A stretch of DNA of 64,000 bases from Ruditapes philippinarum (lineage: Eukaryota), in assembly GCF_026571515.1 (NCBI RefSeq), contig NW_026858667.1, forward strand, positions 1 to 64,000. The letters run 5' to 3'. The position numbers and the translations under genes were made by a program. The notes beneath the pieces were generated by a model. It was not told the DNA's origin, did not search any database, and saw nothing but the letters and a program-made list of their open reading frames with translations. This document shows, one piece after another, positions 1-64,000 of this stretch (positions are counted from its first letter, which is position 1; each line of letters begins with the position of its first letter).

Positions 1-1
1 A

Positions 2-509
2 TCTTATTATAACGAAGGCGAGATTAAAGTCGTTAAACGTGTTATAGATGTATTACTCAATGTTGAAGAGGAAACACATCGCAAACAAAAGACTAGCTGT
101 TTATGAAATTGGAGTAATTACTATGTATCAAGCTCAAGTTCATGAACTGAAACAGCACATTAAAAAAGACATGAAAATAAGCACAGTAGACGGGTTCCAG
201 GGACAGGAAAAGGATGTTATTGTAGTCAGCACCGTCAGAAGCAACGAGAAAAACTCACTTGGATTTTCAGATGATCCCAAAAGGCTTAATGTTATGTTTA
301 CTAGAGCTAAGAGAGGCCTTATTGTTATAGGTAATAAAACAACGCTGAAGGCTTCATCCATATGGGCAAAGTGGCTGCAAAATGCTCCTGTTCTTGACAC
401 AGACGTTATAATACCAGCCGGAGAACAACAAGTTCTAGTCAGAGAACAGCAAGATGAGATTCTTTATCAGCGAAAACCAATGAATAAGAAATCCAAACGG
501 AGGAAGTGA
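2..509 (+). CDS. C-terminal RecA2 (AAA_12-type) domain of a UPF1/DNA2/NAM7-family SF1 helicase (HELZ2-like); 5' part outside window; apparent +1 frameshift at ~60-105
   Basis: Frame +3 carries IGVITMYQAQV, STVDGFQGQEKDVIVVSTVRSN, LGF, RLNVMFTRAKRGLIVIGN (SF1B motifs). The upstream motif SYYNEGE..V..V is in frame +2 (nt 2-103), which stops at TGA 104-106. Confidence 0.85.
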
Positions 510-881
510 TCTTTTTATCAGCTAGGACCGATCTCTCACGTATACATATCTATGTATTGTATATCGTTCAACTATATGCGCCACGTTGATATGACCTGCC
601 CTTTTATGCTTTTATATTTGACATCAGGAGAATAAGTTGACTTCCGCTTCTAAGTAGATAAAACAAAGTTATTGATGAACCAGTGCTGTCCTTTTTTGAC
701 TATTTGTTATATACACCACATGTGGTCCAACGAAGTGGATATCACAATGACAACGAAATTATAAACTATCTTGAATGGTCACGCCTTCTGAACAAATTTA
801 AGATAATTCAGTTAGATGCACCCGATAACTCGAGAAACAACAGGGATCACGGAATTACATGATAAGATCTTTGATTTGCTT

Positions 882-920
882 AGAAGAAGAAGAGAAGGAG
901 GAGGAGGAGGAAGAGGAAGA
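882..920. repeat. (AGA/GGA)n purine microsatellite
   Basis: agaagaagaagagaaggaggaggaggaggaagaggaaga. Confidence 0.8.
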
Positions 921-3900
921 ATTCGAAATAAATATCCAATGAAGAGTTTATTTATACTATATGATATACTAAATTTTATGATGGTAAAAATTTCAAATTT
1001 TAACTTGTTTTGCTAATGCTCCGTTTGTTCAAGGGTCTGCTTCACGGAAAATATTCGAGATCATGTATTTGGAAACAGCGAGAATTCTTCCTAGATGTTT
1101 ATTTGCAAAGCTCTTCATATGAAATACATGTATAACCCTCAGGTCGAAAGAAAAGACATTGCATACATTATGGTCTTTCTTTTAAATGAATGCAATGTAA
1201 ATCAAATTATCCATATTTTTGACGCGGAAATTTTGTTGATTTCACATTACCACCCGATTTCAGGATTACAAAGGAAAAAATAGCCAAGGCAAAGGATCGT
1301 ACGTCCAAAGAAGTGCGTATTTTATAAGAAAGGGCATTCGTGTAAAGTCTGCAGCGCATAAATATTTAAGATCGTGAAAATAGATAAATATCAAAGAGCA
1401 AGAAAGATAATAAAAAAAAAACCACAAGATAAAGAAATGTTAGTGAAGTATAAGATATGTTCATACAGGCTTCAGACATTTCTATTATGTGCGATACTAA
1501 ATCAAATCACACACCAAACAAATCATACGTCAGTTTACATTCAGTCCATATTTCGCTACTGTGTTAATCAAGACAATAGTTATTGCAAACATATGAATTG
1601 ATGGAAATACTCGATGTAAATTTATGATTAAACATCTTTCACGAAGAAATATAGTAGAAATCAACGTGAAACAGTTTGCATTTCGGGAATTATAGACACA
1701 AAACGACGTGTGTGACAGTTAACATTTCCTTTGAGTATTTCGAAACATCAAAAGAAATTATTCATATAAAATTCTTCATAATTCCTGACATTTCCATACC
1801 AATGAATTTTTTTTCTTACCTGAAGACGCTTTATTTCGCACATTCTCTCTCTAATGATGAAGATCTTGTAATGAAGTTTTCACCGATTAAGAACATGCAA
1901 CAATACAATCGGATACTTATTAGACACATAAATGGACGATATACTGCCAAAATACAGTGGGAAGATTGTCGTAACAAGCAGATAAGTCGAATTAAAAACG
2001 ATCAAGATCTTCTTCACAATTATGGAAATAACATACAATCAGGGGTAGAAAGTAAGCGTAGAGAAAATTACTCAGAAATTAGTCACTTATATAGACCACA
2101 CATCAGTCTCCACCACATTGTCATCAGATTGAAAGTATACTACTTTTCCATGATCCTGTGATAAAAACAGCATCCACAACCATATGTAGATATTGTATAT
2201 GACTGCGGTTTCAAGGCATAAAAAATATCTTTATTTGAATGATTGTTTGATGAATGTCCAATCACAGCTCAACGACTTGACCTCAATATTGCGGCATTTA
2301 GGTACTACAAATTTGCCTTCTGTATTCAATTTGATATTTAAAAAATCAAATGTTATCCAGACGATCGTGACCTTACACGATTTCCATGCTTATCAGATCA
2401 AAAACATAAATTCTTAAAATCCGTTCTTTCTGAAGCGAAGTACTCATTATTCAGATTGAACGCTGTAATTGTAAAACACCTAGGTCTACTCTACATCAGT
2501 GTGAAATAACAGAACTAGTAAGACAAGTGTTTTTTATCTCTACATAACAGTTGAGAGTATACAGTTTGATTTGACAGCTAACATCAAACCAGACTAACAG
2601 GCATAACTTTGAAATCAAACAATATAGTGTTATGCGAAATGATCAAGTCACATGCAGACAGCGATAAAATTGAAGTAACAAAAGTCCTGCGAATGCATCC
2701 GATGAAATGTATTTTCCACCAAAAGTGCCAAACCAAATAAACGGGAGTTCTGAAGAATCTACGTTGATATTTGACCTGTTTGATCCGTCACTGTCTGGGA
2801 AAAGATATGAACACATTTGCAAGTTACAAATTTGAGGGGAATAAAGATTTACCGGAATACATAATAATAGACTAGAGGAGATCTTACCAAGACATTCGAA
2901 GTAAAATTCGACATATAATGGCTGCTATAAACCGTAAATACATATATTTTTTATGCAGTGACTGTCAAGTTATGTTGATTTAGATTCCTTGGGCCAAGCT
3001 GCAACCGATATCTTTATCAAATTGTGTAAAGGAAATACGCGAGCTGATTGATGGTTTAATTGGCAGTATTTTTATATTGAGAAGCAATACCTTCTAGAAA
3101 AATAAAAACAATCGATTATGGGTGAATGGACTGACCTTGCTGATAACACTTTATTTCCAACTTCAATACGGCTTCATTACAGCCAATTTTATTTCGCTTA
3201 AGTTCTGGGTTCAAAGTATTTGTCAAGGTGTCTTAAACACTGTTTGCTCGTAAATTACACGCAGAAAGGTTACAGAAAGAGCATATCTGACAGGAACATA
3301 AGAAAAGCATCAGAAAAGTTTTTGGAAATTGATTAGCATAGATGTTCTTTGCATACTTGCTGTAGAAAGAGTATGTCACCAATAACTACCCGTTTATATA
3401 CACAAACACAGGTCCAATAGATGAAGATCAACTTACATCGTCTCATCTTCTATACGATCCCTATATACCCAGACGACAGAGAACCCACATCAAAATCTGT
3501 TTAATAGATTGAAGACTGCAACATTTCTGTTCAAGATAGAAATCCGAGTACCATTTGTCGCTGCAAGAGTTGCATAAATGTCCGGTATACATGGCGACAC
3601 TGTTACGGTTGTTGGCGTGGTTCTATTTACTGAAGAAGCGCTGGTCCTTATGCATTAAAATGACGTAATGTTGGTTACGTACATATTCGAGCGAGCTGTT
3701 TCTGATAACTTCGCGACAATTAAGCTATTTTCACTTGATTTAATTAAAGTAACACTTAAACACATATTTCACGTACATCCGCAAATATGTTTAAACTATT
3801 TGTTCATGTTTCGGTGCGTTACCTGTAAAAATCAGTTATTCATTGAAAATTCTTATCTACATTTAATTATGTATGTAATATTATGAAATAGTATCTTGAT

Positions 3901-4343
3901 TTGAAATTAGAACCTGTAAATTTCTATTTAATGATCAGAGACACTAAAAGAATTTTAAGTGAAAATTCAATCTATTCACAAAATGACTTGTAAAGATACC
4001 CGTGTTACTTCTCACAAGATTTCATTTTGCTTTCTTTTTTAACCATAATCGTATTAATGTGCTTAATTTTGCAAGCTATTTTACAAGACATTGTTCTAGT
4101 GTTTGTTGTTTCCATAATCAGATGTAGATGTACATTTATCAATTTTATCTATGTTGTTGAATTGTAATTATGGAAACACTAATAAGGAAATTGATATCAA
4201 TTTTGAGTGCATTGTTGTATAATTATGCATTGTTCGAGTTCAAATGCGCTTGAATATTACGTGTATTACAAAGCATTTGAACGATAAATCGTGCATTTTT
4301 ATACTACATGTATAATGTAAGAATATATCGATTCTAACATGCT

Positions 4344-5622
4344 AACAAGAGCACCGCTAGGCGGAGCATTATATGCCCGAAAGTGTTTTTTTTTAGTAAG
4401 GATGAAGCATTTGTAAGACATGTGACCCCAAAATCAAAAGGGGTCTTCTACCTTATATGGACAATCATCCTAAGAAGTTTGAATATTGTGGGCCAATTGG
4501 AACTTTAATTATGCTCTAGAAACTGTTTTCAGTATTAAGGTAAAAGTGACTTTGACCTTTGACCTTGTGACCCCAAAATCAATAGGGGTCTTCTACCCAA
4601 TATGGACAATCATCCTATGAAGTTTGAATATTGTGGGCCAAATGGAACTTACGTTATGCTCCGGAAACTGTTTTTGGTTTTAAGGTAATTGTGGCCTTGA
4701 CCTTTGACCTAGTGACCCCAAAATCAATAGGGGTCTTTTGCCCAATATGAACAATCATCCTATGAAGTTTGAATATTGTGGGCCAAATGGAACTTAAGTT
4801 ATGCTCCAGAAACTGTTTTCAGTTTTAAGGATATAGTGACCTTGACCCTTGACCTTTTGACCCCAAAATCAATAGGGGTCTTCTACCTAATATGGACAAT
4901 CATCCTATGAAGTTTGAACACTGTGGGCCAAATGGAACTTAAGTTATGCTCCGGAAACTGTTTCCAGTATCAAGGTAATAGTGACCTTGACCTTTGACCT
5001 TGTGACCCCAAAATCAATAGGGGTCTTCTACCCAATATGGACAATCATCCTATGAAGTTTGAACATTGTGGGTCGAATGGAACTTAAGTTATGCTCCAGA
5101 AACTGTTTTCAGTTTTAAGGTCATAGTGACCTTTGACCTTTTGACCCCAAAATCAATAGGGGTCTTCAACCCAATATGGACAATCACCCTATGAAGTTTG
5201 AATATTGTGGGCCAAATGGAACTTACGTTATGCTCCGGAAACTGTTTTTGGTTTTAAGGAAATAGCGACCTTGACCTTTGACCTTGTGACCCCAAAATCA
5301 ATAGGGGGCTTCTACCTTATATGGACAATCATCCTATGAAGTTTGAACATTGTGGGTCGAATGGAACTTAAGTTGTGCTCCGGAAACTGTTTTCAGTTTT
5401 AAGGTCATAGTGACCTTGACCTTTGACCTTTTGACCCCAAAATCAATAGGGGTTTTCTACCCAATATGGACAATCATCCTATGAAGTTTGAACATTGTGG
5501 GCCAAATGGAACTTAAGTTATGCTCCGGAAACCAAATTGCTAACGGACGGACGTACGAACGGACAGACAGACAGACGGACGCCAGGGGGTATAACATAAT
5601 ATGCCCTTTCGGGCATATAAAA
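4344..5622 (-). mobile_element. Non-autonomous Helentron-type element (HINE/DINE-1/pearl-like) with ~8 x ~145-bp internal tandem repeats
   Basis: Subterminal IR TATATGCCCGAAAG (4370) / CTTTCGGGCATATA (5606); terminal palindrome TATGCCCTTTCGGGCATA; GACG/GACA microsatellite 5544-5582; end hairpin CCGCTAGGCGG next to AACAAG; A-run flanks and no TSD; repeats carry the GTGACCTTGACCTTTGACC core. Confidence 0.85.
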
Positions 5623-6024
5623 AAGAGAACTGGTAAACATATGCCGAATAACATTGAGCGTAGAAGTAATTGTCTGACGTCATTCGGTTTATATTTACGC
5701 CATACATCACGTAATTTATGACATGTAAACATTCGTTTTTTATGCTTTGCATATATCACTTGATATTGTCCTGTAGATTTGTTTGATAGGAGAATAATGT
5801 GAAGTGTGTTAGAATGTATGATATTTATTTTTAAATTTTATTGATAAAAACAAAATTACAATAAGCTGAAGATGTATTCAGGAATGTTTTTTGTAAATGG
5901 TGTATTTACTTAGTATTTGTGTGATATAAATATGATGTAATTTATCATATAATCATTTTATCAACTGATATGCTGTTATATTTACTGTAGAATAGAACGT
6001 AAAAAGATTGGTACCTTGTTACTC

Positions 6025-7216
6025 GCCAGTGACATTGACCATGAAGGTCAAACGAATAAATTTTGCTTGAGTTTTGCTACAATTGTCTATTACTTATTTA
6101 TGAGTGGATTTTCTTCATATTTGGGCACAACCACCCTAAGAGAACTGTCTTTAAAAAAATCGGACTAAGTTGACTTTGACTTATAGATTATTGTAATTTT
6201 ACAGTTTTTCTTGTGCTATAATTAATTGTCTATGACTTTGTAATAATAAATTATATTGTCATCATACATGTATACTACAATTGTTGCCTTGACACAAGTC
6301 ACCAAAGAAGATTTTATTGAACTTGACATTGACTTAGGTCAAAAATGGTGAATTTCGCTCCATTTGGCCATAACTTTGTTTGTTATTTATTTATGGATTG
6401 ATCAATACTTGGACAAGGGAATCCTTATGACAAAAACCGTTTGTTGAATAATCCAAATGTGATCTTTATTTGACACTGACTGTCAAGGTCAAATTATTGA
6501 AATTTGCTTTAATTGTCATAAATTTGATCTTAACTTACAGATTTGATTTTTAATTGCACCTAAAACACATATGACAAAACCGACACGTTGAATTTTTCCT
6601 GATATGACTTTGGCTTTAAATTGACCTTCCCTGTCAAGGTCAAATTATTGAACTTTGGTTTGATTGTCATAACTTTGTTATTTATTTACAGATTTGATTC
6701 ATTCTTGGACAAAGAGCACTTGTGACAAAACGGACATGTTGAATTATTCTGACATGACTTTGATCTTCATTTTGACTTTGAATGTCAATGTCAAATAATT
6801 GAAAATTTTCTTAATTTGTCATAATTTTGTTATCTATTTATGGATCTGATTCATTCTTGGACGAAATAACACTTATGAAAAAGTCGACATGTTGAATTAT
6901 TTATATATATATGACTGACTTAATTGACCTTGCACGAAAGTGTCATAACTATATATTATTGATTTATGGATTTGATTGATTCTTGGAGTGAACTTAAGGC
7001 CACTGATTACTTACTTAACTAACAGGATGAAACATGTCACCTTGACCTCTGAATGACTTTGATAAAAAAAATCAATATCAAATATGAAATTTGAATTTAA
7101 TTTGTTTAGAAAATTGCCGTCTTCAGGAGCGCTCTTCACTATAATATTTTGCCTCTATTTTTGAATTTAGAAATAAGAAAAAGTCAAGTGAGGCCCCGCT
7201 TGGCGGTGACTCTTGT
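6025..7216 (+). mobile_element. Old, diverged Helentron-type (HINE-like) element with degenerate tandem repeats
   Basis: Recurring GTCAAGGTCAAATTATTGA and GTCATAACTTTG motifs; ends in hairpin CCGCTTGGCGG followed by CTCTTGT (7196-7216). The 5' boundary is approximate. Confidence 0.55.
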
Positions 7217-8228
7217 ATGTCTCTATCGAGCTTCAGAAATTTTGTTTCTTTATATCGTTATACATTGTATTTTTTCTTTAACTTGAATCAGCAATTTTTG
7301 TTGTAGATAAAACAATTATTCTTTTAGGAAATTGTGAAATGTTTAACACTATTTAACCAGTATTTCTATTGCTGAGAATAAAATAAATGTTTAAAAATAC
7401 CATACGTGTGTACTAGTGTATGGACCGCTAAGCATACTTTCATAAAACTCAGCATGGTCCTTTACGAAATATATCATGGTTAGATCGTGTAATTACCCAC
7501 CGACTTTCCTGATCTGCAGGGCATAGTTACACCATGGGAGGAAGCAGGGAGGGCATTTAGGCCCAAGGGCGGTTGCAATCATGTCTTTGCTCACCAAAAT
7601 CTAGATCAACAAATGTCAAAGTTAAATTTTGCATCTATGAATGGCATTTAGTCTAAATTTCAAAGCTGTAGCTTAAAGAAAATGGGTCACATGGTTTAAG
7701 TTTTAACTATAATCATAAAAGGAAAATCCATGACCCTTAAAGTTGGGCCAAATTAGACCGCAGAGCTATAGCTTGAACAACCTTGGAAAGGCTCCTTAAG
7801 ACAATATGTTATACCAAATATATGTCAGATGAGAAATAGACAATTTAAGTTTACTTTATATATATACTTTATAAGGAACATTTATGACTCCGAGGTTGGG
7901 CCAGTTTAGAAACCAGGGCTATTATTTGAACAAAAATTGGTACAATATTCCATGCCAAATAATTAAGCTTTAGTCTTAATGGTTTTAGAGAAGAACTGTT
8001 TAAGTTAATTGTTACTACAACGAAAATCCACGACCCCCTACCGCCGGTATAAAACCAATTTAAACATAGGTTATACTTTGCACCATGAAAGCTGGAAGTT
8101 TATATTTGGCATGAAACATTGTTTAGTGAACCGCTACCAAGTTCAAATTATAGCCCTGGGGTCTAAATTAATCCCGCCCCAAGGGGTCATGGATTTTCTT
8201 TATTATATACCTTATATAATTATATAGT

Positions 8229-8865
8229 ACAAGAGGGTCATGATTGATGGTCCTGAGTCGCTCACCAGAAACAACTGCTTTTCAGTAAAAGATTAAAGAC
8301 TACCTAAAGAATGCTACAGACAAAAGTTTGATGATCATCCATCAATTAGTTCTGCAGGAAGAGACCTATTTCTTTTTTAAGTTTTAGCTGCCCCTAAAAG
8401 AGACCATTCAAATTAATATGAAAAAATTGATAAAAGACTACCTTAGAATGCTACAGACAAAGTTTGGTGATCATCCATCAATTATTTCAGTAGGAGATGA
8501 TGTTCAAAACTTTTTTTTCTATTTTTAGCTTCAGCCGCCCCTTAAAAGAACCAATCAAATTAATGTGAGCAAACTTGATAAAACACTACCTGAAAATACT
8601 ACCGACAAAATTTGGTGATCATCCATCAATTAGTCTGATGTTAAAAAGGTTTTTCTATTTTCATCTTCAGCGGCCCAAAAAAGGAGCCAATCAAATTAAT
8701 ATGAGCAAACCTGACAAAACACTGCATATATATATTTATAAGAATGCTAATGACAAAATTTGGTGATCATCCATCCATTAGTTCTGTAGAAGGTATTTCT
8801 ATTTTTAGCTTTAGCGGCCCCTAGAAGGGTCCAATAAAATTAATATGAGCAAACTTGACAATTTC
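8229..8865 (-). mobile_element. Truncated HINE-like element with ~140-150-bp repeats
   Basis: Starts ACAAGAGGGTCATG...GCTCACC; four copies of TTTG(G)TGATCATCCATC..TTA / CAAATTAATATGAG. Confidence 0.6.
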
Positions 8866-9740
8866 CTCTCAACAAGAAGGCTATGACGGCCCTGGAATGC
8901 TCTCCTGAGATACGTTGCAAGAAAAAGTCACACTTTTCAATATCAAAGTCGGTAAAAAGGTAAAATTGGGTTTGTAACTTTTCACCCAAGCTGCATTTTT
9001 TAGATATTATAATTTTCTACTTGTCTTCTGCACAATGCTTCATGACAATTATCTAAGTTTTAGCATAGTAATTTCACACAAGAAACTGTATGAAATGTGT
9101 ATCACTCGATACAAACTAAGTCACTATCAGGACGGGGCCAATTTTGGATGTTCACTAGGAAATGCCAAATAGCTGAGATCTTGGCATTTGTAGTTTCAAA
9201 ACAAGAACGTGTTTGTTAAACACAAATGCCCCCGGCTAAGATTCTTGTCAGTAGCAATATTTCAAAAAATGTTTACCCATTCACTCAGTTATGGACAGAA
9301 AAATTGCCAAAAAATTGTAAAAACAAATTATATAGCTTGACAAAGTCATAGCATTTTGTAATTGTGAAAAATATAAGTTGCCAAGTCATTGCTCTGACTT
9401 GTGAAGATGAAAAATATTCAACTTCATGCAAGTTATCTTCCTACCAAATATGAAATACATCTGTCATTAAATAAAGGCTGTATGGGCAAAAGTGTAAAAA
9501 TCTATTTTTAGCACTGGTGACCTTAACCAAACTCACCCCTAACTCTATCCAAAAGAAGAATACTATGTAAGTTATCTTCCTACCAAATATGAAATACATC
9601 TGTCAATAAATAAAGGCTGTATGGGCAAAAGTGTAAAAATCTATTTTTAGCACCTTAACCAAACTGACCCCTAACTCTATCCAAAAGAAGAATACCATGC
9701 AAGTTATCTTCCTACCAAATATGAAATACATCTGTCAATA

Positions 9741-10797
9741 AACAAGCATTTGATAGTATTGCGGGCAATACAGTAGTCCCCTACCGGTCCCTCAAAAAGT
9801 TCTTTAATTGTCATACACTCCTGTGTATTGCCATTTATAATGAATTTGAGGATGAAGTCTGTATTTGAAAATATCAACCACAAAACATAATAAAATAAGT
9901 TTGTCTATATCACAGTAATGTGTTAAGTTTCCATGCTTAGTAAGGAAATTATGTTTATACAACCTTGTCATATTATTACGATGTGGGATTTTAAAGTAAA
10001 TCCTATAAGGAATGAAGAAGTTGGAGTGAAAATACTAGTTTCTTGAAAAAAATCTAAGTTCAAGGGGGACATAATTCTAGAAATAGTCTTGCTAGAGTAT
10101 TTAACCTTCTCAAAAATATCTAGTGATAATAAGAAACATATATATGAAGTTTGAAGTAGATACATAAGGAAATAAAGAAGTTATTTAAAAAAGACAACAT
10201 TTTTTCCCCTAAAAAATCTAAGTTCAAGGGAGATAATACTGATATTTTTTGTGCTAGAGTTATAAACCTTGTCACATATGATGTGGTTGTTGACCAGAAA
10301 CTTATATTTAAAGTTTGAAGTAAACACCTTAAGAAAATAAGAACATATAGTGAAAAAGCTGAAAAATTTAAATCAGAAATCTTGAAATTCAGGCTTTTTG
10401 TTGCCATAGCAACCAGAATTTTCAACATAGGAAGAAAAGAAAAAGATGTGCATAATGTCCAGACTGCCATCGGGTACCCATATTTCAAGTTTCATAAAAA
10501 TATTTTCAGTACTTTTTGAGTTATCACTGGATCCAGTTTATGTGTTAAATTTGCCATATTTTCAGACTATTTGTTGCCATAGCAACCAGAATTTTCAACA
10601 TAGGAAGAAAAAAAAAGACGTGCATAATCTCCATACTGCCATCTATCCATATATCAAGTTTCATAAAAATATTTTCAGTACTTTTTGCGTTATCGCGGGA
10701 TCCAGTTTTGTGGACGGACGGACTGACAGACAGACGGACAGACAGACAGACGGACGGAGGGTAAACCTAAAGTCCCCTCTTTACCGGTAGGGGACTA
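9741..10797 (-). mobile_element. HINE-like element B nested in A
   Basis: Hairpin GTATTGCGGGCAATAC; subTIR TAGTCCCCTACCGGT (9774) / ACCGGTAGGGGACTA (10783); GGAC/AGAC microsatellite 10712-10758. Removing it restores the host repeat CTGTCAATAAATAAAGGCTG with no TSD. Confidence 0.85.
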
Positions 10798-11878
10798 ATA
10801 AAGGCTGTATGGGCAAAAGTGTAAAAATCTATTTTTAGCACTGGTGACCGTAACCCAACTGACCCCTTACTCCATCCAAAGGAAGAATACCATGCAAGTT
10901 ATCTTTCTACCAAATATGAAATACATCTGTCAATAAATAAAAGCTGTATTGGCAAAAGTGTAAAAATCTATTTTTAGCACAAGTGACCTTGACCCACTGA
11001 TCCCTACCCCAATCAAAATGATGACCATGCAAGTCATCTTCGTACCAAAGATAAAATATATCTGTCACTTAATAAAGGCTGTATGAGCAAATGTGTAAAA
11101 ATCTATTTTTAGCACTGGTGACATTGACCCAACTGACCACTAACTCCATCAAAGTTTATGTTTCTATCAATTATAAATAACATCTGTCTATAGAATAAGG
11201 TCAATACATCTGTAAAAATGTAAAAATATATTTTTAACATTGGTGACCTTGACATTGGTAACATTGACCTTGACCCAAATGACCCCTTACTACACCCAAA
11301 GAAGGAGGACCTCCCTTGGCATGTTTGTATTAAACTAAAACATCAACTAAAATATAAAGGCTGTATGAGCAAAAATGTTTATATTTATTTTTTAAACCAG
11401 TGACCTTGACCTTGACCCTAGAGACCGCTTACTCCACAAAAAATTAGAAGACCATCAAAGGTATCCACCTACAAAATATGAAAGATATCAATAAGGAAAT
11501 TAAGCAATAAGGAGAAATTTAAAATAAATCCAACTTGCCGAAATAGGTTAACCAGACAAGGCCTTAATTTCAAAGTGAAAAAAGGGAAATAACTGGGAAA
11601 TATGGATGACACAGTTATATAACTTGGCAATATCATGTACTTTGTATTGATAAGTAAGTGTGGAAATAATAAAGCCATTAGTATTGATAGAACTTAAGAT
11701 ACAAATGTATTTCCAACTTGCCGTTTTAGGTTAACCATTATTCATTTTCTAAGTGCTGAAAAGGGCAATAATTTGGTAAATATGAATGCCAGGGTTATGT
11801 GACTTGCCCAGATCAAGTACTTTGTATTGATTAGTAAGTGTGTAAACTTAGAAGCCATTGGTACAGGTAGAACTTAAG

Positions 11879-14345
11879 AACAAGAGCGATCAGTAATCAC
11901 ATGTGTCGCCTCATGATGGCCAATTTCATGTTGGGACAAATTTTGTGACAGACGGACAGACAGATGGACAGTGCAAAACTAGACTTGGTACTGATCATTC
12001 CTGTAAAGTTTGGATAAAATTGCACCAGAAGTTTATGAGGAGTAGTCCGGACAAGCTTTTGCATATCTGGCAACACACAGAAAAAAACACCTTTTTATCA
12101 AAGGGCCATAACTCGGCCAAAAATCATTCAACCAGAAAACCCATGCAATATGCGCAAGGACTTGAGCTACAGATCAATCCTGTACAGGTTCATTGAAATT
12201 GCATTAGTAGTATAAGAGAAGTAGTCCGGACAAACTTTAAAATTAACAAGAAGCGCCGCAATGCGACGAAAACCAGGTTTTCAACGACCAAGTTTTGATG
12301 TGACAGCAATCAATAGGTCAAAGTGCACTGAAGTTATTGAGTAGATACTGAAAATTCTATTGTAAGCAAATTTCCTTGACCTTGCTCCCAGATATCTAAG
12401 TGGCAATCGAAAGCTGCCACTCAGCAAGTTCGGTGTCAAAAGGTCAAAGCAAACTAAACTAACTGACATGAAAACTAAATACATTAACCTTGATCACAGA
12501 CACCTGGGTAGCAATCCCAAGCTGCCTCTTGATATAAGCTACCCATTCATCAAGTTTGGTGTCAATAGGCCAAAGCAAACTCAAGTTATTGAGCAGAAAC
12601 TGAATTTCTATTTTTAGTAACAGTGACCTTGACCTTGATCAAAGACACCAGGGTAGCAATCCCAAGATTCCTCTTGATATAAGCTATCCATACACCAAGT
12701 TAAATGTCAATAGGCCAAAACAGTCTCAAGTTATTGAGCAGAAACTGAATTTCTATTTTAGTAACAGTGACCTTGACCTAGATCACAGACACCTGGGTAG
12801 CAATCCCAAGCTGCCTCTTGATATAAGCTATCCTTACAACAAGTTTGGAGTCGATACACCAAAGCAAACTCAAGTTATTGAGCGGAAACTGAATTTCTAT
12901 TTTTAGTAACAGTGACCTTGACCTTGATCACAGACACCTTGGTAGCAATCCCAAGCTGCCTCTTGATATAACCTATCCATACACCAAGTTTAATGTCAAT
13001 AGGCCAAAGCAATCTCAAGTTATTGAGCGGAAACTGAATTTCTATTTTTAGTAACAGTGACCTTGACCTAGATCAACGGCATCTGGGTAGCAATCCCAAG
13101 CTGCCTCTTGATATAAGCTATCCAAACACCAAGTTTGGTGTGAATAGGCCAAAGCAAACTCAAGTAATTGAGCCGAAACTGAATTTCTATGTTAGTAACA
13201 GTGACCTTGACCTAGATCACAGACACCTGGGTAGCAATCCCAAGCTGCCTCTTGATATAAGCTATCCATACACTAAGTTTGGTGTCAATAGGCCAAAGAA
13301 AACTCAATTTATTACGCGGAAACTGAATTTGTATTTTTAGTAACAGTGACCTTGACCTAGATCACAGACACCTGGGTAGCAATCCCAAGCTGCCTCTTGA
13401 TATAAGCTATCCATACAACAAGTTTGGAGTCAATACGCCAAAGCAAACTCAAGTTATTGAGCGGAAACTGAATTTTTATTTTAAGTAACAGTGACCTTGA
13501 CCTTGATCACAGACACCTTGGTAGCAATCCCAAGCTGCCTCTTGATATAACCTATCCATACACCAAGTTTAATGTCAATAGGCCAAAGCAATCTCAAGTT
13601 ATTGAGCGGAAACTGAATTTCTATTTTTAGTAACAGTGACCTTGACCTAGATCACAGACATCTGGGTAGCAATCCCAAGCTGCCTCTTGATATAAGCTAT
13701 CCAAACACCAAGTTTGGTGTGAATAGGCCAAAGCAAACTCAAGTTATTGAGCGGAAACTTAATTTCTTTTTTTAGTAACAGTGACCTTGACCTAGATCAC
13801 AGACACCTGGGTAGCAATCCCAAGCTGCCTCTTGATATAAGCTATCCATACACCAAGTTTGGTGTCAATAGGCCAAAGAAAACTCAATTTATTGAGCGGA
13901 AACTGAATTTCTATTTTTAGTAACAGTGACCTTGACCTAGATCACAGACACCTGGATAGCAATCCCAAGCTGCCTCTTTATATAAGCTACCTACACACCA
14001 AGTTTGGTGTCAATAGGCCAAAGCAAACTAAAGTTATTGAGCGGAAACCAAAAGTTGACGCCCGCCCGCCCGCCGACTTCGGCATTACAATAACTCCGGT
14101 TTTCGTTGAAAACCTGGTTAAAAATTATTAAAGGGCCATAACTCTGACAAAAATCATTGAACCGGAAAATGCTGACAATATGCACAACTACACTTGGTAC
14201 TGATCATTCCTGTAAAGTTTGGATGAAATTGCACCAGTAGTTTATGAGGAGTAGTCAGGACAAGTTTTGTGACAGACAGACGGACAGACAGACGACGGAG
14301 AAGTGATCCCTATATGTCGCCACTTCTCCCTAGAGGCGACACAAA
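11879..14345 (-). mobile_element. HINE-like element C nested in A (contains D)
   Basis: AACAAGAGC start; subTIR TGTGTCGCCTC (11902) / GAGGCGACACA (14333); GACA/GACG microsatellite 14270-14298. Confidence 0.8.
12245..14122 (-). mobile_element. HINE-like element D nested in C, with ~11-12 x 145-bp tandem repeats
   Basis: subTIR AACCAGGTTTTCAACGA (12271) / TCGTTGAAAACCTGGTT (14103); CGCC microsatellite 14059-14074; unit GTAGCAATCCCAAGCTGCCTCTTGATATAAG recurs every ~145 bp from 12.5 to 14.0 kb. Confidence 0.9.
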
Positions 14346-14712
14346 AATTCAACTTGCCGTTCTAAGTTAACCTCATACGGACAGACGGATGGTTCAATCA
14401 CTATAGGCCCGGGGGCATAAAAAGAAGATTTAAATTTATTTTATCATACAAGTCATAAAAAGTAAGAGACCCCCAGGGCCTTGGGTATGTTAGGCCCCAG
14501 GGGCATAATTTATATACATATTATATAGACTCCCAACATGATTGTACAAACTAAATATTTAAGATCTGCGTAATGTACTTTCAGAGAGGCGGCTTTAAGA
14601 CATTTATACCATACAAGTCTTTGTAAACTAAGTGACCCTTAGGGCACGGTCATTTTTGACTCTATGCATATAACTTTTATATCTTGAAGAGGTCCACTTG
14701 GCAATGAGACAT

Positions 14713-14922
14713 TGTTTGTTTGTGTCATTTTACGCCTTTTTCAACAGTATTTCAGTCATATAGGCGGGTAGTTTCCTAACCATCATTCCTGGAGAGTTAC
14801 ACCAGTACTAGACTACCAACCTCCGCGCTAAACTACCTAAGCATCTCCCGGGGGTCGAACCCACGCCAGAGAAGTAACTGGATTAGAAGTCATCGACTCT
14901 AACCCCTAGACCACGGAGGCTG
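14713..14922 (-). mobile_element. tRNA-derived SINE with 15-bp TSD
   Basis: TSD TTGGCAATGAGACAT at 14698-14712 and 14923-14937. The minus strand begins GCCTCCGTGGTCTAGGGGTTAG (A-box-like) ... GGTTCGACCC (B-box) and ends in an (AAAC)n tail. Confidence 0.85.
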
Positions 14923-16188
14923 TTGGCAATGAGACATGCCAAATATCTACGTTATTGACATTGTATACAAGTCTAGGTACATTAAGTGATCCCATGCGCA
15001 GGACCAATATAAACCCCTAATGCATGAATTATATTATTTTTGTGCAGGTTAGCTTGATCATGCTACATACCAGATTATATAATTTTATTTTTTATGACCT
15101 TATTCATCAGACTGGAACCATTTATATAAATTGTGTTGGTTGAGGACTACCTATGGATCATTCCTGTGAAGTTTGGTCATAAATCCAAAACTGGTTTATG
15201 AGGAGATCAGGACCGGGTTGTTCAAAACATTGGTTAAAATTAACCAATGGATAGCTTATCCACTGGCTAAATCCTTAACCAGCGGCCAGCTATCCTGGTG
15301 ATAAAATGTCATTGTTCGACAGTTGGATAGTACACTGGCTACCTAACCAGTGGATAGAGTATTTATTCACTGGTTAAGTACCACAATGCAACAGGGTTGG
15401 TTAGTGATTCCGGAAACAAAATGGCCGATTTTTTGTTAAATAATAAATTTATTATGATCAAAAAGCTCCCAAAAATAATTTTGCATGTTTTGTGCTTTTT
15501 TGTTTTTGGAATTAAACAAAAAGTATATCAGAGGCCTTAAAGTATTGATAGATTTACACACATAAGAAAAAATTCAAAAACAACTTTTTTTTCAAATTTT
15601 GAGTTGAAATTACTTCCATTAGATGAGTAATGTTCTAACACTGACACTTGTATGTTTTATTAAAGAATAAAAAAGTTATGACTGTTTAACTGAATTTTCT
15701 AAACTACAACAACAACAAATTTAGATTGAAAAAGGGTTCTAGAAGCACATTTTCAGAAATGCTTCAATTTAATCCTATGCATTTTATATGAAATTTTCTA
15801 GTTAAGAAAAATAAACATATATTTGCAACAAACTTTTTTTTTAAACAAGTTTTAATGATTTTTACTGTTTAATGATGATGACTAACCACTGGTTAATGGT
15901 ATTATCCGGTGGTCATAGGACTGGCTTAAGTTAACCGCTGGATAACGCATTTTATCCGTTGGATAAGTTTTGAGCAACAGAATTTATCCAATAGACAAAT
16001 TTAACCAGCTGCAGCCAATTGTATAAACAATTTAACCGCGCGGTTACCACACGGTTACGGTAACCAGCCCGGTAACCTCGCGGTAAGCGATTGTATAAAA
16101 AACATCAAAAGCAGTTACCGCGCTATAACCGCGGTTAAATTTAACCCAGGTAAAGTAGCTCGGTAACTGCACGGTAACCAAAACCAAC

Positions 16189-19087
16189 ATGGCGGACATT
16201 TTACGCGTTTCACACCGACGACCCCGGCAATTTCGACGAGTTGATCGACAATTGACTGACTTTACGGACGAGGAATTGCGGAAACGGTATAGGTTTTCTG
16301 CTGACAATATTGACAGACTAGTCAGACTTATTGGACCACTTTTGGTGCGACAAACCCGTCGGAATCAAGCCCTTACACCCCGACAACAGATTTTGATTAC
16401 CTTGAGGTTTCTTGCCACGGGTAATTTCATGCAGGTTATTGGTGACACCTTTGGTGTGGACATTGCTACAGTTTCCAGAGTTATCTCAAAAGTGACTGAC
16501 ATACTTTTCGGACTGAAAGACCAGGTAATAAAGTTTCCAATGACCGACACTGACCGACGAAAAGTCATGAATGGGTTTTACGCAATACGCGGATTTCCCT
16601 CAGTGATTGGATGCATAGATGGAACTCACGTAAAACTGATATCCCCAGGACAACCAGATGAAGCAGCATATGTGAACAGGAAACATCAGCATAGTATAAA
16701 TGTACAGGCAACTTGTGATCATAAAGGTACATACACATATACACATTACAGTAAACAACTTGATTTCCAATTCAGATTTTGTTGACTTATAATATCTACT
16801 GCAGTAAACAATATATAATAGACTAAGATAGTTCAAGACCTTTGTTTCTTTATAAATAAATCTTACCTGTACTTTTCTATAGTGAAGTCATTGTCATTTA
16901 AACTCATTTTCACTATTTCCTCACTTTACAAATTTTCTTAGACTCTCTACTGTAGACCTAAAGTTGACATGATACGATGATACTGTACACAATGTCACTC
17001 CCGAGTCCTGTATTTTCTATAATCTATATTCAGTATAGTCTAAATTAATTTCTCAATCTAGAAGTCACAGCACAACTAGAAACCCTACTGTAACGACACA
17101 TGTAAATTTAATTACTTTCACTTCCTCTTTTACCAGAATAATGATTTTTTCCTGGTAAAGATGACATCACATATTTGATGACATCATTAAGTGTCAAGGT
17201 AAAAGTATTGTATGGAAAGCAATTACTGTCATGTTCAGCACACACTCATTGGTTAGCGATGTAATAGTACTACAGTACAGTACTGCTGTACAATCAGCAC
17301 TTGGTTTTCGCAAAACTTATTTTGCAACCTTTAAATGTTGTTTTTTTTTATATTAGACTCTACATATAAAGTACAGTACCCAGTATAGTACAGTATAGTT
17401 TTTAATGCGAGCAGTTCCCGTACAAAAATCGAAGTGACTTAAATATTATTTTTTATTACGCTCACTCACCAAAAAATTAAATGTTACACATCAAAATTAG
17501 GCTCGTCATACAAATTATGGAAATTCCATTATGTTCTAAACATAGAATAACCCTTAGTTATGAGGCCTCATATGGGGTACCGTAATTATCCATTATTTTG
17601 TAAGAAGAGAAGTAGTTCCCATACATGTAATATAACCCATTATAATTCTAATATGTTGTTATATCGGACCTATTTTTCATTTATAATTGTTGAAGAGACC
17701 ATTTCCCAGAGTAATGTAGGTGTTATTCAGGATATAGGGCGTAGACTAAACGCTAGTATAGATCTATTACCCGGTACCATTCTCCTAACGCATTCACATG
17801 CATTGCATGATAAATTTACTCAGTAAAGCCATAAAATTATTAGAAATAGCTCGTGAGTGAAAGGTTTGAGAAAAGGCTGGTACATGTATTATCTATTCAA
17901 TTATTATCTTTAAAGAAAATACATCTTATTGAAATTTGATAATGATATTAACGTTATTTCCATCATAATTGATTGATTCGAAATTTATTGTATCATTTAA
18001 CAGGGAAGTTTACAAGCCTAAATGCGTGCTGGCCAGGAAGTTGCCATGACAGCCACGTCTTCAGAATGTCAAGTATTGGCAGACACTTGCAAAGTCACAA
18101 CCAAGGTACTTTTTATAATGTTGATAAATAATGAGTTATATGGTTATCAATGTATTTATTAATTAGAATGAAGCGATTTGGTAACGTTATTTAAATATGT
18201 ATTATATCTAAGGCAATAAAAATTATATTTCTAAAAAATAACTTATTAAAGCGATTTACTACCAAATCATCGTTTTTCTCTATTCTGTAGTATAAACATC
18301 AACAGAGAGTATAGGATAACTTACAATTTATTAATTTCAGACCCACAAAATGGATACCTTTTAGGAGACAGTGGATACCCGTGCCGACCATTTCTTATCA
18401 CACCCTTTTTACAGCCAAGTACGTACACATACACATTTAAATATAAACTTAGTGGTAGCATATTGTTTTAAAAATTCGATCTTTTCATAATTTCTGTTGA
18501 CATTTTGAGACTGGTGATCAAGAACAAACCATTCATTTTGTAGGAAACGAGAATGAAGAGCGATTTAACAAGGCACACATTTCGACACGCAATGTAGTAG
18601 AGAGAGTGTTCGGAGTTTGGAAGAGAACCTTTCATATCTTACATGGTGAAGTATGTCATATTTAATACACTTTTTCCAGTTGTATTTCAAAAAGTTCATG
18701 TCCTTAATAATTCTCTTATTGAGAAAATTGTCAATGACAAATACATTTGTAATGACATGTACATGTCCTTCTGTTTTACATTACATAATGAACATTCAAA
18801 CCGCGCGATAAATTTTATTTTTATTTGCCGTGTTGTACGTTCTAAAAGGTTTTGACGCTTACATTTAAAATAAAATTGACACATTTTTTCGATTATAGAT
18901 ACGCATGAAACCACATAGAGTCACACGAATTATTGTAGCCTGCGCTGTTCTGCACAATTTAAGATTACAGTGGGGTGAGCCTCAAGAGGGCAGTGACTCT
19001 GACCAGGACCAACCTCCAACAGAGATATTTCAGGGGACTATGGATGGCAAAGGAGTGAGGCAGCACATTGTTCAGACATATTTCTAG
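16189..19087 (+). CDS. Harbinger (HARBI1-like, DDE_Tnp_4) transposase, 5 exons, 337 aa, open frame intact
   Basis: Exons 16189-16726, 18004-18105, 18341-18418, 18544-18650, 18899-19087, all GT-AG and phase-matched (1014 nt). Motifs [61 protein letters not shown]; D-D-E triad present. Confidence 0.92.
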
Positions 19088-19267
19088 GATAAAATATAGT
19101 TAGTATATAAGAACATGTTTTTAGGCAAATACAATCTATTTTTCGAATTTCAAGTTTAACAAATTTTATACTCCAAATACAATATTTCATTTAAAACATC
19201 AAAATTTTAACAAGTTCTGTCCTCAGAACAAAGCACCAAAGCATATATTTAAATAGTTTCGTTTATA

Positions 19268-22200
19268 TTAATCAATTTTATATTTCTCTATCAAAACATC
19301 AGCCAGCTGTGCAAATTTATTGTAACATTTCATTTGTGTCTCGGAGAGCTGGATCTGCCTCTCATAAAATGTCATCTGTAGATCCTTCAGTGTTCTGTAA
19401 TATATAACAGAAATTTTGGCGTACATAACATATTTATATAAATGATCAGCATTATTTTTTGTCCAATCACATTGTAGTATTTTTCAAATTTCTGCTAAGT
19501 CTAACTTTGGTTTATGTGTACTAACTAAATCAAATTTACTTAATCTGCCGTCTAACCTGAGTCTAACAATTTTCAATAATGCATTATATTAGGGAGGAGT
19601 TAGAGGTGTGATTTGCACTCTGAATTGTAAAATATCTGGGTTAGCAAACAATGCCAACGTAAAAAACAATTGGGCGAGGTCAGGTGTTTCTAAATGTGAG
19701 GATACAATCAATTAATATATTACATAGATAATACATGTGGGGCATGCAGAGACAAATGTTTTTTTTATATCCTTTTAACTCTATGAAAAGTGCCTGTTAT
19801 AAATTGCTGACTGTTTTAAACTTCTTTTTTTCTAGAAAAAGTAACCAAAACATAATTTTCTTTCAATTGATAGGAATGAACTGCATTAACAATCCTTGAT
19901 ATTAAGAATACAATGATTATAAATACATTTTTTGACTGGAAAACTCATGGTAAATGAACAGCCTCCACCTGTAAACCTAGATTGGCACACAAAAAAGCTG
20001 TTTTTCAAATGAGCAAATCAATTGGGATTTTAAATGTTAGTGAATAACTTAAAGCTAATAATGAATTTGTATAAATTATTAATCTAATGCACTTTTTCAC
20101 ATTTTCCATTTATTTATAAAGGATGTACACATTTCGTTAACTCCATTGATTTTACCTAATTGCATCATTTTCCTCGCTGTTTTTTTTTCAGCATGATAGT
20201 CTAACTGTAGATTAAAGTATAAATTCTGTGACATTTCAGTAAAAAATATGCCTGATTATTTGTTAATAGGGCCATTCATTTAGCTTATCTAAATGTGATA
20301 TGTTAGAAACTTAACAAGGTGTAGACATCTTGTAGAGCGAAAGGGCGGAGCTATCGGTGATTTAATGAAATGCCTTTTTTTTGGTTGAAAAAAAAATGTT
20401 GATCATTAAATAGGTTAATGTTTAAAAATATGCATTAACAAAAATAATTGGTCGCCTGCCTGCGGCAGGCTTGACCAATTATTTTTGTTAATACATATTA
20501 TTAAACACTAACCTATACTTAAGTTTTGTTCTTTTGCGACTAAGTCTGCACGTTCGATATCTTATTTTATTCATTCTATTATGTTACATCTATCATATCC
20601 TATCACAAAGCCATATAACGATTTGACAGATTATCTATCATTAAATTTTGATCTCTCTAGTTTAAAAAGTTCTTAAAAAAGATCAAAAACATATTTCTTC
20701 CAGGCTTACAGATGATGAGAACCGGAGCTGGGTGTGACGGACGTATTTTTTAAATTTTGTGAAATGAATTTTAAATATATTAAAAATATGTTTTAACCTT
20801 TTCTGGTGAGTTTTGTTTTTATGCTGCCTCTTTTCATCCGACGTAACTGCAAATAAATTTTACACTTTATTAGATTAATAAAATTATTGTGAAATATCGC
20901 CATATATATCCCACTTTGAATGTAGGAGAGATAAATTTGATTAACTGACTAGATTGGGATTTTTTCTTCCTTTTTTAACGGTTAACCCGTAATAAAATCA
21001 CACAAAACTGAAAATTAGGACAAAAGTTATGACGTTCCAGCTTTACTGGTGAAGGAAGACGACAAATGTTCCTTCATGCATTATTTCACGCACGGGCGAC
21101 TACTTGAGTATTACAACCGACCTTCCATGAATCTCAAAATTTATAAAATCAAACTAAGATCCACAAGCTTTAGTATGGTAGCAGATAGATGTAATTGTAT
21201 ATGATATACTGTACATCTAAGCTTTATTGAATTTGGTAGATGTGATAATAAAGATTTATAAGGAAAACAAAATTAAAAAATAATCACATGAAGCAGTTTG
21301 GCTTGGAGCATTTGTTGCAGACTCCTCTGGATAACTTGCTCTTTGCTGTGTGAAAGTTTCGTCTGCTGTCACCGACATGGATGGCATGTTCATGTTATCT
21401 TGAACATCTGCAATATTTCATTTGTAAAAGTCATGCAAAAAGAAACATTTTTGAATATTGAATATTTTTATGAAAAATATAATATCTGAGTATGGGTCAT
21501 GAAAATTGATTTATATGGATTAAGAAGACTAAGAAGACTATTCACAACTTAAATGTCATATCTAATAAAATGTATGATACACCTTCCTACAAAAGTACCA
21601 ATATTACAGAATTTTACAAGAAAAATAAATCGTATCTGTTTACAGTAATATTGGAAATTGTCGTAGTTGGGGCTAGTTCTTCCTTTAAAGACGGATGTAG
21701 CCTTCCATAGCTCACCGAAACAGGTCAACGGGTGAGTTTATTTGTGAATAGAGTTAGGTAAGGCAGGAATGTGTTAAATCGTTTAAATGGTTGGTGCACA
21801 CGTTTACTGTGTTTAATAATTGAATAATATCTGTAAAAACTATTTGTTTATTTAATTCTTATAGCATATACAAGTTCAAAAATGTTGAAAATGAAATAAA
21901 TTAATTACTTTACTGTATTACACATTTGTAAAAACCGCCCACTAAGATAAAGTGTTCTATTCTGTGAATAGTGTGTAAACCGGTAAAATTTTAAACCAGT
22001 ACTGTATGCATGTGTTAACATATTGGAATGTAATATTAATTATTTATTTATCATAAATTTAGTGACTTGAATAAAATGAACGTTATTGAGGATAATAAGT
22101 GCATAATTTAGGAAATGGATAGTGAAATTTATTTCGGAGCTTATTAAATTATGTAAAGGAAATCAGAAGATCCAGACACCTTGTGTTAACGTCTCAAGCG

Positions 22201-23539
22201 GGCACAAGCTTAGAAGGCCACTGCTTAGAAGATTGTCATCAACAATGTCATAAGTTGAATCATTAAAGTCTGAAAAAAACAATAACACACATTTCATAAG
22301 ATGGAAACGCTATATATGCATATGACTTACTTTGGAGTGTTTTAATATAATTTATAGACCTTTAGGTCAGGAGAATGAAATTGGAAATACAACATGTAAC
22401 GAATAGTCAGTAGATTTACTGTAAATAAATTAGACCTGACAGTGTACGTACTTATTGTCAAAACATGTCAGTCAGGATTGATGAAGTAATTCAGGTATGT
22501 ACTTTTTGATATTTACTGTAATATACTAAAAGTTTTTTTATAATTATTTTACACATATTCGATTAGATATTTACCTTTGTTTGTGATGACGGTGTCGGCA
22601 TCAGAACATACACCATGGAATGATGCTGAGGTCTGGAACAGGCTTGCCACAGACTGAGATTGCTGCGACATCTCAGGTCTTGCCGGTCCACCTCCCGTTT
22701 TCCTCATACTGCACTTCTCTGCAGAAACTTCACTCTTAGCGCACAGACGCTTGGGGGTCAGATCCTGCCCCCCCCCCCCCCAACGTGATACGCCCCTGTT
22801 AACACTCTACCAAAACTATTTTAATGTTTAAACACGAATTGTAATAAAGTACTTTATTGAGACTTGATGGTATACGGTATTTTTTTCATATACGTTAAAA
22901 TTGTTTGAAAACCATTTTTATCGTTGTAACAGATGTACAATTCGTGTTTAAATATTAAAATAGTTTTGGTAGAGTGTTAACAGGGGCGTATCACGTGGGG
23001 GGGGGGGGCAGGATCTGACCCCCAAGCGTCTGTGTCTTAGCGTTCTTAACCTGATTGTGAACAAAACATATTTTTCATATGTGACGTGAAATACATATTG
23101 TTTGTATATCTATTACCTAAAATCTATAATATAAATAGGTAGATCTCTACATATCATTCATGTCATTGTCACCATATTGAATGATTTAGACAAATAAATC
23201 AACAAGATAGCTTTTAAAACCTTTGAATATTTTAAAACAAATTGATTAAAAAATACATCACAACCGGTTGCTTATATGTGATACACGGAAAACTTGAAAA
23301 CAAACCATATTCCTCCACTTTTCTTTAACTTGTTTGCTCGTTCGGGGGCCGTTCCCGCAAGCATTAACCTCTTCCGTAAGCCTATCCCAGACCTTAGACA
23401 CCTTTTGGGAAGCCCCAGGCCCTCCCTGTGCATGGCTGGCTTTCAACGTATGTAAATTGATTTTCATAAATTCTGTTATCACATCCGTTTCACGGAGATT
23501 GAACATTCTTGCTCTATTTATTTTTGTGGTGGACGCCAT
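19268..23539 (-). pseudogene. Harbinger Myb/SANT-like DNA-binding protein gene, exon 2 interrupted by a MITE
   Basis: Exons 23539-23306 (F...E, WDRLTEEVN, RTSKQVKEKWRNM), 23050-22575 (VKNAK|SEVSAEKCSMRKTGGGP once the MITE is removed), 22269-22180, ~21407-21288, 20847-20799 and 19394-19268 (helical C-terminus, TAA). Phases match along this path; the middle exons are less certain. Confidence 0.8.
22742..23034. mobile_element. 293-bp foldback MITE with 8-bp TSD (P- or hAT-type)
   Basis: TSD TCTTAGCG at 22734-22741 and 23035-23042; ~100-bp near-perfect TIRs starting CACAGACGCTTGGGGGTCAGATCCTGCCCC. Confidence 0.92.
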
Positions 23540-24601
23540 TTTGTTTGTAAATATTACCGTCTGACATTTGTTCGGGAAAATTACGTCACGTCGCGGTGCA
23601 TCATAGGTAATATTACCACGGTTAAACTTTCGGTTTTGCGTGGTTAGGTAACTGCGTGGTTAATTTGTTTATACAATTCGAAAAACCGTGTGGTAACCTA
23701 ACCACGATATATACCACGGTAATTAAATTACCGCGGTATATTTTAACCATCGTTTATACAATTGGCTGCAGCTGATAATGAATTTAACCACTGGTTAACA
23801 CTAACTAATGTTTTGAACAACCTGATCCTGATGTTATCGAAATACATTTGAATAACAATCTATGACGGACATACTGCCTTCACAAAAGCTTTTTGTAAGT
23901 AAAACTGGACCATAACTCAAACCCCATATGAAAATGTTCATTAAATTTTTTATCATTATCTCCTTTTTGATACACATGTAAACATTTTTTTTCATTTCAG
24001 TAATATTTTTCATACATAAATTGACAATCGAACAAAATATTTCCATTATTTTACTGCTCACAATGTTCTCCTATTGGCCAAAACAGGCATACAATATATA
24101 ATACTCTGCTGGTCACAAATTACAAAAATAAACTGGGTCAGTATTTTTAAAACAAAGAATCTTAATTATAATATACAATGTATAATGTCTTATTAAAGTA
24201 TACAGGAATCTTATTAAAGTATACAGGAATTACAAGTGTACATCACATATACATGCACATTTAAATTGTTTATCTTCTTTGTGTCATGCACATGAAAATA
24301 CTAAGTTGATAATGAATTATCTCCAGTTTATACTCATGTGTCACTTCAGATGAGTCTCTTTCATGAATAATGTAATCCTTAAGACTTTCATGTGCAAGAA
24401 TGTGCCAGTTTGATAATGGTTTATCTCCTTTATATATTCACATGTGTCATTTCAGACTGTCATGTGCATATGAATGTACTCTGAATAATTTTATTGAATT
24501 TCTGAGTTAACATCACATATTTAACTAATCAATAATATCAATATTGTGTTTACAATGGCAGTTACATGTATATTGTATTCATGGATGGTTCTTCAGATAA
24601 C

Positions 24602-27268
24602 TCATTTTGCAAAATGTACTATCACATAACTTGCTTTTGAATTGTTTTCTTTAGTATGTACACTAATAAGTTCCTTTAAACTACTCATTTTGCCAACTGT
24701 ATTTTTACACACATTGCATGTTGATGGTTTTTCACCATTATGCATTTTCATGTGTTCATTTAGAAGGCTCATTTGATTGAATGTGCCCTCCGAATTATTA
24801 GATTTAAACAACTTTTCGCCATTACGTCCACTCATATGCTCCTTTTGATTACTCATTCCGATATCACAGTCATTAGATTTAGAAGGTCCTTCTCCAGTGT
24901 GTTCCTTAAGTTTATCAATTCCGCTTAATGTGCCATCAGAGTCATTAATTTTATAAGGTCTCTTTCCAGTATGTTCAGTGTGTTCCTTAAGTTTATCAAT
25001 TCCGCTAAAGGTGCTATCAGAATCATGAAGTTTATAAGGTCTCTTTCCAGTATGTTCAGTGTGTTCCTTTAGTTTATCAATTCCGCTAAAGGTGCCATCA
25101 GAGTCATTAATTTTATAAGGTCTCTTTCCAGTATGTTCAGTGTGTTCCTTTAGTTTATCGATTCCGCTAAAGGTGCCATCAGAGTCATTAAGTTTATAAG
25201 GTCCCTCTCCAGTATATTCAGTGTGATCCTTTAGTTTACCAATTCTACTGAAGGTGCCAACAGAGTCATTAGATTTAGAAGGTCCTTCTCCGGTGTGTTT
25301 CTTTTGTTTATCAATTCCACTTAACATGCTATCAAAGTCATTAATTTTATAAGGTCCCTTTCCAGTATGTTCAGTGTGTTCCTTTAGTTTATCAATTCCA
25401 ATAAAGGTGCCATCAGAGTCATTAATTTTATAAGGTCTCTTTCCAGTATGTTCAGTGTGATCCTTCAGTTTATCAATTCCGATAAAGGTGCCATCAGAGT
25501 CAAAAGATTTAGAAGGTCCCTCTCCAGTATGTTCTCTCATATGTGCCTTTAGTCTACTAATTCCAATAAACGTGCCTTCACAGTCATTACATTTATATGG
25601 TCTTTCTCCAATATGTATTCTCATATGTTGCTTTAGTCTTCCTTGGCTTAAGACAAGACCACAGAACTCACATGCTAGTGAATCTACTACTACTACTTTA
25701 TCTCGTGATTTTTTTTTATCTCGTGTTTTTTTTTCTCCATCATGGACTCTCTTGTGTCTCTTTAAAAGACTTTTTCTACTGAATGTTCCTTCACACATGT
25801 TACATTTGAAGGGTTTTTCTCCATTATGTTCTTTTACATGTGCCTCAAGAGTACTTATTTGGCTGAAAGTTTTGTCACACAAATTGCATGTTAATGGTTT
25901 TTCTCCATTATGTATCTTCATGTGTTCATTTAGAAAACTCACCTGACTGAAAGTGCCATCACAGTCTTTACATTTAAATGTTTTTTCTACATTTTGTTTT
26001 TCCAAATGGCTATTTAGATTACTGTTTTCGCTGGACATTTTATCACTTTCATTGTGTGTTAAAAATTTTCCTCCATTATGTACTTTCATTATGTGTTCAT
26101 ACAGAGCTCTCATTTTGTTGAATGCACCATCACATTCGTTACATTGAAACAGCTTTTCTACTTCTTGTTTTTTCAATGGTTTTTCTCTCACATGTATTTT
26201 CATGTGTCCTTTTAGAGCACTCATTTGGCTGAATGCACCCTCACATTTTTTACATTTAAAGGGATTTTCTTCAGTATGTTCTTTCATATGTTGCAATAGA
26301 TAACTTTTCTGGACAAAGGCTTTATCACAAAGCTGGCATGCAAATGGTTTTTCTCCAGTATGTATTGATGAATGACTCTTGAGTGTAAACATTCGACTGA
26401 ATGTTTTATCGCACTTGTCGCATGTAAATGGTTTTTTTCCTTCTGTATGTTGTCTAACGTGTCTCTTTAAACTTTCCTTTCTGTTGAATGATCTATTACA
26501 CACAGTACACTTAAATGGTTTTTCTTCCTTATGTACAAGTGAGTGAATCTTAAGTCTATCCATTCGGCTGAATATTTTATCACAAACATTGCATGAAAAT
26601 GTTTTTTCTCCAGTATGTTCTCTCATATGTTCCTTTAAAATACTTAAGTGTCTGAATGTACCTTCACATTCTTTACATTTGAAAGGTCTTTCTCCGGTAT
26701 GTGTTCTCAAATGTTGCTCTAAATTATCTCTATTGCTAAATGCTTCTTCACAGAATTCGCATACATATGGTTTTTCAGTCTGTTTTACCATAGGTTGCAT
26801 TATTTGAAGCTTTTGTTCATCATGTTTCTGAATATGTAACTTTAACTGACTATTTCTATCAAATTTTTTGTCACACAGCTGACACAAAAATGGTTTTTCT
26901 CCAGTATGAATTCTCATATGGTACTTCAGATGACATTTATAGATAAATGCACTATCACAAAGCTCACATGCAAATGGTTTTTCACCTGTATGTTTTTTCA
27001 TATGCCTCGTTAACTCACTTTTTCTTCTAAATGCATTTTCACACTGCTGACATTTAAAGGGTTTGTCCCCACTATGTGTATTCATGTGTTCCTTCAAATT
27101 ACTCATTTGTCTGAACAGACAATCACACAATTTACATTTCAATGGTTTTTCTCCAGTATGTATTTTCATGTGTTCATTCAAATTATATATTCTGATGAAA
27201 GTACGATCACACAACTTGCATTTAAATGACTTCTTTTGTTTTCTCTTGCCTTGCTTTTTATTATTCAT
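24602..27268 (-). CDS. Multi-C2H2 (Kruppel-type) zinc-finger protein, 888 aa: 18 canonical fingers, then a block of cysteine-less finger-derived repeats
   Basis: Repeated F-x-C-x2-C-x3-F-x5-L-x2-H-x3-H with TGEKP linkers in one uninterrupted ORF. A possible splice acceptor at ~27566 suggests an upstream exon. Confidence 0.93.
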   Translation of the reverse strand: MNNKKQGKRKQKKSFKCKLCDRTFIRIYNLNEHMKIHTGEKPLKCKLCDCLFRQMSNLKEHMNTHSGDKPFKCQQCENAFRRKSELTRHMKKHTGEKPFACELCDSAFIYKCHLKYHMRIHTGEKPFLCQLCDKKFDRNSQLKLHIQKHDEQKLQIMQPMVKQTEKPYVCEFCEEAFSNRDNLEQHLRTHTGERPFKCKECEGTFRHLSILKEHMREHTGEKTFSCNVCDKIFSRMDRLKIHSLVHKEEKPFKCTVCNRSFNRKESLKRHVRQHTEGKKPFTCDKCDKTFSRMFTLKSHSSIHTGEKPFACQLCDKAFVQKSYLLQHMKEHTEENPFKCKKCEGAFSQMSALKGHMKIHVREKPLKKQEVEKLFQCNECDGAFNKMRALYEHIMKVHNGGKFLTHNESDKMSSENSNLNSHLEKQNVEKTFKCKDCDGTFSQVSFLNEHMKIHNGEKPLTCNLCDKTFSQISTLEAHVKEHNGEKPFKCNMCEGTFSRKSLLKRHKRVHDGEKKTRDKKKSRDKVVVVDSLACEFCGLVLSQGRLKQHMRIHIGERPYKCNDCEGTFIGISRLKAHMREHTGEGPSKSFDSDGTFIGIDKLKDHTEHTGKRPYKINDSDGTFIGIDKLKEHTEHTGKGPYKINDFDSMLSGIDKQKKHTGEGPSKSNDSVGTFSRIGKLKDHTEYTGEGPYKLNDSDGTFSGIDKLKEHTEHTGKRPYKINDSDGTFSGIDKLKEHTEHTGKRPYKLHDSDSTFSGIDKLKEHTEHTGKRPYKINDSDGTLSGIDKLKEHTGEGPSKSNDCDIGMSNQKEHMSGRNGEKLFKSNNSEGTFNQMSLLNEHMKMHNGEKPSTCNVCKNTVGKMSSLKELISVHTKENNSKASYVIVHFAK

Positions 27269-28441
27269 TTTTTCTGCTCACTGTTATCAAATTTACCGTA
27301 TAAATGAACTTTTTATCAACTTGTTAGCATTTAATCATTTCACATTAATAATGCAGTCAACTTTCCTCACTGTAAGATTGGTGCTGTAACTAATCAAATA
27401 ATATGTAACTTGATAATTAGTTTTTTTTCTTTACAATATCTTGCATGCTTACTAGTTTTGAATCCACAGTATTTCCGTTCCATCTGAATACAGCATTTAT
27501 CATCAGCTACACAAATACAAAACTGTATCAAAACTTGACTGCATCTGCATCACTTTTCACAATATCTACAAAAAGAAAAATAATAATAAACACAGCACAT
27601 ATTTGAATTAAGTCAAATATAACATGTATAATACAGCCATTTGTTCTCTTTCTTAATCTCTGGATTTGGTACAGAATGTTGCATTATTTGCATTCTGTGA
27701 GGAAGCTATTTTGCTTTAAAAGTATAAATTAAGTTACAATTAAAGCTACATTAAATAAATATGTACAAATATTTTTGATTTTGGCCTAAAAACCAAGCAT
27801 TCTACAGATTCATTAACCTTTTAACAGTCTTGTTGTAAATCTCATGAAAAATTGTTCATAAATAAGGATTTTAAACGAAAAACCCCTTGGTAACACTAAA
27901 GTTCGTATACAAATTTTAACATGCAAATGAAGATTATAAGCAGCTTGTGTATGCGCTACGTCACAGTGTTATAGCTGCTATTCGGAACACAACAAATATG
28001 AGATTTTCTTGTGCTAACACATTTTAACTGTTTAACTTCACAGTGCACTAGGCCTGAGGTTCAGTAAAAGTAGTCATCTCATAAAAAGATTAAATTTGTA
28101 TAAAAACATCCGTTACAATGTGGAAATATACCATTAAAATAGTACTGCTACTTATAGTCATGTTTGTTGATTGATGTACGGATAATCTGAAGGCGGAGTT
28201 TATCATGCAAACAGAAATTGTACTTCAAAATTCGCCACAATGAGGTTGTCCTTTTTTATGCTTATAAAACTCCTTTTGGTTGTCTGGACACTAAAATAAG
28301 ATCTTGAGTCGATATAAAACCTAATTTATTAATGAAATGTCGTTATTTCTGTTTTTATGAAATTTATTAAATGTATCTTTAAGGTCAAATTAATAATAAT
28401 GTTTCCTGTAACATACTATAACTTTGTTAAGTCATTATTAA

Positions 28442-28762
28442 CAGGGGTGTAGCCAGATTTATTCATATTGTAGGCCCATAGAATGGGGTCTGGTGGCTTA
28501 GCCCCCAGAAGCAAAAAACAAGTTTAGTTTAAAAAGAGCAAAATTTGGTTCCAATGAATTTCCAAGGAAAATCATCAAAAAAACAATCTAATCTAGACGG
28601 TAAATCAAGCTTAAAACACACTTGATTTGACAATACGGTTTGAACCCACTACCATCCCAACCCCGTCTGTCTTTATTGTACTTTTTGGACTTTTGAAAAT
28701 GTCAATTTATTGACCAACTAGTAGGCCCAGGCCTACATGGCCTAATAGTAGCTACGCCACTG
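28442..28762. mobile_element. hAT-like MITE with 5-bp TSD
   Basis: Ends CAGGGGTGTAGC / GCTACGCCACTG; ATTAA immediately on both sides; internal GTAGGCCCA repeats. Confidence 0.75.
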
Positions 28763-28975
28763 ATTAATGGATTAAATTTAACTTCATATTAGGCACAACA
28801 TCTTTTATAGGTCCAGATCTTCATGTACATGTATAATCTAACTCAAACCAACCTTGACTCATGTATGACCTTCACCCTGAAGGTCAAACTATTGAAAGTT
28901 CACTGATTATTGCAACAATCGGCTGTAATCAACAATGGAATATCTTCATACTTACATGTAGATAGACAACCTCAG

Positions 28976-29355
28976 ACATGACCTCTCAAAAGATTGAACT
29001 GACCTTATCCTTTCGATTTGTCAGCCATGTTTGTTTTCACTTAAGTCTGTACATAGTGAAAGTAGGCCAAAATTCATATAACAACAAAGCTCTTATTGTA
29101 GAATGATGAACCATTTGAAAGTTCACTTCCAGGTTTATATTTCAAGGACAATTATAAACAAAAATACATGACCTCTCAAAAGATTGAACTGACCTTATCC
29201 TTTCGATTTGTCAGCCATGTTTGTTTTCACTTAAGTCTGTACATAGTGAAAGTAGGCCAAAATTCATATAACAACAAAGCTCTTATTGTAGAATGATGAA
29301 CCATTTGAAAGTTCACTTCCAGGTTTATATTTCAAGGACAATTATAAACAAAAAT
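28976..29355. repeat. Exact tandem duplication of ~190 bp
   Basis: ACATGACCTCTCAAAAG...ATAAACAAAAAT at 28976-29165 is repeated at 29166-29355. Confidence 0.9.
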
Positions 29356-30939
29356 AACAAGAGCTGTCAGTAGGACAGCAACGCTCGACTATTCTTAGTG
29401 CTTGATAGTAACAAAAAATGCTTGATACAGTTACCTCCTCCTGTCTACAGGTTGGGGTCATGATGGTGAATAAGTGTGCAAAGTTTCAAGCCATATGTCA
29501 ATGGACTTTGAAAATATTTGAACTATAACAAAAACTTTAACGTAAATTCTAAGTCGAAAAAGGGGCATAATTCTGTCAAAATGCTTGATAGAGTTACCTC
29601 CTCCTGTCTACAGGTTGGGGTCATGATGGTGAACAAGTGTGCAAAGTTCCAAAACCATATGTCAATGGACTTTGAAAATATTTGAGGTATTAGAAAAACT
29701 TTAACGTAAATTCTAAGTCGAACAAGAGCTGTCGGTAGGACAGCAAAGCTCGACTATTCTTAGTGCTTGATAGTAAAATAAAATGCTTGATACAGTTTCC
29801 TCCTCCTGTTTACAGGTTGGGGTGATGATGGTCAACAAGTGTGCAAAGTTTCAAAGCCATATATCAATGGACTTTGAAAATATTTGAGGTATTACAAAAA
29901 CTTTAACGTATATTCTAAGTCGAAAAAGGGGCATAATTCTGTCAAAATGCTTGATAGAGTTACCTCCTCCTGTCTACAGGTTGGGGTCATGATGGTGAAC
30001 AAGTGTGCAAAGTTTCAAAGCCATATGTCAATGGCCTTTGAAAATATTTGAGGTATTACAAAAACTTTAACGTATATTCTAAGTCGAAAAAGGGGCATAA
30101 TTCTATCAAAATGCATGATAGAGTTACCTCCTCCTGTCTACATTGTGGGGTCATGATGGTGAACAAGTATGCAAAGTTTCAAAGCCATATGTCAATGGAC
30201 TTTGAAAATATTTGAGGTATTACAAAAACTTTAACGTAAATTCTAAATTGAAAAAGGGGCATAATTCGGTCAAAATGCTTTATAGAGTTACCTCCTCCTG
30301 TCTACAGGTTGGGGTCATGATGGTGAATAAGTGTGCAAAGTTTCAAAGCTATACGTCAATGGACTTTGAAAATATTTGAACTATTACAAAAACTTTAACA
30401 TAAGTGGTTACGCCGACGCAGACACTCGGGTGACTACAGTAGCTCTACTTTTTCTTATCGAATAGTCGAGCTAAAAAGGGGCATAATTTTGTCAAAATGC
30501 TTGATAGAGTTACCTCCTCGAGTCTACAGGTTGGGGTCATGATGGTGAACAAGTGTGCAAAATTTCAAAGCCATATGTCAATGGACTTTGAAAATATTTG
30601 AACTATTACAAAAACGTTAATATAAGTGGTTACGCGGACGCCGATGCGGACACAGACGCTCGGGTGACTACAAGAGCTCTACTTATTCTTATCGAATAGT
30701 TGAGCTAAAAATGATATTAATAAGAATATTAACCTTGAATGGGCTAAATTTCTGAAGACCAAAAACATTCTGTAGCAAAGTTTATAAATGCACTATTCAT
30801 GAATGGCAAAATCCTTTTTAATGTCTGTTTTAGTGCCTACAAAAACCAATTTTTGCAGCAATGTGAGCTTTGTTGTTATATGAATTTTGGCCTACTTTCA
30901 CTTTGGACATACTTTGTGAAAACAAACATGGCTGACAAA
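29207..30939. mobile_element. Degraded TIR element (~75-bp IRs) hosting the HINE pair
   Basis: TTTGTCAGCCATGTTTGTTTTCAC..AGTGAAAGTAGGCCAAAATTCATATAACAACAAAGCTC (29207-29282) is inverted at 30864-30939. Confidence 0.7.
29356..30708 (-). mobile_element. HINE-like element with 164-bp repeats, containing a second copy of the same family (29721-30473)
   Basis: Two starts AACAAGAGCTGTC.GTAGGACAGCAA.GCTCGACTATTC (29356, 29721) and two ends GAATAGT(C/T)GAGCTAAAAA (~30460-30477, ~30694-30711); GGGGCATAATT recurs at 29928, 30092 and 30256. Confidence 0.88.
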
Positions 30940-31111
30940 GCGGAATCACCTTAATTATTTGATTTTATTAAATTTTGGTTTAGTATACTCGAACCCCATG
31001 ATACCGTTGACTCCATGGTACCGGTATATTTACAAATCTTGCGATATTATTGTCAACGCCACCTACCGAGTGTTTATATTGACATGCTCCCAGTAATATT
31101 GGCTATGTATA

Positions 31112-31225
31112 GGTTAGAGTGCATATTGGGTGTTCTTCGTAAATAAGAAAGCTTAAAAGGAGCGGAGCTTGCGAAGCGACTGTAGCTTTCTTATTTACGA
31201 AGAACATCCAATATGCACTCTAACC
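31112..31225. repeat. 42-bp-arm palindrome with 30-nt GC-rich loop
   Basis: GGTTAGAGTGCATATTGGGTGTTCTTCGTAAATAAGAAAGCT and its reverse complement, one mismatch. Confidence 0.9.
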
Positions 31226-33194
31226 GGCTTAGTGCTCTGCCCATTTTTTTCCGCCCAACACACTGCATGACGTCACACGATAGCCTAAATGTGTATAACC
31301 ATATTTGGAAGAGTTAGCGGTACACATTTTCGGGTCACGTGTTTTGCATTGCTTATTCCCGCATTCTGTCTAGGTAAATCAGACAATATCACGGTGCATA
31401 TCCATATCGGTACCCTCTTTGCGAAATATTCTCAAACGGTACCCTCTTTGAACATACACAGGTCATTCTCTGCTAAAAACAAACCAGCGATGGATAACAA
31501 TGCAGTAAAAAATCATTGTAATAAGGAAAGGAGGTATGACACGTAGAAAAGATGTATACCAAGGAACACTAGAATGTTTTATTTATGTGCTGATTTGTCA
31601 TGTGCCCGATTTTCATGTACTGCAACTTCACAATAAGCACCAAATTCAACATCAAATATTTGCAAATAACATGGTGAAATGTCATAATATTTTTACATGA
31701 TACGATTTAAAAACACCTTTTCTCTGTAAAATCAATTCCTATTTTGTCATTGAACAATGCATAAATTTTGATGAAGCTGATGAAACTCAGACTTATTTTC
31801 AAATATGAACAGTAGATTTTTACTTTGACACCGGGAACGAAAATTCCTAATTTCATTGCAAATCTATAAAATTGTTACTTTAAAAGCAAAAACTGATAAT
31901 ATAATGTAGTCGGAGTTAGTTTTAGTAAGTTTTTGATTGATATAACAAAACATTACATTATAATTTGATTTTTTGAATGGTGATGTGCTATGCCAGATCA
32001 CAGTCGGTAGATAACCCAATCACGTGACTCAACCGAGACAGCTTTTTTTGTGAAATCGGTCCGTCTCCAGACCATTCTATTTGAAAGACCCTGAGTAGGG
32101 GTTATATTTTGGATTTTATCATTAATATTAATAGAATTTCAGGTTCCTGTGATACATTCTCTATTAATATTTTTGTCTTAAATTTTACCTCTATGTGTGA
32201 CCTCGACTTTGGTGGCAGCGAGACACTCATACGCGAATACGTGTACCAGTTTTGTTTAAGCAAGGGCTGAGTACAGTACTCAGTCGACTTCATCTGTTCA
32301 TGCACCTGCCAGTAGTTTAACTTTATTTTTACTGTATTTTTAGCGAACTGATACATACGAATGGGAAAAATTATTTTATTCTTTTAACTTTTTGTTGCGG
32401 CTTATTTTTACTAATAAAGCATTACATGAACTGAAGAAATAAGTAAAGAACTTACATAATATATTGTGATATTTAAAATATTTATCACTATCTAGGTCAT
32501 GGCGGACAACAATCAAAGGGAAATTACTAATCAAAGTTGACCACGCAGTGTTCTCCCCTTACAGGCTAAGCCGGTTTGGAAAGTCAAACCCCCTTCAGTC
32601 GCATTTTTCTGTCGAATCGTGTTGTTCGGGTAAATAAACATAGATATATGCAAAATGTAGAATTATATTAATCAAACGCTATCTTTTATGCAATTTTTTG
32701 TACCACACTGTACAGAGGATCTATACAAATGTAGGTTTGCTCATTAAAGCAGCAGGTCTCCCGATTTATGTTAATTTTCACGAAACTTTTAAAAATGTAT
32801 AATTTTTTCGTACATGAATAGACCCACAGGTGGCAGTATCTGTTCTTGGACCTCTGCTACACGGGGGTATCCATATGTGTAAAAAAAAGAGCATCGGTTA
32901 AAAGTACATGTGAATTTCCGCTGCAAAAGATGTGAAGCATTTATAACACAAAATTAGGTCAATAGCTAGTTTTCAAACAGTTATATAAAATTTAAACCAT
33001 TTTTTAGCAACTCGAGATGTGATTCTACGCTCCTGACTCTCTATAACACCCATTTTTGTATTGGATTTCTATGCAGTCTTCATCGACGTGGGTTCTGCTG
33101 GGCCCAAAGCATGCAATGCGTATGAAGACGGACTCAATATACAGATATCTTACAAAATCTCACCAGTATACATGTAGTTTCATGGATGTCATTC

Positions 33195-33800
33195 TGTTAG
33201 CAGTCTCCTGTGTGTAAATCCGTGGTGTTAGTGAGTGAGTAGTCTGGAGTGTCGTGCGTGTGAGTAGCTAGCTAGTGTACTGTGTGTCAGTATAGTGTCG
33301 TGCGTGGTGTCCTGTGTGTCAGTGAACGAGTAGATCCCAGTGTGTCCGTAGTGTCGTGCGTGTGTGTAGTTTCTTGTGTGTCAGTGAGTGAGTAGTCCCC
33401 TATGCGTCAGTATGTGAGTAGTGTCCTCTGTGTTTTAGTGGGTGAGTAGTGCCCTGTGTGTGAGAAGTGCCCTGTGTGTGAGTAGTGCCCTAGCTGTGTG
33501 TGAGAAGTGCCCTATGTGTGAGTAGTGCCCTGTGTGTCAGTATATGAGTAGTGTCATGAGTGTCAGAAAATGAGTATTGTCCTTTGTGTCAGTGAGTGAA
33601 TCTGCCCTGTGTGTCCTTAGTGTCTTGCATGTGAGTGAGTCCCTGTGATTGCGTAGTGTGCTGTATGAGAAGTGTCCTTTGTTTCAGGTCAGTGTCATGT
33701 GTGTGAGTAGTGTCCTGTGCTTCAGTGCCATGTGTGGCCATGTCATTGTTTAGTTGTGTCCAGTGCGTCAGTGCCATGTGTGTCCGGTCAATGTCTGAGT
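33195..33800. repeat. GT-rich degenerate minisatellite (core GTGTGAGTAGTGCCCT)
   Basis: Many imperfect ~18-22-bp copies. Confidence 0.85.
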
Positions 33801-34242
33801 ATAGTTTTTATTAATTAATTTTAACGTTTAAGTATTTAGTATTTTTAGTGGAGTAGGTAGAGAAAGAACTCGCAACCCCAATACTTGTTATCGGGCAGTG
33901 TTACCACTACACCACAGCGCCCGCTCTGATTTATAACTATTTTGCAAGTTCCTATATACGTACATTACATGTATCACATTAGTAAGCTTGAAATTGAGTT
34001 TTTTCATTTGAATTTTCACACCTTAATACTTACTATACATGTGTAAAGTGTTTTACAATGTCTGACATTCTTGAGGGGTTATGATAAAGGACTTCACACA
34101 AAAGAGTAGTAAAAGGGAAAAAAATAAGACTGTTGACAGGCAATAAAAATCCATACTGTTCCGTTAAATAGAATTTGCAGTTATTATATTGACAATAAGT
34201 ATGCTTATATCATTACTTTCTGTTAATGATAAATGATGGTTT

Positions 34243-37095
34243 CAGGGCTGGGAATCAAAACTGCGTCGTATCCTTCAAAATGTAAACAAACGCCGCCATC
34301 TTGGAACGAAAAACGTATGTTTTTGATTATAACTATTTTTGTTGGAAATGACTGAAAACCAGATATATGTATTAACACGCTACACTATTTTCCGCTTCGT
34401 TCGGTATATGTTGCTTGCACAACTATTTTGTAAAACAAAAGTTATAGCGAACTTGCAACTCGAAGCGGAGCAGAATTTTTGTGAAAATGTGTGGATACGA
34501 CGCAGTTCATATTGCTTTATCCATCGTTTTTTCCTTCAAATCAATTGTATACTCGTTTCAGAGTTCACCATAAACTTCAAAATATGAGTTTGCATCATTT
34601 ACTTAAATTTCATTAAAAAGAGATGTTTATTTTCCAAGAAAATAATGTTTTTTTCTAAATGATACGACGCAGTTGAAAATAAAATATGATACGACGCAGT
34701 TGTATTTTCATTGCAGGCTGCATATTGGTTCAGCTATTAAATTATGTGCTAGGTATGCTAATAACGTCCAGCAATATTTCTTGTTTACAACTTAAGTCAA
34801 AAGCAGAGGTTTGTTCCACTAAAATGGAAAATGTAATAAAAATTCGATTAAGGCTTCATATTTCGGTCGCATTTTTAGTTCCTGTCATAAGCATCTACAA
34901 ATTCCGGAAAGCTGTATCAAATGCAATATACATTGAAACACGTGATCGCACACCCATATGACAACGTGTTCTAGAGTTGCCTAAGCATGCTTATAAACTT
35001 GTTCCCGTGAGTTCGAAATTGGGGTGGTTACTTTTTTCATTTACAGAATTTTGATACAAAAATCAATATTCCAGAGTCACCTCTCCTTGACCTCTCCAAT
35101 CAGGAATGACCTTTGTTTTTTTTTTGTTTTTTTGTTGTTTTTTTTAAAGAATTACAAATTTTGTAAAGGTCTCTTGCTATCTGAAGAGAATTATGCATGC
35201 CTACCTTTGTTACTTATAATTAGCAACAATTTCCGGCAATTCCGTTACGTCTTTTACTTGCCGATTTTATTGTATTCATTTTGTTAATAATCTGTGGGAA
35301 CAGATGAGCTTTATTATTTGAAACTGAACATTAAATTTTTTAAATTATATTATAAATGGTTAAGCTACGATATATAGGGTATGCGTTCCGTTCAGTCATT
35401 TTATGTTCAGCGCGCCGATTTTGTCGTATTGCATTTCTTTATCGCCGATAAGATCAGGTCTACGGAATGTATTTTCTATTTTTGCACTAAAGTATCATTC
35501 TTCTCCACTAAAAAACTTAAATTTTCAAAATCGATTTACAAATGATAAAACTACAAATTATTTTGTAAAGAAGATGTCCGTTTTGCAAAGGTATTTTACG
35601 CTTTGCACCGATAAATTTGATACAGATGTATGCACGACAGGATGTTTCAATAGTATTGAAGAAGTTTTCACTAAACATACCTTCAAACTAAAGTGTGATT
35701 TTTATTTGAAAATGAATTGCCTGAAAAATTAAACAAAATTTTTCAGAAAATGACTTCAAAGCGGGTTACCCCCTGTTTACATTGAAAATTTCTCTGCTAT
35801 TCGCACCGAAATATCAAAGTAAAAATAATCTTAGAGATAAAGGAAATATTTCATTTCAATAAGAAAGTTAAATTTTATTGTCTTTATAATTAATTTAAAT
35901 ATTTATAATCTTAAAACCTCACGCCAGAAATTAATAAAAACAACTAAAACTGCTTATTTGTACAGCTGACGTAAACAAATTGTTGAAAAAAATCAGACAG
36001 GTGTTCGACCGAAGCCGAGCTGTTTATGTTTACTGATTCAAATCACTTGAACTGAACTGCTATGAATTCGAAAACCACCAGGGACTTTTGATTCTTTCGT
36101 GTGGAAACCTATCAAGCTACATGTAGTTTCAAAATGTCGATGGTTCTCTGCAGGTGCAACATTTTGCCTGAAATAATGCACAAAGGCGCATCTGAGGTCT
36201 TCGCCCCCCAGTAAAACTAATGTGTAGAGACAAACCTAAAAAAAACCCAGTCATTACCCAGAACATGCAGAACCACAGTTTACTTAGAGCTTAGCTAGCC
36301 AAAATAAATTCAGGCTCATAGACTTCTATATATATTTATATGCCAAAAAAATGATAATATTGAACATACAGGAAAATATAAGAAATTATTTCAAAAAATT
36401 ATAATAAATTAAGTAACATGTTCATGTTTAACTGTGAAGTAGCTTCCGGAATGTAAACTTTCAAATTAAATGTTATATTGGGCACGACACAATGTATTCT
36501 AAATAATCAAAAGCAACAGAACATCGCTATATACACCGCAAAAAATCTGGGTTTTTTATCTAGCGCAAGTGATTATTCCATAAAATAGACATATATTGCC
36601 AAAATTATCCCTGTTGAAAAGACTGCCAAAAAATACAACTGCGTCGTATCATATTTTATTTTCAACTGCGTCGTATCATTTCGTAAAAATCATTATTTTC
36701 TTAGAAAATAAACATCTCTTTCTAATGAAATTTTAGTAAATGATGCAAAATTATATTTCGAAGTTAATGGTAAACTCTGAAATGAGTATATAATTTATTT
36801 GAAGGAAAAAACGATGGATAAAGCAATATGAACTGCGTCGTATCCACACATTTTCACAAAAATTCTGCTCCGCTTCGAGTTGCAAGTTCGCTATAACTTT
36901 TGTTTTACAAAATAGTTGTGCAAGCAACATATACCGAACGAAGCGGAAAATAGTGTAGCGTGTTAATACATATATCTGGTTTTCAGTCATTTCCAACAAA
37001 AATAGTTATAATCAAAAACATACGTTTTTCGTTCCAAGATGGCGGCGTTTGTTTACATTTTGTAGGATACGACGCAGTTTTGATTCCCAGCCCTG
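34243..37095. mobile_element. 2.85-kb non-autonomous foldback DNA transposon, ~460-bp TIRs, CAG termini, 5-bp TSD
   Basis: 34243-~34705 is the near-perfect reverse complement of ~36630-37095; termini CAGGGCTGGGAATC; GGTTT on both flanks; motif GATACGACGCAGTT occurs four times per arm; no transposase ORF inside. Confidence 0.92.
36060..36220 (+). mobile_element. Degraded SINE fragment (Meta-domain-like bivalve SINE)
   Basis: GATTCTTTCGTGTGGAAACCTATCAAGCT...GGTTCT..CAGGTGC...TGAAATAATGCACAAAGGCGCATCTGAGGTCTTC resembles the conserved Meta-SINE core as I recall it. Confidence 0.5.
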
Positions 37096-38417
37096 GGTTT
37101 GAGACAATTCTATTTAATTTAGTTTCACTATAATTTGAAAATATTTCTTTTGGTGGAAATTAGGCGGAAAGGGTATGTTAAAGCAAATCTCAAGACTCGT
37201 GCTAATTTTCATATTTTTTTTTATAAATGCAATGTAGATTAAAGGTAAAACATTTTCAAGTGAACCAAAAAAAGTAAATAACATACTGCAAACAACACGT
37301 TCAATCCCCGTAAATTAAATGTCAAAATATGCAAAACCGAACATTTACTGCGTTAGTCACGCAAAATAGTTTTATTTTTAGTAAATTCTTAGTGAATTGT
37401 ATCTAAAGTTTTTTTACTAAATAAAAGTTACAGACAATTGACAAGATAGATGAATTCTACCAAATGGTATCACCCATTCACTTTACGTCGACCAGGGAAC
37501 TCCCCAACTACACACCTGAATTCTGATATTGAATGTTAACGATTAACAAAATTTAATGTTACGGTTATATTACAAGATACATGTATGTATTTTCTATGAT
37601 ATGGTAACACCCCATTCGCCATAAATCTATCAAGGGACTCAGTTGATTATTTGCGTGAATCCACAACTTTCTTGGTAATTCGAACATTGCATGATCACCC
37701 CTAAGCAAGTACTTTTTCTATGAGAACACTTTGCGCGTTGCGTTGTCGATAGTGACAACACAACCTTAATCGTTATCGTCGCAAGCGGACCGCGCCAAAC
37801 GTTTCGCACTGTTGTCCTGTCCCTAGCGAAGCGCGCCAAACGGCGCGTTGTCGTGCGGCGCGTTGTAGCGATGTCTGCCAATCCTTTGATTTGAGCCGAA
37901 ATGTCCTTGACCGTCAAATGAGTGAATAATTTTTATATCATTTACTTATGGAAATGATTCACAAGAAATGTGACTAAACAGAGCTTTTAAAATGAAAAAC
38001 AAAATCTTTAATTTTCTTTTTAAACCGTTTATTTTTTGCCTTTTTTTCGCTCGGCGTTGGCTTTTGTTTACGTAAATTTTAAAGTTGTTTGGTCCGTTCA
38101 TGTTTTTTATTATAATTATTTGACTATGAATTTGTTATTGTAACATGTTTTGGGGGTTCTTAGGGGATGGACAATAGTCCATATGGCATTCAAACTAACC
38201 TGTATGAAATGTGTCTTTACTCTTTTTGGACACATAGACATATCAACGCAAGTCTGACCAGATGATCGCTTCGTAAGGAATGTCCTAACCAATAATTATT
38301 GCACCAGCTTGGAATGAGGAAGTCGAATGAGTATCACACTTCCGGTATGATTGTAACCAACGATATGGGGATCACTATAGTAAGTCGAGTACTCAACCCC
38401 TACATCAATTATCATTT

Positions 38418-38652
38418 GAGCCGTGTCACGACAAAACCAATATAGTGGGTTTGCGACCAGCATGGATCCAGACCAGCCTGCGCATCCGCGCAGTCTGATC
38501 AGGATCCATGCTGTTCGCTTACCAACCCTATAACAAGTAGAGAAACTGATAGCGAACAGCATGGATCCTGATCAGACTGCGTAGTTGCGCAGGCTGGTCT
38601 GAATCTATGCTGGTCGCAAACGCACTATGTTGGTTTTGTCGTGATGCGGCTC
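38418..38652. mobile_element. 235-bp palindromic MITE, GAG termini (Sola-like), copy 1
   Basis: ~100-bp TIRs GAGCCGTGTCACGACAAAACCAA..GCGACCAGCATGGATCCAGACCAGCCTGCGCA; AT-rich flanks; second copy at 39623. Confidence 0.85.
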
Positions 38653-39622
38653 AATTTTTGTGCCCCGTATATCTTGTTAATTGTTTTGCGCATTCATTTT
38701 ATGTTTACTTAAAATGTGTACGTCAATTTTATTCTCATGTGCATTAATTTCATTAACTCTTGTGAAACACTTAGTTCGCTATGACTTTATGTTACATTTT
38801 GTATTTGTTATTTTTAATTTTGTCACTAAGCAGCAATAATTCCATGAAATCAATGTAACTTACGCTTATATTTGTACATTTATACATTTGTACTTGTATG
38901 TTTAAGGGCATAAATCTATCTTGTGAAATATTTTTTGTAAAATTTGCCAAAAGCAAAATAACATTGGTTCCATTATTATATGCTTGATTCCCCATAGAAT
39001 GTTATTTAACACACACGAATAATGTACCTAAACAGAATAAATTATCCGGAACAAACTATTATTTTGCTCTTTTAATTAGGGTTTTTATCCGTTAAGCAAT
39101 GACTTTGTACATGGGTCACTCGCTTTATGGCAATTTATTGCCATTTTTATATCATACAAGCGCATTTCCAAAGTATTCTTTTTTAAAATCCAAACAATAA
39201 TTTTTGCATCAAATATACAGCAATTTATACACTTTAATAATGAGACGTAACTTAAATTATGGTTCTTATATACTGATAAAATAATAATCAACAACTATGT
39301 CTATCTCTATGTATCGAAATATTGTTAAAACACGTTTAAGTTAATATTTTAATATGTATTTTGAAATCAGTTAGAACCTCTAGAATTTCATTAGTTTGCA
39401 TAACTGCATTATCTTTAAAAGTGCTGTATTTCTTTGTTTTCTTTTTTATCATTTCTATAGGAGTCTACAATAAATTACGATTACATATTGCTGGACCATT
39501 TAAAAGAATGTCCTGCTTGTTAGAATAAAGCTACAGTTACTACAATCTCTGTATAGAATCGCCCATCGTGAGATAAAAAAAGGTGGTTGTTGTTTGGGGT
39601 GTTGCTCTAGACAGGTTTATTT

Positions 39623-39857
39623 TAGCCGCGTCATGACAAAACCAACGTAATGCGTTTGCGACCAGCATGGATCCAGACCAGCCTGCGCATCCGCGCAGTC
39701 TGATCAGGATCCATGCTGTTCGCTTACAAACCCTATTACAAGTAGAGAAACTGATAGCGAACAGCATTGATCCTGATCAGACTGCGCGGAGGCGCAGGCT
39801 TGTCTAGATCAATGCTAGTCGCAAATCCACTATGTTGGTTTTTTCGTGACGCGGCTC
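39623..39857. mobile_element. 235-bp palindromic MITE, copy 2
   Basis: Same family and orientation as 38418-38652. Confidence 0.85.
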
Positions 39858-40099
39858 ATTTTAATGTAAAGTCTTTCTTAGGGTAGAAATGATACTGTCA
39901 CTATAGAGAGGTTTTTCTCTATACATGGCCGTTCTGCAGAGAGTACACTGTGTAGTGATTCAACTTATTTAGTGATAGTAAAGTTTTTATTTACATTTTT
40001 TAATCTATATTTTGCAAAAAGTTCTATGATATACAAATCTCAAACAGTAACAATGATTTTTTTTAATGATTTTCATCATTAGAGAATCTACAATAACTA

Positions 40100-40170
40100 C
40101 AGTGGAAACCCCGCAAAACCGGATCTCCATTAAACCGACAATGTCCGGTTTAGTGAATGAGTTTTTACTG
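40100..40170. mobile_element. Tiny Tc1/mariner(pogo)-like MITE remnant
   Basis: TA-CAGTGGAAAC ... GTTTTTACTG-TA with internal AAACCGGA/TCCGGTTT. Confidence 0.45.
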
Positions 40171-40361
40171 TACATGTATATTTCTTTTTATATTAAAATG
40201 TATTGAGCAATATTATATTTTCACTAGCAGTTTTAGCACAGCAGAAAACAAAATGAGCTACATGGTATTGTAATAAAATTACAATTTGTTTTTACTTTCA
40301 AAACCTTTTTGAAAGTCATTAATGATGCCCTTTGCTCACTGATGTTTTCTTCGCTTTTCTA

Positions 40362-43300
40362 TTAATAAAACTTGACAACCCCTTGCGAAACCATCGGACC
40401 ACCTTCTTTCAAGAGCAAAGCAGGCCAAACAACAATGTCAACTCGTGTGCCTTTGTTTCTATATTCTCTAAAGGAATTAATCACTGCTACATCAGGCTTG
40501 AATAATAAAGTCATCGGTGGATCTTGTATCACCATTAGCCGACAAATTCTAAGGCATTCTTTTATATAAGCCTTCATGTCAGGCTGCTGCATGTTCACCT
40601 TGTCATTAGCTTTAGATGATTTGAAGTATTTCTTTAGTTTTGATATCTGTGAAAAAAAATGAGCATTAAGAAAATAAAAATTCGGAGAAACGGGAGAGAT
40701 GAGCAGAAAAAAACGTATATGGTTGAAAATTATCGATTATTTGGTTAATTGGGTGTGTTAATCAAAGACATTAAAAGGTAAAGTATCTCTTACAATAATA
40801 AATATCAAGTGATAATGTACGCTATTTAAGTACATGTATTTTATTTATCAAACTAGAGTCGATTGCTCTTCATCACTCTAATAATCTTTTACATACAATG
40901 CATGTATATTTAAATTGAATTGATTTTCAATGTTTAATCTATAAAACATTTTTAACTTATAAAAAATAGTTGTATCATCATTTATATTTGTAACAATATC
41001 TCAACAAACCTTATTATAATCTGGTACTTGACCAGTGGCACTCAGTTTTCTCTCATCTTTTATTCGCTGCATCAAGTCACTCTGTAGTGTTTTGTGTTTC
41101 TAAAAACAAAATTCATAATATACAACTAATGCACATGTACATGTATATGATCCTCCAATAAAAACTAAAATGTTTAGAATTTAGAGCAAATAAAACAAAA
41201 CAAATCACACGAAAACGGTTTTTGAGGCGCACCGCAAGCGAGCGCCTCTAATGGTATTACCATGCATGAATTGAACACATCTCTACTACGCTGGACAAAA
41301 TAGGTCAAAGACTTTGTCATGGTATTCAGGCATTTCTATACTTTAATGTTGTTTTTTTTATCTAATCGAGGTAGTACAGTCTGAAGTCTAGGCTTTTCTA
41401 ATCCGTACATTATTTTACAGGCATTTGTTTATTGGAAAGTGATACAAATACCGTATAATATCCAAAGACAAAATTTCTGTACAACACATGTTTACTCCTT
41501 ATAAATTATTCATATATAGATAAATGCATAAAAAAACTGAATGTTTGATAGCATATTTGTCATTGATTAATTTAAGGGGGTATATTTTACGTTATTTTTT
41601 ACCACGGTTTGCTACATAAATTAACCAAAATGTTTGTTGATCTATTTACAAATGAATGGTTTGTTTGAAGTGCGTAAAACAAACATAGTAATGAACAAGT
41701 CTGAAACTTACTTATATAGCCTTCTTGACATCTAAACTTAGATACATGCTTTCAATATTTTTTTCCTGTTTATTCGTACGTCTTTATTACACTAATTATA
41801 GTCTTGATACGTTAATATCATGAAAAAGTTATGTACAATAAAAGCCAGTAAATACTGCACATATATATCCAGTGAATTTACATGTTTGCAATCAATTTAT
41901 TTTTATTACGATATATGTTTAATTTTATTATTATAGCAACAATATTGAACTTTTGTTTACCGTCGTCAGCTCTTGTTCAACATGTTTTACTGAACTTCTT
42001 AACCGTTCTAGCTCTTTCTCGCCTTCTTCTTGACATGTTTCAAAACATATCTATATTGGAGTAAATAAAAATGATAAAGGATTATGGCATGTTTTCGACG
42101 ATAAATCTAAGAGAACATAATTATGATGCACCATTTGATTTCAACATTTCATCATCGTGGTTTCGACTTTTTCGACTGTTCACCATCGTATTTTCGCCTT
42201 CCTGTTAAGCATGCGCACTGACATCATGCTAACATCATGCTAACATCATGATCCAGTCATTTATATTATTTGGCAACAACAATAAATAATTTTTTTTTCT
42301 TTCAGCTCTTTAATTTGACACAAATTATCTTCACCATTTATTTAGAATACAGATGCAACATTAATTTAAACAAAATTAAAATTAGATTTCAAAGCTAATA
42401 AACTATATTATATTCACCTTAAGAATATCTACGAGAAACTGAAAAATTTTATTTTCGTTATTTTTAAAGGTGCTCTCTAAAACCTCGTAGGCGTCTGTCC
42501 ATTGGTTGCTATAAAGTTCAGAATACATCCCTGCAATTTTCTCTGGACGGTTAGGGTCGCTCAAATCTACGATGTCCGGATTGTTATCTCTTACACGATT
42601 GGATATTATAGCGCTTAATCTGTCAGAAGAAATAACACGAACGTATTAAAGGCCCATTATTATCCGAAAATGTTTTTATTCTTATTTTTCAAAAGTTGCT
42701 TATGATAAAAATGTAATTAAAAAACAATATCTGAAAATATGATGAAAATTCAGGCCGCATATATATAATGTATATCAGTACTTTTTTTGACTTATTTTAG
42801 ACACGACAACAACAGTTAACACCAACAAGTAAATAATATTCAACTAATGCTCGACAATCATACAAGAGCTTGGCAAGTTGTAGAAAATACAATGTCAGCT
42901 CAGAATGAAAAGCTAATGAGGATGGAAAGTCTGCTATCAGAGGTAACAAATATAAAAAAAGACATAGTTAAAACAAATACAAAAGTGTATGACATTGAAA
43001 ACAACATGAAATTTTTACAAACAAAAATTACAGATTATGATGAAACTGTACAGCATTACAGTGACTTGTGTGATGATATAACGATGAACAATAGGGATAC
43101 TGACGCAAAAGTGAGACAACTCGAAACTGAAATAGACAAACTAAAACAAAATCAAGAAAACATACAAATGCAAATTAAACACACAGATGATAGTATCGTC
43201 GATGTGAAATGGCGAAGTATGCGTGAAAATTTACTTTTCTATGGTCACCCTGAATCTCCATACTCCCAAAATGAGAAAGAGCGTGAAAATTGTGAAATGA

Positions 43301-46300
43301 TAATCCAAAACTTCATAAAAAATGAAATGGGTATAAATAAAGAAATGCAAATAGATAGAGCCCACCGTTTGGGTAGGTTCAATAAAAGAAATGTACGACC
43401 CAGGCCTATCGTCGTAAAGTTTACATTTTACAAAGATAGGGAACTTGTCAGAGTTGCTGCACCAAGCACATTAACCGGCACCAAATTCGGAATATCCGAA
43501 CAATTTCCTGTCGAAATAGAAAGTAAACGAAAAGTTCTATATGAAGTTGCCAAAAAAGCTCGTCAAAATAAACAAAATAAAGTTAGACTAGTTCGGGATA
43601 AACTTTACATCAACGACGCATTGTATAACACAGATAACATGCAACAGGAGCCGAAAAAGTACCAGAATGACAATGGCGCAAGGCCTAAAACATACAGAAA
43701 CTCAAATTTCAGAAATACACTTAACACAGACACAGTACAAAACAGATCACAAAAGAAAAGCAACGATGTAAATCCACACATTACAGACCATAACAAACCA
43801 TTTGTCATCCCGCTGAAAAACAAATTTGAAGAGCTAGCGTTTGCAACACCATTGAGAGAGATGTCTTCTCGTACTTCGTATGCAGGGAAAAAGAAGGCAA
43901 CTTCTCCACTTGAACAAGACTCGAACTTTAAAAAACAAAATACTTTTAACAGTGAATATGAATATGAGTCGCTGTCTGACTCTCAGCTTACACAGGAGCC
44001 AAGTGTTTCGCAACATTCACCGTCAATATTAAACAATGACATGACAAATACGTTACTAACAAATCCAACAAGTATGACGCTACAGCAATATCCAAAAGTC
44101 ACACTGCCTACGCCCCCGCATACCAATGCTGGATACAGTAATACGGATCAAGAACCCCGCTTTTTTTACGTGAAAACACGGGTGATTATTGCCAGACCAA
44201 CCATGACACAGATTAGCGTGAACCGGAAAACTGCTACTTAATTACGGACAGTATTGAATGCACAAATTGTAACGGTGTTGATACACAAAAATCTTTAAAA
44301 CTGTTATCTTTGAATGTTTGTGGATTAGTCACAAAACTTAAATGCCCTGAATTTCTCACTTTTATCAATAACTATGATATTATAGGTCTACAGGAAACTA
44401 AAACAGATGATACTGATGTAATTACTGTTCCTGGATTTTTAGTTCATATGTTTAATAGAAAAAAGCTTTCAAATTATCGATCAGGTGGAATGGCATTATT
44501 AATTAAAACACATTTAGCACCATATGTTAATGTTGAGAGTAATAACGAATGTAATCTGATTAAATTTTTCACAATTTCAAATGAAATATACGGTTCAAAT
44601 TGTAGTTCTCATGTAGAAGATCTTAAATGCGGAATTGTATATATACCGCCAGTTAGTTCGAAATATTCTCACAGTGAACCTTTTTTTGATATACAAAATG
44701 AAATCTTTAGATATTTTATAATCAGTAAACATTTTTTGTTGTTTGGTGATTATAATGCACGATGCGGTAGTTTAAAAGATTTTACGCCTGTTGACTTATT
44801 TATTTCTAACATGTACGATTTATTAACATTTACGTCTTATCTGTGATACGCAGGCTTTACATAACCTCTGATCCCCTTTCAAAATTCCATTTTATTTAGT
44901 TCCGCCCATTGTTTTCTCGTTTAGGGCACACGCTTTTTATTACTTGGGGACCATACGCCGCTTTTCATGGAATGGCACGGAAGTGTCACATTGAAGGTTC
45001 CATGATAACCGCCGTATGAACACATCTGCGGATGTTTCTAAATTCAAAATTTTACTATTTCATGTTTAAATGTTGAATTCTGCTTAAGCCGGTGCTAGGG
45101 GGCGTGGACGGTAACTTGCACTTTCCAGTACCGTCCATGAACAGGCTCAATCAAACCGAGCCTGCAACATTTTCAATTTTGTCGTGTTGGGCTTTCTTTA
45201 GGGATTCTGTATTTATCTATTTTACAATATGTTGAAAGCGAAGAAAATGAAATAATGAAAAATTTTGAGCTATTTGATGTACCTGTAAATAGAATATGTA
45301 TAGATAATACTGTAAATCATTATGGCAATCAGTTGATTGAACTATGTAAAAATAACAATATGTTTATATGGAATGGTAGAGTTGGGGATGATTGTTATAA
45401 TCCAAAATTAACATGTAAGAATTCGAGTACTGTTGATTATTTTATATCATCATCATTTGTTTTTGAGAATGTTTTAAATTTTAAAGTACATGATTTCTGT
45501 AGCTTATACTCTGATGTTCATTCCGGCTTAGAAGCAGTGATAAGCATCAGGCCTAAAAACAATTTTTGTATTCCTGATGAAATAATGTTTGAACCATTAA
45601 CTCTTAAAACTAAATTATGGGATAACAAGAATGCCCATACATTCTCCGAAAATCTTGACCTATCTAAAATCTCTGAAATTGAATTAATGCTTGATAAAGT
45701 ATTAGAAAAAAGCATAGTTGTACAGAACGACTTAGATGAAATAGTTTCTGACATTTCCACTCTGTTTACTAATTGTTCTAAACAGTCATTTGGAGAGATA
45801 ACTCAGAAAAATCAAAACAAAAATGTTAATATAAAAAATTATTTCCCATGGTTTGACAATTCATGTAAAAATATGCGTGATAAATATCACAAAACTAGAA
45901 AAGCTTACAACAAATATAAAACCCCCTATTTCAAAGAATTATTAAGGTCAATTAGTAAACAATATAAAAACACTTTACGCAAAGCGAATAATGATTTTAA
46001 TGAGAGAAAAATTGAAAAATTACGTATGTTAAAACACGCTGATCCAAAACAATACTGCATGGCAAAATATTAATGGAAAAAAACACTAAACAAGAAAACA
46101 TGGCTTCATTAGATAGTTTTTACGAGTATTTTAAAACATTGAATGAAGATGTAAACTCAAATGAAGAGTATCAATATAACGGTATAAGAAACTCTTTTAC
46201 TGAAAATGAGGACATAAATGGCCCAATTACAGAAAAGGAAATATTAGATAATGTTAAAAATCTAAAAACAAATAAATCACCAGGTGTAGATGAAATTGTA

Positions 46301-49300
46301 AATGAACAAATAAAAAATTCAATTAACTTAATGTTAAGTATATATAAGAAATTATTCAATATTGTTTTTGACAAAGGAGTAATTCCAGAAAGCTGGACAA
46401 TAGGAACTATAAAACCCATATACAAAAACAAAGGAAATTGTCTCGGAAAACTTTTTACAAGCATAATAAATAATAGGTTAAATAAATTTGCAAATGACTC
46501 AAACCTTATACATGAGACACAAGCTGGTTTTCGTAAGAAACATTCGACAGTTGATAATATATTCATTCTAAAGTCCTTAATCGATATTGTCCAGTCAAGC
46601 AGACGAAAACTTTTTTGTTATTTTGTAGACTTTAAGCAAGCATTTGACTCTGTATGGAGAATAGGACTATGGCAAAAAATAAGACAAGAAAATATTAATG
46701 GAAAATGCTTTAACGTTATAAAAAGTTTGTATGAAAATATTAAGTCTCAAGTAAGCACAAATGAAGGAAGCACCCCCTTTTTCGATTGTTTAATTGGGGT
46801 ACGACAAGGGGAAAATTTATCGCCATTTTTATTTTCTATATTTTTGAATGACTTGGAATACTTTTTACAAAGCAACGATATTAACGGAGTTTCAAGAGAT
46901 ACAATTATTGAAGGCGTACATGTCTATCTTAAACTTTTTATTTTGCTTTATGCCGACGATACAGTGATCTTCAGTGAAAATGAAATTGATCTTCAAAAGG
47001 CTTTAGATCAGTTTAAATTATATTGTGAAACGTGGAAATTAAATATTAATGTAAATAAAACCAAAGTTATGATATTTAGTAAAGGGCGTCCAAAAATAAA
47101 TAATGTTTTTAAAATTGGGCAACATGTCTTGGAAATTGTAAATGAATATAAATATTTAGGGATATATTTCAATAAAAGTGGTTCGTTTTATAAATCTAAA
47201 ATACAAATAGCTGAACAAGCTAATAAAGCACTATTTGCATTACTGAGGAAAATTAAAACTTTGGCTTTACCATTTGACCTACAAATTGAATTATTTGAAA
47301 AAACTATCAAGCCTATTTTACTGTACGGAAGCGAAATTTGGGGATATGGAAATGTTAATGTTTTAGAGAGAATTCAGCTGAAATTTCTCAAATATATATT
47401 TAAATTTAAAAAGTCAACCCCGTCTTATATGATATATGGTGAAACAGGTGTCCTACCACTCAGTGTGCATATCAAACACAGAGTAATTACATTTTGGGCA
47501 AGACTTATTGAAAATATCAATAGTGATGAACCAACAAAATTATCTTCAAAGGTTTATATTTTCTTACGTAAATTACATATAGATAATAAAGTTAAATCAC
47601 TGTGGATAGAAAATGTAAAACAATATTTATGTGAAACTGGTTTTTCTGGGATTTGGTACATAGAAAGTTTTAGCAATAGTAAGTGGTTGATACAAACAAC
47701 ATTTCAAAAGTTAAAAGATATTTACTCGCAAAATTGGCGTTCTGAACTAAATAACACTTCTGATACAAACGTTTACAAATATATCAAAAAGGATTTTTCT
47801 AGAAGCTGTTACATAGATAAACTACCAAGCAATTTAGCTAATAAATTATTACTATTTTTGACAAGAAATCATCGCCTTCCAATTGAAATAGGACGATGGC
47901 AGAATATACCTATTCAAGACCGTAAATGTAATATATGTAACGATATTGGCGATGAATTTCATTATCTTTTTGTATGTCCAGAATTTGAAAATGATAGAAA
48001 AATATACATAGATAATTTTTACATAAATAGGCCAAGTATGTTTAAATTTGTAAGCCTGGTCACATCGGAAAATACAAATAAACTAAAGAATCTTAGTATT
48101 TTTTTGTATGAAAATAATGCAACATTTTATTGGAACTTGATGTGTTTTACTAGACAATTTTAAATCATGTCTTAAATTACTATATGCGAAAGATAAGTTT
48201 ATGACCTTTTTTCTTTTTGTGTGTCTTTGATGATTGAATTTTGTAATAATTATTCTTTTCACTTACATATATATACCCAGCTCAATTTTATAGCTTAAAT
48301 AAATATGAATGTGTTAGGCTCTGTTCTTGGAAATCTCAATAGCCGTTTTCTACTACATTATGTTATGTGATTCTATGTATGTATTTATGCATTTATGTAT
48401 GTCACAATTTACTTATGTTTCCCGCTATTGTGGGACTTTTGCATATATTGAAAATAAAATCTGAAATCTGAAAACCATCATGTAATGATTACCGTGTTAT
48501 AGCGTCTTCTTTCGCCTCGCGTTCTTTTCCCGCTTCAATTTGTACATCCGTCACTTGTCTGTAGATGAAAGAATTCTGATTTTTATAATGCATATACGAT
48601 TTGATTAAATAAAATTAAAAACATTAGAATTTAAAATTAAATTAAATACTTAATATTAGATACAGTCTGGGCGCAATGACATATACTTTGTTGTTGTGTA
48701 TATATAAGGCGGAAGGTTCCCTTTGTGGCGGTTTTTACCTCCCAGTTTGGTTATTTCGATACAAATATTTACATGCCATGTTTGTTATTATGTAACATTT
48801 GTCATTTATGGCATTTAATAAATGCCCTATTTCATTCAACCTAAGTGTTGTGTTTTATCTCATACCAAACAAGTTCGTCTTGCCAGTTATATTTGCTTGA
48901 CCTGGACAATACATAAATAAGATTTTATGCCCACATAAAATAATTTATGTCATTGGTCCGTCCCTATTCTCATTACTGTACTGAATATTACCCGTTACGG
49001 GTCGGGTTTTAGCCAAGTACATCTTAGCCAATCAATATCAAGACCTAAATCACGTGATGTTAATTAACCAATGATTACATTAGATCTATCACAAAGAAAT
49101 AATTTTGGCGAGGAATGATTCTCGCCTTTGTTTTTTACTAAAATCCACCTCCTCCAACTCCATCCACCTCTTTCAATTTTTGATGTTGCTATAAATACCA
49201 TTTCATTTATTGTTCATGAATCAGTAGTTTTACTTATTGTTTATCTCAAAATACTTGTGCAACTATTCATCATGTACACTATATATATATATATATGTAT

Positions 49301-52300
49301 ATTGTTCATGCAAAAATTTTTAAAACTAGTCAATGTTATATTATCTCTTTCAAAATTTTTTATTTGTTGTCATAAATACTTATGATCTAGTCATATGAAA
49401 TACACTTATTCATGTATAGAATGTTTAAAATATTTTTCAAGGATGTAGCCCTACATCAAGTGGTACTAGACACAAGATGAAAGGGCACAAGTTTCCAGAC
49501 TATGGTTTTTCCTGGGCGAGTCGACCACGATTTGGAAAAATATTTTTTATTTAATGGTTTTTGATCAGCAATCCATATTATTATATTTGTGTAGATGGTT
49601 TTTAGTTCAACTTTGTCATCTATTACAACTTTTGCTAAGATTGTTATCTATTTCATAGTTTATTTTGATCTTGTGCTTAATCATTACATTGCAATGTATA
49701 TCATAATCTGGCGGTTTTTACCTCCCAGTTTGGTTATTTCGATACAAATAATGTACATGCCATGTTTGTTATTATGTAACATTTGTCATTTATGGCATTT
49801 AATAAATGCCCTATTTCATTCAACCTAAGTGTTGTGTTTTATCTCATACCAAACAAGTTCGTCTTGCCAGTTATATTTGCTTGACCTGGACAATACATAA
49901 ATACAACATACAGAAACAACAATAACCACATCAGAAGCACAACGCACTTACTTTTTCAATGCATCTTCCTTCACATTAAATTCCTTTTCCATGTCTGCTT
50001 TCAACACCTCCACTTGACTGAAATATGAAATAGTTTACACAATGTACGTATGCTTATATTTATTATATACAGTTTAAAGTTATAAAAGTCCAAATTCGGT
50101 AGTAGAAAAACTTTCGAAATGAACACTTATTAATGTACTGGAGTTAAAGGAAATGTATTTCGGAAATGTATTCCGCGGCAATGATTTGATGACATCGCAC
50201 TTAAAGTCATGCTTCATTCTAAAAATATCGTAAAAGCAAAACATATTGAATGAATTCAATTTTTTTTCAGGAATCGATCACCTATGTGCCTTTATTATAA
50301 TACTTATTAATGAAATTTTGATAAATATTTGTATAATAAAATGCATATTTTTATTTTACATATCTCCAATGAAAAAAATATTTTTCACATTTTTCACTAC
50401 AGTGAAACATATTTTCCGAATTTTCACTGGTGTCTGGACTAGTTTCTTTTAAATTCAGCCAATACACAAAATCAAAAAAATCTTTCGAACTGTGAGCTCA
50501 AGAAACAGAAAAAAGTATATGATAAACAGAAAATTCAAGTATTTTTTATAAATACAGGATGTAGTTTCATCTCGTGGTATGAAAATTTAATGTATCACGA
50601 TTTTAAGAAGAGTAAAAAGATTCAAGAGTAGAGTAATAATTTACATAATATGCGCGATTGATGATTGATTTTTTTCTGTATGTATTATCATATTTCTACT
50701 GCGTTACTAACACAAAGAAGGGTATTTTTAATATTTTGATCTGATTATGATTATCTTTATGGGTTGTATAAGCACTGTTTTTAATATGTAACATTCAGAA
50801 ACAACAATAACAACAACAGAAGCACAACGCACTTACTTTTTTAAAGCATCTTCTTTCACCTTGAATTCCTTTGCCATTTCAGCTCTCAACGCCTCCACTT
50901 GACTGAAATATGAAATAGTGTACACAATGTGAGTACGCTTTATAACTTCTAAGTATATTTGTTATAAATATATTTTAGATTTATAAAATTTGTGATAGGT
51001 AGGAAACTTTCGAAATGAACACTTATTGATGTTACGCTTAAAGTCATGCATCATTGTAAAAAATATCGTAAAAGCAAATCGTATTGAATGAATTCAATTT
51101 TATTCAGGAATCGATCTCCTATGTGCCTTTATTATATGCTTATTAATGAAATTTTGAGAAATATTTATATGATAAAATTCATATTTTTATTTTCCATACC
51201 TCCATAGTTTTTTCTTAATTCAGCCAATACACAAAATAAAAAAAAAATCTTTCGAATTGTAAACTCAAGAAACAAAAAAAGTATATGATAAACAGAAAAT
51301 TCAAGTATTTTCTATATTCAAAAATTATCATATTTCACTCGTGGTTACCGCCACTCATGAAATATTGATTTTATTTTATAGACCTTTTTACAATGCGATT
51401 TCTCCATAGCAACCGATGCTGCATTTTGCGCTTGCGCATTCTGCGTAGGGCAAAAGCGCAATAAAGATAGACTATATTTAGCGTTGTTGAAGGCTTTAAA
51501 AGACGTGATTATAAGTTATGACACCCAGAAAACAGAAAATTTGGGATGAATTAAAGCGGTTAGTACTTAAAACGTGAATTGATATTTATAATAGATATAC
51601 AAAATTAGCGGGACTAATAATTCAATGACCAAAAGTCCTCTGTTCAAGGTTTCATTTCATCAGTTAAAGATAAATTTTATTACCGATGTATTACATAATA
51701 TTACACAATATTGGTATGCCTTTGAAAGTGGATCGGCAAGGCAGTAAGTGTCAAACGGATTGACACGTGACCGGCTGTTATTTGCCAACTATAGTGTACA
51801 ATATCATTCAACCGGGACGTTTTAGTACCATGACATAGTTAATCACTTAAAATTATGATAATCGTATTTTAAGTTACTTTTATTTATACCAGTCTCATCA
51901 ATGTTTATTAATTTTGTGAAGTGACAATTAGTATACGTGACATGCATTGTCATGTGTTACGAGGAACCGGATAAAATGTGTCTTATTTCACCACCCATCT
52001 TAACTTCTCAAGAGTTTGAAAAATTATTTAAATATATTTATGTGACTTAAAACATTTCTGTTTGGCATTCCAGTAAATTGGATAAAGGATAAAATTAGGT
52101 AAACTGAAAACTAAAAATGCATTATCATGTGTTCCGACTTATTACAGAATGATAATTAAACTCGATTTTATATGTTATTTTTTATATAAAATTTCTCTTG
52201 CTTTTATATGGACAATTTCAACAACAATTAAATTGACTTCTTTATTTACCAATATACATATTTCCACATTTTTTTACAACAATTATTTCGATGTCAGGTC

Positions 52301-53528
52301 CGTGATCGTAAGGCGGAATCCTTCAACAAACATCTTTCCCATGCCTTTTTATGACACTCTTGGCCACAAAGCTATAAAAGTATCTTTTGTGTTTATATTA
52401 AAAGCTATTTTATATGATTTTCTAATTTTTACCTTAAACTAACTCGGAATTGTCTATGAATTTTCTACTACATTTCTATTAAGGACTATGCACTTTTTGC
52501 CCTACGCAGATGGCGTATGCGCGAGAAAATACTACTTCCGGTCAATTTTTCATAGCAACGGACCGCGTCGTAAAAAGGTCTATACCACTTGGTGATAAAA
52601 AAAAACAACATTATTTATAAGAAAAGCTTAAACGTCCTCTATCTATTTTTCATTCTAACGGCAAATTTTAACCTACCTTGGTAATAAAACTTCCGGTTCT
52701 TGTTCAGACTTGATGAAATGTGTCCTGTAATATAAGTGAACATTTATGTTTGACGGAATTGATTGATTTGATTTATAACTTCATGATGATAATGATACTT
52801 GTATAAAGCTGCAAAACCAAGCTAAATTGGACTCAAGTTGCATCTCGTCCTGTAAAGCTGTATACACATCCAATATAATTCAGTATTGTACTCTTATAAC
52901 ATTATTCGTTTAATACAGGCTGTAATTCGTTCAACATATAAAAAGGTATATTTTGTTNNNNNNNNNNNNNNNNNNNNNNNNNNNNNNNNNNNNNNNNNNN
53001 NNNNNNNNNNNNNNNNNNNNNNNNNNNNNNNNNNNNNNNNNNNNNNNNNNNNNNNNNNNNNNNNNNNNNNNNNNNNNNNNNNNNNNNNNNNNNNNNNNNN
53101 NNNNNNNNNNNNNNNNNNNNNNNNNAACTCGTTTGAACTCCATGAGGCCCTCAACAAGCATCAATATAGATTTAACATATTCAAACTATCAAAATACATA
53201 AAATGTTACATACATGTTATTTTAAAGACAGAGTTATCAATTTATAGTATGGAATTGACGCTAATTATTATAATAGAGACCGGTGTATGATAACATCTTA
53301 AGTATAAGGTTTTAAAATGGTTTACAGATTTAGCTGACTTGATATAATGAGGAAGGCCGTTCCAAATACAAGATATGACTTACGAAGTTGTTAATATTTG
53401 GTCTTGCTTTGTAAAGTTGAAAATACAGTTAATACATACCCTAAGAATATTCCTGCGACAATAGCAGTCAAAAACAAGAAGCGAGATGCAATCGTTTCTG
53501 AGTCAGCAGGTACACTGTCACCGCCCAT
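40362..53528 (-). CDS. Mieap (SPATA18 C-terminal domain)-like protein with N-terminal hydrophobic segment and three 22-aa repeats
   Basis: Phase-matched GT-AG exons 53528-53440, 52724-52677, 50902-50837, 50017-49952, 48558-48493, 42619-42418, 42050-41961, 41099-41010, 40646-40362. Motifs RLS...RDNNPDIVDLSDPNRPEKIAGMYSELYSNQWTDA and C..ICRLMVIQDPPM...Y..KG..VDIVVWPALLLKEGGPMVSQGVV match the Mieap domain. An N-gap in intron 1 could hide an exon. Confidence 0.85.
42847..44241 (+). CDS. LINE ORF1 (coiled coil plus L1-type RRM/CTD)
   Basis: Heptad-rich N-terminus, RSMRENLLFYG, IDRAHRLG, RPRPIVVKF, ISEQFP, LVRDKLYIN. Confidence 0.85.
   Translation: MLDNHTRAWQVVENTMSAQNEKLMRMESLLSEVTNIKKDIVKTNTKVYDIENNMKFLQTKITDYDETVQHYSDLCDDITMNNRDTDAKVRQLETEIDKLKQNQENIQMQIKHTDDSIVDVKWRSMRENLLFYGHPESPYSQNEKERENCEMIIQNFIKNEMGINKEMQIDRAHRLGRFNKRNVRPRPIVVKFTFYKDRELVRVAAPSTLTGTKFGISEQFPVEIESKRKVLYEVAKKARQNKQNKVRLVRDKLYINDALYNTDNMQQEPKKYQNDNGARPKTYRNSNFRNTLNTDTVQNRSQKKSNDVNPHITDHNKPFVIPLKNKFEELAFATPLREMSSRTSYAGKKKATSPLEQDSNFKKQNTFNSEYEYESLSDSQLTQEPSVSQHSPSILNNDMTNTLLTNPTSMTLQQYPKVTLPTPPHTNAGYSNTDQEPRFFYVKTRVIIARPTMTQISVNRKTAT
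44290..48163 (+). pseudogene. LINE ORF2 (APE endonuclease plus reverse transcriptase), disrupted
   Basis: SLNVCGL, LQETK, SGG, VYIPP, GDYNAR, STVDY, SDVH; KSPGVD, QAGFR, FVDFKQAFDSV, GVRQGENLSPFLF, LYADD, YKYLG. Broken by a ~400-bp insert (44830-45228), a frameshift at ~46073 and loss of the NYRPI motif near 46436. Confidence 0.9.
48726..49903. repeat. Pair of ~194-bp direct repeats (48726-48919, 49709-49903)
   Basis: TGGCGGTTTTTACCTCCC...ACAATACATAAATA, near identical. Confidence 0.85.
49905..51315. repeat. Tandem duplication (~885-bp period) carrying one 66-bp exon per unit
   Basis: CAGAAACAACAATAAC..CAGAAGCACAACGCACTTAC and the downstream intron sequence are repeated at ~49910 and ~50796. 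Confidence 0.85.
51380..52581. mobile_element. 1.2-kb non-autonomous TIR element, ISL2EU-type ends
   Basis: AT-AGACCTTTTTAC ... GTAAAAAGGTCT-AT; inner IR TCTGCGTAGGGCAAAA / TTTTGCCCTACGCAGA; CATAGCAAC near both ends. Confidence 0.7.
52958..53125. other. Assembly gap (168 N)
   Basis: Run of N. Confidence 1.
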
Positions 53529-53618
53529 TATCTTCGTTCGTTAGAATGACTTTTATAGTATACTACAATGTAATTTAAATGTACAAATAGAGAGTATTAA
53601 TACATCTTTAATGCTTAA

Positions 53619-53982
53619 AGGCATATTATGCCTCAGAAATGAATACATATTTACTTCTTTAAAAAGGTCAGACATGAGTTTTATAATGTTTATTAAACTT
53701 TAAACAATGTTTTTATAGCATGCCACATGCTTGTTAACTGAAGAAAATAGCGCTAAATGTTAAATATTATGTTATACAAGTAGCTAAATGTAAACAAAGT
53801 AGTATTTTTACTTCCATACAAAATATTAAATCATTATAAATGTACTAATTGCCAAAAATCAACAGAAGAAAAAGACTGTTTAGGTAATTGGCCAGTAAGA
53901 AACGTACTGGAAACAATAAAAAAAATACCAAAAAATAAAATTGAGAAATAAAATTAAAGTATTTCTGATGCATAATGGGCCT
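53619..53982. mobile_element. Kolobok-type MITE (TTAA TSD, AGG termini)
   Basis: TTAA-AGGCATATTATGCCTCAGAAA ... TTTCTGATGCATAATGGGCCT-TTAA. Confidence 0.75.
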
Positions 53983-54238
53983 TTAAAGAAAAGATTGAAA
54001 TTAATTGCAATTAAAATTAGTTGCACTAATTAGATATTAACTTTGATCTATAGATTGTATAGAATCTTTTTAAATCTTTAATTCAAACTAAAAGTTGATG
54101 ATTGAATTACTTAACATTTGTATTAATCAAGGCGGTAAAATAAAAGCTAAATGCTTAGTCAGCATATTCTCTAATCTCTTCAAATAGACACTAATTCTCG
54201 TACTAATACTAGTATACTAATATATTGCATATAAAGTC

Positions 54239-54733
54239 AAACCGAAAGTACATACATCAACCCAAACAATTTTAATCAATATTGAAAACAAATATTTCAA
54301 CGAATCGATTTCCTAACAAGATTAACCCGATATAAATGTTAAATGTAATTCTATTTATATACATGCGATATAGTAAATTGAGTAAATATATATGAAGTTG
54401 CAAATAAGGATTTTTTTTATTAAAACCGAAAGTTGGTTATATCTTACCATTAAACAAATGATGATGTTTACTCAAACGGAGAGGCAGATTTAAAAACTAA
54501 CAAATGAGAGATTTACAAAATACTTCAAGCAAATTCATCTTAAATATAAAAACGAAAGTACATTGAAAAACATATTACATGTTCGATATATTTATTTCTT
54601 ATCTTAATATAGATGGTAAATTTATTTATCTCCGGTACGTAAATAAGAAATGATACTCACGTGATCGAGCTGTGTCTAAGACGTATATTTTTCTTTCAGA
54701 TTTGTTTTGTTGTCCAAATTTACTTTCGTTTTT
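54239..54733. promoter_or_regulatory. Cluster of four IRF-E/ISRE-like motifs AAA(A/C)CGAAAGT
   Basis: AAACCGAAAGTA 54239, AAAACCGAAAGT 54422, AAAAACGAAAGTA 54548, TACTTTCGTTTTT 54721. A minus-strand GTGAGT donor at 54660 and an acceptor at ~53563 suggest a 5'UTR exon of the Mieap-like gene here. Confidence 0.6.
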
Positions 54734-56678
54734 GGTCCGGGTAAATTAAATGTTTAAAATATTAATGCTTCTAAGATTGTATTACACTTTACCTCTGTAT
54801 TAAGTCCATGGTTGGCTGCCTTTGATTTATAAATACATGTATTCTTGTATTACATATAAGCGCAAAGGTTTACAAATAACCTGAAATATTATAAAATGGT
54901 ATTAGTTTAAATGCTAAGGAAAAGGTACTCAAATAAAGTTGTTTATATCTCTAAAATTTGATAGTGTTTTATCTTATTAATTTTGATGGCTTGACTTGAG
55001 ATTCAAGTATTGCCTTATAAAAGAGAAGAAAATACACATGGTAGTTTTACATTGCCTTACTCATGCAAATACTGGCTAATTAACTAGTTAATTGTTTTAC
55101 AAAGAGCGGTATTAGTAGTTTACATTCTAGATCACGACAGTAAGCCACTTTAAATTAACCAGAGCACATTTCAGTTCATGAGCAAGATGTCAAGAAGTTT
55201 ACTAGTTACTGTACTAAATGAAGAAACTGCAATAGTTACTTCTGTACATGCCAGAACAGAGATACCGAGTGAATGACAAAGGGAATGTCTCGGCTATTAT
55301 TCATAATAACCTCGGACTTAATACGGATTGAAAGTAGTTCTACCACGTGGTTTTAGATGTATTTTATTTAGAATTTTAGCAAATTTATGGGCACAATTAT
55401 TCGTCACAAATGGTTGGTAAAATACTTTACAAGAAGGATATTAATTTTAATTAAGTATATATCAAATAACAAGCTTTATAAAATGTTCAAACTGATCTGC
55501 AAGTCTTAAAGTTATACAAAATATTAAATCTGATCCATCATTTCCACTGATTTGTATTGTTAATATAATCTGTATCACAACCCGGTTTTCATTTGACTAA
55601 CTGCCCCTCTCGACTGAAATAAATTCACATAGAACGCGATTAGGTTCTAGCTACAAAGTTACAACAAATTTGTGTGTAAAGAATCGTTTCCATCTTGTTT
55701 CTTGCCGCCAATATTTTGATGGACATGCAGAGTTGGGTAGTGCAGTTGACAGTTTTTGTCCCGTTTCTTTTTAAATCCTCGATGTAGAGTAGAGATACAT
55801 TTAACTTTGATTTTTATTTGGTCTCATCCGAAAGACAATTATAAGTTTTATTGGAAAAACGGCGGATGGAACCTGCAACAACTGCATTACTAGCGTAGCA
55901 CATAACCACTGTCCCATGGATTCGCTCCATATCTTTATTCTGTATGATTTTCGGGTATTTACATATATACATGGACAAATCTTTGTTTTATCTTGGGAGC
56001 CATATTGATTAAATGCGTCTTTGAAACACGACTGTTTAATAAAGCAGATGAAAATGACAATTTTATGAATACATGATAGAAAAAAAGTATTGGCATAATA
56101 ATAATAATTACAAAATTAGCGAATTCAAGCGAATTCAAAATTTGTGTTTTTTATATTGATAACTTACATGACTTATGCTTGACAAATTTGCATTTCCGCT
56201 TTAATTGTTCACTATTATCTTCAAGAAAATAACACATAATTATATCATCCTGAAAAGTTGTTACAAATTACAATTGGACCCTAGTTTGTTTATAATGTAA
56301 ATTAGAACACGGAAGTATTATTTGAAAAACGTTTGGTACAATAAACGGGCCGATAAATTTTGACCCAAAATCACACTGGAAAAGCCTACTTTCGATTTGC
56401 ATGCATTTTATCAAAGGTGTCTGAAAAAGACTAATATGGAATTTATTTGGAAAATCCTTGGTATAGTTTTCAAGATTTTTGAGATCATTTTAGTTTTAGA
56501 TCATAGTCAAAATTTGATAAGGAATGTTGTATAAAGCAAGTTTTATAAAAAGTCATTTTCATTAATTGTAACTTTTGGTAAAAATTTAAATATAAAGATA
56601 AAGTAAACCTACTGAAAAATGGATTGTGTGTGCAAATAAAACTGTTTTGCATTTCAGTATAATCAACTCTACACAGTC

Positions 56679-59600
56679 ATGGAGGGAATGGTAAGATTTA
56701 CTTGATTTTTTTTAATTTAAGAAAGAATACATAGTTTAAAAAAACAACAACAATAAAACAAACAAACGAGCAAACTTGTCTAGCTGCATTTTATAAATTT
56801 ACGTTAAAAAGCTGGGAATGTGTACAACATGCATATAATATTTTTAAAAAAACTATACGATCACGTTGTTTTTAATTTACCACATCTATACGTTTTTTCA
56901 TAAACCATTAATAAAATGCATGCAAAGCGAAAGTAGGATTTTTCATTGATATTTATCGTAATTATATAAAATATTAGAATGAAACCACCCGTAACAAAAC
57001 GTCTCCTTCCTTTTGCAATGATTTCGTGCACGTGTATACCTCAACGTTGCTAGGAACTACATGTATACAAGAGTCATCTTCTATGGTGGTTTTTTTTGAC
57101 AGATTTTAATGAAAGTCTTATTTATGTATTTTGGCTGAATGAAATATTGTGATATGAACAGAGAAAGTTATAATTTATATAATTTAAACACGGAACTTAC
57201 AATTTACGTAAATTAAAAAAGAGAGGTCAAAATTTACAAAAATAGCCCATACTGCTTTAGTCCGCAGATAAATATTTGTACTACAAAATCAGACATTTAT
57301 CGCACATAACACGTAAATTATAAATTCAATGTTGATCTTTGAACTTTTCTTAAATCTTAGTAAATGTATGTTAAGTTTGATTTTCTTAAAATGGTTTGGC
57401 TTATCTGGTGGTAAGAATCTTTAAAAGTAAAACACACATTTATACAATCATATTTTATCTCGGGGGTTGCGTTCTGTAAACGTTGCTTTGCCTTGTTGAT
57501 CTTTATTCTCATGTTTTAATATTATTTAAAATCAAGCACAGAAACACCTAAATTTTTATATATTGATGTGTAAAATGACATCACCGGTTATGGCTTTTTT
57601 TCTTATACTAGTATATAAATACATTTCATTAAATATAAAACATGTTGATACGTTAATATGATCATAATAAAGGGTTGTTACCCTATATGCGTCGAGCCGT
57701 CATATAATTACATTTTTGTTTTACAGGTACTTGAGATAAAGGAAAAGGTGGAGGAGATGGAAAATTTCTTATCATCGTTGAAGAAACGTTTTGATAAACT
57801 ATTTGACGAATCTGGTTGCCAAGGAGATCTTTGTAGCTGGTTTGTTTAATATTCTATATGCTCTTATTGTTTTGTTGCTTAGAGTAATGATATTATCAAG
57901 TGGGCTTCACAAAATAGCGATAGAACATAAACACGTCTTTCCTTTACAAAATTCATATTTATTCTCTTAACCCATTACGTCATATACATGCCTTTTAACG
58001 CCTTTTTCACCCCCCCCCCCCCCGCATTTTGTTGTCTCAAATGTTGAAAAAATGCCTTATTTAGGCCCTAAACACTTGTTTTTGTTTGAGAAATGTTGTT
58101 AAAAAAGTGACCACTTTTTCGGCGCGGCCCCCAACCAAAGATACATCAGGGGGTTGCCAGAAGGGGGATGCGCCCCCTTCTGTTTGGGGGGTTTGAAGGG
58201 GGACAGAGTCCCCCACATTGCCAAGAAAATTTTGGACTTGTGAGAGGCTATAAATGATCACAGATTGATCATAAGGTAACGTGTAACCAACGCTGAAAAG
58301 CATTTGACTCTATCTCAATCCATTGAGAAGTTGCAGCACTTTGAAATCAATTATGATTGAAAAAAAAACAACACAAAATAGTGATTTTTGGCAATTTTGA
58401 GATGTCCCCTCGTTGCCATGGTTACAGAAAATTTAAGCCTGAGCATGTTGTTGCAAGGGCAATGGTCCAGTCAATATTGTGCCAAGTTTGATTAGTGTTG
58501 AAGCAGTTTTTATAGAATTATAGCAATTTGAACTTGTAACGGGAGACTTTTTAATGAAAATAGCCATTTCATGAAGTAATGGGTTAAAGTGGATCGGTTA
58601 TATATGACCATTCAGCATTTGCGACTTATTGAAGTTAGATATCATCCTTCAAATCGCATGTATTTTTGTATTCGTTGCCTTTTTACGAGCTTTTCTGATT
58701 GCCCTGTGTAGCCCTAATGTTGTCGGGGGACTGTGTACGTTCCAAATCCATTAATATTATATTCGATTTCTTTTTAAAATGCTTATATTTTGTAACATTT
58801 CTTTTGCAGCATTACGTTTTACAAAGGGACAGAATCACGTATGTTTGATTTTTTTTCTCAATATACTTTAAAGTGTATATCGAAAATGATTATCTTGTCA
58901 AACGTTTTGTGTTTAAATTGCTATAATATACTAATAACTAATCTTGAATCTGCTGAATTTGTGTCATGGATTAATCTTGAGCAGTCCATTCAAAGTTTAA
59001 GGTGTCAATATAAAAAAAAAACAAAAAAAACATTGTAATAAAATTGAACTAGCAACATCAGTGCAATTTTTTGTTCTATACTGGTGGCAAACGCTAATCA
59101 CTTTCTGTTCCAGCAATTAAGGGTTAAAAAAACTTAAAACTTAAATGTACACTTTAAATGTCGACATGTTGTTATAAAAGGCCAAAGTCAGTATGATTTA
59201 AATTACTACATATAAAACATGTAAATCATTTTCCTTCCATTTCGGTCGGATACAAGAAAGTGAAAGACTGACAATTCATAAATTTGTCTTTAACGTATTA
59301 AGGAACTGATATTTTAAGATAATGGCATTTTTGTTACATTGAGCACATGCGTGGTGTTTAAATATTTCATACAAATAAAAACAAGTGTAGAAATAAGAAA
59401 CATAACTAACATTATGTGATGGACAGATTTTTCGTCGAGTTTATATTGGAAATATGATTGTTTTCTCATTTTCAGAAATGAAGGATTTGTTCCGACAAAT
59501 GAAAGGAATTAACAATAGATTATCAGAAAAGGATCTTGAAGACAAAGCTCGAGATAGAAAATTAGAACAATTAAGTAAAGAAATTGCAAATATGCGCACC

Positions 59601-62600
59601 GCAGACACCGCTACTTCTTCTAAAACAGTCATTCCTAAAATAGACAGTCGAAAAGAAAAAGCAGATATAGAACCAAGAAACAAAGCGCCAAATGTAACTA
59701 ATAGGTCACGTCAAACTAATGAAAGAAATGATGGAAACAGATCAGGTGAAAGAAAAGGCAGTAGCTCAGAAAGGCGACGATCAGATTCGCGCGGTAACCA
59801 TGACAAAAGTTTCGACAGTGATAATGAGCAGAATGATACAAATAAAAGACTTGAACTACGACCAGAGTCTCGTGGTGAAAAACGTGAACAGCATAAACAG
59901 AATCCTGGGTCCAGAAACAGGAACTCTTATACACAATCTGCTAATCTTCAATTACCAAGGGATGAAGAGCCAAAGTAATATAATTTGAAATCAACAAAAG
60001 TAAATTCTGTAAATCGGTTTAAGTTAAAAATGATTGTTAAATGTTTTTAAAATAATATAATTCTTGAGTACACTTGATTACCTTTCAACACACTTTAAAA
60101 TTAACGTATACACATTTAAATATCACTTAAAGCGTCCGTATTCAATGTTCCTAAAAATTGATTCAATATTAGAATATAAACTAAATTTGATAATATTATT
60201 ATAACACAATCATTTTTTATTACTTTCAGTCGTGACAATATACAGAAGCCAAACTTTAAACATTCGACGGAAGTTGGTAATTGATATGATATTCCTCTTT
60301 TTTGCATAGTTTGTAGTGAACAAAAAATTACTGACCGGCCAAATACCTAAATCATCTTTTTCTTGTGTTGTTTCTTGACAGTTAGTAAAGTTAAAGTGAT
60401 TCAGTATTTTGTAAGGGAGTCAAAATACAACTTTGTTTAACTTTTCCTACTTTTATGTAAAATAGATTTATACTTAGCATTATGTAAACGTAATTGAGAT
60501 CATGTTTGCTCTTTCTAAAATCAATTTTTTATTCGTTTCTGAGGCATAATATGCCTTTAAAATGATAAGGAACGTTAACTTGACTAAGTTCGGGGTATTT
60601 TGAACTTATATATATTCTGTTTCACTACTTAAAGGTTTACCACCAAATAATTGGAGTTTGTATTATAACTAATTTATTTCTTGTTTGATTCGCAGCTTTG
60701 AGGCAGCCGAGTTCTTCTGCTACTGCGTCTGCTTTAGAACAAGCACGTGGCGGTCTTCCAGTGGTTGAAAGACAAAAAGAAAAAGAGTATTATCTATCTC
60801 CTGATGTTTGGGAAGTAGAGGCTAAAGGAGAACTAATTGCATGTAAGAAAATTAACATTATTTTATATTAAAACATTCAGCTGGTTACCTGCAATTGTTC
60901 ATTATATATGTATTTGTAAGAAGTATAATTTGAGACAATCGCTTTTTGTAAACATATGAACGTAGAACGTCCTGCATTTAGTGATCTTGTGATCTAGTGA
61001 TCTTTGCAAACGTAGTAATCAGACATTCTTACTGATTTCTGGCAATAATATAAGTATGACGCTGGTGATTGGAATTATTTACGTGTCACAAAGATATATT
61101 TTTTTTAAAAATTCATTTCAAATTAAATAAAAACACGAACCCTTCATAAGGAGTCAAATTAAATGTTGAATTCAACTCTTCATATACATATGAAGGGTTG
61201 AATTTGCCTTTAATCTGATACAAATTTTGATTAACCTGAAATGAATGTAAATACATGTAAGCTTTTTTTCGGGTCTCAATAAACTTAAATTACATTGGGT
61301 TATAAAATAAAGTGTCTAAGAGTTTTTCTCTTTCTACAATGTGAGTTCCTGTTTTTCTTGTTCTAGCACAAAAGACACCATTACGTAAACTTGAAAAAGT
61401 GACAACAATACTTTTGATTGACACGTCAGAAAGTATGGCAGCTGGTGACACGTGGCGTCAAGTGACGACATTTGTGAACGATTACGTTGATGGTAAATTG
61501 CTTATTAATCATAGTGGTTTCCACAATATTGTTGATAAATTTATGTCATTGCATTATATAAATGTTCTTATATATTTCGTTCTGCTGAGCGAATGTGATG
61601 AGGACATTAGAAATCAACGACACTCTTATGTTTGATGAAGTTGATACACTAGCAGCCTGGCAGACTGAAGTTTGCAGCTTAGCAGTCTTAAGATAAATAA
61701 CGAAGATACAAAGAAATGCATTATTAGCACTTCCATAGATCATTATACGTTTTTTCAACATGATGATCTTTATACATTTGTAGTTTAAGATGCTAAACTT
61801 CAAACTCTTTCATTCTGACGTTCAAAATTTGTGAAGCAAGCAGTAATGATCTAAGGGAGTGCTCATAATGCATTTCTGATCGTTTGAAATCATGTTTGCA
61901 ATATTCTTCGTTTTCTTGAGGCTGTTCAACTGCCGACTTTACGAATATTGAACACTGCAGTTCGCATACAATATGCTCATAGCGTTTTCTTTTATGTTTT
62001 GGTGTAAAATTGAGGTTTGACCCAATGTCAGAACTATAAATAATAGACGCACTTATAATGGTTGGCATGAAATTATTGTGGTGTGGTGTTTATATTTTTC
62101 GTATATTTATACTGTTGTATTGCCACACAACTGCCGTGATACCACAAAATCGTGTCTAAACGATTCGTTTATGTGTTGTTGAGGTCAGAAACAATAAAAA
62201 CTATGTCGCTCTGTGACAAATTAGCTTGCACAAGTAATATGTATGTTCTTTCTATAACATAGGGCTAGAAGAGATGTATACAAAACACAAAACTGATGAA
62301 CATTTAGCATTAGTGACCTTTGGAGCACAAACACGATGTCACCAACGCTATACGAACGACTTTAGTTTAATACGATCAGCATTTAGTAAGTGAACATTTT
62401 ATTTTTCAGCACTTTTTTTTGATTAAGCAGAAACGTCAATATCACTATGAATCCTCGTTGGATCGTTGTTGAATACCTCTTCATGTCTTTCATTTTCCAC
62501 CTTGATTCTTTTGATTTGACGATTATATGAAAGATTTATCTAAAAATTACGTATTTGACCTTTAGAAAAAACCTGAAAGCCGCATACATTGCCGATCATA

Positions 62601-63846
62601 ATTTTTAGATGACATTTACAATTAAAGCAAACTGTTACTGTTCTACTGAGAGTGGAATAAAAGAAGTCTGAAATATATCTTTTACCGACATATAACGATA
62701 TATAATGCCCTTATGCATTGTTGTTATATTCCATTAACATCTTTTCGTATTTTAGACAAGTTACAACTTGGAGGACCTAGCCCTTTACACGGAGGGTTAA
62801 TGATGGCAGATGCTGTGTCTCTTACATGCGAAAGTAAGTCATTTACTTAGTGGTTGTTTTTATTAACAAATCTTTACGCGCAAGAATTCCATTGTTATTA
62901 ATCTAGAACTTAAAAAATGGATATGTTCTGAACCGGTATTTACTAGTAAACCATTACATATTAATGCAAACAAGACGGCCCTACTATGAAGACAATCATG
63001 GTCGGTTACGTGGCAACGAAACCATTACTTTTAATCATAATGCATAACGCATTGCAATTTTCGACATTTGATTTTTTGGACATTTTTTATTCCTAATTTA
63101 ATGTACCTAAAAACAAGACTAGTTCAGTACTGTTATATTACACACCCCTCTTCCGTTATAACCAATTCGAGTATACCTCTTCTTCCCACCAGATGTCATA
63201 TTTCGCCATTATCTAGGCATTTCGACAACAACTAATCACTTAGTAGATATCTATACATCACAACAGCACGTGTGCTGTGTGGCAGCCGTAAAAGTTACCA
63301 TGTACTTTTCTTCAATTTTGTTACATAATTTTGGTCGTTTGGGATAATTTGGTCCAGCACATTCAAATGTACCGCTCAGGGGACATGAGGGATATTGAAC
63401 TTTTTTATTATCCCGGATGTACAGTTTCAATCAAGTGGAGTCTGCAATTTTCATTTTATTTTACTGTTTTATTGCTTCCATGGGATTACATTTTTCCAGA
63501 TATATAATGCCGAAATATTTCTCTATATATTGCATGCATTTATCCTGCCAGCTAGTCTGGGTTCCACTATGTCGATTTTTCATTTGCTTCCGTTTGGCAA
63601 AACGCGATCGAGTGTGAAAAAGCGCGTATATCATGAATAAATAAAAATATCAACGTCTGAATGCCAGGTTACCTGACAGCTTCAATACAGTAATACAATA
63701 TATTTTCTATATTTTCAGAGGACCTCATATCTCTACGGAACGGGTTGATGATATATACGAAGATAATTCTTATTACTGACGGTGAACCAACTGAAATCTG
63801 TCTCCATAGAGGTCCAGATATTCCAGACCCGAAACAAATGGCCGAG
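56679..63846 (+). CDS. Intracellular VWA-domain protein (coiled coil, charged low-complexity linker, then VWA); continues beyond window
   Basis: Phase-matched exons 56679-56690, 57727-57839, 58810-58838, 59476-59974, 60230-60276, 60696-60842, 61367-61492, 62263-62385, 62756-62833, 63719-63846. VWA motifs ILLIDTSESM (MIDAS DxSxS), LALVTFG, LGGPSPLHGGL, IILITDGEPT. The first three exons are less certain. Confidence 0.85.
57971..58583. mobile_element. piggyBac-type MITE
   Basis: TTAA-CCCATTACGTCAT ... ATGAAGTAATGGG-TTAA. Confidence 0.8.
60325..60556. mobile_element. Second, truncated, inverted copy of the Kolobok-type MITE at 53619
   Basis: TTTCTGAGGCATAATATGCCT-TTAA end; 60332-60370 matches 53860-53899 in reverse complement. 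Confidence 0.7.
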
Positions 63847-64000
63847 GTATTCCTCCAGTTTTTATAACCCTCTCCACTGTCGTAACTTTTTTATATGTAA
63901 AATCACCTATGTTTATTTTAGATAGGTGTATGAAGTTTTGGACTTCCACTATTTTGGACACGTGTGGGTTAGCGGCATGTACAGTCTTGATTGTGTCATA

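What the first reader, a model, noticed from the sequence alone, without database searches (positions are those of the whole stretch)
53529..59266. Head-to-head Mieap-like and VWA genes around a dense IRF/ISRE-like motif cluster: candidate interferon-like response module
Seen: the start codons diverge 3.15 kb apart; four AAA(A/C)CGAAAGT motifs fall within 500 bp (54239-54733), two more flank the VWA start exon (56387, 56925), and GAAAGTGAAAG is at 59256. Established: IRFs bind AANNGAAA / GAAANNGAAA, bivalves have IRFs and a dsRNA-induced antiviral response, and mammalian HELZ2 is interferon-induced. Inference: the two uncharacterised genes, and perhaps the helicase at the window start, are co-induced invertebrate immune effectors. 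This is my best candidate for an undescribed system here, but it rests on motifs alone.
Basis: partly seen in the sequence, partly recalled or inferred. Interest (0 to 1): 0.7.

Follow-up and report, generated by a model that had tools for sequence, protein, structure and literature searches.

The report
Interferon-type switches on two clam genes
Two back-to-back, unstudied clam genes each carry, just inside their start, rare DNA words of the kind that sit at the clam's known antiviral genes, so they are likely switched on by IRF immune regulators, though through separate starts rather than one shared promoter, and induction is untested.

Summary
The motif cluster is real: four AAA[AC]CGAAAGT sites in 494 bp of single-copy DNA, against one per 158 kb genome-wide. 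No repeat explains it. The same word lies just upstream of clam viperin and 3 of 9 scored RIG-I-like genes. Other pairs of it lie near TRIM-like, TNF, cGAS-like and CARD genes (7 of 30 loci, against 0 of 20 controls). At those other loci the word completes itself, unasked, to the full ISRE (G before it in 23 of 48); at this locus it does not (0 of 6). Spliced RNA contigs change the anatomy. The cluster lies in intron 1 and leader exon 1a of the membrane-anchored MIEAP-domain gene, not between the genes. The VWA gene, really a 755-aa VWA + MIB/HERC2-like gene, starts 1.3-1.7 kb away. Its two sites are the arms of one 61-bp inverted duplication. The 59256 site is at chance level and the helicase link cannot be tested. 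Best reading: two adjacent, likely IRF-regulated immune genes with separate starts, likely also linked in Mercenaria. Binding, induction and effector function are untested. A new member of a known kind.

The parts
54239..54249 (+). IRF-type site 1 (AAACCGAAAGT), in intron 1 of the Mieap-like gene
   Evidence: spliced across in RNA contigs
54423..54433 (+). IRF-type site 2 (AAACCGAAAGT), intron 1
54549..54559 (+). IRF-type site 3 (AAAACGAAAGT), intron 1
54722..54732 (-). IRF-type site 4 (AAAACGAAAGT), at the 5' end of leader exon 1a and in intron 1 of the exon-1b isoform
54296..54304 (.). single GAS-like TTCNNNGAA between sites 1 and 2; one such word per few kb is expected by chance (my estimate), not counted as evidence
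54661..54735 (-). non-coding leader exon 1a of the Mieap-like gene (donor GTGAGT); true start not shown
   Evidence: run X6 contig 54670-54732 joined to 53562; splice signals
54793..54850 (-). alternative non-coding leader exon 1b (donor GTAAAG); 5' end approximate
   Evidence: run X3 loose end at 54793 reads the end of exon 2
53440..53562 (-). exon 2 of the Mieap-like gene with ATG (53528) and hydrophobic N-terminal segment
40362..54850 (-). Mieap-like gene (NCBI LOC132753897; 311-333 aa): N-terminal hydrophobic helix, long coiled coil, MIEAP domain PF16026
53615..53986 (.). multi-copy MITE-like element (26-nt terminal inverted repeats) in intron 1; holds no motif
55282..55361 (.). about 80-bp dispersed repeat between the two 5' ends; holds no motif
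56368..56428 (+). left arm of a single-locus 61-nt inverted repeat; holds site 5 (56388-56398, -, AAATCGAAAGT)
56894..56954 (+). right arm of the inverted repeat; holds site 6 (56924-56934, +, AAAGCGAAAGT), in a VWA-gene intron
56168..56379 (+). likely upstream leader exon of the VWA-MIB gene (no GT donor at this place in the assembly copy)
   Evidence: X1 contig 56168-56318; X6 joint 56379 to 57725
56553..56690 (+). first coding exon region of the VWA-MIB gene (ATG 56679)
   Evidence: X3 contig 56553-56693 joined to the next exon; P0004
56679..64000 (+). VWA + MIB/HERC2-like gene; continues to contig position about 74570, open for 755 aa over 18 exons (the NCBI model stops at 396 aa)
59256..59265 (+). 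GAAAGTGAAA in a VWA-gene intron; chance level

Best explanation
Four rare IRF-type DNA words lie in the first intron and leader exon of a MIEAP-domain gene, and a duplicated pair lies at the start of the neighbouring VWA-MIB gene; clam IRF proteins likely bind them and likely switch each gene on from its own start during the antiviral or inflammatory response. Shown: the sites, their rarity, single-copy status, position relative to spliced exons, and the association of the same word with viperin, RLR, TRIM-like, TNF, cGAS-like and CARD genes. Inferred: IRF binding. The sites are monomer-type AANNGAAA sites with the clam-preferred 3' GT(A), spaced 126-184 bp apart, so additive binding by several IRF molecules is more likely than one ISRE dimer. 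Also inferred: activation after dsRNA or virus sensing through the RLR/MAVS or STING route described in oysters, and therefore co-induction of the two genes. The proteins' tasks are weaker inference: a membrane-anchored coiled-coil MIEAP protein, and a VWA adaptor with MIB/HERC2-like substrate-binding domains but no ligase domain found.
For: Rarity. Single copy: (1 match). Flanks of sites 1-4 are unrelated, 24-35 of 80 identical. Genome-wide clustering: 143 same-strand pairs against 5 expected and 9 for a CG-to-GC control word; 44 of the first 100 listed rows lie outside one 53-bp satellite. Neighbours: 7 of 30 pair loci have B-box/TRIM-like, TNF, Mab-21+OTU or CARD+Neuralized domains within 10 kb against 0 of 20 control loci (Fisher p 0.02), mostly with the pair upstream or in the first intron. 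Positive control: AAANCGAAAGT within -1.5/+0.5 kb of the first coding exon in 4 of 14 antiviral-family genes (viperin 1 of 1, RLR 3 of 9, IRF 0 of 4; binomial 4e-4 against background). Unasked completion to GAAANNGAAA in 23 of 48 de-duplicated pair sites (background 16%, p 2e-7). Four Mieap paralogues on C12669 each have one strict site 2-4 kb upstream; a VWA paralogue has one. Three clam IRF loci show the WKANFRCAL helix. Oyster IRFs are poly(I:C)-induced and activate ISRE reporters (PMC5557890 passages). An oyster nidovirus encodes a MIEAP homologue (PMC11848433 passages).
Against: None of the six sites has the G of a full ISRE (0 of 6, against 23 of 48 elsewhere), though the viperin site and two RLR sites also lack it. 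Against the Ras-gene control (1 of 20) the 4 of 14 is not significant (p 0.08). The pair-locus test falls to p 0.09 if the Ig-domain control locus is counted as immune, and the 'immune' label is my judgement. 6 of 9 scored RLRs and 4 of 4 IRFs lack a site in the scored window. Two of four Mieap arrays have no strict site in 50 kb. No expression data under challenge were available. No Mieap-named row was found in the oyster, mussel, pearl-oyster or anemone supplements searched (old annotations may hide them). IRF knockdown did not blunt cGAMP induction in Nematostella (PMC8713801 passages). Published readings tie bivalve Mieap to stress and gill cilia (PMC8382680, PMC5549309 passages).
Confidence: 0.55

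Rival explanations
1. One shared control module: the four-site cluster works as a short-range enhancer for both genes, and the pair is kept together for co-induction.
For: Head-to-head layout with 5' ends only 1.3-1.7 kb apart. The closest named Mercenaria relatives, LOC123563272 and LOC123563266, lie on a contig of the same length with gene numbers 6 apart, and P0011 falls in the same membrane-anchored subfamily (97/98).
Against: The sites lie inside the Mieap transcript and none lies between the 5' ends. The VWA gene has its own pair. Gene numbers show neither adjacency nor orientation. P0011 is not shown to be the one-to-one orthologue, since the clam paralogue P0012 is as close.
Confidence: 0.2
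2. The sites are bound, but they set constitutive or tissue-specific expression (haemocyte or gill) or repression, by an IRF2-like factor or by another GAAA-binding factor such as Blimp-1, rather than virus induction.
For: Both transcripts are present in ordinary RNA-type runs of several studies. Mieap domains are enriched in mussel gill (PMC5549309 passages). Some pair loci are non-immune (kinesin, ferroportin, zf-tcix).
Against: The word marks viperin and RLR starts. Blimp-1 prefers AAG before the spacer (recalled, not tested) and these sites have AAA. The treatment of the runs is not on record.
Confidence: 0.15
3. No function: chance, or remains of a repeat.
For: Many genome-wide copies of the word lie in a 53-bp satellite and in a larger repeat whose 185-bp core ends in the word. 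Sites 3 and 4 are convergent and 184 bp apart. The motif was chosen after seeing the sequence.
Against: 54000-55100 is single-copy. Sites 3-4 do not align to that repeat above shuffles (z at most 1.4, three copies, both strands) and a profile of it does not hit the cluster. In a scan of all 11-mers with one free position, this was the only 4-in-505-bp cluster between 39 kb and 64 kb of the window.
Confidence: 0.1

Closest known systems
Vertebrate IRF-E/ISRE promoters of interferon-stimulated genes (consensus AANNGAAA and A/GNNGAAANNGAAA; PMC5861432, passages)
   Same: All six sites match AANNGAAA; they cluster at the 5' end; the same word sits at clam viperin and RLR genes.
   Different: No site here has both GAAA halves; they lie in intron 1 or the leader; no vertebrate-type interferon is involved; binding is untested.
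Oyster RLR/MAVS-IRF and cGAS/STING-IRF antiviral response (PMC5557890, PMC8218723, PMC5869526; passages)
   Same: Supplies the factors: IRFs induced by poly(I:C) that activate ISRE reporters; the clam genome has 4 IRF loci.
   Different: The passages seen used mammalian ISRE reporters; they define no native bivalve element and name no MIEAP or VWA-MIB target.
Nematostella poly(I:C)-induced genes with IRF/STAT/NF-kB motif enrichment (PMC8476169, passages and one supplement search)
   Same: Invertebrate antiviral genes carry IRF motifs in a window that included the first exon and first intron.
   Different: That work rests on measured induction; here only motifs and controls.
Bivalve MIEAP (OG24) and Mib-herc2 (OG314) expansions (PMC8382680, passages)
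   Same: PF16026 over its cut-off; at least 143 matches in this genome; the VWA+MIB_HERC2 layout is a mollusc family.
   Different: That paper reads Mieap as a stress and mitochondrial-quality family; here a membrane-anchored member carries IRF-type sites.

Membership tests
IRF element / ISRE | IRF half-site AANNGAAA | tested here: met
   6 of 6 sites (consensus from PMC5861432)
IRF element / ISRE | full dimer core GAAANNGAAA | tested here: not met
   0 of 6 have the first G; 59256 has it but at chance level
IRF element / ISRE | enriched over background and not repeat-borne | tested here: met
IRF element / ISRE | close to a transcript's 5' end | tested here: met
   3-486 bp inside exon 1a's 5' end, about 120-600 bp inside exon 1b's; contigs do not show true starts
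IRF element / ISRE | same word at known antiviral genes of the species | tested here: inconclusive
   4 of 14, p 4e-4 against background but p 0.08 against 1 of 20 Ras genes
IRF element / ISRE | bound by an IRF | not testable with these tools
   needs EMSA, ChIP or CUT&Tag
Interferon-stimulated-like gene | induced by dsRNA or virus | not testable with these tools
   runs are untagged contigs without levels
GAS+ISRE or kB+ISRE composite promoter | STAT or NF-kB site beside the IRF site | tested here: inconclusive
   one TTCNNNGAA at 54296, no kB site in 53500-57200
Bidirectional promoter | shared element between two divergent starts under about 1 kb apart (definition recalled) | tested here: not met
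   RNA ends 1.3-1.7 kb apart, no site between them, sites spliced out of the Mieap transcript; true starts could lie closer
Transposon-derived IRF site | homology of the flanks to a repeat family | tested here: not met
   a very old repeat is not excluded
MIEAP family (PF16026) | domain over the curated cut-off | tested here: met
   81.6 bits against 27
Mieap/SPATA18 orthologue (p53-induced mitochondrial quality control) | orthology and mitochondrial function | not tested
   one of at least 143 domain matches; no vertebrate sequence in the tree
Mollusc VWA + MIB_HERC2 family | VWA domain followed by MIB/HERC2 domain(s) | tested here: met
   VWA_2 over cut-off; MIB_HERC2 under its cut-off in the exon and in P0005 (17.5 and 24.5 against 33.5 bits); nearest atlas cluster at 0.95 carries MIB_HERC2 in 89% of members
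HELZ2-like helicase | HELZ2 domain layout and an IRF-type promoter | not testable with these tools
   only the last exon (AAA_12) is on the contig

The most novel reading that the evidence does not exclude
Part of the bivalve MIEAP expansion is an IRF-controlled antiviral effector family: membrane-anchored members such as this one are switched on with viperin through a native clam element (G)AAA[AC]CGAAAGT(A), are kept next to a VWA-MIB/HERC2 adaptor gene across venerid clams, and are in conflict with viruses, one of which (an oyster nidovirus) has captured a MIEAP homologue. The element would also give a genome-wide list of clam interferon-like target genes.
Probability: 0.3. Interest if true: 0.75.

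Novelty: new member of a known kind. Interest (0 to 1): 0.5.

Why it matters
Bivalves mount an interferon-like response, but most of its effectors and the native DNA element are undefined in the papers I could see. If right, this gives a testable clam IRF word, calibrated on viperin and RLRs. It also assigns two large expanded families of unknown function (MIEAP, VWA-MIB/HERC2) a place in antiviral defence rather than only in stress or mitochondrial upkeep.

Tried and rejected
1) Repeat origin of the cluster: rejected. 2) Sites 5-6 as ends of a MITE family: the 56340-56990 stretch matches only itself, so a local inverted duplication. 3) A frameshifted Mieap allele, suggested by a one-base insertion in an X6 contig: dropped, because the NCBI model splices before it and is open. 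4) Co-expression from runs: no RNA holder is on record and contigs give no levels. X2 and X22 showed no cover of the Mieap leader exons and X4 none of exon 2; these blanks were not used as evidence. 5) Fold search of a confident model (pLDDT 89.5): no Foldseek match at E 0.001 or better, GrpE rows only at E 2.4-2.8; the wide search returned only generic coiled coils, Z at most 7; the MIEAP domain alone was not folded. 6) Promoters of the closest paralogue array (C12670) were only partly covered: 1 strict site in 7 short loci; not interpretable. 7) A strict RLR hit inside a coding exon (C8610) and one in an RLR intron (C2032) were not counted; 9 of 18 RLR matches were not scored because the first coding exon was not located or not fetched. 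8) Literature: ten searches listed no paper that, by title, abstract or the passages I opened, ties Mieap or VWA-MIB genes to IRF control in molluscs; one search returned 0 papers. Supplement searches found no Mieap-named row; one file was cut when stored. Oyster rows named MIB2 (6) and HERC2 (3) rise modestly after poly(I:C) but cannot be mapped to this family. 9) No complex prediction was sent; binding between the two proteins is not claimed. 10) Earlier-finding look-ups near the place, by sequence and by one word set returned nothing.
Full report
Setting. The window is the first 64 kb of contig C7154 (184 kb) in a 1.408-Gb assembly. Protein records that match its exons are named Ruditapes philippinarum.

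Observation. Four AAA[AC]CGAAAGT sites lie at 54239, 54423, 54549 (+) and 54722-54732 (-); the only other copy in the window is at 23626-23636. With the fourth base free there are 7 copies against 0.36 expected. The genome holds 8889 copies, one per 158 kb; 20 control loci gave 3 in 392 kb. Four in 505 bp has P about 4e-12, and about 5e-5 such clusters are expected genome-wide. The stretch 54000-55100 matches only itself. The flanks of the four sites are unrelated (24-35 of 80 identical). Sites 5 and 6 are the arms of one 61-nt inverted repeat found only here. GAAANNGAAA, the pattern at 59256, occurs 11 times against 6.8 +/- 2.6. The helicase is a last exon only, Pfam AAA_12.

The genes. The minus-strand gene is LOC132753897 (311-333 aa): a hydrophobic N-terminal helix, a long helix 45-122 and a MIEAP domain at 81.6 bits. 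At least 143 MIEAP matches exist in the genome. In a 31-row tree, whose bootstrap had not fully settled, it groups (97/98) with four proteins that all have a hydrophobic N-terminus. The plus-strand gene is annotated at 396 aa, but 18 exons read open for 755 aa and follow the 774-aa Mercenaria protein P0005, a VWA + MIB/HERC2-like layout typical of molluscs. The best-named Mercenaria relatives are LOC123563272 and LOC123563266, on a contig of identical length with protein accessions 10 apart. That suggests linkage; adjacency and orientation are not shown.

Where the sites lie. RNA-type contigs (RNA by guess, but spliced at GT-AG) join exon 2 (ending 53562) to a leader at 54670-54732 in run X6 and to a leader from 54793 in run X3. 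Sites 1-3 are therefore intronic, and site 4 sits at the 5' end of one leader or in the intron of the other. VWA-gene contigs begin at 56168 (X1) and 56553 (X3), with joints to the next exon from 56379 and 56693. Between 54851 and 56167 there is no AAANCGAAAG[TC]; an 80-bp repeat lies there. Contigs cannot show true starts, but the splicing across sites 1-3 does not depend on that. The layout is two genes, each with sites just inside its 5' end, not one cluster between two starts.

Is the word an IRF element in this clam? (a) Same-strand pairs 20-200 bp apart number 143, against 5 expected and 9 for a CG-to-GC control. Of the 100 rows listed, 56 belong to one satellite and 44 do not; 43 rows were not listed. 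(b) I fetched about 10 kb on each side of 30 of the 42 other non-satellite rows, one or two per look-alike family, and scanned 132 of 173 selected ORFs (low-complexity and antisense duplicates dropped by eye). Seven loci have B-box/TRIM-like (4, two of them paralogues), TNF, Mab-21+OTU or CARD+Neuralized domains; others have DZR, DUF4559 or KY domains; kinesin, ferroportin and zf-tcix are non-immune. Twenty loci around copies of an unrelated MITE (100 of 100 ORFs) gave 0. Fisher p is 0.02, 0.03 with the paralogues merged and 0.09 if one Ig-domain control is counted. The pairs mostly lie upstream or in the first intron. (c) AAANCGAAAGT lies within -1.5/+0.5 kb of the first coding exon, judged by eye from ORF lists, in viperin (1 of 1), RLRs (3 of 9 scored, of 18 matches) and IRFs (0 of 4; one has a strict site 3 kb upstream). 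That is p 4e-4 against background and p 0.08 against 1 of 20 Ras-family genes, two of which look like one gene. (d) In 48 de-duplicated pair sites the base before the word is G in 23 (background 16%) and the base after is A in 30 (33%). The word thus completes itself to the ISRE core GAAANNGAAA (PMC5861432, passages). Genome-wide the G form is 3847 against 755 reversed, partly from repeats. The six sites here have no G (0 of 6) but 5 of 6 have the A; the viperin site and two RLR sites also lack the G. (e) Four Mieap paralogues on C12669, the most similar of four arrays in the N-terminal MIEAP exon, each have one strict site 2-4 kb upstream of their first recognisable coding exon; two arrays have none and one has one. 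A VWA paralogue has one 5.6 kb upstream of its large exon. (f) Three of the four IRF loci show the WKANFRCAL helix in the pieces printed; that it is the DNA-reading helix is recalled.

Repeat rival. Convergent pairs number 37 against 4 in the control, and most are a repeat with a 185-bp core ending in the word. Sites 3-4 are convergent and 184 bp apart, so I tested them: the alignment to three copies is within shuffles (z at most 1.4) and a profile gives no hit at the cluster.

What is known. All papers were seen as passages or supplement rows, none whole. Oyster IRFs are induced by poly(I:C) and activate mammalian ISRE reporters (PMC5557890; review PMC5869526; PMC8218723). Nematostella poly(I:C)-induced genes are enriched for IRF motifs in a window that includes the first intron (PMC8476169), yet single IRF knockdowns had no effect on cGAMP induction (PMC8713801). 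Mieap and Mib-herc2 families are expanded in bivalves and read as stress genes (PMC8382680); Mieap is enriched in mussel gill (PMC5549309) and listed among shared differentially expressed genes in a snail-schistosome study (PMC13619432). Crassostrea gigas nidovirus encodes a MIEAP homologue (PMC11848433). A shrimp preprint (10.1101/2022.12.18.520954) shows IRF-driven Vago4 and did not bear further; its supplements were not requested. Earlier AI notes on ISRE-like elements at cGAS-like and IFI44-like genes of this genome agree but are not independent support.

Mechanism. Most likely, clam IRFs activated after nucleic-acid sensing bind several monomer-type sites in the first 500 bp of the Mieap-like gene and a duplicated site at the VWA-MIB start, and raise both transcripts (0.55). 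A shared short-range enhancer (0.2), constitutive or repressive binding (0.15) and no function (0.1) remain. The fold search gave no functional lead.

Verdict. It is a new member of a known kind, interest 0.5; the bold reading, MIEAP proteins as IRF-controlled antiviral effectors, has probability about 0.3.

Noticed in passing
window 56679-64000 and L024/L025 (contig to 74570): The NCBI model of the VWA gene (396 aa, named 'eIF5B-like') is truncated and misnamed; the exons read open for 755 aa with MIB/HERC2-like domains.
   Followed up: yes
window 42820-48163 (+): LINE-type retrotransposon ORFs inside an intron of the Mieap-like gene, on the opposite strand.
   Followed up: no
window 49951-50019 and 50836-50904 (-): A duplicated 66-bp coiled-coil exon, used singly or together in the three isoforms, so stalk length varies by 22 aa.
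   Followed up: partly
window 16159-16785 (+) and 23258-23659 (-): Harbinger-type transposase and Myb/SANT ORFs; the lone strict motif at 23626-23636 lies at the Myb/SANT ORF's upstream end.
   Followed up: no
window 24602-27277 (-): Single-exon C2H2 zinc-finger ORF of about 890 aa with a degenerate tandem-repeat tail.
   Followed up: no
G000 C4899, C5951, C10424, C10764 (L048-L059): A 53-bp satellite whose unit carries GAAACCGAAAGT, i.e. arrays of full ISRE-like words.
   Followed up: no
L241:1499-1683, L242 (C5087, C6473): A repeat of at least 700 bp with a palindromic 185-bp core bounded by convergent GAAAACGAAAGT words, at least 17 copies; a possible carrier of IRF sites elsewhere.
   Followed up: partly
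L076/L077 (C3465:119000-119500): A TNF-family gene with five AAANCGAAAGT sites in 1.3 kb, four around the end of its first coding exon.
   Followed up: partly
L036, L042-L045 (C1922, C4068, C4232, C4265): Paralogous IRF-type pairs with an adjacent NF-kB site; one lies 8 kb upstream of a DUF4559 gene.
   Followed up: partly
L094/L095, L092/L093 (C6660) and L098/L099 (C7858): Clusters of 2-4 sites upstream of genes with no informative Pfam match: further candidate IRF targets.
   Followed up: no
L163 (C5435:116781-116787): Tandem AAACTGAAAGTGAAAGT about 1.1 kb upstream of an IRF gene's first coding piece: possible autoregulation.
   Followed up: no
L230 (C12642:528594-533090): A 1499-aa retroelement-like ORF at the 5' part of an RLR gene copy.
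   Followed up: no
L025:2600-4100: A minisatellite of about 60-bp units downstream of the VWA-MIB gene.
   Followed up: no
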